The position numbers and the translations under genes are program-made. DNA of 64,000 bases from Takakia lepidozioides (Eukaryota > Plantae > Bryophyta): NCBI GenBank assembly GCA_030704615.1, contig CM060731.1:4650001-4714000 (forward strand). The letters are read 5' to 3'. Positions 1-64,000 of this stretch are shown here, in pieces. A model generated the notes under the pieces. That model saw only the letters and a list, made by a program, of their open reading frames with translations. It did no database searches and was not told where the DNA came from. The first letter of the stretch is position 1, and the number at the start of each line of letters is the position of its first letter.

Positions 1-1041
1 GTGCAAAGATGGTGTAGGTATCGGCTTGTTTTGGCCGTAGCTCTTGAGTATTTAAGGGTAAATTCACTTGGCTTCAGGAGACGGTGCCCCGCGGCGGTGG
101 TGAGTTGGGTGAGAGTGGTGATGTGCCGCTCTTTGAAGTAGGTGAGAATGGGTATTTTTTGTTTAGGATGAGAAATTTCGAACTGAGAAAGAAAGGGGCT
201 TGTGAGCCATGCCCTTTCTAGTATTGACAAGATATTAGGGTAATTCGGTAGGTTTGTATACTAATTTTCATTTGACGTTGTATGAGTAATGTACGTGCGG
301 TAGGAGAGTGAAGGCAGGCTTGTGGGTGTAGTGATGATAGAGAGTAGAGTCCATTGTACTTTAAGGCAAGGAACTTAAGGAGTCCTTGGTAGATTAGGCC
401 TTCCATTAATTGTGTGCCTAAGGTGCGAGCATATGAGATGATTAAGGGGCTTGAGCCAATCCCGTAGCTGTCAGTGGGAAGTTGGGTGAGGGCATTAGGG
501 GTGCTGGTAGGTAGGCCACAGACACGCTTCGTGAGTTGAATAATACTCTTGTCCAGTTTTTTTAATGTGTGGGAGGGAGAAGGGTGCGACATGAAACGAA
601 TATTGGAGTTGGGTTCTTAGTACTGATTGTATGATTGACAGTTTAGGTCGGATGGCAATGGGGGATTTGAGGAGAGCCAAACTTTTGTTGGCTAGTTTGG
701 ATGATGTGGAGTCTTTTTGGACGTGCCAGGTGAGGGAGGGGACCAGTTGGATGCCCAGGTAAGTGTATGGTTCATCTGGCCCCAGGAAGGGGAAGGGTTG
801 GTTCTGGTAATGCACATAAAGTTTGCAGTGGGAGGCGATAGCAGTCTTGGTGAGTCGGCTATGATGTGTTGTTGCGGTAATGGCACATTTGTGGAGACTA
901 AGTTCCATACCGGACCATTGGTTGAAGCGGTATAGTTTGGTAACTTGTCAATTTAGGTGTTGCGGTTTATGAGCGAGGATAGCGAGGTCATCGGCGTATG
1001 CAACAGCGGATATTTCGCTTGAGGAGGTTTCATACTGGTAG
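1..1041 (-). pseudogene. Non-LTR retrotransposon (LINE) reverse transcriptase, 3' part, decayed
   Basis: The minus strand reads YQYETSSSEISAVAYADDLAILAHK (RT catalytic YADD, ~960-1040), then PYTYLGIQL (ORF 495-908) and a post-RT region (ORF 218-592). Stops and frameshifts are present. Interrupted at 1042 by a CACTA element. Confidence 0.9.
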
Positions 1042-1340
1042 CACTACTACGTTTAGGGGGGGTTAGCGACGCCAGGACCCCGGACGTGCTAGACGCGCCG
1101 ACCCCCCTGCGACTGTAGCGTCGCGCAAGCGCCCGGCCCGGACTTGCGACGTCGGGGCATCACAACACCGGCGCTCAAACGACGTTGTGGCATCTTGCGA
1201 TGCCATGCCGTCGCCGGACAACGACGCTACCGCGTGAGCCTAGCGCGTGAGCGCGTGAGCGTACGCTCACACAACAATGACCTGGCATGAGCCTACGCTC
1301 ACGCAGCTGACGTGGCGTGAGCCTGGTCCAGGTCATGCCA
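1042..1340. repeat. Left TIR and GC-rich subterminal repeats of the CACTA-ended element
   Basis: TIR followed by repeated GCGACG/CGTCGC and GCGTGAGC motifs. The 19-mer GCTGACGTGGCGTGAGCCT (~1306) recurs at ~12342. Confidence 0.85.
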
Positions 1341-1824
1341 TGTCACCACTAAGAAGGTGGGCCTATAACTGTGGAGCCTACAACTACTGATTTCACCACA
1401 TGAAGGTGAAACGGATGAAGGGTTTCGGGCTTTCCTGGAGTTCAACCTTCTGTTAACAGGAGCTTCATTTCCTAGAACTGAAATGAACGTTGTGTTAACA
1501 CGAGGTTGTTTTCATGGAACAAAAATCAACATCGTTGTTTTCTTAGAACTAAAATCAACCTTGTGTCGACACAAGGTGGATTTGGAGAACTTCAAGTGAA
1601 CCTCGTGTTAACACGAGGTTGATTTGATCATTTGTCTATCTGAAGGTCGTTTCTTGTGTTTGCTAATGAAAACAGAATGACAAACCAATGCGACAAATGC
1701 GTTGACCCACGCATAGCAAAGATGTTGGACGATATACATTGAGAGACACTGGACTTGAACAGTCATTCCATTACAAGTTGTAGTCAAGGAAAACACAGAT
1801 TTCTTCATGTCAAGTGCATGTTGT

Positions 1825-4800
1825 CTATGGGCTTGTATCCCGCTGTAGAATTGTGTTGACTTTGTTGAAACTCATAGTGGCTTGGTGAATGAAGAAGTCG
1901 CGCTTTGGATCACAAACCATCCTTCTTAAGAAGACGAAGTAAAGGTGTTTGCACGGTATGAACTTCCCTCTCTTTCACAAACTACTTGAAAGCATACCAA
2001 CAAAATCAGGACAGGTACAATTGGGAAAATTGGAAACAATGATGTTGTACATCTTGTCCTACAGCGCAGATGCGGATGAGATCATGGTGAAGACCTGACC
2101 ATACCCTGGATTAGGCACTTCCATTGTTCCCGCAACACGAGCGTGAAGCATTCTCGCGGACTCGATTTTGTCGTAGTGTTCTGCAGTTGGAGAGAATCGT
2201 CGAACCAGCTTCCCATTCCGTCTGGTTGGCCACAAGTGAGTGTCAGGCGGAGGTACCCGTGAACCGCTTGTACTTGAAGCACCTTCACGTGCAATGGAAT
2301 GTCTGGCTAGGGAGAAACCCGCCTCTTCCAGCATTGCGATCTCTTGGTGAGTGAGACATGTGCCCATCTTCACAGGCCACACGGTTGGTGGAGTAGGCTT
2401 CCTCACCACGGAGGGCCTCACTGTCCCACGCACACATCTCCCGCAATCGTCAGCGCAGAACCAGAACTTGTGGTTCTTTGCCTCTCCTTGTCCGTAAGGG
2501 AAAAACAAACCAGTGAATGTAGGAGCTGCAGTGCGTTCTTTCCCTCTGGATATTAATGATGTACATTTTTCATGATTGGTGGCCCTGATCGCCGCGCATT
2601 TCACACGTGATCCAACACTTGTGCATTCTATATGCCAAACCTCGTCCAAGCACATAGACTCCATTACATGCAGCACCACATTCTGGTCTTCAACCATTGC
2701 AGTGACAGTGCTTGATGCAGGGGTCCGGTCTGGGGCTGAATGGCACTCACATGTGGATGTTCTGCAATTCCATCTCTGATCCAAGGGAACACGTGGCGTC
2801 AAGAAGTTGACCCTGTCCGCCCTATGGGAATCTGCATCTGATCCGGGAGGGGTGTCCAATTTCCGTTTGCAAGACCCAAATCTCTCTTCGCCTTCCAGAT
2901 GGGGAACTCTTCCCACGAGAGGGGTGCCCTCTGCACATATGCTCACTGCCCGCGCTATTTTGCTGGGATCCCCCGATCTTCTGGCTGCCCACAACATCAA
3001 CTCGCTCCTGTCCGGGCCTTTGCCACCAAGGCCACCCCTCAAGAATGACCTGTATCTGGTTTGCTGCTGCAGAGCACGGATAAGGTCATCGACCGTGGCC
3101 GCATACAAATCTCTTCCCTTTTTGCCGGATTGCTGCAACCAGGCATTGTGCACTGTCTCCGCTAGATTGCAAGAAGGCTTGTCCGCCATCTCCTCAATGG
3201 ACATATGCTGCAAGGCGAAAAAACACAAAGCCGATATTAGGATGGGACCCTGAAAGATATATCCGAAGCACCCAAAGGAAGGTGAATGCAAACCGCTCAC
3301 CATTGTCATGGCCGCTCCCCACTATCGGTAACGGAAGTGCCAAAATGTGAACCAGTCTTCCAGTACCCTCATGCTGTCCTCTGATGCCGCTCCAGATGAG
3401 TACCACCAGGCACGAATTGTCTGGAACAATGTATTCGCTTCCCCCAGAGTTTTGGCGTCTTTGTACTGTTTGCACAGTTGACGATGCATACTCTGCATAT
3501 CTGGCTTGATGTCTGCCTTTGTGTATTTGTCCAGGGATTGTGTCCAATGGAAAAGACACGTACGTTCTCTTCCAGGCATTGGCACTTTTGGATCTCCCGT
3601 CCCGAACACAATGCGGATAGCGTTGAAGTTAGCTTGAGCATTGTCGGCCATGAAACCAACAAAATTGGGAGATGGGAGACCGTTGGAGGCCATAACACGA
3701 ATGAGAGCTTCCCACATGAGCTGTTGTGAATCTGTATCCTCTGACTGCATGTCACACACTGCAATTGTCATGACACGTTGGTACACAAGGTCGTAAACAT
3801 GACATGCCATTGTGGTCCAGTCTTTAACCCTCTTGACGTGATCGAACATAAGGAAACAGTTGCCAAGATCGCCACCCTTCTGCATACGTTTAACCAGGCT
3901 GACTCCGCTGCCCTCACCTTTTGTGGCCATTTTGAACATGAATACTTTCCTGGTTCCTTGTCCCGGGAAAACGTTGTCTTGGATGTAGTCGTACATGCTC
4001 CTTTTCTTCAAATCCATAATATTGTCCATATAACCTCGGCTCCCAGAGCCCATTCTTAAAGCGTTCACTTGATTTCTAATGTTTGGAGAAGTCAAAGTTG
4101 AGAAATGGTCCATAACAATGTTCAAAGCTGGTCCCTCCAGTTTTCCTCCAACCGAATCTGATGCACACAGAATACGGCTTTCCAGAAAGGACTTGCTCGC
4201 CCCCATGGCAATTGTAGATGTGGTTCCAGTTGGATTGGTATCCAACTCTTGCCTTATCAGACGCGAGACTGTCTCAACGCTCTCCCTGTAATCCCCCTTG
4301 GACATAGGGTGGTTGTGAAAACCGAAATGGACACAGGCTCTAGTCAGGGTTTTGAATCGATGCACCACATAGTACATTCTGGCGCCACACAATGCAAGGC
4401 AGCAAGGTGGTACCCTACAAAACTTGCACACAAAAGTGTATTGTATGGTGGTGTCACCCTAGGCTTGAATGGATTCTCAGTGACACCATCCCATTCGCTT
4501 TGGTTTTGCACACCTGACAGTGCAAAGTGTCTGTATTTCATGTTCTCGCATTTTAGGTACCCTTTACAGACTATTCGCCTGAGTATGAGGTTGTCATGGT
4601 TGTGAATATTGGAGGTTTTTGTGCGGCACCAAGGGTGCCCATCGTGCTTTTTGTCCATTCCTTCCATGAGACTGGAAATGCCCCCCACGCGACCCGGAGG
4701 AGGCAGTTCGAAAACAATATTACCATCAAAAGATTCCGGCAAGAATGCCACCCTCTGAACATTGAAAGTGCTCCAGTCAATCCCCCTCAACTCACTTCTT

Positions 4801-5328
4801 GAATCCTGCCATCCCACCCATGGCTTTCAGTTTAGGAATGACATTGGTGATCTCTTCCACATCTGCTTCCTGATCTGGACATGGCTGATCCACGAGCGGT
4901 ATTTCACAGGCGTCATCGGAGGATGAGTCCGAAAGCTCAACTACAGTGTCAACGGTACTTGACTCCTTCTTAACAACCACGGGTGTTTTCTCTTGGGCCA
5001 CTGATGCTGCCGTGCCAGGAGTAAGGAACGATCCTGCAGACTGTCTCCGAGGAGCACTGAGCACCTTGTATCTACCTGGAGGCACTCTCTATTGTGTGGT
5101 TGGTGCAGTATGCGAAGGTTTCTGGAATGCGTACTCGAGCAGTTTTCCATTGGCATCGTACACTTCCCTCTCAAGGAATAGAGTTCCATTTTCCAACCGA
5201 AACTGCATTGCGAGCACGTGTTCATGCACCACCGCAAAACCGTCAACTTCCACCTCGTAAGAAAATGGCACAGGGTGGTCCTCACTGAAGAAGTCCGCGT
5301 CAAGGGAGCCCATGGCTTGGGAGGCCAT
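1825..5328 (-). pseudogene. MULE-type DDE transposase with N-terminal GCM-like zinc domain and C-terminal SWIM finger (disrupted)
   Basis: Joins ORFs 5328-5089, 5085-4792, 4817-4344, 4431-3322 and 3309-2059, plus readthrough to 1825. GCM-like region: DGHPWCRTKTSN..C.GYLKC..CKFC..C...C..H.G.HNHP. Catalytic D (MFDHVKR), D (FMADNA), CxxH (TCLFHW) and E (NLAETVH). SWIM: CTCPDF...PCKHLY (~1950-2020). Probable GT-AG intron at ~3300-3211. Several in-frame stops and two frameshifts. Confidence 0.85.
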
Positions 5329-6398
5329 CTGTCAATGTTGCTTCAAAGCGCACAGTTCACAGTCCAATGTTGCTTCTGATTGCAGGTTGTACTAGAGCGG
5401 AGTTTTTTGGCTGTATAGAAGACGTCCTTACACACAATTGTAGGTGTCGCTCCCGCCTGCAGGTCTCCTAACGCGGTTCGGCACATCAAAGAAATGTGTC
5501 CCCATGCGAACCAAGTGAATGGTCACAGAGTGCCCAAATGCGGAGTGGATAATGTCAGCCCTAATTAAAGAATCCAACTGTTTTTTCACAGGTGCCCCAC
5601 CAGTGCATTGGACAACGAATTCCGCAAGTTTGACTGACAGAGCCGCCATTTGGCTGTCATGTCAGATAGTCCAGATGAGGTGCCCATTTCCATTCAATGT
5701 TAACGGCACCTGCACCGCTGTACAACTGTACCAACTGCACATTCCTCTGAAACATCCCAAAAGCTATTACCCAATAATGAATTTTTTCGGATGAGAGGTG
5801 GACCCGAACGAATTTTGGTGGATGAGAAACAAATGATTTCCAGAGATATTCATAACGGTTAGATGGACACGTGTTCGCCATGCATGTGGAATGAGCATGT
5901 GGCACATAGGTCATTTCGAGCGATCATCTTGGCGTGGATGGCCTTGCGGTGAACCTCCCGTAGCGCCATTTTTTCCTTCTTCTCCTTATTCTCCTTGCAA
6001 CCCTGGATTCTGCAGAGACGGTGACCCCATCTTGAGGGAGAAGAAAGCGTCGAAGAACACTTTATTTTACATCAAACAAGCAAAGGGCACGCGCTAAGGA
6101 GAGGATGAGGAAGGCGAGACGGGAACTTAGAATGGGAGAAGAAACCTCCGTTGGAGATGAGGACGAAGGGCAAAACCCGATTCTGCAACCACAGTTTGGA
6201 GAGGAAGGCCTTGAGGTGATTCCGGAGGCGACCGAAGAGCAACCTCCAATAGAAGGGGGGGAGGACGAGGAAGTCAGCTGGGCTCGGGAGGAAGCGTTGC
6301 GAGTGGAGAACCAGGTCTTGAGAGAGCAGGGAGGAGAGATGGACGCGGGAACGCTGCCGTCTGCCGCTATTTCGCACCATCGGGACCTGCTTGGAAGC

Positions 6399-6965
6399 AT
6401 GCTGCCTCCAGACCTCATGGGAAAGTTGAATGCCTCAGGAGCATCATCAAGTGCAAAGAAGAAACCGGAGGTGGCTATCAACCCTCTTTTGCCTTTTTTT
6501 TTTTTGGTCTGTTCCATGCTAAACAGAGAGGTCGACATCAACCTTGCATCAACGCAAGGTTGATGTCGACCTCCAAAGTGTATGTTTTGGGCATGAAACG
6601 AGTGCAGATGATGCACTCGAATCAACCTTGCGTTGACGCGAGGTTGATTCGTGTGCCTGTTTTGTTCATTCCCACCTCCCGTATCCGCTTGGCAGCTTGC
6701 TGCCTCCAGAAACCATGGAAAAGATGAATGCTCCCGATGCATCATCAAGTGCCAAGAAGAAACTAGAGGTTGCAATCTCTTTTTCCATTTGGTTTTTTTG
6801 TTTGTTGAACTCCAATCTGAGAGCTCGACATCAACCTTGCGTCAACGCAAGGTTGATGTCGACCTCCAAAGTGTATGTTTATGAAGGTGAAGCGAAGCGG
6901 GTGCAACACTCGAATCAACCTTGCGTTGACGCGAGGCTGATTTGGATGCCTCTCCTGTTCACTCC
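6399..6965 (+). repeat. ~295-bp tandem duplication of an exon end plus intron start
   Basis: GCTGCCTCCAGA..CATGG.AAAG.TGAATGC..GCATCATCAAGTGC.AAGAAGAAAC..GAG|GT occurs at ~6401 and ~6699. Each copy is followed by two palindromes. Confidence 0.85.
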
Positions 6966-7188
6966 CAGCATCCGGAGTCCCGTGCCATGAACTGCAAGGT
7001 AGGGAAAGTTGATAATGTAAAGCCCCTATAAGAACCTTGCGTCAACGCAAAGCATTTAGTGGGTTCACTGGACTGTTCCGGTATGCATTTTAGACTAAGC
7101 TACATCCCCATCAATCAACCTTGTGTCAACGCAAGGTTGATCCATGGGAGCTCAATCTGTCATTCTTAGGGATATTCATTCTCTGCAG

Positions 7189-8282
7189 AGGAAAAGAAAA
7201 AGGAAATCCATGGGGGGAGATGCGGCAGTGGCAGAAGGTGATGGTGAGGAAGACTCATTTGAGGAACACTATGAAGACAAGGCCGAGGAGGTTATGGGTG
7301 AGAGAAAGTGAACTCCTCGAAGGTGGTTCTGTCGATGGAGGTTCCCGGCGGAAACCTGGTTATCCCACTATGCAGGATGATCTCCATGCCCGCGGTTCGA
7401 CCCGCATTGAGGAACGACATCACGAAGTTGAACAACGATTTTGTTCACGGCTATGTCAAGGGATCTATAGTGTTCTATGTATCCACTATGAACACGAAAG
7501 GAGAGGAGTGTCTTGTAACAGAGGACATAGAGCAAAGTTGGGATGCATGCTGGCGGGATGTAAATAGGGAGTTCGAGTTCAAGCTGTCCAAAAAGGCCTC
7601 CACAAAAGCGTTTATGGGAAAGATGTTTTTTGTCTCGGATGGGAACCATAGACTGCTTGCCTGGATGGATTACATTTCAAGCTTGCACTCAGACGAGATC
7701 GAATGGCACTGGAACGTGGTTTCCATGGTACTCGACCACAAAGGATGTGTCACGTAGCTCTTGACAGCCATGCACGACATAAACAGCATTTCAAACATAC
7801 TCCAAACAGACTTTATGTTCATCCTGGCAGCAGTGGAACTGAAAACGATAGCAAACTGGTTTGAAGACGAAAGCAGAGTACTATGCTTCCCACACAGAAG
7901 AGCAGAGGTCTACAACTGGGCTTGAAGACATTATGAGATTCGAGATGAACAATCAAAGGAAGAACCTCATGAGTGTGTTCGACAAACAAATCCGCATAGC
8001 AGATCCAAGTCTTGGCACGGAATTTCTGGAGCAAGTGAAAGCACATTATGACAAGTATGGCTCCAAGCCATAAATGACCCAAGAGAAATTGCATCGCCTT
8101 TCCATTTCAATGGTGGACAATGCAACCAAAATCAGGTGGTTGGAAATCTGGAATTTGGATCCACTTGTGAGAGACACCAACATGTTCCCAACTCCTGAGA
8201 GGGACTCAAAGACACAAGCAATAAAAGTTGTTAGCGACCACACATTCGACCGTGGCTACACAAAGCAACCTTCTGGAGCCAG
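7189..8282 (+). CDS. Exon encoding a ParB/Sulfiredoxin-like N-terminal domain
   Basis: IPLCRMISMPAVRPALRNDITKLNNDF..GY...VFYV...KMFFVSDGNHRLLAWMDY (DGNHR begins at 7638). This matches the ParB/Srx GxxRxxA signature. Confidence 0.75.
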
Positions 8283-8545
8283 GTAAGGCATTCACAAAAC
8301 CCTTTTCAAATGATTGTGCACATTTGTACTCTCTCCCAAATTCTTATGATCTTTCTTGCTGCAGTTGGAAAAACAAGCGGTGGCTGCACTTGGGGAGTCA
8401 ATGGCAGACTACAAAATCCAGATGGTTTTCCCCCGGATCACACTGGAGGCCTATATCAGGAGATGGAAGCTCGCTGTCTGGAACAACTGCTTCTTCAGGG
8501 AGTTTGAGAGAGACAAAGGAATCTCCAGGTCCTACGAATTCAAAA

Positions 8546-8566
8546 CCCTAAACCCTAAACCCTAAA
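8546..8566 (+). repeat. Interstitial plant telomeric repeat (CCCTAAA)3
   Basis: Exactly three units, located inside an exon. Confidence 0.9.
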
Positions 8567-10568
8567 CAGCGAGCAAGCAATGAAACGAGTGTTGCACAAG
8601 TGTGACCTCCAAGAAACAAATCTGGTACTAGAAGTGTATGTTTCTATATTCTTGTGTCGTTTTTTCCATGTAGAATTGCGAATTTGTAGGTTTTGAGGGA
8701 GGTCTGAGGGCTCTGGACGTGCAGCCGAGCAACATTGCGTTCACACAAGCTTGTATCCCGTTGTTTTGGTTTCACTTTCCTGTACCTGGGGTATCCAATG
8801 ATGTCGTTTTCTGTATGTGAAAGGGCAAAAACTGAAAGACAAATCAACCTTGCGTCAACGCAAGGTTGAGGAAGGGTCAGGCTATGTAGGTCTTCCTGTA
8901 TTCTTGGTTACACTGTACCAACAAACAGCCTTGAATTGACGCAGCGTTGTTTGACGGTATGGATTGCTATAAATGTCCCACAGAAATACCCCAATTTCCA
9001 TACAATTGTAGGAAAGTTAAAGTTATCAACCATGGACAGGTGTTTTCAGCAAAGGAATTCAACCTTGCGTCAACGCAAGGTTGAATATCCATACAAACAG
9101 ATCTTCGGATGGTTGTTTTCTAGCATTGTTTTCCATTTCCTCTGTTAATGAAAACAACCTTGCGTTGACACAATGTTGAATTCCGCTTGTCAATCACTGT
9201 CTCTTTCAATGCAACATTATCATATGTGGATCCGCCAATCTACTTTGCGTTAACGTAAGGTTGATTGGGGATTCCATATTGTGCATGCGATGGATTAGGA
9301 TAATGGGTTTTCCCTCTCGTAAGTGCTCGTTGAAAGTACAGTTCTCCACATTTGGTGTTTTCTTTTTCAGCTCGAATCAACATTGTGTCAACGCAAGGTT
9401 GATTCGAGCTGGCAAAAGTTAGTTTCTCCGTGTTACTGACCTGCATTCCAATACCCTTTTCCTGATGTGTAATCTGTGTCCGGTTTAGATCGAATGACTG
9501 TCTGGGTTTTGGATGTGTGTGATTCAGGTACATGTATCATGTCCTCATACCGGGAAAGTGGCTTAGCGATGACCCAGACTTCATCTACTCATGGGCTGAC
9601 CCCTCCAACGACAAGACAATGTACACGGCTGGTATTGCCAGAGACTGGAGCAGGGCGCACTTCAGAGACAGTGGGTGGTACCTCGATCTTCCAAAACAAG
9701 ACACACCATTTGATGAAGTGGTTTTGAGAAACCTTAATGACAACGCTGCGGCACTTGCCCCGCTTGGTGACAAAGACATTCAGGACAGAATCATTCAAGC
9801 ACTGGCTGCAAAAGAGCCTGAGAAATCTGCTACTCCAAAACGGAAGGGGAAGATTGTCGGGGATCCCCGCCCTCAAGGCAAAGGGCCGCGACAATGTACA
9901 TACTTCTTTCATTTTTTGTCCCTTCTAAATGCATGGTAATTCCATCGATTTAATCTTGTCTTTCCCTATGGATCATGTTGTTATTTCTTGTGGACATTAT
10001 GAAGTCTCTTTCATTCTCTCCTCTCTGCCTGGGCCTTAAAAAACCATCGCTTGTCCTTACTAAATGCATGGCAGGGAACTGATGTCAACCAAATATGGAG
10101 GATACATGAAATGGGCTTCTATTTTTCTTTGAGGAATGATATAAGGAAGCAGACTGGTTATACCTCCAAGGAAAGCAGAAGCTACCTGGTAAAGCTCCGC
10201 AGGAATAGGGCCCGTCAGAGGTCGCTGAAAGACACCCTTCTCCAACTAGGAGGGATAGGAGAACAACAAAGTCTACGGAGTAGCCTTTCGAGGCGAGAGA
10301 ACATCCATCCAGGGTTTTGGGCCAGTTCCATCGTAAGGTGGTGAATGAAAGTTTTCTGGCAATGATGGAATCCAGGAAGTCCACATTCAAAGGGGTACCG
10401 TCGAAATCATGGGACATGCTTGTTTCGTTCCTTACTCAGGTAAGCACATATGTCTTAACTGTGGTATGAATGATTTTGTTTTGGCAACTCGTTCTCGCTG
10501 TCATCAAGATTGATTTCATGTTGGATTTGGATTAGGCTAGTGACACTGTGTCTTGTTTTTTGTTACAG

Positions 10569-11564
10569 GTCACAAAAAGGCCAGATTGGGTGAATGGAGT
10601 TCAGCAAGCATACGCGACTGACCTTGTGGTGCTGGACATTCCTAACGGTTTGTCTGTCCCTGATGTGTTGCTTTCCAATGCAACCCCCACTTGGAACAAA
10701 TCGGATTCTCGTTACTGGCAGTGGGCTTTCTCAGTCAGCAACAAATTTCTTTCTGACTCGGGGACTCTTATTCTCATGCAGTTAGAGGACATGTCAGCAC
10801 GGAGAACTCTTTTCAGCTACATGAAAGCTTCCGGGTCTCGTGTCATCAAAACTTGGACATGCATCAACACTCTGCCTCTTACGAAGGGCGAGTTCCCGGG
10901 GCAGAAAGTGAGTTGGTTCCTTTGAATTAAAGTTTTGTGGTTCTTCAGTAAGTGTCAAAAGTAGGTTATGTCTTTTGCCTCATGCTCTCTTCGTGATTAT
11001 TGACAGACTCGGGTGTTCGAAGCTTTGTGCCTGGTGAGGGGGCGGAAGGACACTCTTCCTCCTGGTATTGTTGAGTTCTAGTTGAGAGACCTTGCAACTC
11101 ACATTGACCCCACCTGCGAGCCTGTGGAGGATGATGTAATCCTCAAGTACGTGGACTCGGGTCGAACTACGAAAAGGTCGACTTGTGTCCCTTGGAGAGG
11201 TGCCCGGGAGAAATCCCCAGCTTTCATGCAGACTTTGGTGGAGACATGCAGCCGTCATGGTGGACGAGTGGTTGACTTGTCTATTGGCACAGGTCGGGCC
11301 CTGAACACTGTATTTGAAATATGGGCAGTGGGCTTAGGAAAGTCCTGTTTTAATTTCTCGTTCGTCTTCGATTTGCAGGAGCATCTTTTCATGCGTGCAA
11401 AAGTGCCGGAAGGCACTTCTTCGGCATGGAGGCTGATACGGAGCTCTTTTCAAGCGAGCTTCATCAGCTTGAGTCGGGCACTACTTCTGCCCCATCCACA
11501 GAGGGACTTCTGGAGGAGCCCGAAGCGCCTGACGAGGATCTCGACGTGGACTCTAATTTTGAGT
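10569..11564 (+). CDS. Three exons encoding an N6_N4_Mtase-like (beta-class) DNA methyltransferase domain
   Basis: Motif IV-like TDLVVLDIPNG followed by WNK...FLSDSGTLIL; then GAREKSPAFMQTLVETCSRHGGRVVDLSIGTG|ASFHACKSAGRHFFGMEADTELF. The latter is equivalent to HPTQKP..L...S..GD.VLDPF.GSGTT..A....GR...G.E. Splicing 11292 to 11379 completes motif I in frame. Confidence 0.8.
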
Positions 11565-12299
11565 GTGAGTAAGTTCGGCTCTTGTCGTGCAAAATACGTT
11601 GCATTTCCTTGTGTCATTCTCGTTCGACAGATGGTTGCTTACATTGTCTATTTCTGGATGATAACATCTACCACCATTCCTCTTCTTGCTTTCCAGAGTT
11701 CGGCACCAGTCATCGAATCAGCAGACACCTTTCGGTTTCCAAGGATACTACATGACCCCGAGTCCCCCTAGAGCTTACTGCTTGCCGGTTTACGCGGAAG
11801 CATGCGCACAGGTGTTGTCCCAACAAACAATGTATTCGCCTCTCCATGGGGGTTGTGGAAAAAAAAAACGTCGCGGGGGTGTTCATAGATGATATTGCTG
11901 CAGACTCTGGAAGTGGTTCATCTGAAACCTCTAGTAGTTCTTGAGGTTCATGTACCGAGGCTTAATAAACTGTGTTTTGGTGTTGCTTCCATCCCCAAAC
12001 TGTTTTTCAAGTTCTTCGCGCGTTCCCGTAAGTACAGTTAGGGATTGCCTGGGGTAGGTCTTGAGCCGGCATTGGAAAATGTTTGTGGGTTGGAATGAAT
12101 GAACTACTTTGCAAAAAAAGGCTTTACTGTTAATATTCAATTCTCTAGCGGGCGATCTCCTCATTCCAAAATCATGTCCTCAATCCTAAACCATCCACAA
12201 ACCTACCATTGTTTTCGGCCGGAAAGAATATTAATGTGGGGGCGATGAAGAGGGTTCAAAAAATAAGGACATAGGCGACAACCGATCCGCGGTAATAGT

Positions 12300-13484
12300 G
12301 GGGGGGAAGCACGGAATTAGGGCCTGCACACGTGGATGCTTGCTGACGTGGCGTGAGCCTAGCCAGGCTCACACGCAAGCATTCCCCGTCATCGTAAAGG
12401 GGTCTAACCCCATTTCCCCGCCAATGCGTTGGGGGGGTTGCGACGACCCCAGAATGCTGCGATGTCGGGGAATCGCAGCGGCCGGGCGTTCCTACAACGG
12501 CAGGGAATCGCAATGCCCGAAAAAATAAAATAAAATAAAATATATATATATTCCCCGCCATCGCAAGAGCGCCCAGCCGTCGCAAAAGCGTCGATGGGGC
12601 TGCGTCGCTGCGATTCCCCAACGTCCTGGGGGTGTCGCGGAAAATTGATTCTGGGAGTATATTGTAGAGCATAATGGGCTTGGCATCCTCAGACTACAAC
12701 CATTGTCCAACAATAAGTTGCAATGCAGTTTTGCAAAACTTAGGCCATTGATAGATATTTGTTCTTGACGAACTCTGGAGATAAGTCTCGGTGCAAGTTC
12801 TAGGTGTGAGAGCTCCTGTAGAGTACGTATAATCTGCAACACAATGATAGGATTGAGATAGTGGTAGTCACTATGAGATAGTGGTAATCACTATGAGCTA
12901 ACTCTTGATATGTATATATTTACTTGGACTGCTTTTGTGATACATAGATGTATTGTAGATTTGTTGGTTAGTGTGTAGTATCTTAGAAATGTTATAATGT
13001 GGAGGTCCTAGGTTCAAGTATGCATTACCTAATATATGTAGAACAATGTATGAACTGTCATTGGACAAAACCGGAATAAATGGTCAATTAGTTTTTGAAA
13101 TTCAAATTCAAATTTTCCACCTAAATTCAAATGTACCCCCTAAACTGTGAGGTCTGGGGGTCGAATTTACCCCCTTATGTGGCGTCGCAGAAAAAAAATG
13201 TTATTTATTTTTATTATTTTTATTATTTTTCGTGATGCCCAGACGTCGCAATTCGCGCCGGCGCCGCGGCGGGGCGGGCGGGGGGTCCTGGGGGGTTTGC
13301 GATTCCCCGACGACGCTAATTAGCGATGTTCCGGGAGCGACGTCTCTGCGACTTCCTGACGTCGCAAAATGCCCTTGACGCGCCCCGAGCGTCGTAGAGT
13401 ATTTTCGTCGCTAATTACGGCGGTTGGAGGTCGCTAGGGCATCGCTAAACCCCCCCCCCCCCCCCCCCCCCCAACGTAGTAGTG
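12300..13484. repeat. Right subterminal repeats and TIR of the CACTA-ended element
   Basis: Clusters of TTGCGACG/CGTCGCAA/GCGATTCCCC motifs at ~12430-12640 and ~13180-13450, ending in a poly-C tract and AACGTAGTAGTG. Confidence 0.85.
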
Positions 13485-13487
13485 TAG

Positions 13488-13617
13488 CCAAGTTTACCAC
13501 GGGCTATCCATCTGAGTAGGGGTTCTAGGAAAATAATGAATAAGTATGGGCTTAAGGTGTCTCCTTGGATAGTGCCGCCTAGGATTGGGATGGGTGGAGT
13601 GGAGAAACATATTGGGC
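13488..13617 (-). pseudogene. LINE RT fragment, upstream partner of 1-1041
   Basis: The minus strand reads PIPILGGTIQGDTLSPYLFIIFLEPLLRW (RT QGDxLSP motif) and is contiguous with 1041 across the TSD. Confidence 0.9.
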
Positions 13618-13676
13618 TCACATATATAAGCTATGTCATGCAACTAGATTTGGTTAGTGAGGGCCAACAACCAACA

Positions 13677-13760
13677 TTTTGCCCAATGGTAAAGGCACAA
13701 GCCACCTCACTAGTGGTTGTGGGTTCGAAATTGCATGTGGATGTTTAAAGGTGTCCACCT
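13677..13760 (+). mobile_element. tRNA-derived SINE-like head
   Basis: A-box-like TGCCCAATGGTAAAGGC and B-box-like GGTTCGAAAT, but no complete cloverleaf. Confidence 0.35.
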
Positions 13761-16700
13761 TCCCACCGGAAGGCATTAGCCTTTCGCGGTCAAGTTGACA
13801 CTATAAATTACGCTTGCTTCGACAATGTATTCACATTTTTCTTTTCATAGTGCGGAACTGATTTCTTGAAGGTGGTACGCAACTCTTGGAAACCCATACA
13901 TTATTTGATTATATCTTAATAAACGTTTGAATAAATTTGGTATTACAGTTAATTTATCTATTAAGTACAAAATATACAAAGTCAACTACGATAATCATAG
14001 TTTCAAACCTTAAGATAAAATATATATTGATCTAATACTCACCATCTAGCCATCATCTAATGCTAACTACATGAGTGCGAAAATATATAGCTGCTGCCCA
14101 AATGGAACTGACCCAACCCTCATTGATCCTTTTCCCTTTTGTTCTTTTATCCATGGAAAGAGCAACAACCATCCGAGGAGCATTGTGCTTGTTGCAAGGT
14201 TTTCCTTTTACCTTTTCCCTTTCCTTTTCCTTTTACGTAGAATCTAGACAACACATAAGGTATATTGTGTAGACTACTTGAATAGTGTGCTCCTACATTT
14301 GCTTGATTTACAGATGGAGCAAGGGCAGCTACTGTCTTTCTAAAACAAGTTGGACCGCTACGTGAATTGTGACGTGTGATTGCCATTACAACAAATCAGC
14401 ATGACATATTTACTCGTGGCAAATCTACGACATTTTACTGATAGCTCAAAATCTTGATATCCTTTAAAACAACATTTTGAATTAGAATCGCTTTAATGAT
14501 CCTCCATACTAATTTCTACAATATTAGTAATTTGTAGGTACTTTTGATAAATACAATAATTATTATGGAATGTCATTGCTTTGGGACACATATAGTAAAT
14601 TGTCTAGTTTTTTATGGCATCTATTAGCTATGAAAGGTGATGTTTAGATCTAAAAGACAAGTGCAATGAGCTATTGGAAACACCAAACATATCTAATTTT
14701 TTTGCTGTAACACTCCTGCGTAACCGCGTATACGAGACGCTGAGGATAAGAGTACATCAAAACCGTATGAAACTTTGCCATGAGCAGATATTGGACAAAT
14801 ACATGTTAGATTAATAGCGTCTTGAATGCATGGCAGGGCCCACACACGGTGCGGCCCGCCAAAAGGAGAGAGTCAGCCCTACCCCACCCGCCCCATGGGA
14901 GTTGGAGGGATGGTCTGCACTCTGGAGGGTCTCCTCATGCCCCACCTGCAGACCGGCAGACCCGTGGAGGGGCTCTCCGTAGGTGCATACGTTGTTCAAG
15001 GTCGAAATAATAAAGGAATAAAAGTTCAGAGGTTATGAAAAAAGCGGTAGGTATCCTAGTGGTTAGGTGCACTCCCTATAAGTGTGACAAATTTGGGTTT
15101 GAAGCTGTCATGACAGTATGGTATGTTGAGATAGAGCTTGATCAGTCTGTTTTGAACTTGGAAAGACTCATAAAGTCTCTAAAAACTTCTCAATCTTTTT
15201 TTAACTTCGAAAAACTTCACAAAGTCTCTAGAAAATTCTAAGTCCGGGATAAGGTAGCAGACCCTCTCTGGGTCTGCCCTGATAAGTAGCAGCAGACCCT
15301 AGGGCGTGGACCCGGCCATGACCCGTTGTTTGGATGTGGCGGGGCCCACAAGCCACACGCTTCTGCATTCGAGACGCTATTAATCTAAAATGAGAGGCAT
15401 AGGAAACGAGTTCTTCTCTACTTGTCGCAATCAAATCTCAATCTTTGAAAGCAAAACATGGATGGCTAACTACTATAAGCTAGATATTTTTTTCTTCTCA
15501 ATTGTAGAGGAAAGAACAAATGACTAGTGAGTGTTTTTATAGGTTCTCTCTAGGCACTCAATCCGTGTACACATGAGTTGGCGAATCACATAGTTGATCT
15601 AGAGGTTGTGGTATGAATGAAGGTAGCATCTTGGGGGATGGCAGTTAGGGCAATGTGTGTCTAGGGCAATATATGTCATAGCAGCAGGTGATGTGCTGCC
15701 AATTTTGAGAATAGAGACAGCCTGTAAGCTGTAGATTTGTATCAGTGGTTTCCGTTAATAGATCAAAAATATCATAATTCATAAATGGGCAGTATGTAAG
15801 AGTCTCACTTCTGAGGTGGTATGTGCCCATTACTACTGGGCTAACATGGTTGTTGACATGTATTCATTATATCTCATTGTACACTGGTTGTAGTGTCAAA
15901 GCATGATCCTTATCTAATGCATTTACGTTCTAAACTCAGTGCTATACGTGGTTCCACATATACAACTATTTTTATAAGCCCTATTGAGCCGTAATAGATG
16001 CTTTGGAGTGCATCCTTGCAACTTTCTACTAAAAGCATTACTTGACTGGCAAACAAATATGTTTTCACCATACGTGTCTTAAAACCATACATCTCGCGGT
16101 CATACACTCCTTCACTGCAATCATTACAAGTAAGCTTACAGCTAGAAAACAACCAGTCAACCAACCAACCAACTAGAATGCAATTAAATACTAATGATCA
16201 GCTAGGACCCACCTCCAAAAAGTGAGCTATAGCCAAAAAGGTGAAATGGCTCTTTGTTATGTTAGGTTCGAACATATCCATTTTCTTTCTGTAGTATTTA
16301 ATCATCAGCGCATTTGTATCTAATATTTTGATACTTTTATATTAATAGCCGGAGGCGCAATGTGAGTCCCTGGAGCTCTGCGTTTTGCGGTGAGAGAAGA
16401 ACTCAACAGTCTCTTCGTCTCTCTCATCCGTCCAACAACGTGCATAGAGATGTTTCTGGGAATCGACTCTTCTGCTATCCTATCAAACCTTCATCAATTC
16501 AAGCAACTAATCGAAGAACCCTCCATCTCCTAAGTGGCCTCTTCTGGCGGTTCTGGGAAGTTCATTTTTCCTTCATCCCCAAACTACGATTCTAATCCAT
16601 TCATTATTTCACAGTAGGTCGCAGTCATCAAGCCTTAACTCATATTTTCCCCCCTCCCTGCTGTCGGCTTGAATTTATGGGTATTTACTCATCCTCCTGC

Positions 16701-17405
16701 CACCTCGAAATCAAGACGTCGTTCCAGCTGAAGCATGTTCATTACTAAACCTCCCATATCTTCCATACCTTTATCTCCCAGCTGCTCTACCTCACATTTT
16801 TGTGCTTACTTTATCAGCTTCTCTCAGTCTACTATCTTAGTTCTTTGCTGCTTTGGCTTGTGCTATTGTTTCTTTCACTATTGGGCACAAATGGGCCCCA
16901 ACAGCTTCATTCACCAGCGTCCAAACGGTCATGCCTAGAACCGCCGAGATCACGATAAAGACACCTCAAACTTCTTTGGAAGCCATCCTCCATACAAATG
17001 GTGCAAGGCATACATATTTCATTCCACTTTCTAGCCATAGATTTTCTTGGTGCACTCATGTATACGAAAGTGAAGGATTGCACATACTATTTTTGCACAT
17101 TTGGAATCATCTATACATATTAATTGCTCTCTTGAAGAGATAGAGAAAGCCATCAAATCAGATTAGTCTCTCAGTCTCTCAGTCATCGTTATACTACCGC
17201 CAAGGCCAAATGTGACTAGTAGGCCCCAACAACCCTTAGGCACTGGCTTCTTTTTGGCCCACCAGGTGCAACCTCTCGCAGGTGGCTTCCCAAGCAATCC
17301 CAGAGGTCACTCCCCTCCCTCTATGGCTTTCACAGCTTCACTCCACTTGCCATTCACTCGAAAGTAGATCAAAGAAACTTATCTCCATGCCCCAATGGAG
17401 AAGGA

Positions 17406-18142
17406 ATGGAGATGAGACCTTTGAACATACTCAATTCCATTGAATTGCAAGAGTCGATGAATCGTGACTTCCTACTCATCGAAATGGACATTCAGGGGCT
17501 AAACAGCATAATCTCAGGTATAGAGGAGTATGACATCTTGGTGCATTTCCTAGGGAAAGAAGCCAATAAAGCCTACGTTAGAGATTGGGCCATCACTAGA
17601 TACTTGGATGGTCAGGGTGAACTGAAACAACACTTTTGCCATGGTAAAGGTTCTCTATTACGTTTGAATCTCAATGAGCTTCCTCCCAACCATTCAATTC
17701 AACCCGCATTTGAAGGGCTTCAACGTTAATGTTTTTCCTTGGTCATCCAAGATGGGCAACAAGAATGGTTATAAACTATTGGGACCAATGATTATTTCGC
17801 TTCATTAATTCATTCCAAATCAATATCTGGTGAATCTGCCACACATTGCAAATCCTTTTGGGTTCTATCTGGGATGCTTTTGGGTTTTTGACCCTTCATG
17901 ACATGCACTAAAGCATAAGAAAAGACCCTGCTTGGAAGACTATCACCATAGCTACAAAATTGCATGACAATGGGTGTGTCTACAATATGGTGCTAATTAT
18001 GATGCCAAATGAAGCAGTATTGTCAGACTTTGTTCGTCTCCCAATGGATACGGAGGGAAACTTTTATACAATCAGACTGATAGAAGATATTGCACCTTCA
18101 ATCTGCTTTAAGAGAGAGAGAGAAGATTTTGGCCGAAACTGA
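17406..18142 (+). pseudogene. Decayed L1-type ORF1 (DUF4283/zinc-knuckle-like) remnant
   Basis: ILVHFLGKEANKAYVRDW resembles the start of DUF4283, and APSICFK resembles a knuckle start. Heavily frameshifted. Confidence 0.4.
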
Positions 18143-18169
18143 CGTAACTAAGAGCCACTTTGTCTCACG

Positions 18170-18450
18170 GCTACTACCCCCTTTCAAGGGTGGGCCCTAT
18201 AAAGAAAGCAGGCTAAGCTTGTCGCATGTCTAGGGGACATAGGAGATAGGAGTACCTAGGGTACCAAGGGGGTTGGATTCAAGTTGTCGCCTATTAGTAA
18301 TAATAGCCGTGAGGGAGCGAAGCGCCGTGAGGTAGATTGCCTTGAAGCATTTGTGGATATGAGATATAGGGATATTAAAGTTTATGTGTATAGTGGTACT
18401 ATTGGCATTGTGGATATCACCTCTAGTTCCGGCAGTAATGACGGTTAGTA
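18170..18450 (-). pseudogene. 3' end of a non-LTR element, restriction-like endonuclease C-terminus
   Basis: The minus strand reads ITAGTRGDIHNAN...IHKCFKAIYLTALRSLTAIITNRRQLE, resembling the I..G.RG.IH tail of RLE-bearing clades. Confidence 0.45.
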
Positions 18451-20369
18451 GGCAACAGGGTCACATCAAAGTAGTTTGTCCTTTAAGCAAAAGGAAAAGA
18501 TTCCCAAGTACTTTGAAAGATCTTTCTTCAACTCTTCTTTACACAGATACTTCTTCCCTTGCCAATCTCTCTCCCCATCACCCTCCCCCCACCTCTGCTG
18601 TTCCTTCAAACATTATTCTTACCCTTAAATCTCCGCCATCTTTGGTAAACGACCTGGTTCATATCAGTCATATCTATAAAGCCAAAAAACAAATAGATCG
18701 CTCTAACCCGATGCACGTAGAGGCTGGTTCTTTCAAGCCTAAACTCATCAACAACTTAGGGAAACAAAAACTTCAAGAAAGATCTCCACCATTGATTCCT
18801 ACGTGAGCCTAGCCCTGTAAGCCTGTGGGCTATGCTCACACTTTGTAAGCGTGAGCGCACGGTGGTGTTGCAAAGAAAAATGACCTATACCCGAATTCAG
18901 CCGGAAGAAGACCTAATACCACGAGAAATCAGATATTTGTCTGCTCTTTCTTGCACCAACGATGAGGGGTAAAACCACAATCGTTGACAATCTTTGTTTT
19001 TTTTTTTTTTTTTTTTTCCCAGTAACAGTGCACAGAAATATGAACAAAACATAGCATTCAATAAGGTACTACTACCAAGATCCTGAACGATTGTGGTCCC
19101 AGCACCTCAAATACTGTAACATGTTGGCCTAAAATTTTTGTTTTTTTGGGCCTTATAAGCTGCATGAGGCCAAATCCACGACCATTAACCATAAAGGCAA
19201 ATGGACGTATATAAGATCAAATATATATATATATATACACACAGACGTTTTATTTATTTATTTATTTAGTTATTGGCCTTAGCTGCATGAGGCCAAATCC
19301 ACGATTGTTAACGATCGAGCTGACAAATGGAAGTAAGGAAAAACTAAAATAAAATAAAAAACTAAGATCAACAGGTTACAGTATTTGTAGGTGCTGAAAA
19401 CCACAATTGTTAATGATTCTAGTAGACTGTAGCACTACCTTCAGAAGTACTGTATTTTGTATATATTTCTGTGCACTGTTCCTAAAAAGAGTGAAGGTTT
19501 CCCCGGACCTACAACATTTCTGTCAGTATACTTATAGTTCACCGTGTATGTTGTTTCTACAACAAATATGTTCGGAATGTCTTCATTTTGTATGAAGCTC
19601 AAAAGTTGAAGAACAAATAAGAAACACAACCACTTGAAAATTGGGCTAAATCACACCCACATTCTAGCGTGAACGGACACGAAAGCGACTATCCCTGTGG
19701 TGGGAGCAGCGGCGGCAATAGGAAAAGAGGCTGGAGCACCCTTGAGGGTCGAAGGCGCTCATGGGAGCAGAGGCATTCACTAGGGGAGCCACGCAAGCCG
19801 GGTTGTGGTGGGGGCTCCGTGTGGGGTGGTGGTAGCTTAGGGAGTAGTACTCACCATGGGCTGAGGCCTCGTGGTGGGAGTCGTGGGGGGAGTCTTGGGG
19901 CTCATCACGGTCCATTAGGGCCGTGGTGGGTGGGCCAAGACTCACCGCGACTCATCATAGGGAATCGAGGGTCGTGATGGTGGTTCACCATAAAAGGACT
20001 TATTGTTTGTGAGACCCTCGTAGACACCTACAGAAGTATATATATGGAGTATTAATCTCGAAAACAGTGCAAGCCCGTTATGTGACCAAAAGCTAGTGAG
20101 TAAATAAACGTCCCGGAAAGCGACAAAAGAGATGGGAGCTATTCTGGACTGCCAACAACCAAAGGGGATTTCCCACTAGGCCCGATCCATCGAGGGTCTC
20201 GTGGGGGAAGCAAGGGGGAACACAGTGAACACGTTAACGTCACATCCAAAGTCACGTCCTCACGTGTGTCACATCATTTCAAAATTGACTTTACGTTATA
20301 TAATTTTTTAGTTGTAATTTTTATATTGCATAATTTATCATAATAACACGTAAGCCGTCAAGTCAGCTC

Positions 20370-21160
20370 TAGCGGTCCAAAATTTAAGAACCTATCTCAT
20401 AAATTTAAGACTGCCAGATCTAACGGTCATGATTTTCAAAAGAATTTAATAAATCGAGACCGCCAGCTTTAGAGGTTCCGATTTTTAAAAAAATTAATAA
20501 ATTTGAGACTGCCATAGTTGGCAATCCCAATATTTTAAAATACTTAATAAAATCGAGACCGCTAGATTTAGCAGTCCTAATGTTCTAAATTGTTGTAATA
20601 AATTCGGGACCGCCAACTATGGTTTTATAGTTCTTCTATTCAATCCGAGACCGTCAGCTCAGGGCGGTTCTTTTTTTCAAATTTGTTTTGGACAAAATCG
20701 AGACCGCCAAAGCTGGCAATTTTTTTGTTTTTATTTTTATTCATAAAATCGGGACAGCCAAAGTAGGCAGTCCTGAATTACTTAATATTTCTTATTTGAT
20801 AAAATCAGGACCGGTAGAGATGGCTCAATACATAAATTTTTGTTGAAATTGGGAATATAGTAAGGACCACAAGAGCTAGTGATCCTAAATTATTCTTAAA
20901 ATAATTCTGAATAAAATCGGGACTCCCAAAGGTCTCGTTTTCTGTTTTTATTTTGTTTTTTGTTGGATATAATCGGGACGTCCAGAGCTGGCGGCCCCGA
21001 ATTTGTTTCCTTTTAGGATATAATTAGGACCGCCAAAGCTGGCAGTCTCGTTTTTTCTTTTTAATAAAATAGGGACCACGACAGCTAGTGGCCGTCGCGA
21101 TATATTTAATTTTTATTAAAAAACTAGATATAATACCGCCCGCCAGGGCGGTCCCTATTA
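20370..21160. repeat. Array of ~16 GC-rich palindromic units (consensus ~AATCGGGACCGCCA-N4-TGGCGGTCCCG) with AT-rich spacers, period ~45-56 bp
   Basis: Units at ~20408, 20455, 20503, 20554, 20604, 20647, 20699, 20750, 20806, 20862, 20918, 20974, 21025, 21071 and 21132. Half-sites recur at ~23603 and ~23650. Confidence 0.8.
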
Positions 21161-21287
21161 TAATGTATCCATCCTTATGAAGTTTCTCATATTTCATCCA
21201 GCTCTAATCCATCGGGATGAAATCAGTTAGAGGTCACCTCACGTTCAAATATGATTCCAATAATACATAGTGGATTGATGTTGAGAC

Positions 21288-22164
21288 CAGTGTTGGGCGG
21301 TTATCCGCATGGGCCCGGGTAACCGCCGGTTCCGGTTCTGGTTATGTGGAACCGGACCGGAACCGGACCCGCCTGTGCAGAACCGGAACCGGAACCGGAA
21401 CCGCTCATTGGGGATTGTGTGGGAACCGGAACCGGCGGTTCCAGCTACGACCACATGTGTGGGAACCGGCGGTTCCGGTCCACCCGTGGGCTGTAGCCCT
21501 AAGTGTCTCTAGTACCTTCCAAAGCGCTTCTAAGTCCGGTTCTTGGTTCTTGACCCCTTGGTGGGGCTGGTGGGCCCAGGGCAAAACTTATTTAATGCTC
21601 TCAAGCTCCTGAGATCATGGGTTCAATGCTTGGAGGCCATGAGATTCTATGTTCAATGCTTCAGCGCCATGAGATCTTGGGTTCAATCTCCAGCTCCATG
21701 ATATCCTGGCTAAGTTCATTAATAAAATGTTTGAAGATGTCAATACTTGGTAGCTGAATAGTACTTTCAACCCATAAAATTTTATCCATTTTCTTCTACC
21801 AGTTTATTTAGAGTATTTTTGTTTGTTTTTTTGTGTTAGTGAAAACTAACAAAATCGTTGGATTTTAGTTCAAATATGTGAATACACTGCTATTTAATCT
21901 ACCGGACTGATAAAATATTTTAAATCTAATTAAATTAAACAAATATATTTTTAAAATAGAACCGGAACCTAACCGGAACCTATGGTTTTTATCAGCAACT
22001 AACCGGTAACCGGAACCGCACCCATGTTTAAAAGTTGGATCCGGAACCGGACCGGAACCGGCTCAATAAAAAAAAACCGGAACCGGATCCGGAACCGTCT
22101 CTTGAAATAATTGTGGAACCGGAACCGAAGGTTCCTTCACAAATGCAGGAACCGCCCAACACTG
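21288..22164. mobile_element. Non-autonomous hAT element (MITE)
   Basis: 15-bp TIR CAGTGTTGGGCGGTT / AACCGCCCAACACTG, perfect 8-bp TSD GTTGAGAC (21280-21287, 22165-22172), and subterminal GGAACC/ACCGGA repeats at both ends. Confidence 0.95.
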
Positions 22165-23269
22165 GTTGAGACCATAATCTTATCAGTGACTATGACATTT
22201 GAACCATCTTAGAACTTTACTCTTTAGATCCAAGTGATGCTACGGCTTTGAATGAGTTCGTGGCTAATGAAAATTAAACTTTTTCTTGGGTCCGACATTT
22301 GACTATGTATGGAATGTAATTGTTTGTGTACATGCTTTGAAATTTTACAATTATTTAAAAGGACAATTTAAAATAGGGTCTAATTAACTGTTGCAAAAGA
22401 AAATCTATATAGAAAAATAGGGTGTTAGGAAACAAAGGTTTACAATAATACTTAAAGATAGGGTGGAAAAAAATGCAAAATTTCAAAGATATAGCCTAGT
22501 ATAAATATACCTTTGTACGTACGTGGTATGGAAAAAAAATACGTATTTTCACCTCATCGGGATCTCCTAATTTATTGATTGGTCTTTCTTTTTTATTTAC
22601 AATTCTTCAAAATTACCATAGGGGCCATTCTACCAAAGCGTAATCCATGTGGCTAGAAAACAAGGTGGCATGGTTAGAAAAGTGGCTATATAACATGTGA
22701 CAGTTTTAACAGGTCCACGTAGGCAAAATCAGGCTTCTAATATTCACCTACTGACGCTTGTATTATAGTAATTTTTTATCAAGACAAAGATTTTGTTCAA
22801 AACAATAATTTTTATCAAGCCAATTATGTTTATGTAAACAACTATTTTTTTTCAAGAATGTATCTTCGGATATATGATCGTTATTGGTTATGTCAAAATG
22901 CTAATATCCTCCTCAAACAAAAAAAAACTTGGGCATGTGTATAACTTCAAATAATATGAGGTTAATGCAGATATACAGATAAAATATGCTTTAAATAAAG
23001 ACGATATAAATGATGAATGTCGGAACAAATGTGCATTAAAAAAAAATCAACCAAGTTTTAAACCATGACATTAAATCAAAATTCAAATCAAAACCAATTG
23101 AAAAGAAAGATGAAGAAGATATCATATGAACAACATTCATAATCCAAATCTACTTGTTGTATCAAAACGAGCCAAAGTCATTACACTGACCAAATTAATA
23201 TTAAATGAAACAAGCCTCAAATTGCAATGGACTCTCTTGCTTTGGCAAAACATAAGATGAAGGAAACAG

Positions 23270-23551
23270 TTGGTAGCTCAGTTGGATAGTGCATTCAGTG
23301 CCACCCATATGATTTTGGGGTCAGATCGAGCTACCTTGATGGCTATGGTATGATCTTCTCCCCCGTCCCTTAGGCGGTGCCACCCAGATGATTTTGGGGT
23401 CAATGTTCTTTTCCCACTTCCCTTGGGCGGTGGCCCATGCGAAAGTCTTCACAGCTACTCTGAAATAGGTTATTTCTTCCTCTCACTATAATTAAGGGGC
23501 CTGATTTGTCAGCTGTCCCTCCCAGGTGTTTCCCTTAAATAAATAAATAAA
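23270..23551 (+). mobile_element. tRNA-derived SINE-like element
   Basis: Head GGTAGCTCAGTTGGATAGTGC (A-box). 3' end TCACTATAATTAAGGGGCCTGATTTGTCAGCTGTCCCTCCCAGGTGTTTCCCTT followed by (AAAT)n. The 3' part recurs inverted at ~38140-38290 and ~41505-41552. Confidence 0.6.
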
Positions 23552-24023
23552 TTATATATTTTTATTAAAAAAAACTGTGTTATTTATTATTATTTGAGAT
23601 AAAATCGGGACCGTCAAAAAATTTGGATTTGTTTTTTTTTTTTTTTCACATAGGCGGTCCAGATTTATTTTATTTTATCTTTTGGATTAAATTCAACTTA
23701 GTTTAAGAATCTGAACTTGAGCAACTTGTAGTTGTACACTCATGTGCGAGCTACACAGGATAGGGATTTTTCAAACGAATTAGCAAATAAACTACACAAG
23801 TATAAGCAATAGTTTGTTGATACTCACTGTTGCAATTGTGTGCGCCAATCAAGATTGAATATTCTGTCCTGCGAGTCACCCCACACTAGAAGGCTTCCGA
23901 ATCTTGCAAATGTCAAATCGTCATGCAGTTAGAAAACCACCAAACAAAAATAAAAAACTCTGCTGCTGCGAGTTGTAGCCTCGCCGAGCAGCGGGGCCGA
24001 GAGAGAGACGGAGAGAAAACAGG

Positions 24024-25934
24024 AGAGAGAGAAGATATACATGTCATGTCAAGACATGGACAAGACCACTAAAGTCATTGTCATTGAAAGACAAAGCAAC
24101 CCTTTACAGGGCATCATCTAACAACCCCTTTTACCAACTCATTTGAACATCTTATAACTTTTCAGGGTATCTGAAAAAACAGGGTGGGAGGGCGGGATTC
24201 CTGGTCATTCATATCCTGAAAGCCCTATAAGTTGACATAAAGCATTCATTTTTTGTTGTTGACATGGGTCAAGCCTTACATAATCTAGTTCTTGAGCCAT
24301 TCATCTTCCTAAAACAACATCCTGTGTAGGCGTGAAACTGATCTGTCAGTGCCAAGACACATGCAAGATTCATAAAGTAGAAGCGGGGCTAAGTTTTTAT
24401 CAAGTATATGTAAGCCTGGATAATCATTCCAGGACTTCAAGATCAAAACTCTGCCATAGTATAAGGTAGGAAGCGCACAACATCTACCAGCAAGCAGTTC
24501 TTGAAAACCAAAATACTGATGGGGTCAGGTCTGAAGGTGCTTCAGTGCCAAGTCATAAGCCAGATTTCTAACAAAACAAAACATAGGGCTGAGTACCCTT
24601 AAGTAGATATGGGCCTGAAGTGGTATTCCAGGGCCTCATAACAAGCTCTGCTAGTTAAAGAAATGAACTCAGAAACCATTGTCCCCTATCATGCAATGAA
24701 ATAGTGGTGATATAAGAGCCTTGAAGAATGTTTGTTATCACAAGGTCTATCTTCTGATCCATCAGAGCCAGGCCATGGTGTTTCATTTCAGAGCTTAGTT
24801 TCCATGCTGCCAGAGCTATAGTCGCAGCCATGTACCTTTGTTAAAAACATCCAGAGCTTTCAACAGAGATTTTGTTTTCTATGAAGTCCCTTGTGTGTCT
24901 TAACTCCAAAATGTATAAAAGTGGTTATCAAGAACCAAAAACAGGGATAAGGAGTAAGAAGGTGATCCTCATTAGAGCAGACTTGAAGCCGATTTGAGGC
25001 AGCAAGATGGCAGATTTGAAACAACAGTTGGTATCAGCAGCTTCAGGCGGTAGCAGCAATCCCTTATGCATGAATCAGACTCTGCAAGCTTCAATAATTC
25101 AAGACAAGTGAAGACCCTCACCTGTGCCCGTCCCAAAAACCACCACATAGAGATGTGTGTTAGTGAGGATGCATCAGGTGAGTGGCAGGTTTTCACAGTT
25201 GCTATCCATGTCAGTGTTGAATTCCAAAGCATGTACAAATCGTAATCCAAGCAAGGGTACACTCAAAAGAAACCTTGAGCGTTTGCGGTATGCCCTGCGC
25301 CATGGCGTCCAGTAGATGTCTCCAGCAGAACGCAATCAAAGTAGATAGAGATCAGCTCATACAGAAAGAGAGCAACATGTAATCTGTGGCTAAGTAGGGG
25401 TGGAGTACTTCCCAACGAGGAGTAAGAGCGCCGCTGCGAATTTAACAGAATCATAAATTTCTGAGCAGAGCGATCACTGCAATGTCGACTGCCAGAGAAG
25501 AATCTGTCTATCTGCCATTGCGCATCCCAAAAGCCAGCCATCACGAGTACCATGTAGCCGCAAGGGAGCAGGTTTACACGGCGCATCATCAAGGATCATA
25601 GAAGCACGAGTTCAGTGCTGTGAAATATGTCGGCCCGTTTAGGGCATATCTTCCCGATTTTTCATCCAGGGTGGATGAAAAATCACATTTTTAAGAGATG
25701 CACTTTGTTAATGGATGATATCCCATAAAAAGGTATCTTAGGGTTACGGTATAGGCTTAGGTTTAGTAACTGCCATCATTAATGATGGTACAGATTACTA
25801 CCTCTTGGATTTTTAGAATAGGTCACCAGTATTCATGTATTTCATCCAGTTTAGATGAAAGAAGCAAATAGTAAATATCAGGGCCAAATGAAATCCAAAA
25901 AGTTATAGAGGGAGAGGGAGAGAGGGAGAGAGAG
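24024..25934. repeat. Long direct repeat copy 1 (3' pseudo-LTR)
   Basis: Matches 30166-32076; the duplicated ORF translations are identical. Confidence 0.95.
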
Positions 25935-26198
25935 GGACCCACCAGCCAATCCCCTGGCATGGCATAACCTTACGGAATGAGTGTGGTATGCACTCACCCC
26001 GTAAGGGAGTGCATACCAGACCTCTTCTCATAAGGTTTCCCTCTTCCATGTAGTTCTATCATCGGATTATATTATCCAAGGGAGTAGAATCCTACATCCT
26101 CATTTCCTCGGCTCATGAATGAAACATTAGTATAAAAATGTGACATAGCAAAACTAGTATAGTATTACTAGCAAAGAACATAGAGTTCAATGGTATAC

Positions 26199-28421
26199 TT
26201 AGCTCTGGATAGGTTTTTGGAAAATACCTTTCAGTTTCTCAATAAGCTCATGTACAGGGAAGAACAAGCCAGGGAATGAGCCTTGTTCAAGGAACCTTGT
26301 CAAGATACGAGCAAGTTTCCTGGTCTTAAAACCATTCCTCCCAAGAGTGTTAATCAGAATGCTGCATTCCTTCCAAGCCAAAACAGCATTGCTGGAAATG
26401 TATAGAATAGGCACAGCTTGTGAAATCACAATGTTGTAGGATTGATTCACAGGCCTATTGGATAAGAACTGGATATATTGAGTGTAAGAGAAAGGAAGTA
26501 GTCTTCTCTTGTCATATTTCTGGAAATAGAACTCACCTGTGTCACTGTTTGAGACTGTAATCTGGATATTCATGAAACAAGCTTCCAACCCCACGTATTG
26601 GGAATCGGTTTTGGTACGTAGTAGCTCAGGTTTGATCTCCACTACATTGAGTGGGTAGATCCACCAAGGGTTGTTGCTGCTTCTGTCTGCCTTTGGGTCC
26701 AGGAACAGCATTGCATCACCCACATTCAGCCAGCATATATCATCAATGTATCTGAAGGCAGATTTAAACAAAGGCATGAGCTGGAATTGTCCCAAAGCTG
26801 CAAGCCTTAAGATGAATTTGATCTCGTAAGAAAGGAAGTACATGTTGCACCATAATGGTGAGCATGAAAAACCCATAGGTATTCCAGAAATCTGCTGCCA
26901 CACACGGTCCCCTAAGGCAACAAAACAGTGTGACATAAGCCATTTGTGGAGCATAAGTAACTTGGCTTCAGAAAGCTCAATCCAAGTACCTGATTTCGGG
27001 GAGGACGTGCCCCACCTACTTTTCCGGAAAGTACCGTTTTTGGCTGGAATCCATAGAGTATGACGTGCCCGGGGGTGAGACATATGGTGTTGCTGGAATG
27101 CAATCTTCACCACGTATTCAATGGCGTCCCCTAGGTTATCCTGACCTGTCAAAGGTATGTTCTCATAGCATTGTGTAATGTCAGCCACAAAGATGTTATG
27201 GACTTTTGCAGGCAGGTTTAGTGTAAAGTCAGTGATGGAATCAATAATCCAATACATAGCAGTAGATACTTTGAAAAATTGCTCATAAGTATCCAGCCTT
27301 GTTTTGGTCCATTCTTTTACCAATGGTAGAAGATCCATGGTAGCTCTTGTAAGGAGGCTAGCTAGTTCACTGAAAACACATTTGTGGGCATTGGTAATCC
27401 ATCTGTATTTTTTCTTATGTAGCTTGTAGATTCCCATAATGTAAGGTAGTCTACAGGAGGGAACAGGTATCTCCGGAATCAAACTCTGTATTTCCACGGA
27501 AATGTTTCCTAGAACAAGGTCAGGTGGCAGCCATACCTCATCTTGCTTGCATGGTGTAAAGTCTTTACCCATCAATCTGTGGAATGCTTGGATTCTTACG
27601 TGCTTCACACACATAAAACATACATTGTTGTTAGCCTTGTCAAGACCAGAGAAATACAGGTGATTGAGAAGCCATGAAAGTTCGTCTTTTGCCTCTTTTA
27701 CAGTAAGAGGATTGCGCTCATGGTGAGTGAAGTCATACCTTCTTCTGCCGGCTTTTTGTTTCAGTCTATCCCAGCATGTGTTTTTTACCCATTGGTTGCA
27801 GGTTGCAGCCCAAGATTCACATGGGTCTATATGCAAAATTTCACAGGTTCTGTGGAAAGCCAAAGACACTTGTTCAACAACGTCTTTTAGTAAAGTACGT
27901 TTGAGAGGGATGTGATTCATACCTAGGCTGAATAATTCTTTCAGCTTTGCGTGTTTAATAATGTTCAGGTCCATGGTACGTACGTGTTGCGTAGGTGTAG
28001 AACCAGACAGATGGAATTCTGATTTTGTATCCACATCCCGAAAATCATGAAACCTCTTGGCACTGTCACATAGACAATCTGGTGAGTGAATCAAGTCTTG
28101 CATAAAGCAAAAATCACGGAAAACAACAGCAGGCTGATAGTATTCAGAACTGCTTTGTTTATGATATGTCCATCCAAAAACTATCTCATCGATGAGAATA
28201 GCTAAGTCATTTTGCCCAAATTCCAGAAAGGCTTCTTTTATCAGGTTCTTAGGGTGTATCCACTCCATACCACGGTTTGGGTATAACATATGAATGAATC
28301 CCAAAGGAGCAGGTTTTGCTGCCTGTTTTATGAATTTCCTGCCATGGGCATGAGTTTCAATTTGTTTGCAACCATCCTCAAAGACATATAACGCATCTGC
28401 ACATACAGAGTAGAGGAACAT
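26199..28421 (-). CDS. Penelope-like (PLE) reverse transcriptase, 740 aa, intact
   Basis: PLE-type motifs: DKANNN, LPYIMGIYKLHK..YRWI, ADITQCYENIP, QISGIPMGFSCSP, FRYIDDI and YDKR. The N-terminal CxC...HVRTMDLNII..KL..L...G linker resembles Naiad/Chlamys. No GIY-YIG is visible. Confidence 0.85.
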   Translation of the reverse strand: MFLYSVCADALYVFEDGCKQIETHAHGRKFIKQAAKPAPLGFIHMLYPNRGMEWIHPKNLIKEAFLEFGQNDLAILIDEIVFGWTYHKQSSSEYYQPAVVFRDFCFMQDLIHSPDCLCDSAKRFHDFRDVDTKSEFHLSGSTPTQHVRTMDLNIIKHAKLKELFSLGMNHIPLKRTLLKDVVEQVSLAFHRTCEILHIDPCESWAATCNQWVKNTCWDRLKQKAGRRRYDFTHHERNPLTVKEAKDELSWLLNHLYFSGLDKANNNVCFMCVKHVRIQAFHRLMGKDFTPCKQDEVWLPPDLVLGNISVEIQSLIPEIPVPSCRLPYIMGIYKLHKKKYRWITNAHKCVFSELASLLTRATMDLLPLVKEWTKTRLDTYEQFFKVSTAMYWIIDSITDFTLNLPAKVHNIFVADITQCYENIPLTGQDNLGDAIEYVVKIAFQQHHMSHPRARHTLWIPAKNGTFRKSRWGTSSPKSGTWIELSEAKLLMLHKWLMSHCFVALGDRVWQQISGIPMGFSCSPLWCNMYFLSYEIKFILRLAALGQFQLMPLFKSAFRYIDDICWLNVGDAMLFLDPKADRSSNNPWWIYPLNVVEIKPELLRTKTDSQYVGLEACFMNIQITVSNSDTGEFYFQKYDKRRLLPFSYTQYIQFLSNRPVNQSYNIVISQAVPILYISSNAVLAWKECSILINTLGRNGFKTRKLARILTRFLEQGSFPGLFFPVHELIEKLKGIFQKPIQS

Positions 28422-28438
28422 ACCAAAAAATGAGATTT

Positions 28439-29917
28439 TTACAGATCATTCCAAGATCCAAAGTCTCGTTTGTGTATTGGGGAGAACTCGTCAGTGATAC
28501 GACGAGTCTTGTATGACTCCTGGCTGGCGATGTTGATGGTGGTACTGGAATTAGCACCCGAACCCCCAGTTGAGGACCGATTCGTTGCTCTTGAATTCTC
28601 AGAGGTGTTGGTAGAGTAATGTCCCCTGCCAGAGCGTCCTCCTCTTTGGTAGAGACCTCTTCCACGACCAGGGGTACCTCTTCCCCGGGCAGTGCTGCTC
28701 TTGCCTTGTTGAGGAGGCATCTGCCCCTCCATACGCTGCCGTTTGTAGCTATTGAATTGTGGCCTGGGAAGGCTGTCTGAAAAAGACCCAGGTTTCACGA
28801 GTTTCTCAATGTATCTGGCCCCCTTGGATTCTCCTAACTTCGCAAGCAGCTTGGCTTGTGGGTCATTTGAGAATTCACAGGCTGCTTCCATTATGAACCC
28901 TCGGGTCATCTGGAAAGTAATTTGTGCCAGTACAGCAGATCTGGCAGCCCGCATGATCCATACCAGAAAATTGTAATACTTGGTTTGCACCGAAGGATAG
29001 GTATCATCAGGGAAGAACACAATCAGATTGTTCAGCATATACCAAACCATATGGTCAAACCAAGCAACACTCCCAATGCAAGAAGAAGGTGCCCCTCCTT
29101 GTCCACAGTTGCATCTTATGTAGGGACGATGCCAATTGAAGAGTTGACTCTTATGGTTCTTGGATCTGGCTGATCCAGTCGGCAAATCATTTTTGGTCCT
29201 CAAGGTAAGGTTCTCACCTTTGTCACAGAGCTTGTAGTAGAAGGTCCTTAGTGGCCACGCCACGGCAATAGGTTCCTTTTTTATTCTCTGAAGACCCTCC
29301 TTAGCATCCTGTGCACATCTACTGCGTTCAGCAGGAGTTATGTTGCCCCATTTGACCCACATTTCAATGGAAATGGGTGCCAATAGGTTGATATTAGCAT
29401 GTGGATGCCACATCATATGATCGTTATTGGCAACCTCTAATTCAACTGCACGGGGAGGCAACCAAGGGACAAATTGCAGATTTCCAGGAGTGGCACCTGC
29501 TGCTCTTTCTTGTTCCACTTGTGAGAGTTCTACTTGTTCACAGAATTCTCTCACTGCCTCTTTTTCTTCATCCGGTAAAATCATGTGCCCAAGGATTGGG
29601 TGATTACTTACAGAAGGGATGAAGTCTTTTTCAGAGGTGTTTGCAGATTTCTGCGTGGAGACAGTCTGGTCATCTTCCGGGTTCGCCATTCTAAGAGCAG
29701 CCTCAATGGCTGATCCCTTCTTTTCCCATTGTATCAGCTCCTCGGCATCATCTTCCAGTACCTCAATCATTTTAGTATTGAACTCCTGGAGCTTCTCCAG
29801 GTACCTGCCATTCTTATTTGCCATGATGCCAAGTGCAACCCAATTTTCCAAAGCCAAAGTCTCAAGTAGTAATACGGGATTTTCATCACCTGAATTTTCC
29901 AAGGCCTCAGTGTCCAT
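28439..29917 (-). CDS. ORF1 of the Penelope-like element, 492 aa (coiled-coil N-terminus, RG/RGG-rich C-terminus)
   Basis: Intact ORF ending 17 bp before the RT ATG. Heptad-rich N-terminus and ARGRGTPGRGRG..RGGRSGRG. Confidence 0.75.
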   Translation of the reverse strand: MDTEALENSGDENPVLLLETLALENWVALGIMANKNGRYLEKLQEFNTKMIEVLEDDAEELIQWEKKGSAIEAALRMANPEDDQTVSTQKSANTSEKDFIPSVSNHPILGHMILPDEEKEAVREFCEQVELSQVEQERAAGATPGNLQFVPWLPPRAVELEVANNDHMMWHPHANINLLAPISIEMWVKWGNITPAERSRCAQDAKEGLQRIKKEPIAVAWPLRTFYYKLCDKGENLTLRTKNDLPTGSARSKNHKSQLFNWHRPYIRCNCGQGGAPSSCIGSVAWFDHMVWYMLNNLIVFFPDDTYPSVQTKYYNFLVWIMRAARSAVLAQITFQMTRGFIMEAACEFSNDPQAKLLAKLGESKGARYIEKLVKPGSFSDSLPRPQFNSYKRQRMEGQMPPQQGKSSTARGRGTPGRGRGLYQRGGRSGRGHYSTNTSENSRATNRSSTGGSGANSSTTINIASQESYKTRRITDEFSPIHKRDFGSWNDL

Positions 29918-30165
29918 CTTTTGTAATGTAGCATGGAAGTCACTTGGTGTGACTTGTGCGAGGGTTGCTTGTACAGCAGGAATTGGAGGAGGTAGAGGGG
30001 ACTGATACCCCAGAGCTACGAGGTCCTCATTCCATCTAGGGTCTCCTTTGGTGACCTTCTGTCAAAGTCCCCCCGAAAAAACTTGTCAGTGCATCATAAT
30101 GAGAAGGTGAAAAGGAGATGGGTAGATGATGTGTACAAATACCACTAAGTACATTGGTCAAATAA

Positions 30166-32076
30166 AGAGAGAGAAGATATACATGTCATGTCAAGACATG
30201 GACAAGACCACTAAAGTCATTGTCATTGAAAGACAAAGCAACCCTTTACAGGGCATCATCTAACAACCCCTTTTACCAACTCATTTGAACATCTTATAAC
30301 TTTTCAGGGTATCTGAAAAAACAGGGTGGGAGGGCGGGATTCCTGGTCATTCATATCCTGAAAGCCCTATAAGTTGACATAAAGCATTCATTTTTTGTTG
30401 TTGACATGGGTCAAGCCTTACATAATCTAGTTCTTGAGCCATTCATCTTCCTAAAACAACATCCTGTGTAGGCGTGAAACTGATCTGTCAGTGCCAAGAC
30501 ACATGCAAGATTCATAAAGTAGAAGCGGGGCTAAGTTTTTATCAAGTATATGTAAGCCTGGATAATCATTCCAGGACTTCAAGATCAAAACTCTGCCATA
30601 GTATAAGGTAGGAAGCGCACAACATCTACCAGCAAGCAGTTCTTGAAAACCAAAATACTGATGGGGTCAGGTCTGAAGGTGCTTCAGTGCCAAGTCATAA
30701 GCCAGATTTCTAACAAAACAAAACATAGGGCTGAGTACCCTTAAGTAGATATGGGCCTGAAGTGGTATTCCAGGGCCTCATAACAAGCTCTGCTAGTTAA
30801 AGAAATGAACTCAGAAACCATTGTCCCCTATCATGCAATGAAATAGTGGTGATATAAGAGCCTTGAAGAATGTTTGTTATCACAAGGTCTATCTTCTGAT
30901 CCATCAGAGCCAGGCCATGGTGTTTCATTTCAGAGCTTAGTTTCCATGCTGCCAGAGCTATAGTCGCAGCCATGTACCTTTGTTAAAAACATCCAGAGCT
31001 TTCAACAGAGATTTTGTTTTCTATGAAGTCCCTTGTGTGTCTTAACTCCAAAATGTATAAAAGTGGTTATCAAGAACCAAAAACAGGGATAAGGAGTAAG
31101 AAGGTGATCCTCATTAGAGCAGACTTGAAGCCGATTTGAGGCAGCAAGATGGCAGATTTGAAACAACAGTTGGTATCAGCAGCTTCAGGCGGTAGCAGCA
31201 ATCCCTTATGCATGAATCAGACTCTGCAAGCTTCAATAATTCAAGACAAGTGAAGACCCTCACCTGTGCCCGTCCCAAAAACCACCACATAGAGATGTGT
31301 GTTAGTGAGGATGCATCAGGTGAGTGGCAGGTTTTCACAGTTGCTATCCATGTCAGTGTTGAATTCCAAAGCATGTACAAATCGTAATCCAAGCAAGGGT
31401 ACACTCAAAAGAAACCTTGAGCGTTTGCGGTATGCCCTGCGCCATGGCGTCCAGTAGATGTCTCCAGCAGAACGCAATCAAAGTAGATAGAGATCAGCTC
31501 ATACAGAAAGAGAGCAACATGTAATCTGTGGCTAAGTAGGGGTGGAGTACTTCCCAACGAGGAGTAAGAGCGCCGCTGCGAATTTAACAGAATCATAAAT
31601 TTCTGAGCAGAGCGATCACTGCAATGTCGACTGCCAGAGAAGAATCTGTCTATCTGCCATTGCGCATCCCAAAAGCCAGCCATCACGAGTACCATGTAGC
31701 CGCAAGGGAGCAGGTTTACACGGCGCATCATCAAGGATCATAGAAGCACGAGTTCAGTGCTGTGAAATATGTCGGCCCGTTTAGGGCATATCTTCCCGAT
31801 TTTTCATCCAGGGTGGATGAAAAATCACATTTTTAAGAGATGCACTTTGTTAATGGATGATATCCCATAAAAAGGTATCTTAGGGTTACGGTATAGGCTT
31901 AGGTTTAGTAACTGCCATCATTAATGATGGTACAGATTACTACCTCTTGGATTTTTAGAATAGGTCACCAGTATTCATGTATTTCATCCAGTTTAGATGA
32001 AAGAAGCAAATAGTAAATATCAGGGCCAAATGAAATCCAAAAAGTTATAGAGGGAGAGGGAGAGAGGGAGAGAGAG
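30166..32076. repeat. Long direct repeat copy 2 (5' pseudo-LTR)
   Basis: Matches 24024-25934. Confidence 0.95.
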
Positions 32077-33360
32077 AGAGAGAGAAGAGAGAGAGGTTGG
32101 GGGGATTCTGCAAAACGGAGAAAAAAATAACCCCCCCCCCCTCCCCCCCACTGCTCGACGCTGCCGCAGCTGGCAGCGCCGACCAATGGGGAGGGGAGGC
32201 AGTGCAGCAGAGGGGGAGAGATAGAGAGAAAAGAGCGGGGGGGGGGGGGCAGTGCGGCAGAGGGAGAGATAGATAGATAGAGAAACAAAAAAGCAAAAAA
32301 AAAAATCCCCTCATCGGCGCCCCGGCACCGATCAGCGGGGAGGAGGAGCTGGGGGAGAGAAGAAGAGAAGAGAGGGAGAGAGAGAGATGAGAAGGAGAAC
32401 TTGGAACTAAAGGAAAAAATGAACTCACCCGAAACCGTTGGAACTGGAGTGGGCTGCCGTCAGCTGTCGTCAGCTGAAGTTCGAAAGAGGAGGGCTGGCC
32501 GGCTGGAGCGGGCTGAAGCGGGGCTGGAGCGAGCAAGCTCTTGAGCGAGCGGGTGCTTGGAGGAGCCACAACATGTGGCGGGGAAGGAGAATGGCGGGAA
32601 ATGGCGAAATGGCGCGTTCATCGGCGTGTCCTAGCATGCCCTAATCATAACATTTAGTGGGTTCATGCTCATTATGAGCATGGACCAAAAAAAAAAAAAA
32701 AAAAAAAAAAACCCTATGTTTGATACAGTTACCAACAACATCCATTCTTTGCATAAGATGTCCATTGGGAGAAATACGAAATAAATAAATAATTGAAATA
32801 AATGAATTTTGAAAAGCAAAAATTTTGTCAGTTTCAGTTTTGCAGAATTTCTCTTTTCTGTGTTTCGTTTTTTTGTTGGGTTTGTTTCGCTAAGGAACTA
32901 TAAACTCTAAATATTATAATATATTTGAGTCATCACTATCATTTGCCAATAGTGCTGTGTTTATAGTATTAAAAATATTTATTATTGAACCATTATATAT
33001 TTGGTTTCTATGGTACTACGCCATGGTTTATCTTTTCCTCCAATAATTCCAAGTATAATTTTTATTTATAAAAAACACTCCACAATAGACCATGGAACAC
33101 TGACCCTACTAATGCAGCAATACCCTATGTCCACTTATGACTTCTATTTCCGTCTTCAAAGACATTACCATAACCAATGGAGTGTGTTTTTTTCCTTGCT
33201 TAATTAGTACGCTAATTATGCTCACACGATACCAACCCCCACTCAGCTGTGGGGATAAATTAAACCTTCAATGTGGGTGCAAAATACAAAAGACTCCGGA
33301 AAGGTTAATTTCTTATGGGGTCCATGGTCAATGCCCAAACGTTTGCAAGGAATGGCATGA

Positions 33361-33361
<1 letters not shown>

Positions 33362-33400
<39 letters not shown>
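33362..33400. repeat. (TA)n microsatellite
   Basis: About 19 TA units. Confidence 0.95.
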
Positions 33401-33403
<3 letters not shown>

Positions 33404-34366
33404 CTCGTTTGCTATCATTACTTTTGTTAAAAAAAAATATAGCGTTTCTTATTTAGTCCGTTGGTGAACTACACACTAAACCCTTATCTTCTTGTTGTGG
33501 TCATCCAAGAGACTTTCATGCAAGCAAATTAAAGGGCTTTGGCTATAAGACAATCCATGCTTACAATTTATATTAGTAGCCTCGTTAACTATCATTGTTT
33601 AAAAAAAAATATTATAGTATTCTTCTAAGTGCGTTGGTATTGAAGTACAATATTCTAAAGCCTTATCTTCTCGTTGCAGTCATCCCAGAGACTTTTATGC
33701 AGCACATTAAAAGGCTTGGTTATAAAGCAATCCATACAACCGTTCTATGCTACCAGTTTGGATTGCAGGGAACCAACGTCGATCCTATAGGATCGATATG
33801 GTCATGACTCATTGGCTTCACCTACACTCATATTTAATTTTAAAATTAATCATAAATTGATCATTTTATAATATGATATTTTATTGCGATGCCAAAATAT
33901 ATATACTGTAAAGATAATGTACTCAAATAATAAAGTCGTAAATTAAAATTCAAAATATATAAAAATAATATACTGTGCATTAATTAGATTAGAATATTAA
34001 AATAAAATAAATAATATGTTCCGTATCAAAAATTAGAATATTGAGAATCCATAAATGAACAGTGACATAAATTAAGAATGAATATGCGACCGCAAAATAG
34101 TCCCCGCAAAATTGTTCTTCTAAAAAAATCGATGGTACTGGAAGGTTTTGCTGAAATGCACACTAAGAGATTTATTTGCATAATTGAAGAATCTCAATTG
34201 TGTTTGGATTAGTGATAGAGCTGCAAAAAGAAAAACCAAAGGGGTGAATTAGCTATGTGACAAATCCAATAAACCTCAAGAAGTATTTAACCTGGAGGTT
34301 GCATTACTTCGAAAAGATGAATCACATGATTTACACGATAGAAGAAACTAAGCAACTATAGTTTAA

Positions 34367-35031
34367 CCCTTAAACGCCCAGTAGTCATTTTTTACTTTTA
34401 TAAAATACCTGACCCGGAGCAAAAATTAAGTTGTAATTTTCGAAAAATTTGAAATTTGAAATTTCTGACCGCATATCAGGTGCGTATATACTTGTTGCAG
34501 GTACAGGCCAATTTTGAGGGAAATCAGATGAAAATCCGGAAAATGCCACCGTTGCGACCGGGCCTTTTTTGGGGCCCCACACACCAAAATTGTAAATTGG
34601 AATGAGTAATTGCAGAAATGGGTGATGGGTTGATTTCCAAATGAGCTGAAATTGCTCCCCATTCATCCTGATGGGATTTCACATCCATTGCAGAAAACAA
34701 AATGCAATTTGGACAAAAAATGGGTTGCTGACACTTGGTCAAAGCAGAGTGGGTCAAAATTGCACAGTCGAGTGCTCTTTGGAAAAATGGAATCCAGATG
34801 ACCACCTGCAAGCACGCTCCAACTCGTGCAGAAAGCGCGGGACCCAGATCTCGCAACAACTCGGGAATCCTAACCTTGATCAGGGAAAATCATCCAACGG
34901 TTCAGATTAGTCTAGGTGGCTGGGCATAACATATACAAAATTCAGGAATTTTGGCTAAGATCCTGAATAGTTGATTTGCAGTTTCTTTCCTGATTTGAAT
35001 GGCCCAAAACGGGCTAATGGGCGTTTAAGGG
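34367..35031. mobile_element. Non-autonomous TIR element (piggyBac-like termini; TAA/TTAA target)
   Basis: TIR CCCTTAAACGCCCA(G/T)TAG at both ends. Left flank TTAA and right flank TAAA give a perfect 3-bp TAA duplication. Confidence 0.8.
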
Positions 35032-35305
35032 TAAAAGACATCATCCCAAGACCAAGTACCTTATAAACACCAAAATAATCCATTGGGCAATGCATTTTTA
35101 TAGTTTCATTTACGAACAACAATATGTCATAGACAAGAACATAATCATGTGGTAATGTGGACTATTTTGCCTTTTATCCCACCATCTACATATCATGGCC
35201 TCCATTTTCACTACTAAAAGTTTGCATACACAACTTCAATATTTCAAATGTCCGTACAATCCGTGACTTAATTAATTATAATGGAGAAATAAAACAAACT
35301 TCAGA

Positions 35306-36050
35306 ATGAAAACCATGATATTGATTTTGTGCACCTTGCATATTCTTTACAAATGGGCATCAAGTATGACTATTCAAAAATCCATCGATGAACTCTCCAG
35401 CTTGGAGATCTATCTATACGCTTGGGTATCTATCATAAGATCACACCTGACTCAAAAGATGTCTATCAACTTCGATGAAGCATTACGGCAACCACTTTTC
35501 GGTAATCTCAAAAATTCTGTATATTAGCCTTAGATGGTTTCTCTACTTCCTATGACCTGTCTCCAATTTGACCCTGAAGAATAACCTTTGATGGACAGCA
35601 GACTCTCCCTCTTCTTTGGCTACTCGGCCAAGATTGGGTACATGCTCTGCTTGGGCCAGCTCTGCACGTACACACTTGGACTTGGAACAAAAAATGGCCG
35701 GTTGGTATTTCCAACACCTCTTGGAAAACTGTTTGGAAGGAGGTCTAAAGAAAGGATCGTAGGGCCAAAGTCTTTGCACTCTTATGGAAATTGGTGAATA
35801 GGATCATCCTCGCCGCCTCTACGTCTGTCGCAGGCTCCCCCATCTTTCCTCTTTGTGCGGTTTCAGATGAGACTATTGAACATTGTCTCTTATTCAACCC
35901 TCTGGCTGATACGTTGTGGAATCTTGTTATTCTTTTCTACTCTAGATGGGAAGCTATCTCGGGAAGACAATCAGAGATCCTCCTACTCAGTATCCGCAGC
36001 GGTTTATCATACTAAATGCATGGAGTCTTGGTATAGTATGAATTGGTTGA
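35306..36050 (+). pseudogene. L1 LINE 3' remnant (zf-RVT-like)
   Basis: IFPLCAVSDETIEHCLLFNPLADTLW matches the CxxC..ET.EH zf-RVT pattern, though degenerate. Confidence 0.55.
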
Positions 36051-36099
36051 ATAACCAACTTTAGCGCAATGGTAAGGGCATGTTGTAAACAAATACACA

Positions 36100-37610
36100 C
36101 AAATTGACCAATCAAAAATATTTTTCTCGAATAAGTTGTAACGCAGTTTACAATTGTAGTTTCTGGCATGCACCAGCTGTGATGCAACTATGTTAGTCAT
36201 GGCAGTAGTTACCAGCCTTTGCCTCTTGGCAACCACAAATGTTTCCCAATCCAGAGGCTCAAAGATAAAAGCAACAAGAGGTAGATCATGTATTAATATC
36301 CTTGTAAGCCTGCCATACAATAACTCAACTGGTGAGTGTTCCGTACTAGAATGAACAGAGGTACAATAAGCAAAAACGAGGATAGGTAAAGAGGTGTCAT
36401 ATTCTCCAAGTAGTGTCCCGCTTTTCTCCAACATGACACACATTGTCTTGTTGAATCTCTCTGTCAAGCCATTATACTGAGGATGATATGGAGCGGTCGT
36501 ACGATGCTTCACTCCTATATTGAAACACACAATTTGCATTAGTTGATTGCAAAATTATGTCCTCTTGTTAGTCAGACCAAAGAGCTGACGATGAGTCTTA
36601 AGAGCTTTTAGAGGCAGATGATCAGTTTCTCCTGTAAAGAAACAACCATGCAAAATACTGCCTAAAGTGCATGCCATCTTTATCAGTGATGCTATAATTT
36701 ACGCTCAAGCTTATTTAATGGTTGAGGCATTATAAACAACCACATGTTCTCTTCCCTCTTTCTTCTGACTGAGAATTGCAGAAATAGCAAAGGTCACTTA
36801 TATCCGTTTGAAGCATAAATGAAATCAATATATATAAGCACGGGGAAATGGTCAAGGCTAGTTTTAATTTTTCAAAGGCCTAAGCTTCTGCATGTCCCCG
36901 ATGAAACCCAATATTTTGCATAGCAACTGAAACAAATGACCTGCCATTTTAGGAAAAAGATGAATGAAACGTCTATAATACGAGGCAAGACCTAAAAAGA
37001 CATGAATACAATGCTTATTTTGGGAATATGGGCTCCCAAACTGCTTGGACTGTTGACATGTTATGCTTGATACCTTGCCCACACAAGATATGACCAAGAA
37101 ACCTCAACTCAGTCATGCATACATCACATTTATTAGCTTTGATCTTCAGACCAGCTGCTTTAAGTCTGCATAATACTTTATGGCGCAAATCCAGCAAGTG
37201 AGAAGCAAAATCTGAGGAATAGACATTGATGTCATCTTCATAAACTAATGCACGTTCCCACATTTAGTTGTCAAACAACACATCCATCAATCGTTGGAAA
37301 GTAGCAATACCATTGCGTATACCAAAAGACATAGTTCCGTATTGAAACATACCACATGTACAAGTAAATGCTGTCTTTTCTTTGGATTCTTCGGTCAAGG
37401 GCACTTGCCAAAAACCAGCAGCCAGATCTAGGCATGAGAAAATGGTGGCCACCTTTAAGCTGATCTAGAATCTCATGTACGCATGGTAAGCGATAATCGT
37501 CATTTTTAGTCATAACATTCAAACGTCTAAAGTCCACATATAACCGGGTAGAGCCATCTTTCTTGGCAATAAGCACAATGGGACTGACCCATGCATATTG
37601 CTTCATAGGT
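36100..37610 (-). pseudogene. Decayed Ty3/Gypsy pol (RT, RNase H, integrase)
   Basis: RT: WVSPIVLIAKKDGSTRLYVDFRRLN, FSCLDLAAGFWQVPL..KTAF, YEDDINVYS, FLGLASYYRRFI. Integrase: TTAPYHPQYNGLTERFNKT. Many frameshifts. Confidence 0.9.
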
Positions 37611-38139
37611 TTATTTCATCCAAAAGTTGGTCCCAATTCCAAATGTCTTTCATTCAAAATTGGTCCCATGGATCACCATTTGTATAGTCTGTGCCTCAGG
37701 GCAGAAGCTAGAAAACACCATCCCCGCGTAAGCCTTCCACTCATTCCCCCCATCCCTCTCTATATGGCCTACCCCTAAAAAGGGGCGGTAACCTCTAGAC
37801 GAAGTGGTTGTTAATTACGCCAGCTTCGACCGATATTCTCTCTATCTTTTTCTTCATCCTGAAGGATTATTGCCTCCAATTGGAAGTGGACACTTTGAAC
37901 CCTAGATCACTCAGGTTATGCACAAGCAAGACACGATCACCAAATCACTCGACTATTTGCTTGTGTATGAGTTAGTAAGAGTATTTTGCAACCTAAACTT
38001 AGAGATTTCCCCAATTTCATTTGCATATGAAATTCAGGTTAATAGGTGATGTTGTAGGTTACCTAAATCAGACAGACGTAGTACTAAAGCTCCTCAATGG
38101 TGTGTGTTGTTTTTCAGAAAATTAAATTAAATTAATTTT

Positions 38140-38380
38140 TTTATAAAAGAAAAATCTGGGAGCGACAGCTCACAAATCAGGCCCTTTAATTATAGTGATA
38201 GAACAAAATAACCTCTTTAACAATAACCTCGCCATGAAAGCTTGCTGATGGGACATTGCCCAAAGGAAGGGGGAGAATAACATACCACACCCAACAATAT
38301 AGCAAGATTTGGACATCCAAGTTGTAGCCCAGTGGTAATCGGAATACACCATAGTGGAACGGCAGATTACGCACAATTTC
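38140..38380 (-). mobile_element. SINE-like copy, same family as 23270-23551
   Basis: The reverse complement shares GGTATG..TTCTCCCCC..CC.TTGGGC..CCCAT and TCACTATAATTAAAGGGCCTGATTTGTGAGCTGTCGCTCCCAG. Confidence 0.6.
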
Positions 38381-38692
38381 TTTTGTTTTAAAAATACTTA
38401 AACAAATCTGTGATTTTTCAATACACGGCGTCTCCGCATGCATGCTAGGAACACTGAACTGCTTTCCTGCCTTCTTCTCACTGTCAGCAATGTCTACGCC
38501 TGGGCGAATGAAATTCTAAGCCCCCTTCATGTTCTTATCTGGCCAAAGACAATTCAGACCGATGACATCTTCCAACATTGTTTGCGGTGGGACCTCTTCC
38601 TCGTTATGGTGAGGCAAGACACAATTGACAATAAAGATATCATTCATCTAAACCCGTCACAATCCTTCAGGTATAACATGGCAATGATATAA

Positions 38693-40380
38693 CTTGATCA
38701 CACTAGTTGTTAGAAATGTGTCAAGCCATAGCACACCACAATTGGAACAATTGGCAAGAACATCGGCCCATTTGAATACCTAAACGTCCGAAAACTTGAA
38801 CAACAAGTGCAGATCTGTTGGGGGCCTGACCACAATCCCTTAAATCTCTGGAGGCCATAATATCTTGATCACACTAGTTGTGAGAAATTCTCCAAGCCAT
38901 AGCACACCACAATTGGAGCAATTGCCAAGGAGATAGGCCCATCTGAATAGTTGAAAGTCTGAAGACTTGAACTACAAGTGCAGATCTGTTGGGGGCCAGA
39001 CCACAACATCTTAAAAACATTCATAGCTCAGGAGGCTACCATACCTTGATCACACTAGTTGTCAGAAATGTTTCAAGCCATAGCACATCACAATTGGAGC
39101 AATTGGCAAAGAGATAGGCCTATCTGAGTACTTGAACGTCCGGAAACTTGAACAACAAGTGCAGATCTGTTGGGGGCCAGACCACAACCCCTTAAGAAAA
39201 TTCAGAGCTCAGGAGGCCACCATAGCTTGATCACATTAGTTGTTAGAAATGTTTCAAGCCATAACATACCACAATTGGAGCAATTGGCAAGGAGATAGGC
39301 CCATCTAAGTACCTGAACGTCCGGAAACTTGAACAACAAGTGCAGATTTATTGGGGGCCAGACCACAACCCCTTAATAAGATTCAGAGCTCTAGAGGCCA
39401 CCATAGCTTAATCACATTAGTTGTTAGAAATGTTTCAAGCCATAGCACACCACAATTGGAGCAATTGCCAAGGAGATGGGCCCATCTGAGTACCTGAACG
39501 TCCAGAATCTTGAACTACAAGTGCAGATCTGTTGGGGGCCAGACCAAAACCCCTTAAGAAAATTCACGGCTCAGGAGGCCACCATAACTTGATTACACTA
39601 GTTGTTAGAAATGTTTCAAACTATAGTACACCACAATTGGATCAATTTCCAAGGAGATAGGCCCATCTGAGTACCTGAACGTCCCGAAACTTGAACTACA
39701 AGTGCAGATCTGTTGGGGGCCAGACCACAACCCCTCAGAGCTCAGGAGGCTACCATACCTTGATCAGACTAGTTGTTAGAAATGTTTCAAGCCATAGCGC
39801 ACCACAACTGGAGCAATTGCCAATGAGATAGGCCCATCTGAGTACTTGAACGTCCGGAAACTTGAATAACAAGTGCAGATTTGTTGGGGGCCAGACCACA
39901 ACCCCTTAATAAGATTCAGAGCTCTAGAGGCCACCATACCTTGATCACACTAGTTGTTAGAAATGTTTCAAGCCATAGCACACCACAAATAGAGCAATTG
40001 GCGAGAAGAGATGCCTATTTGAGTACCTGAACGTCCGGAAACTTGAACAACAAGTGCAGATCTAGTGGGGGCCAGACCACAACCCCTTAAGAAATTCCAA
40101 AGCTCTGAAGGCCACCATATATTGATCATACTAGTTTTTAGAAATGTGCCAAGCCATGGCACACCACAAATAGAGGAATTGGCAAGAAGATATGTCCATC
40201 AAAGTAGCTGAATGTCTGGAAACTTGAACAACAAGTGCAGCTATACTAGGGGCCAGACCACAACCCCTTAAAAATCTTTATGGCTCTGAAGGCTAGCATA
40301 TCTTCATCACCCTACTTGCTACAAATCTACCAAGCCATAGCACACCCAAATTGGAGAAATTGGCATGAAGATAGGGCACA
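38693..40380. repeat. Tandem array, ~181-bp unit, ~9.5 copies
   Basis: Units begin CTTGATCACACTAGTTGTTAGAAATG at ~38693, 38864, 39045, 39226, 39407, 39588, 39759, 39940, 40121 and 40302. Confidence 0.95.
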
Positions 40381-41789
40381 ACAGAAATGAATGTGACTTG
40401 GTCTAGCTTCACCCCCTGCTAATGTGCATTTGCTCACAGGTCTCCAAAGCCTCCATCCCCCATATCCATGTTGTGCATGCCCTCCAATCATAGCACTTCA
40501 GAACACCACATCTCATTTGCCCATCAAACACTTCTTTTTGCATCCACAGTGCTCCCACATGTGGTATACATATCAACAAGGGTATTGTTCAGAATGACAT
40601 CTGGTACTATTCCAGCCTTGACGATGTCACCATGGACCTCTTTTCCCTTCATGAATATATAAATGGCTGAGCCCTAGAATACAACTTCATGGCAATGGTG
40701 CCCCTAAAGAACCGGCAACAGAAAACCCAAGCCTCGAGCGACCTACTACAACAAAAGCATGAGAAATGAAGAGGGTGGGAGCGAGATTGATGTAGAGTTG
40801 GAGAGCGCTTGGGCATGGACTAAGGAGAAGCAGACAATGTGAAAGAAAGATGGGGTAGAGAGAAGGGTGGAGAGGACGATATTGCGGGCTGTATAAAAAA
40901 GCCAAGAAGCTGTCGAGCTTCAACCATCCCCGCATCGATTGCGCGCATGTCTCCAAAACTGTCGAGCTCAACCCTCCCCGCATCGCTTGAGCGCAGGTGG
41001 TCTCCAAGGCTTCCATCTCGGACCCTAGCTATGCACCTGCAAATCATCCCATGACACAAACAAAGAAAAACGACCAAATCCAAGACTCATCGTTCAACAC
41101 ACAACCCCGCAACCCTAAATCCAATTTGAATTATTTTGAACTTTTATTGGATAGTACACTTTTGGTTACCCCAGTGGTTTGGGGCTCAAATCCTGCTACG
41201 TCCTTTTTATATGTGGTACGGTATGTGAATTTCACTTTATTGTAATGAGTACAATGTTACCTTTTATATGAAGTGGTAGTAGAAATCGATAAAGGCAGGC
41301 CAAAATGAACTAATTAATACGACCAAATTTAAATTATGTAATGCATGTTTGGCAATATCCGGGTCATATGAAACATATTTGACGTAGTTTTTGGGGGGAC
41401 AGCTTCAGGGCTTACAATGCTACCCACCTATACCTCATTTTTAGGCTCTTGCAAAAAGTCTATAGATTTTTGTAAAATATCTTATATTATCTATTTTTTA
41501 AAATAAAAAAATAAAGGGAAACACCTAGGAGCTACAGCTCACAAATCAGGCTTATTTACTAGATGTGACATATAAAAATTTGAATGAAATGTAAACAACT
41601 ATTCTCAAGCCTTGTAGTGAGTTCAATTATTTGAAAATTTTGTATTTTTGGAACTGGCTTAATTTATTTTCATTTTAAAATTCATCGTTGAAATTTAGAC
41701 ATTGGAGAAAATGCAAATTTTGATAGTCTACGGGCATCCTCTACCTTATCACATCAGCCCATACCTAGGTCATTATATGGTGCCATGGC

Positions 41790-43008
41790 TCTAAGTGGAG
41801 AAGAGCTGGCTATGTTGGCTACCATATTTCAAGCTAGTTTCGTATGACCAAACATTGTTCCAGTTGAGGAAAGTGCTTCAGAGAATGAATACTGTGATTC
41901 AGATTCAGAATAAAGTTGATTGTTTGGAACCATCTGTTCAATAGCATCATCCTACAATGATTTGGACACTTGTATGTTTTTTAAAGTCTGCCACAGGTGC
42001 ACAAACCACTTAAACATTTTCGTATATCACCACAAGAGTGGTACCAGTCACTGAGATATCTTTAACCACTCACAATCTACCACCGTCCAAGTGATACCAA
42101 TCACTGCGCTGTCTTTAACCACTCACTATGTATCACTGTCCAAGTGGCACTAATCACTGATGTGTCTTTAACCATATAACATTCTAGAACTAACATGAGA
42201 GACTGAAGACCTGGCTATGTTGGCTACCTGCATTCAAACGACATTTGTACAACCAACCGTTATTTCAGTTGAGGAAAGTGATTCAAAGGGTGACGAATAT
42301 GTTTCGGATTCAAAATAAAGTTTATTGTTGGAACCATTTGTTCAATAGCATCATCATACAATGGTCTGGACATTTGTCTGTTTTTCAAAGTCTGTCACAG
42401 GTGCACAAACCACTTAAAGTTTTTCATATATTACCACAAAAGTGGTACCAATCACTGTTGTGTAGGCAATTACTATGAGCAACCACTAGAATAGTGGTTC
42501 CAATTACTGCAGTGTCTTTCACCACCCACTCTCTACCACTGTCAAAGTGGTACAAATCAATGAGGTGTCTTTAACCACTCAAGATCAACGTGCACTGTCC
42601 CCGTCCACGTTGAATATTATATTTTAATTAATTAAAATATATTTTCAAATCATAAATCATAAATCATAAATAAAATTTGAATTATTACACGTGGAGTAGC
42701 AAGTGGTTTCAACCACTTCCCATCACTGAGGTGTCTATAACCACTCACAATATACCACTGCACCCGTCCACATGGAATATTATATTTATTAACTAAAATA
42801 TATTACCAAATAAAAAATAAAAAATAAAAACAAATTATTACACGTGGACTACTGAGTGGTTGAAACCACTTCCAACCACTGTCTTGTGATGCCACCGTGG
42901 CATTTCATCGGGATTAACCACTGGCAAGTGGTTACTAGTGGTTTATAGAGTGGAAAAACACAGTATTGGTTAAAGGGCTAGTGGTTATTCCACGTTTTCC
43001 TTCTAGTG
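41790..43008. mobile_element. One end of a CACTA element (TIR plus ACCACT/AGTGGT subterminal repeats); other end not found
   Basis: Ends ...CCACGTTTTCCTTCTAGTG at 43008 (reverse complement CACTAGAAGG). Dense AACCACT motifs at 42000-42990 and a ~300-bp internal duplication (41805 vs 42210). Abuts the pogo-like DDE gene mid-domain. Confidence 0.75.
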
Positions 43009-44022
43009 AAATAATCTGAAGTGGTAACATGATCCCATCAACACTCGATGAAATACACACAATAACTGCTCTCTTGTCCTCAACTCAACATCTTTTCTTT
43101 CTTTCTTTTCCCATGTCTTTTCACCCGCCATGGGCACCAAGTAGATGGCAGTCTGATCAGTGTTCACAAGCAAAGACGGAGGAATATTATAATACTTGAC
43201 CAAATAACAATGCGATACGCCATCCGTGTACCTTGTAATTCCCAGTCATTTAGAAGCTTTTCATGTGTTGTACTCGGTGTCCGGTAGCTCCAATTCAATT
43301 GTTCATGCATAAACCGACGGGTCCAACGTAAGCTGACCTTCAACTTTGTTAAAATCCCAGGTGTCTTCACTGTCAAATAGGCCAAAATGATGGGTTGTAC
43401 AATACCTGCATTAAAGCATTGTCCAGAAGCTCGTATCAAGGAGTAACTTGCATAAACCATCCAATGTAACTTTGTCTATGTCAATGCCACTGATTTCTCA
43501 TGTTGTGGGTTAGGCTTGGAAAAAGAATGGCCTTCAATCATTCTATGAACATGAGGTTTCAAAACTAATGAGGTTGTAAACCAATTAAAAAGTGTATCAT
43601 GAGTCAATGAGTCATAAGGGCTTGTCATTGTCCAGGCCTTCTGTACGCAAGTTGCAGGTGCTTCACCACGGAATTAATATTCTTCGGCCGCTTCATGACA
43701 ACCTCAATGGGTGGCCAAGGTCATTTGAGAACCAATTTGTATACTGTACTCGACATATGCATTTGCCACGTGAGCCAGAACCTTTCTCCATATCAAATTC
43801 ATTCTCCAGATTTTACTAAGGAATAACTGGGGGCAATAAACTTGATATAACATTGATTTTTCGAGGACGTCCAACGGGGCGCTTGGAAATGAGCTTCTTC
43901 TCTACTGGCAGAGATCCAATAGCCTCCACCCCCTTCTGAATTTGTGCAAAGTGTTCCATTGTACCGACATTTAAAAAGTAAGTGGACAGAAGCCTGTTCT
44001 CAACCACTGTGTCTACATTCAT
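43009..44022 (-). pseudogene. pogo/CENP-B-like (DDE_1) transposase, truncated
   Basis: AT-hook-like KRPVGRPRK, CENP-B HTH-like VSLRWTRRFMHEQLNWSYR, and DDE_1 LLVNTDQTAIYLVP..KTWEKK...LPLQII, which is cut at the CACTA end. Confidence 0.8.
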
Positions 44023-44458
44023 ACAAGTTTAAATCAAATGAGTAGCCTCCAGGGTTAACAAAGTGAGAGAAATACCTAATCAAGTACCTTGGCCATTAAG
44101 GCAGGTCCCTCCCATCAATCAGAGTACTTAGGTCAAAAGTATTGATGGCTAATCAAGCCTCAAGCCAGCATGTTGAACCTTAAGCTTACACAATGAACCA
44201 AGTAACCTTGTTTGATCCATGTTCTGGCACCAACCAAGAAAACCTCAATAATCCCACAATTGAAGCTATGAATGATAACTACTAAGTGTCAACGCAAGTA
44301 CCACAACTGCATTAGAACGTACGGGTGCAAGTTTTTGCTTTGATACAAAATCAAGTACTAAGCAGAGGATTTCCTAAGCAAGGTAAGTACTGACATACAC
44401 AATCATTCTTACAAATTAAGGTGATGAATTGAAAACTAAATAAGCAAGAGTAGGTATG

Positions 44459-45063
44459 TGTCAAGGACGAGAACATGGCTGAACACAAACAAGAGACCAG
44501 ACTAGAGGTACACGACTAGACAAGAAGTCAAGGTCGGCGTGGCCGAATGCATGATGGATAAACATGAATCAAGATGATCTTTATAACAATGGACAAGAGT
44601 ACAAGATACTCGAACTCGATTTGAATACTGGAATGCTGGAAACTTGGACTAGAGTGCCAGATACTGGAAACTGGGCTAGAATATTGGAAGCTGAATTGGA
44701 GTACCGGGACTGGAAACAAGAGTAGCTTGAACTTGTGTTGGCGAGACTGAAGAGTGTCCAGTCTCGCCTCCTATATATACTGGCTACTAAGAAGTTCCCT
44801 AAGAAGCTTCTCCTATAGAGGTTTCTTGATGGAGAAGTTTTCTTAACCAACGAAAGTATCTCGATGGAGAAGTTTCCTCCAAATGAAGCTTCCTGAGCAG
44901 TTTCCCAATTTACTCTCGGTAATTTGATAAACTCCCGGTAACTTGGTAACTTATGGTAACTTATGGTAGATCATAATAAATCATAGTAACTTTTGATAAC
45001 ATGGTTACTTGATAACTTCTGGTATTTACTCCTAGTAAGTTCATCAGGGCTATGTCCGTGACA
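44459..45063 (-). repeat. 3' LTR
   Basis: TG...CA, 605 bp, adjacent to the PPT. Confidence 0.95.
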
Positions 45064-45069
45064 TCACCC

Positions 45070-45583
45070 CCTCCTCTAGCGCCGAGTTCATCGAAGAGCG
45101 GTAAAATCTTGGATTTGCTTAGAGTTGGAGAAAATCCAAAATCCGGCAAATGATACTTGCAAAGTATTCGGCTCTTCGTTCTTGACTCAAATGATTTACA
45201 GGTCCCTGTAACCATCGATAGTGTCCAACACCTTGAACTTGGGACCACGCAGTAATTTGAGCATTCTGATTTTCGAAGCTGCATTCAAACATGATTTCGT
45301 TGCCCTCTGGGTCTGAAACCTCAACCTCCAAACGAATTATCAGATTTCGAGTAGGCTCCACTTACCGTCGTACGGGGTCCAGACGAGGAAGTACGCGTCG
45401 CATTGGTGGCCTATCGTCTCGAGAGCGTCGGCGTGAATTTGAAGGTCGTAAGAGTCGGAACGGCTGATCTGGTAGTTGGGTAAGCGACAGCTCTAATGTA
45501 TCTGGTTCATATGACTCCATGCTGCCAATACAAGATGCAAGAGTGCTGGAAGTGTAGCTATATATACTGATTAAGGTGTTCAT
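45070..45583 (-). CDS. Extra ORF between chromodomain and PPT, unknown function (in-frame stops)
   Basis: ORFs 45583-45362 and 45361-45119 are in the same frame, separated by one stop; the frame continues past a second stop toward the PPT. Confidence 0.45.
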
Positions 45584-45679
45584 CTCTCCTTAGCGTGTAT
45601 CAGGTACATTGAATGTGGAGTCTTCACCTTGAAGCTAACTTGGCTGACATCATCGTTGTGACGTCTTATTGACGTGTAG

Positions 45680-48600
45680 CTCGGGGCTTAGCTGGATATC
45701 GTTGATGAAACTCTTGGACTTTGTCATATGCATTGGCGAAGTTGGATGAAGGTTCTCACGTTCGTTCGCTGATGTCGTAGTCTTTCCAATGTACGAAATA
45801 CTCAAGACATTTATACTTGATGCGAGAGTCTAGGATATCGTCGACTTCATACTCAATTTCCTGATTGACTTCGATTGGTGAAGGTGTACGGAGACTCTCC
45901 CTAGAATATTTGATGGATGATACAACTCTAATAATGAAACATGAAAGACTGGATGGATGCGCATACTTCGTGGGAGGTCAAGCTGAAAACTGACTGGATT
46001 TATTTGTCGAATAATTTTGAATGGTCCCAGGCGTTGATAATCCAACTTCCTTGATGGACGCGAGGTTTGTATGTCACGTCGAAGAAGCCACACACGATCT
46101 CCGACCTTCAACTAGGGTTGGAGTTGGCGATGTTGATCTGCATACTCCTTGTATTGTTTTTGAGCTTCTGCGAGGTGGAATGTAAGTTCCTTGTGAATCG
46201 TAGCAAAATGAGTAGCAAGGTTTTCTGCAGCAGGGCTTCCAACAGTCTTCATGTGGAAATGGTTTGCTCGAAGATGATGACCATAATTGGAGAAAAATGG
46301 AGTTTGCTTCGTCAAAGAATGTATAGTGTTGTTGTAGGCAAACTCAGCCAATGAGAGAAGGTCTGTCCAATTATCTTGGTGATAATTTATTGTACAGCCA
46401 AGACTCTGTTCCAAAATCTGGTTTACACGTTCGGTTTGACCATCAGACTGTGGATGATTAGTTGTAGAGAGGTCAATATTAATATCCAAAATGTGAAATA
46501 ACCCCCTTCAGAAATTTGATATGAACTGTGGTCCTCGATCAGATACGATGTCCTTCAGGAGTCCATGAATGCGGTAGATATTTTTGAGGAAGAGTCCTGC
46601 AGTTTCCTTGCCGGTAACCATCTTGTTACATGGAATGAAATGTGTCATCTTCGTAAAACAATCTACAATAACAAGGATTGAATCGGTGATATTGGAAATT
46701 GGAAGGTCTGTAATAAAGTCCATAGACACGGACGACCATGGACCCTTGGGAATGGGTAATGGTTGAAGAAGGCCGTAAGGTCGATGTCGTGGTCCCTTTG
46801 CTCTAGCACACGTGTCGCAAGATTTTATAAATTCTTTCACGAGTTTTCATATTTGCGGCCACCAATAGTCCCTGGATATCAATTCCATTGTTTTGTTGAA
46901 GCCGAAATGTCCTACAGCCGGAAGATCATGACATGTTTGAAGAATTCGAAATCGTGTAGGTCCTGGAGATACATAGAAAAGTCCCTTGAAATAAAGTAAG
47001 TCATCTTTGAATTCGAAGTCATTTGTAACATATAGGTGGTCTCGAGGTCGATTTAGTTGACTTCGTAGTGTCGTAGCAAATTGGTCGCTCTTCAGTGCTT
47101 TCTGAATCTCTTTTATGATCTTTGCATCGTCATAGGTGGACATGGATAACATATTCAATTGAAGATTTGCTGGTTTCAAGATGATGGAATTCTATTGGTC
47201 GAAAACTGCCTCCTTTTTTTTCGGCGCAAGATACGATCGTCGAGAAAGAGCATCGGGTTTCCCTTGAAGATGTCCGGGGCGATAGGTAATAACAAAGTTA
47301 AACCTTGTTAGTGACATACCCTATCTGGCTTGACGTCGATTCAAAACACGAGCACTCATAAAATATTCGAGGTTTTTGTGATCGGTATAGACAGTGACCT
47401 GATGTTTAGTTCCCTCCAGTAGATGACGTCACTCCTCAAAAGCATCGATGATCGCTAGAAGTTATTTGTCATGGATTTCATAATTGATCTCTGCAGCGGA
47501 AAATTTGCGAGAACGAAAACCAACAGGGTGAAGTCGGCCATCCGCACCGTATTGAGAGAGTATAACGCCAAGTACAAAGTCCGATGCATCTGCTTCGAAG
47601 AAGAATGGTTTAGATGGGTCTGCATGTATCAGTATTGGAGCCGTTGTAAATGTCTGCTTCAGCCTTTCAAAAGTCTGGTCAGCCTTCTCGTCCCATACAA
47701 ATTTGTCCTTCCCTGTGAGTCATGTCAATGGTGCAGCAATTTTGGAGTAGTCCTTGATGAAGATTTTATAGAAATTTGCAAATCCCAGAAAACATTGTAT
47801 ATCTCGAACCGAAGTTGGTTTAATCCACTCGATGATGGTTTGTATTTTTCTTCTGATCCATAAAGACGCATTTGTCGGAAATAATACAGCTGAAATTCGA
47901 CCTCAGATTGATGGAAAAGACATTTTTCCAACTTGGCATATAGTCATCTTTTTCTTAATTTGTTAAAGACAAGGCGTATATGGCGGCCATGTTCTTCTTC
48001 ATTCTGTGAAAATATCAAAATGTCGTCCAAATAGATGACTACAAAGTCATCTAAAAATTCTCGAAAGATGTCATTCATCATATGTTGGAAAATTGCTGGA
48101 GCATTTGTAAGACCGAAAGGCATAACACTGTATTCAAAATATCCATACCTTGTTGGTTTTCCATTCGTCTCCTTCTTTTATCCATACAAAGTTATAAGCT
48201 CATTTCAAGTCAATTTTGGTGAAAATCTTCGTTCGTCCCAGCTGGTCGAGAAGCCCAGAAATCAGCGGCAACGGATAACGATTCTTAATTGTGCTTTTGT
48301 TGAGACCGCGATAGTCTACACACATGCGTAATGATCCGTCCTTCTTTTTCACAAACAAGATAGGCGCCCCTGCAGGTGATTTTGAATGTCGGATGAAGTG
48401 TTTCGACAAATTTTCATCAATGTATTCACGTAATGCAGCCAACTCCGTCTGGGATAAGTTATAGATCGGGCCGAATGGTGGTTGGGCTTCTTCTTGTAAC
48501 TCAATTGCACAATCATAAGGTCGATGTTCTGGCAATATGTCTGCATTTTTCTTCTCGAAGACATCCTTGAAATCTTGATATTGAGTGGGTAATGTTGAAG

Positions 48601-49294
48601 TACATTTGTCTGTTGTGGTCTTGATCGGAGTCGCATAAAGTGTAAATGCCGCATCTTTTTTTGTAGCTCTCATGAAAGCTCTAGCTCCAAGGAACATGGG
48701 TTAAATACCTTTGATATTTCTACATTTTTGTCTTGCAGAAATTTTTCGCGATCGCTAGTCGATGTTGGACGTGCTCTTTGTCAAAGATTTCGCATCTTTG
48801 TCTCTACAACTCTCTCTCTATTATTCTCTCCAAATGTTGCAGTGAACTCGGACATGAACGCTTCAAAATTGTATAGTAAATGCGATTTTTTTTTTAATAG
48901 CGGTGCAAACCAAGATAGGGTAGTGCCTGATAGAAGGGTGCCCACGAATCCCACTTGAATACCTTCATCGGGGTAGCATTGTGGATATAGTCGTAGGAAC
49001 AATCGTACTTGTTGAACAAAACCGCGAAATCTTGATCTCGTTCCATCAAATTTCTCGGGCATGCTGATCTTTGGTTCTCTCGTAATCTGTTGAAGATGAA
49101 CCGTTGCAGTAGGAACTGTTGCAGTAGGGACTCGTATGGTTGAATCCATTGTTCGACTCCTTTAACTCTGAAATTTGTTGTTGCAAATTGTGGAGAGAGT
49201 TGCCAAGATCTTGAGACTGATCAGCTTGCAATTGGGCGGTAGAGGTACGAAGTTCTTGCATCTGGAGCTGAAGACTTCGCAATGTGACGACCAT
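45680..49294 (-). pseudogene. gag-pol with chromodomain (frameshifted)
   Basis: gag: EPKISMPEKFDGTRSRFRGF. RT: [31 protein letters not shown]. Integrase: [49 protein letters not shown]. Chromodomain: [21 protein letters not shown]. Confidence 0.9.
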
Positions 49295-49353
49295 TTTCGC
49301 AAATGTGTCTTCTATCTTAACTAACTAAGGAACAAACTTTAGTCTCGTCAAAC

Positions 49354-50001
49354 TGTCAAGGACGAGAACATGACTGAACACAAACAAGAGATCAGACTAG
49401 AGGTACAAGACTAGACAAGAAGTCAAGGTCGGCGTGGCCAAATGCATGGTGGGTAAACATGAATCAAGATGATCTTTATAACAATAGACAAGAGTACAAG
49501 ATACTGGAACTCGACTCGAATACTGGAATGCTGGAAACTGGACTGGGGTACCAAATACTGGAAACTGGACTAGAGTACTGGAAGCTGGACTGGAGTACTG
49601 AGATTGGGAACAAGAGTAGTTTGAACTTGTGTTGGCGAGACTGAAGAGTGTCCAGTCTCGCCTCCTATATATAGTGGCTACTAAGAAGTTCCCTAAGAAG
49701 CTTCATCTATAGAGGTTTCTTGATGGAGAAGTTTCCAAGATTAAGCAAATGTTTCTTGATAGAGAAGCTTCCTTAAACAAATGAGGTATCTTGATGGAGA
49801 AGTTTTCTCCAAATGAAGCTTCATGAGCAGTTTCCCAAGTTACTCTTGGTAATTTGATAAACTTCCGGTAACTTGATAACTAATGGTAAATCATGGTAGA
49901 TCATGATAAATCACGGTAAGTCATGGTAACTTCCGGTGATATGGTAACTTGGTAATTTTTGGTATACTCTTGGTAAGTTCTTCTGGGCTATGTCCGTGAC
50001 A
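49354..50001 (-). repeat. 5' LTR
   Basis: TG...CA, 648 bp, with a TATATATA box at 49666-49673. Confidence 0.95.
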
Positions 50002-50314
50002 GCAGCTGCCCTCTCCAAACTCGGTAGGGAATCCAAAAAAGTTGCCTATATTATTACTAAACAAAAAGCCACTGCAAACCACAAAAAATTTGTCTCCTCC
50101 TTCAACCAGTTACTGCATGACCATCCCAAGAAAGCCCACAAAGCCATATTTAACCCTGCACTTAACCCTCCCATTGACTGCCTTAAGCACCGACTGGGCC
50201 ACCTCCTAACTGACCCAAAAGACATAAACAATGAGATATGGATCCAAGCATCATCCTCATATACACCCACGGTTGCAAACTGCCTACATCCCAACCTACA
50301 CACTCCCAAGTGCA
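50002..50314 (+). pseudogene. LINE ORF2 fragment upstream of RT (5' partner of 61703-62016)
   Basis: HPKKAHKAIF..LLTDPKDINNEI...HTPKC joins in frame, across TSD GCA, to MCKVKHYPWHD...KAPGPD read downward from 62016. Confidence 0.85.
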
Positions 50315-51162
50315 CATTAGAAGCATTCGTGTCATTTACTACTGGGGTAACCACTCATTTTGAGTCGTAAAAGTCAAAAAAATGGGATCGACTGGAAGTT
50401 ACAAACGACTAGTTACAACAGACATGGTAGTTGGATTGAACATCCAATGATTGGAGTGGTAAAAGACGCAGACGCGCGAACAACTGCTCAACGATTAATG
50501 CGATTAATGTTGAAGAACCACGTGGCGTAACCAGGCCGCCCGCCCGTGTGTCTAACCTTTTGGGCTGACTTTGACTTCTCCCTCCGGATGAGTGGACTGA
50601 CTCACCGAGGCGCGGTGACACATGGACGCGGACGTGGACGCGGTGTCACATAACTTGGAGTGCTACATGTCAGGTGGCAACAGGGATTTTGTTATCGCCG
50701 GACCCAATTAATCCTGTTATCCAAGGACCAGATGTAGACCCGACCTTGCAGGAGAATGAGTGCAGGACTTACAATCATGAGCTGAGGCCGGACACCTACG
50801 ATTACCTGGTTTTTTTTTTTGCAGGGACGGAATGTCTTGTGTGAACATTTTCGGAGGACTGGCAATGACATACATTCTGCTTGTAAGTGGATTCTGCATC
50901 TTGGAATTGTCTGTGTTTTCGGTTTTCCCGGATTTAACTCTTGTATTATTGACGTTGTCGGAATAGCGTGTTTAACCTGTGTCTGATTGTTTCCATTTTG
51001 TTAACCTCCACTGGGCAGTGGAGGTTCATGTTATTAGAGTTGTGGGTGTTTTGGGTGTTTGTTATTCTGCAGTTTGGTGTGTTTGGTAGTTGTCTCAAAA
51101 GAAAGCCTAACCCTTTCAATCTTTCGATGGTTGGTGTTCCGGATTTATTTTGATATCATTGT

Positions 51163-52720
51163 TTGGTTTCATTGCAGGAAAGAAATATTCGTGTGCTCGA
51201 CATAAACTTTGTAACGAAAAAGAAATTTTGTAGAAGCAAGGTGGAGGCCTATTTCAGGACCCTCCAGATTGACAATCAGACTATTGCAGGAGACGGAGAT
51301 GACGGAGACTCACTGCAGGATGACGAAGTGGACGAAGAAGATGATGACGAAGGACACGACAAGGATCAGGACGAGGAAATGGAGGAGAAACAAGAAGAGG
51401 ACGACGAGGAGGAGAAAGACGAAGATGAGAACATGGAAATCGTCAACGGAGACCAGGGGCAGATGCGGCTAACGTGGGAAAGGGAAAGAGAGGGCCAGGA
51501 AATTTCCCAGTTGGATAATCTAGGTAATACTCCAAATACCCAAGAACGCGTTGCGCCAAAAGATGTGCACAATCTGGACAGCTCTTCCTCCAGTTCCGAT
51601 AACACCACGAATAAGAATCTGGCTTCTCCAGGGGGACAAGAAGCGACATCGAGGGAGTTAGTTGAAACCCTCGGTCAAGGGTTCACACCTGTGGAAGGTG
51701 ACGAGCCATTGATTATGTCACCGGATCCCGTTAACAATCGTCGTGAGCTGGTGTCCCATAATGTCACCCGGGAAGTGGTTCAAGATGTAGGTAACGAATG
51801 ACAATTAGTGAACGTTTATTCGTACACACTTCTGAATACAATATGACAATATTGTAATTATATATAATCCCAATGTTTCTCCCATATCCGTCTTTTTGGA
51901 CTTCCAAATAAAACATATTTCCACCCGGACACATATTTCCGTTCGCACACCTTTGTGGACAGCCACTAACCGATTTGGATAGCTTTTCTTGTAGATCCAA
52001 GAATCCAATCCGGAGGAAATGACACACACAAGAAAATGATCAAAGGAGACTCAAACGGTGAAGAGACACGTGGATCTGACAGTGAGGGCCAGGTCACCTG
52101 AGCCGGTTCCGCAAGTAACCTCCACTGTCCAGTCGACGTTGCCATCAAGGGACGTAGGGATTGAGTCGGAGAATCCTCCTACTCGCGGGGAAGGAGAAGA
52201 CATAGAGCACCACAATCGCGTAATCCAACAACAGATCCCGATTCGGGTAAAACATTGGCTTTATTCTTATTACTCTTATTATTGGTCTTTCATTCTCATC
52301 TTCGGTATTGCTCAATTCGGTAATTTTGTCAGATCATTTTGGACCACCATAGTCGTCATCTGTGGGCTTTTTCATTAATTTCCTATAGATTCGTGAGACG
52401 ACGTCTGAGGAGATCAAACACACGAGGACCGACTCCATCGACACTGAGACGGTGAAGAGAAGAGTGGATCGAACAATTACTGTCGCTCTATCTGAGCCGG
52501 TCATACGAGTTACCTCCACTGGACAGTTGAGGTTGCCATCTGGCTCCACAGAGAAGGACGATAACGTTGGACGTAGAGATAGGAAAGAGGAGGAGCAGCC
52601 TGCCTAGGGATCTCAGCGGCCGACTCCAAAAACGGTAATGATTTCAACTCCATTCTTCCATTTGTCTACTTTGGGATTTCTCAAATTGAAATTAATAATG
52701 AACTCTTCTGTTATTCCACA
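51163..52720 (+). pseudogene. Acidic/low-complexity exons of a CACTA cargo gene
   Basis: A D/E-rich ORF (51163-51801) with an AG acceptor at ~51177, followed by short exon-like segments with internal repeats. Confidence 0.45.
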
Positions 52721-52799
52721 GGACAACATGCATTACCCTATAGTCGACTATTCCATTTCTGTCAATCCAAACGATCTGCATTCCCTTCCTTAGGGACCG

Positions 52800-54710
52800 A
52801 ACGGATGCCGAGGATACTACATCCTGGTTCTGGACATCGGTTACCTTTGTGAGGTTTTCCTAAAGGATGGAAAGAAAACACCTCTTGCCACCCAGCCTTG
52901 TATCTCCGCAGGGAAATTCAAGTTAGCTACGCGAAACGGTCTTGACGAATTCGTTAAGTGGGCCGTCAAAAAGTTTGCCGTTTGTTTTTGGAACACTGGA
53001 CCTGAAATGAACGTCGAGACTATCGTAAAGCCGTGTTCGGGAAGTACTATTGTCAGAACTTACAGCAGTGAGAATTCCGTCATGCATAGATCGACATTCA
53101 ACGAAAAATGGCCCAAAGCTTCTAAAAATCCCATCTACTTTAAACGTATTTACGACATTTTCACTGAGGAAGACCCGACAACTTACAAATCCAATACTCT
53201 CCTCATCGACACTGTAAACAATATGTACAAGTCCTACTTGAACCCGTTAGGACATACCATCTTCCTTCCAAAATATAAGGTGCGCGTGGACCCTGACAGG
53301 GATAATTTTCTATTGGAAGAGCTCCAGCCTCATCTTAACATGTTCTGGTTATCGGGGATGGATGTCATGCCGTTCAACGACCTACATCCTTTCGGCGTTT
53401 CGAAGGATTTCTTCGAGGACGACCCAACGGTCAAATTTCTTAGAGACTTTGATTATAGGTGGCAGAAGTTTCTTAGCAATCTCGAGTTGCCTGCCGCTGC
53501 ATTGGGACATAAAATATTTTAACTGAGTTTGGTGAATCTCGGCTGTCCACTGGACGTTCTTGTTCACTTTCCTGGTGTCGGTTTTTCCAATGCATTGTAC
53601 TGTTCACTTTTATCATCCTAAGTATGAATCACTCTGTGGTAGATTGGAGCACCTGTTTCTCCTCGTGCGCAAGGGTTGCGTTTGATTATTTTTGACGTGA
53701 ATGGAGTCTTGTGCAAAATCTTGAAGCACCAGAAGAGCTACAATGTCCCCCGGTTTTCAGAATCGGACTACAGAATTCCAGCTCTTGTCGGATTCCGACT
53801 TGTCTTTAGACGGGAGAAATATCGCGAAGTGTGGACAGAGTTGCACAAACACTTCCGGTTAGGGATTTGGAGCTCTATGATGTACAAGAACTTGCAGCCC
53901 ATCCTGGATTTTTTGCTTCGTGGTCTACCTCAACCGTCCTTCGTTATGTCTCAAGAGGATTGTATTTCATGCCCTACTTCGGTTCACCCTCAATTCAAAT
54001 CAGGATTGGACCCTCCTCATTTGTTTTTGAAGCCACTGGTCAAGGTCTAGAAGGGATTTGGTGGGCAATACACCAAGAGTAACACTCTGCTCATTGACGA
54101 CACCGCCATGAAGTGTGTATTGAACCCGCCCGACTCATGTCTTGTTCTCAAACCGTTCCAGACCGTTGAGACTGATGGTTGCTATCTTCTCAAGGTTCTT
54201 CAGACTTATTTGCTTGGAATGAGGAAACATCCCACTGTTTCAAGCTATCTTAGGAAAAAAATGATATGAATGTTGCAGACATCTTGGAAGTGGTGATGCA
54301 GGGGGCAAGGGTTCTTCCCTCTTCGTGTGGTCACAAGAGGAGTGTGACCCCTCGACAGAGCCACACCCCACAAAAGGGCCTGCCGTACAGAACTTACAGA
54401 AGAGAGGGTGTGGTCAGAATTTTCTGGATTTAACGAATCCAACACCCTCTTAGTGGACGATTCACCACATAAGGGGAAGGGGAACTCCCCTTTGAACATG
54501 GTCCATCCATTGTCGTTTGATGTTACTGGCAATGTCAGTGAGGGGGCCCGATTCATACTACCTTTTAGAACAGTCTGGCCCTACTGCCAAGATTTGTTTT
54601 GCTCCAAAGATGTGCGTGTCTTCACAAGCACGCGGAAGCTGACCCCGACTGGCAGCTTGAATGCGGGAGAGGATGGGGTCGTTGGGGGAAGTGCTTCTTT
54701 GCCCATGCAG
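52800..54710 (+). pseudogene. Three tandem FCP1/SCP-like (NIF, HAD-fold) phosphatase-like domains
   Basis: Domain 1: ILVLDIGYL..RNGLDEFVKWAVKKFAVCFW..NTLLIDT. Domain 2: LIIFDVNGVL..HFRLGIWSSM..FVMSQEDC..FLKPL..NTLLIDDT. Domain 3 (N-terminus deleted): FVWSQEEC..NTLLVDDSPHKG..N..HP. Confidence 0.8.
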
Positions 54711-55479
54711 GTGAAACTAACCTTACTGTTTGCAACATGACATCGAAGCCAAATGAGATGTTTGTTTTGTTCCCCCCGGATGCCCTCTCACGCATGGCTG
54801 GCACTATATGTTTTGCAGGGACTACAGGGAGTGGCAGTGGGGTCGAATGCGAAGAAGGTGGGTCCTGCGCCAAGGACCATAGTGCTACGGCGTCAGCATT
54901 CCGGATCTGCCCCCCGGCATGAGGAGCCAGCGCCCAAGGTATGGTTTGTTCCCAGCCCCTATCCGCAAACTTGCTTGGCTGGTTTCCTTTATGAATACAC
55001 TTCTTGAAGCGTTGCATTGTGTGTTCATTGCAGGTGAGCAAGAGGAGTGGGCTGTCCCCGGCAGCATCATCGCAGCAGGACGTGGTTCCCCAGGCATGCA
55101 TTCATGGCTCCTTGTTTTCGCCTGGTTTCTAGTAGGGTTATTTTTGCCAGGAAGTTGTAGTGTGCAGGGTCTGAGCAGGGTGTTTGTTAGCTTGCTCCGT
55201 GGAGGTGTGTTTATACCATTGCAGCAACCAGAGTTCATGTTATTCTTATCCGTCTGACTAAACCTCTTTTCGCTGTTGCAATTGAAGACACGTGGGCAGC
55301 TTTCCTCGGTTGCCACCCTCAGCGACGAGCCTCGCTTCAAGGTACGTTGGAACACCCCGAATTTGCTGCTGATTCAGTATCGTGGCAACCAAGATCGTTT
55401 CCAAGCCCACGTGCGCTTGACTTTCACCCTGCCATTGCTATGTTTGTTGCTGAGTGGCAGTTGATGTTGGTGTCTGCAG

Positions 55480-55690
55480 TTATCAGATCATGTGTTTATC
55501 CTGAACCCCAATGACAAGCGGTCAAAGACAGTCGCAGCAAAGGCGGAAGTGGTGGGAATAGCCGGGGTTGACAAGTTCCACTGCAAGGACATTCGTTCCG
55601 GGTGGTACAAGGTGAAAGTCCACGAGATCATGCTTCCAAGTGTTACGTTGCCTTGCCCAAATCTGGACGATCCACTGACTGTGGTCGTCC
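55480..55690 (+). pseudogene. CACTA TnpA-associated (Transposase_23/Tnp1-En/Spm-like) domain fragment
   Basis: VAAKAEVVGIAGVDKFHCKDIRSGWYKVKVHEIMLPSVTLPCPN matches the VA.G...FH...I..GW.KV.V.....LP.P pattern. Truncated at ~55690. Confidence 0.6.
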
Positions 55691-55694
55691 GGAT

Positions 55695-57020
55695 TCACCA
55701 TCTCTTCAGTTGTTGCCGGAAATACGTAGTCGAGGCAGAGGACCGTTCGGGAGAAAATAGTCGTGCAGCTCTTGTAAGGTGATTCAAACTCGCCGGGAAT
55801 GTAATAACCCTGTCGGATAATAAACGATTTGATCCAGGGCCATTCCGGATGTATGACACAAGATTTCCCGATGATTCTTGTGTCGAGAAAAACAGAAAAG
55901 CACTGGACATGAGCTTCCGAGCCACAAAAGCATCCAGGATATTTGAGTAGTCATTTGCCTCGAAGACAACAGAGTCATCATCACAAACTGTATTGACAAA
56001 CACCATGGATATGTCGTCGAACCGATTCTTTGGTGCAAGTCCCAACCATGATCTGGCATCACCAAATTTCTGGTTCCCCCCCAGCTGTGTGTAATGGGAC
56101 CTAAAGCTCGTGCGTAGAATGGCCAGGGCATTCTGTTTATCCTCGAAGGTCTGCTTGCACGATAAGATATACTTCTTGAAGGCAGTAGTCATTGGCTGCG
56201 TCTCCATATTAATCATCTGTTTGCTAACAATGTAGTCGTTCCCGAGCCTATCTCGAAATGTTTCTAACTCAGCTTTGTTGAAGTTGTATTTTTTTTTAAC
56301 ATCACGCCACTCTTGTTTGGTATACAATTCTGGGTTCTGTTTGCTCCTCCGAGGCCACCCTAAGGCTTCCATTACATCGTCGATAATAAACCGTCGCAAT
56401 TTCATTTGGTCAATATACGCGCTCATTGTGTTTTTGGATTTGTCCGCGCCCTTGAATTTCGTTCCCCGAATGCAAATGTCTCTATTTAGGATTTTCTCCG
56501 CCACTCTTTTCAACTGCCTGCTATTAAGTCCTTGCAGTTTCGTGATAGCGGTTTTATTCAACGGTAGCTGTTCACCCTTGCACTGAATCCCGAAAATATC
56601 AATAAGCTTCTCTTGTTCCCATTGTTTGAAAACCTCCTCCCACAGGTTCCATACGTCTTCGTCACAGAGAACCAGATCCATGGTCTCCTTCACGCTACTC
56701 ATCTCCAGTATGAGTTGACATGCTTGCATAAATTCCTACGAAAATTATCAGGGCCAAAGTTAGACATTTCATTCGATATTTGATATTAATTTTGAGATGA
56801 AACAATAGTCACAACTATCTTGTCAATTATACTTTACACCAAGTGATGATTCGATTGTCAATTCATCTCCGTCCATCTTGTTGTGCCTTGTAATTTGAAG
56901 CTCTTTCTGAAGTGTCTCCTGCTTCGGAATGCGGTGCTCCTCCAAATCAAATTTGTCCAATCTGTTCATGTTCTCCACCAGGAACAGTTCCAAGAGTGTA
57001 CCTAGCAAATCCTTGAACAC
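55695..57020 (-). CDS. Unknown protein of the CACTA element (344-aa exon plus probable upstream exon), truncated at both ends
   Basis: Long open frame 56729-55695 with an AG acceptor near 56738. ORF 57020-56823 lies upstream. Confidence 0.55.
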
Positions 57021-57760
57021 TCCAAACCTTATTGTACTACCATGTTACATCTTTTCAATGTTTCATGCTCTTTTAATATTTTCTTTTGTTGGATAAGGTA
57101 TGATAGAATGATTACAGGGATATCAAATTCCTCAACCATTTCTTAATTCCACCGAGTGTGAGTCCATCATATTTGTTTGTCTTTTTGTACCCTAAATCCA
57201 AACCCTAAACCCTTACCCTTATTGTAAACCCAAACCTTATTACATTTCTCTCTAGTTACACCCCAAACCTTATTGTACTACCCTAGTACCTCTTCCGAAT
57301 GTTTCATGTTATTCTAATATTTTACTGCATGCCCTTGTCACATCCAAAACATGATTCATTCCAATGGCGTGGTATGTGAACATTGTGCTTCATATGAAGA
57401 TTCAATCAATAAAATTACTAGCAAGTTGTATCGAGTATGGTAGAGTACGAGTTTGGCCCATGTTCGATGCGACCCTTTTGTTTATCATAATGACCTGCAA
57501 CGGAATATTACTTTATTCGACTTCCAAGTGGACGTTCAATGAATTGTTCAATACTGCTACTTCACATTGAGCACTTCAATGTCAAATGGATCTCTTCTAT
57601 GACACATTTTGAAACAAGTATGACATCACCTGAAATTTCACAAAGTTCAATCACACATTACACAATGATATTATTAATATTTCAATTAAATTTAATACAA
57701 ATATATATTAAGTTTAGTCCAGATTTAAGCCAAAAGTCCAGAATTAATTAAAATAGGGTT

Positions 57761-58472
57761 AATATATGGCTGCATCTCAAGCTACAAGGCAAGCATTATG
57801 GTTATCATCATTTCTATCTAGTATTGGTCGTCCACAGAGGGATACCATGGTCATATATGATGACAACCAAGGGTGTATTGCTCTCTCAAGGAATCCAATG
57901 TTTCATGCTCGCACAAAGCATATTGAGATTCATCATCATTTGGTACGAGAGAAGACTGAAGCTGGAGTTGTCAAGCTTGTATATTGCAACACCAACAATA
58001 TGGTTGCAGACATACTGATAAAAGGGCTTAGTGCTGCAAAACTTGAACGCTTTCGAGGCTTGATGGGAGTAGTTAAGTGCTTAACTTGGTAACTCGTTGA
58101 GTGGGGGTGTTGGAAATCAACTCCTGACCAAGTTACTACTACCTAGAATTACTAACAAGTCAGGCTTCCATAATAGCAGTGCTGACAAGTCACAATTAAC
58201 AATAGAGATAAGCCTCAGTTAGCTAAAAGATAGCTAAAGTTAGTTTCAGTTATTAGTGACTCAAGTCATTGTACTAGAATAGCAGGTGGAGATAACTTAA
58301 GTAAAAGCATAGAGTTACGCTATAGTTATCTCAGCTATTTCTGGATTAGACTTTGAGTATAAATAGGGAGAGCTTGAAGGGTGGACACAGGCTTGTTGTG
58401 GTCCTATGGTTGGGTGGAGAGTTCTCAGTAATCAGTTCATCTTTTATCTCTATTCTATGTCGAATTCCAACA
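57761..58472 (+). mobile_element. Ty1/Copia 3' fragment: RNase H, PPT and 3' LTR
   Basis: YMAASQATRQALWL..DDNQGCIALSRNPMFHARTKHIEIHHH..MVADILIKGL; PPT GAGTGGGGG; LTR 58108-58472 (TGTTGGAA...TTCCAACA). Confidence 0.92.
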
Positions 58473-61400
58473 AACTTGAGGAAACAAATGGAAAAAGAAA
58501 ATTATATACATGCAAAAGATGTAACCTACGTTGTTTCCATCCAAGAGTTGTGTTTTCATTCATCCAAGTCTGCTGAGGGGTAAATATGTGAGAAATGAAA
58601 ATAAAAGTTAAAGCTTGGTTATTGAATGTCCAACGGATTATTTTATTTTATTTTTTAAGGGGATAGAGGCCCTTTTAATCAAATTAAATCAGATAAATGT
58701 TCACAAAAAGATGGAAAAAATAACCACCGTAAGGCTCACTAACTAAGGGGGAACATCCCCGTAACCACAGCATTCGAGCTACAAGCAGGAAAAGGGGGGG
58801 TGGGGTTGGGGATGTCTCAACGGATTTCTAGATGCGAGAGAGGTCAATGGAGGATTGCTCCCCTTTTCTTTTAAGAACAATAACAATAAATAAAAAATAA
58901 AAAATGGAGGGTTGTGTGATCAGGAGAGCAAGGGCAATGTGATGCATGCGAGACGCAGGCTCGTAGTAGTCGGCGCCGCGCGTGTGGGGCAATTGCTGAA
59001 ATGAGTTGGCGATACGAGGCGATAGTGCCACGTCGGAGTGGCAAAACACAACGCCACGTGCGAGAGCGCTATCTGGATGCGGCGTCCGGGGAGCAGCACC
59101 GGACGCTTTTGGCCAGAAGCCACCACGTGCCATTCGAACACGGGACGCAACTATAAAGTACACGTGTCGCTTAACGAACTTCATGCACACTTCCCACTCT
59201 CGACGTTTCTACTGTTCCGTATGCGTAATAAAGTGGATGAAAGCTGCGTCTCATCCATTCGCGTGGTTGGCTTGGCTCGACTTGACTGTCAATGAGCGCC
59301 ATCAGCAGCGTGGCCAAGAATCTGTCTCTGCACACGTGCTCATCATCCAACTGAGCCACGAGGCTAGTCGCTCCACAACGCCGCCGCCGGCAGCACGCTT
59401 GCCATCATTCCGGGACGGCAAAACATTTGGATAGAATGCGGCGCAGATAGGCTGCCTACACGCCACTCAAAAGTGCTCGCGTGGGGCCGCCCGAACACTT
59501 CCTGGGTCACCCATTCCCACTGTTCCTTTCTTTTTTAAGAGAGAGAACAGAGCACCGGCGCTTTTCTCGTGACAGCACCCCTTGAACAGAGGGGCGGGCC
59601 CCGGGCCGGGCCGCTCTGTGGTCCCAACATGTACCGGTCACCCGTGTAAAACAAAAGCGCCCTTTGTGCATTCATCCGCACAGTGACCTCCACGTCACAG
59701 ATGGACCGTTGGTTACGGGTTACAGTCCTGGGCAGATGCAAATTTCAGCGGAGTTGACGCTTGACGCCACACAGAAGCTGCCACGTGACCTTCCGAGCCA
59801 AAGTCCCGGTAGATTTCCTAGAAAGGAGAAAGAGAGAGAACAGCTGGCAGAGATGATGACATGCACACAATCCTCAATTCACATGGGCCCCATGAGACTT
59901 TCCATGGATGGGCATCCGATGGGCATGGCCGGGATCACAAGTACGACCCGTAAACGCAGACGTGAACTAACTCGACCCCCCGCCACCCTCTCCTTACCGC
60001 TCACGTGTCCCTCATTCCGGCGGGTCGCTCGTCAACCCTGGTTAATGTCCTGGTCAAATAGAAGACTGCGCTGTAGGTCAAACTCAGAGTTTAAATGAAC
60101 TGCGGTTGAATTTTAATGGAAATAGTTCGGAGTTGAAATCTGCTTGCTCACAGAGAGCCTGGACTCCAGCGCTGGATGCGTGTGCAGTCCGGATAATGTA
60201 TATTGTAAACCTTCCACTACAAAAACATGTTGAATGAAGTGGATAGTATCCACCGACCGATACAATGGGATATGTTCGATATTCTGCGATGGAGTGTAAA
60301 TCACCATCGCTTTAGACAGGATCATTGTGATGCCCGTCTTCAGACTTGGATCAGATTCTCCTTCCTATCAAAGATTTGATGCCAAAGGGGTTGATCAAAT
60401 CGTAGAGGAACACATGATATTCACACACCAGATCACCTTGTACAAGGAACACCATACCACACAATCTTCTCAAAAGACGCCCCTCTTATTGCCTCACTTC
60501 TACATTTATACTTCGAACCAAACGTTTGAGACTAGGGACGCGAGCCCACCAGTGGTCACCGGAGCCCTTGATGAGGGTCGCAAAGAGAGGACTCCAGCCA
60601 GAGTGGGCCTAAAATAGGCTAACTTAGAGCCTCTTCACCTAGTCGCACATAGGTAAAGAAGCCCAAGGGAATGATCTGTGGATTGTCGCCAAAAGTGAGG
60701 GGAAAAATAGAATACAAGCAACAATAAATGCATGGAATACATGCAAGCCTGCCCTGCCTTATTGTAATTATGACGAGGTTGTAAAAATCTGGAAGATCAC
60801 ACACTGCCTACACATTCTTAGAACATTCCACCAACCTGAATATGCGAGATATGCCAGTTTTCTGCAATGTAATAAAGAGCATGACCGCTCTATCACTATT
60901 TTAGTGAGGCATATGGTGAGGCACGCAAGCTAGAGAGTGCGTGGGCAGCAAAAGCCCATGAGTAATGGTGCGAGGCTGAGGTGGCCATGGGCCCCGCCAC
61001 CTTGTGAGTACATGTGAGGCTGAGTTGTTGTCACTGGCAGCGGATCCTTAGTGCGGGAGAATGCCGCACTCCAAGCGGGCTGTAGATAAGCTTAGTGCGG
61101 AGTGGCACGAAATTTGGTGAGGGTCACTATTTTGAAATGCGAGAATGTGCTGCTGGCGACGCGCGATCCTGTTCAAAATTGGCGGGCGCGCTATTTTGAA
61201 GATGGAGCGCCAGAAAACCCTGCTGATGGTGTCCTTTGTGCATTTGTCTAGTTAGTTACACAATGAACTACATCCTGTTTACATATTTCATCTTGATGTC
61301 ATATGATGTATTTGAAGAGATTGTAAGAATGTCAAGGCCTTGAAACATGTGATTCATGATTGTCAATAACCAACACATATTGTCCCACCTAGTACATTCA

Positions 61401-61702
61401 CTTTAAACTTTAAAGCACATCCCAACCAAGCAGCGAACTGTCACAGCTTGGATTCCACTTTCATCATAATTCCAAATTGAAGCCTATAGACTGTGGACAA
61501 TTAAGATAGGAATGAGCAACTACATCTTAAGAGACATTTGCGAGCTCACTCCAAACCTTCTGCTGTGCACTGCAAAAATTAAGGTATCGTCGGAAATGGT
61601 TCCACCCCCTTTTATCTGGATTGTCATCAGTGAAAGGAGTTGTGCGATCAAAATTGAGATTAGACTTGACTCTAGCTTGTAAGATATTGGACACAACACA
61701 CA

Positions 61703-62016
61703 TCAGTTAGTGAGATTTGTGGGGTCACCTTTTTTGAATAATATGATGGTACGGCTATGTTTCCAAGAGTGTGGGATACGTTGTAGCCGGTGGAAAAATT
61801 TAAAGATGAGTTGGTGTAGTTGCGGATTAAGTGCTTGGAGTATGGCGTTGGGTATCAGGTCGGGGCCGGGGGCTTTATATTTAGAGAGGGCTTTAAGACA
61901 AGATTCGTAAAGGTCAATTGTAAATAGGTCAGAGATATGATTTGTAGACGATCTCCGTTTATCTATTGAGAAGCAGTCGATGTCATGCCATGGATAATGT
62001 TTAACTTTGCACATGC
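61703..62016 (-). pseudogene. LINE RT N-terminal fragment
   Basis: KAPGPDLIPNAIL...IPHSWKHSRTIILFKKGDPTNLTN. Confidence 0.9.
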
Positions 62017-64000
62017 CACTAGAAGCATTCGTGTCTTTTCCGAATCGACTGCATGTCCACGACCACTCCGGGAACCACTTGGTAGTAAGCGGGACTACTG
62101 GAGAGTCGAAACAGACAATGTGGGCCCACGGGGGCATTTCAGACGGCGGACAGAAGTGGGGTCAACGACTCCGGAGTCGTAGCAGAATTCCGAGCTATTT
62201 AACGAATTGCGTAAATACATAAAATTTGAAAAAGCCAAAATTACAAGTGGTTGTAATTACTGCACATGCGACTACAAATTTTCTTTCCTAATTCGAGTTA
62301 ATGGAATAAATATATTTATTCATTAAAGTGAATATGTAGTCGACTCAACGACTCCATGAACCACTACGCATTCATTGCACCCGTGATTCGGCAGCACATT
62401 TGCTGACATGGCTTTCACAAAAAGATGTAAACAAAATGTGGCATTGGGGGAATAGATATTTTAATACGTGTTGCCTCCACCTGGCAGAGACAGAGATGCA
62501 AGTGCTGCGTCGGACATGGCGGGACGTGGGAATGCGAATCCTGACACGGCAAGGCCTTCGTATACTGTGAGCGCGCGTAGTGGTTTCTCAGAAGGGTGTG
62601 ACATCGGGGTCTTGGTCATTCAACATTTACAGAATGCGCTGGATGGAGGCACAATGGAGCGTGCATACGGGCATGCCCTTCTGGCATCAATTCCCAAGTA
62701 TCCACGCAAGGTGAGGTTGCTAAATTGGGTTTTTGCCCGTCTAGTTTTCTGACAGCATGCTCGAAACGTTCATAGTGCCATTGAGTGGCCTTGCAATAAT
62801 TTGATGAGTAGCTGCTTTTCCATTTCACAAGTTATGAAGAAGGCGTCACAGAAGAAGATCGCAAAGACGTCAAGGCTGAAGGATATGCCCTTTGGTTGTG
62901 AACTACAATCATATCATGCCAAACCCCATTTTCCCCACGCAGATGAGGGAGACATTCTACATTTGCGAGGAGTGGGACTTAATTCTTTGCTTTAGCTTGA
63001 AGGCAGTTGTGACACCAAAGAAACTGGAAACTACCTCCAAGAAAGTTGAAACTCGCAAGATAGTCATGTATTCGTCTCATTATCTCCAAACTGGGATTCC
63101 GAGTTATCAGCCGACCCTTTACATGTGCGCTGGATGGAGTATAATTCTGGTTTAGGCATTTCCTGCCACCAGATGTTCGCTTCTCCAATTTTTACATTTA
63201 AGGATGTGTCTGTGTTTATGGCACTCTTTCTCCCACGGAGGCCTGAGTACCCCCCTGTACTTGCAAGAATTTGATGTGTAGTTGTTTTTCCCTTTCATAA
63301 GTTATGAAGAAGCAGTCACAGAAGAAGATCGCAAAGAGGTCAAGGCTGAAGGCGTTCATTAAGGGTTAGGATTCTAAAATCATATCATGCCAAACCAGCT
63401 TTTCCTGATGCAGATGGTGTCATGAGACATTCTGCGATTTGCGCGTAGGTGGACTTAATTTCGATGTTGACTTAAAGGCAGTTGTGACACCAGAGAAACT
63501 GGAAACTACCTCCAAGAAAGTTGAAACTCGCAAGATAGTCGTGTATCAATCTCGTCATCTCCAACGATTCCGAGTTATCATCTGACCCTTTGGATTCGGA
63601 CTAGATGGAGTATAATTATGGGTTAGGCATGTCTTGCCACCACACATTGGCTTCTCAAATTTTTGCATTTAAGGAGGTCTCTGTGTTTATGGCACTCTTT
63701 CCCCCAATGAGGCTTGAGTACCCCTTTTACTTTCCCGCAATTTGATGTGTAGCTGCTTTTCCATTTCACAGGTTTTCGAGAAGGCGTCACAGAAAAAGAT
63801 CGCAAAGAGGTCAAGGCTGAAGGCGTTCATTAAGGTTGTGAACTACAACCATGTCATGCCAAACCAGCTTTTCCTGTCGCTGATGGTCTCATGAGACATT
63901 CTGCATTTGGGAGTAGGTGGACTTAATTTGGATGTTGACTTGAAGGCAGTTGTGACACTAGAGAAACTGGAACCTACCGCCAAAAAAGTTGAAACTTGCC
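62017..64000. mobile_element. Inverted right arm of the second CACTA element (runs off the window)
   Basis: CACTAGAAGCATTCGTGTC at 62017, preceded by TGC (reverse complement of TSD GCA), with CGACTC/GAGTCG subterminal repeats. Confidence 0.85.
62801..64000. repeat. Tandem repeat, ~470-bp unit, at least 2.5 copies
   Basis: Units begin TTGATG.GTAG.TG.TTTTCC.TTTCA at 62801, 63271 and 63742. Confidence 0.9.

Follow-up and report, generated by a model that had tools for sequence, protein, structure and literature searches.

A transposon of seed-free land plants with CACTA-type ends, a Mutator/IS256-like transposase and a ParB-methyltransferase-like accessory gene

The stretch from 1042 to 13484 of the Takakia lepidozioides window (the whole 64-kb DNA analysed here) is a 12.4-kb cut-and-paste transposon, a complete but decayed member of a family of DNA transposons from seed-free land plants (Table 1). 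Probably, it is best explained as a Mutator/IS256-type transposon with CACTA-type ends, whose ParB-methyltransferase-like accessory protein acts on the element's own palindromes. What the initial annotation had observed on this DNA is confirmed by our work, and its interpretation is supported in part only.

The limits of the element are as precise as had been claimed. An exact CACTACTACGTT is found at both ends and nowhere else in the window (1042-1053 on the plus strand and 13473-13484 on the minus strand; 0.09 expected), with a TAG duplication flanking the pair. In-silico excision of 1042-13487 yields a stop-free LINE reverse-transcriptase frame (...GDTLSPYLF...LRWIARGKL/GYQY...AYADDLAIL), in line with the proposed restoration of the host frame. 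By its ends (CACTAC...) and its 3-bp target duplication, the element is of the CACTA type. In contrast, its transposase is, as modelled, of the Mutator/IS256 structural type. The Atlas neighbours of the model are MULE, ZSWIM1-3 and FAR1 clusters, and its best solved-structure match is ISCth4, an IS256-family transposase. To read the gene through, the frame must change near 4430, and near 3310 an intron or a read-through is needed. The DDE transposase gene of the initial annotation is retained, on the minus strand, but the GCM-like and SWIM fingers ascribed to it have no match in Pfam, and the N-terminus of the model is of low confidence.

Table 1. Features of the Takakia element and its insertion site (window coordinates)
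Feature	Position	Strand	Remarks
TAG target-site duplication, left copy (3 bp)	1039-1041		LINE RT frame restored by excision
Left terminal inverted repeat	1042-1075	+	CACTACTACGTT, 12 bp perfect, then G run and TTAGCGAYGCC, common to right end
Left subterminal region	1076-1330		GCGACG/CGTCGC motifs; GCGTGAGC five times (1232-1322)
Palindrome cluster A, 3 degenerate sites	1484-1622		Downstream of transposase gene; kept in L001
Mutator/IS256-like DDE transposase gene	2059-5085	-	191 homologues without Pfam domains; fold neighbours
Transposase ORF, 'E' motif and C-terminal part	2059-3309	-	NLAETVHN
Transposase ORF, zinc-finger region and catalytic core	3322-4431	-	D, D, CxxH
Transposase N-terminal ORFs	4344-4817 and 4792-5085	-
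293-bp unit, tandem duplicate	6389-6967		Two palindromes per copy
Palindrome cluster B, 6 sites	6538-7140		Three pairs 84 bp apart; between divergent genes
Cargo N-terminal coding part	7144-7301	+	Basic RKRKRK stretch, acidic stretch
ParB/Srx-fold exon	7302-7784	+	IPLCRM...VRP...DGNHRLLAW...AMHDIN
Scar of ~300-bp deletion	7785-7851	+	Splice donor and next exon lost
Cargo middle exons	7852-8562	+	7852-8070, 8074-8283, 8350-8562; conserved in L001 and L003
Telomere-like insertion	8543-8567	+	(AAACCCT)3.6; interrupts exon; not in L001 or L003
Palindrome cluster C, 7 sites	8729-9402		Long intron of cargo gene; kept in L001
Further cargo middle exons	9523-10341	+	9523-9936 and ~10218-10341; conserved in L001, L003, L006
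Methyltransferase-like exon 1	10569-10907	+	Strand 4 with motif IV (DLVVLDIPNG), PxW, LSDSGTLILM
Methyltransferase-like exon 2	11082-11292	+	Motif X and motif I (EKSPAFMQTLVETC...VVDLSIGTG)
Methyltransferase-like exon 3	11379-11572	+	End of motif I, motifs II and III (ASFHACKSAGRHFFGMEAD), acidic tail, TAA stop
Palindrome of subterminal motif type	12351-12374		GCGTGAGC...GCTCAC
Right subterminal region	13150-13440		Many GCGACG/CGTCGC motifs
Right terminal inverted repeat	13441-13484	-	Contains 25-bp C run
TAG duplication, right copy	13485-13487		LINE RT frame restored by excision

Head-to-head with the transposase gene lies a multi-exon cargo gene on the plus strand (~7144-11572). Its predicted product would combine a nucleotide-binding domain of the ParB/Srx N-terminal type, a conserved middle region and a PF01555-like methyltransferase-like domain; no domain is recognisable in the middle exons 7852-8562. 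In this copy, the accessory gene is dead. Relative to a second copy (L001), its frame is shifted by a 1-bp deletion near 7300 and interrupted at 7755-7757 by an in-frame TAG (CAG in L001). The exon removed by the ~300-bp deletion, whose scar lies at 7785-7851, is still present in L001 (2645-2887, minus strand) and in a distant relative, L003 (1087-1420), and a telomere-like sequence has been inserted at 8543-8567. These four breaks, together with the DIPNG sequence of motif IV, had escaped the initial annotation.

The ParB-like domain proposed earlier was recovered by structure. An AlphaFold2 model of the exon (7302-7754, up to the in-frame stop; pLDDT 93.9) matched only 13 of 48,161 representative chains at Z>=2, and the top 12 all belong to the ParB/Srx superfamily (Z of 6.4 for KorB and for SerK, 6.3 for sulfiredoxin and 6.2 for PadC). 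Caulobacter ParB is superimposed on the model with a Z of 7.2 and an rmsd of 2.1 A over 84 residues, and the GxxR box is retained as DGNHR.

As for the 26-bp palindrome, of which some 15 copies had been announced, 16 sites are present in the 64-kb window at <=7 mismatches, 10 of these at <=3, all confined to the element in three clusters, while shuffled sequence gave ~0 sites. In two fern loci (L004 and L005, from two Adiantum genomes), arrays likewise lie between the two genes; the 12-bp core TGCGTYRACGCA is common to the Takakia palindrome and one fern array, the other being made of a different palindrome. At its centre, the palindrome has a GTYRAC-type site, which is conserved in Takakia and one fern. 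In the mechanism that we favour, the accessory protein would recognise the palindromes of its own element, as proposed for its algal counterparts, and would then act on the DNA or chromatin of the element. Its role may be to regulate the divergent promoter, to help assemble the transposition complex or to counter silencing. Since the cargo protein revealed no DNA-binding domain, whether a helix-turn-helix next to the ParB N-domain or one of another kind, loading of the parS type is used here as an analogy only and binding of the palindromes by this protein is purely inferred.

The same observation would suit a different use of the palindromes, which we consider possible but not likely: they could serve the transposase or transcription, as binding sites of the N-terminal zinc finger of the transposase, bidirectional promoter elements or small-RNA hairpins, with the ParB-methyltransferase-like protein acting elsewhere, on host chromatin, on RNA or as an NTPase or nuclease in transposition. 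One cluster indeed follows the transposase gene, close to the left end, and the main one is in the divergent promoter region, and kinases, nucleases and sulfiredoxins are also known among ParB/Srx domains. However, the right end is devoid of these palindromes, its recurring motifs being GCGACG and GTGAGC, and they are therefore unlikely to be terminal transposase sites. Moreover, inverted-repeat arrays accompany ParB-type accessory genes in unrelated red-algal transposon superfamilies (bioRxiv 10.1101/2025.02.11.637652).

The three methyltransferase-like exons are separated by predicted introns with GT-AG borders, in phase, and match collinearly the profile of beta-class N6/N4 DNA methylases (PF01555). 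In hhalign, exon 1 aligned with positions 33-88 (P 7.5e-5), exon 2 with 198-226 (P 1.1e-5) and exon 3 with 225-259 (P 4.8e-4), compared with P values of 0.13-0.74 for the controls (reversed query and other exons). Exons 2 and 3 also matched phrog_3008, a 'DNA methyltransferase', collinearly (E 0.06 and 0.04, respectively), and methyltransferases are the language-model neighbours of the domain, with a weak score (0.87). Because none of the exons had a match among Pfam, NCBIfam and PDB sequences, even when E<=10 was allowed, the domain calls depend on a single fold model and on short exons aligned profile to profile. The beta-class amino-methyltransferase of the initial annotation is recognisable by its profile, but its catalytic loop has degenerated to DIPNG instead of DPPY, with loss of the aromatic residue. 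Across the family, this motif reads DIPNG, DLPEG, DVPFG, DFPIG or HLPTN, the proline being the sole invariant residue among the five sequences compared. Such variability argues against a conserved 6mA/4mC activity. The beta-class motif order and the SAM-binding motifs IGTG and GMEAD are retained. Since the latter are kept while the catalytic loop has no aromatic residue and drifts within the family, we regard the domain in this lineage as a module for binding a cofactor or DNA more probably than as an active writer of 6mA/4mC. An unconserved motif IV weakens the enzymatic reading, and it would equally fit a relic domain without a role.

It seems unlikely to us that an active DNA amino-methyltransferase, loaded at the palindromes in a ParB-like manner, writes a 6mA/4mC self-mark, for instance in the GTYRAC centre. 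The retained motifs and the conservation of that centre would agree with such activity, as would the aromatic residue of one fern relative (DVPFG) and the DIPYG loop of a genuine phage PF01555 enzyme; they are opposed by the DIPNG of this lineage, the DLPEG of a 50%-diverged relative and the invariance of the proline alone.

Comparison with other copies indicates a single element and not a nested insertion. L001 is 86-90% identical and collinear over both genes (window 1439-10603) and keeps palindromes. Every cargo exon is encoded in L003, with 37-56% identity, and the fern loci display the transposase and ParB genes head-to-head, with 30-43% amino-acid identity. The dN/dS ratio against L001 ranges from 0.07 to 0.28 (0.07-0.18 for the cargo gene and 0.07-0.10 for its middle exons 7852-8562), which supports an evolution of the cargo gene under purifying selection. 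The head-to-head accessory gene is thus long conserved. In the Takakia element, arrays of the family-specific 26-bp palindrome are found in the intergenic region, in the long intron of this gene and behind the transposase gene. Altogether, the conserved gene pair, the intergenic arrays and the purifying selection fit a protein that would act on the palindromes of its own element.

A composite origin, in which a CACTA shell is moved in trans by a classical TnpD-type transposase and the Mutator-like and ParB genes are passengers or a nested older element, is improbable. It would reconcile the CACTA-like termini and 3-bp duplication with a MULE/IS256-like transposase fold, and the termini of the fern loci could not be defined. 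However, the gene pair is flanked neither by internal Mutator-type long TIRs nor by an 8-11-bp duplication, it is conserved with its intergenic palindromes from Takakia to ferns, and the GTGAGC subterminal motif recurs beside the cargo gene in L003, where a GTGAGC/GCTCAC array resembling the left subterminal motifs lies 3' of that gene. That the cargo is a Pack-type capture, made of gene fragments from a host or bacterium and functionless for the element, is scarcely credible, as the broken cargo gene of this copy and the fragmentary state of most database relatives are outweighed by the conservation of all exons in L003, their recognisable presence in ferns and the low dN/dS of the cargo gene between the two copies, which largely refute it.

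To call this element a new system was an overstatement, as the same design and the self-modification hypothesis were published in 2025 for brown and red algal transposons, with ParB-like and DNA-methyltransferase accessory genes and inverted-repeat arrays in Ectocarpus (PMC12477816) and Bostrychia (bioRxiv 10.1101/2025.02.11.637652). The Takakia element therefore extends a known algal ParB-methyltransferase transposon design to land plants. In Sola1-1_Ec32 of Ectocarpus (Dinatale et al. 2025, PMC12477816), a large DNA transposon, one protein also unites ParB-like and N4C/N6A-type DNA methyltransferase domains on the strand opposite the transposase, and according to the authors' proposal, it would bind and modify the element that encodes it. 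Compared by its published description, it differs by its brown-algal host, its Sola1 superfamily and a reported DNA methyltransferase domain, whereas the Takakia domain matches no Pfam model and has a degenerate catalytic loop. The Plavaka-associated PAG2/PAG3 of red algae (Petroll et al. 2025, bioRxiv 10.1101/2025.02.11.637652), a cargo common to Plavaka, Mutator, Zisupton and other elements, share with Takakia a ParB-like N-terminal domain detectable by remote homology only (for PAG, HHpred best match 7BNR), a PF01555 methylase and tandem inverted-repeat arrays adjoining the ParB gene. They are two genes, one for a fusion of ParB with a 2OG oxygenase and one for a fusion of the methylase with a SET domain, whereas Takakia has both domains in one gene; their host elements are, unlike ours, EnSpm/Plavaka by transposase.

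Phage and plasmid ParB-Tls loci (Iyer et al. 2015, PMC4738411) similarly couple a ParB-type domain with a beta-class amino-methyltransferase, but they belong to prokaryotes, have no introns and have their DPPY loop intact, and they serve in the packaging or modification of phage DNA. Such loci are the likely ultimate source of the Takakia cargo domains. Our searches found no close prokaryotic or phage relative of the cargo protein. With CACTA/En-Spm elements, the Takakia element has in common the CACTAC... termini, the 3-bp duplication, subterminal short repeats and two genes, but neither a TnpD-type (PF02992) transposase nor a TnpA-like gene. Its transposase shares with MULEs and IS256 the core fold and the motif layout D ... 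SED..W ... D(x)nCxxH ... NxxE, while the Pfam model PF10551 is unmatched, and the element has a 3-bp duplication in place of one of 8-11 bp and a short, CACTA-like TIR in place of a long one. Finally, the functional model that we favour, by analogy with the VANC system, is that of an accessory protein which would read element-specific motifs and alter the epigenetic state of its element, there too a Mutator-type one; VANC and the Takakia cargo protein are unrelated in sequence and fold, and the likeness between them is one of function only.

The Takakia lepidozioides element is a new representative, from a land plant, of a kind of transposon that was recognised recently; noteworthy in this element are a palindrome core shared with a fern and the pairing of a Mutator-type transposase with CACTA-type ends. 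The observation on which the initial annotation was based is confirmed, namely one element with exact limits that carries a transposase gene, a cargo gene with ParB-like and methyltransferase-like parts, and an array of palindromes. The precise bounds, the TAG duplication and a host LINE frame restored on excision were all borne out. Indeed, the 12-mer CACTACTACGTT is restricted in the 64-kb window to the two ends of the element, with one copy in each orientation (∼0.09 expected by chance), and in-silico removal of 1042-13487 yields a single unbroken LINE reverse-transcriptase frame (...GDTLSPYLF...LRWIARGKL/GYQY...AYADDLAIL). Since this deletion restores the frame, the element boundaries and the 3-bp duplication, TAG on either side, are exact. 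The terminal inverted repeat measures 12 bp as a perfect and about 35 bp as an imperfect repeat, with a G run and TTAGCGAYGCC following the 12 bp at both ends. The homopolymer within it is expandable, with 25 bp on the right versus 7 bp on the left. The reverse-transcriptase frame of the host LINE is open across the empty site, and the insertion is therefore younger than a still-coding LINE copy. No further fragments of the element were found elsewhere in the window, and an Rfam search of 1-16000 gave no match. At some distance from the element, direct repeats enclose two long ORFs of 740 and 492 aa.

Coordinates of the features discussed (window positions unless a locus is named)
Feature	Position	Strand	Remark
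Host LINE	495-1041 and 13488-14100	-	Insertion target
Terminal repeat, left	1042-1053	+	12-mer
Terminal repeat, right	13473-13484	-	12-mer
G run, left terminal repeat	1056-1062
C run, right terminal repeat	13452-13476		Directly inside the repeat
GCGTGAGC motif	1232-1322 and 12351
GTGAGC/GCTCAC arrays	1232-1322, 12351-12374; L003 5122-5185		Include a GCGTGAGC..GCTCAC palindrome
Palindrome cluster	1484-1622		Behind the transposase gene
Palindrome cluster	6538-7140		Between the divergent genes; three pairs 84 bp apart, partly via a 293-bp tandem duplication
Palindrome cluster	8729-9402		Long intron of the cargo gene
Transposase ORF	3322-4431	-
ParB exon	7302-7754	+
Methyltransferase-like exon 1	10569-10907	+
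Methyltransferase-like exon 2	11082-11292	+
Methyltransferase-like exon 3	11379-11569	+	Followed by TAA
Cargo gene lesion	near 7300		1-bp deletion
Cargo gene lesion	7755-7757		TAG for CAG
Cargo gene lesion	after 7785		Splice donor and following exon lost
Cargo gene lesion	8543-8567		(AAACCCT)3.6 inserted within exon
AAACCCTAAACCCT	L003 4944-4963		Downstream of the gene
Inverted repeat of L004	16-813 and 23643-24444		Brackets the transposase/ParB unit
Two long ORFs	26199-29917	-
Direct repeats around them	25659-25790 and 31801-31932

The element is Mutator-like by its protein and CACTA-like by its ends and duplication. The CACTA/En-Spm hallmarks (CACTA termini, 3-bp duplication and subterminal repeats) are all present, while the 8- to 11-bp duplication and long terminal repeats of the Mutator type are absent, the element having a 3-bp TAG and a short repeat. 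None of the 191 homologues of the transposase ORF carries a Pfam domain, and a Pfam search of the window ORFs and 60 homologues matched neither PF02992 (TnpD-type) nor the Mutator HMM. The consensus layout of the protein reads MFDH ... CDMQSED..W ... FMADSAQANWNAVR ... CLFHW, with NLAETVHN in the next ORF. Its structural model (pLDDT 78) has ESM-Atlas neighbours that are nearly all MULE, ZSWIM1-3 RNaseH-like or FAR1 clusters (60-100% PF10551, TM 0.42-0.56), and the best solved match is ISCth4, an IS256-family transposase (probability 1.00, E 4e-3), with the P element and Hermes ranking below. By its predicted fold, the protein is thus a MULE/IS256-type DDE transposase. Of the GCM-like/DDE/SWIM assignment made initially, the DDE core is retained, but no Pfam domain was found for the GCM-like part or the SWIM finger.

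A separate insertion of the cargo nested in the transposon, named at the outset as a possible refutation, was looked for. From 1439 onwards, the window is matched collinearly by two other copies of the family, the Logan contigs L001 and L002, across transposase, palindromes and cargo gene, and a distant relative on a metagenome scaffold (L003) holds all cargo exons in order at 37-56% identity. In the ferns Adiantum nelumboides (L004) and A. capillus-veneris (L005), homologues of the transposase (30-40% identity) and of ParB (37-43%) are arranged head-to-head, and methyltransferase exons come after the ParB homologue. Moreover, the intergenic region of A. nelumboides contains at least seven palindromes of the form GAGCCCTGCGTYRACGCAGGGCTC, whose 12-bp core is the same as that of the window, and A. 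capillus-veneris has two copies of another palindrome at the same intergenic position. The collinear copies, the exon order of L003 and the fern gene pairs with their intergenic palindromes argue for a single unit rather than a nested one. As judged from sequence, the strongest indication that the genes may work together with the palindromes is this conserved architecture with its partly co-varying palindromes, whichever protein binds them. When the fern loci were searched for CACTA termini, only chance-level pairs came up. In L004, an inverted repeat of ∼800 bp (68% identity) could correspond to long Mutator-type terminal repeats of a ∼24-kb element or to two copies of another repeat; the aligned stretch comes as close as 16 bp to the start of the locus, and the outer boundary was therefore not located. 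In another vein, the independent contigs L001 and L002 both stop at one point (window ∼1439-1442), ∼400 bp inside the left terminus, which suggests that the terminal 400 bp are common to many more copies than the internal part, for instance non-autonomous derivatives.

The array of palindromes claimed within the element was recovered: the 26-mer TCAACCTTGCGTCAACGCAAGGTTGA has 16 sites with at most seven mismatches, ten of them with at most three, as compared with ∼0 in shuffled sequence, and all 16 sites of the window fall inside the element, in three clusters. The element ends carry short motifs other than the 26-mer, with GCGACG/CGTCGC at both of them, and these together with the GCGTGAGC motifs are the more likely, putative terminal transposase sites. 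The GTGAGC/GCTCAC arrays, which are distinct from the 26-bp palindromes, sit near the element ends in the window and 3' of the cargo gene in L003, whose protein is only ∼50% identical, and could be conserved sites for binding of the transposase at the termini.

The cargo gene was searched exon by exon. The ParB exon gave no Pfam match at E≤10, PF02195 (ParBc) included, and a profile search of PDB sequences with its alignment returned nothing relevant. Of 1.84 billion representative proteins, 495 are related to it, and an AlphaFold2 model built from an alignment of 146 of them reached a mean pLDDT of 93.9. The best 46 Foldseek rows obtained with this model are all ParB/Srx proteins, at weak E-values (from 0.03 upward), and VIA-align superposes it on Caulobacter ParB with a Z of 7.2 and an rmsd of 2.1 Å over 84 residues. 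An exhaustive VIA search of 48,161 representative chains gave 13 with Z≥2, of which the top 12 all belong to the ParB/Srx superfamily, its matches being KorB, SerK, sulfiredoxin, PadC, Atu1540, SbnI, pNOB8 ParB-N, Spo0J, Osa, SspE and BrxU. The GxxR phosphate-binding box is present as DGNHR; the nine closest members all have D, G, N and H, and eight of them have R, which is also found in at least 90% of 39 members. The fold model and the exhaustive structure search establish a predicted ParB/Srx N-domain in the cargo product, in agreement with the ParB-like domain annotated initially. The middle exons are conserved, yet family-library scans matched them to no known family and detected neither a helix-turn-helix nor any other DNA-binding domain adjoining the ParB N-domain. 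By language-model features, the nearest named ESM-Atlas cluster of the ParB exon carries DUF3723 (PF12520), a domain of ascomycete fungi, at a score of 0.93 and with few shared features, a possible hint that fungal mobile elements contain ParB-like domains.

The three methyltransferase-like exons have AG/GT borders and compatible phases, and their motifs follow the beta-class order, with a IV-like DLVVLDIPNG, an X/I-like EKSPAFMQTLVETC...VVDLSIGTG and then ASFHACKSAGRHFFGMEAD. Pfam, NCBIfam and PHROGs scans of all exons and ORFs gave no significant family, the sole exceptions being exons 2 and 3, which weakly match adjoining stretches of phrog_3008 'DNA methyltransferase' (E 0.06 and 0.04). 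PDB sequence searches with the methyltransferase exon profiles and a tblastn of exon 2 against phages yielded nothing relevant, and a word-indexed homologue search with exon 1 yielded nothing. Earlier hhalign comparisons with a shallow YhdJ-only profile were suggestive only (P 0.016-0.16). Against a PF01555 reference profile that combined relatives of E. coli YhdJ with eight phage methylases, the exon family alignments matched template positions 33-88 for exon 1 (P 7.5e-5), 198-226 for exon 2 (P 1.1e-5) and 225-259 for exon 3 (P 4.8e-4), versus P 0.13-0.74 for the controls, which were the queries in reverse and four exons from elsewhere in the cargo gene. By alignment positions, the circularly permuted order IV ... 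X-I-II-III is present. On account of the hhalign and phrog_3008 matches and the clean controls, a PF01555-like fold is predicted by homology for this domain. A putative SAM-binding GxG loop is kept (VVDLSIGTG, across the exon 2/3 junction), as is an acidic residue after the predicted strand 2 (FFGMEAD). By contrast, the catalytic (D/N/S)PP(Y/F/W) loop is not kept, the window copy having DIPNG and no aromatic residue, and in the five family sequences (DIPNG, DLPEG, DVPFG, DFPIG and HLPTN) the proline is the only invariant residue of motif IV. The proposed beta-class amino-methyltransferase thus agrees with the motif order and the SAM motifs but not with the catalytic loop, which is degenerate, and the similarity to PF01555 shows in the profile-profile comparison but not in the Pfam and PDB searches. 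Two long phage 'site-specific DNA-methyltransferases', considered as possible ParB fusions, contain a PF01555 domain only.

The state of the window copy was judged against L001, a second copy of 86-90% identity. The cargo gene of the window has four lesions relative to L001, and L001 has a stop of its own. Between the two copies, dN/dS takes values of 0.18 (ParB exon), 0.07-0.10 (middle exons) and 0.28 (transposase core); from these values, the cargo gene was under purifying selection while the lineages diverged. The inserted (AAACCCT)3.6 is a plant telomere-type repeat, absent at that exon site in L001 and L003. Together with AAACCCTAAACCCT of L003, it belongs to the telobox-like motifs, which are regulatory sites in plants.

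What might such an element gain from its cargo? The initial annotation had imagined that the ParB-methyltransferase loads on the internal palindromes and marks the element for self-recognition or anti-silencing. This reading is reasonable as a hypothesis and has been published before, for algae; it is weakened because the catalytic loop is degenerate and no DNA-binding domain was demonstrated. To our knowledge, VANDAL/VANC is the only case in which a transposon protein has been experimentally shown to recognise its own element and to change the epigenetic state of that element. We consider it possible, albeit rather unlikely, that the element stands for an old land-plant transposon lineage, present in at least this plant and ferns, in which a Mutator/IS256-type transposase acts on CACTA-type ends with 3-bp duplications and a ParB-methyltransferase-like protein recognises, on the element itself, a conserved TGCGTYRACGCA palindrome core. 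If true, the element would have a system of its own for self-recognition or anti-silencing, related to that proposed for algal transposons either by homology or by convergence. The occurrence of the same design in seed-free land plants widens the range of the ParB-plus-DNA-modifier class of accessory genes. The conserved gene order and the core common to this plant and a fern define a candidate binding site for experiments, and genomes become available in which 6mA/4mC calling, ChIP and transposition assays can be carried out. Besides, the mismatch between transposase and end type bears on the definition and automatic annotation of DNA-transposon superfamilies.

Eukaryotic methylases have been traced to phage ParB-Tls loci (Iyer et al. 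2015, PMC4738411). In the brown alga Ectocarpus, Sola1-1_Ec32 encodes, opposite its transposase, a protein of 1104 aa with ParB-like and N4C/N6A methyltransferase domains (Dinatale et al. 2025, PMC12477816). In red algae, the accessory genes PAG2 (PF01555 and SET) and PAG3 (ParB-like and 2OG oxygenase) are accompanied by tandem inverted-repeat arrays in Plavaka, Mutator, Zisupton and other elements (Petroll et al. 2025, bioRxiv 10.1101/2025.02.11.637652). Such ParB-plus-DNA-modifier genes were proposed in algae in 2025, without functional test, as a second self-acting class. The novelty initially claimed holds in so far as no description of this combination in land plants was found in the literature, whereas the design and the hypothesis are in print for algae (2025). 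As compared by their descriptions, the Takakia element and the algal accessory genes (PMC12477816; bioRxiv 10.1101/2025.02.11.637652) share the same plan, with ParB-like and DNA-methylase domains beside a transposase and adjacent inverted-repeat arrays.
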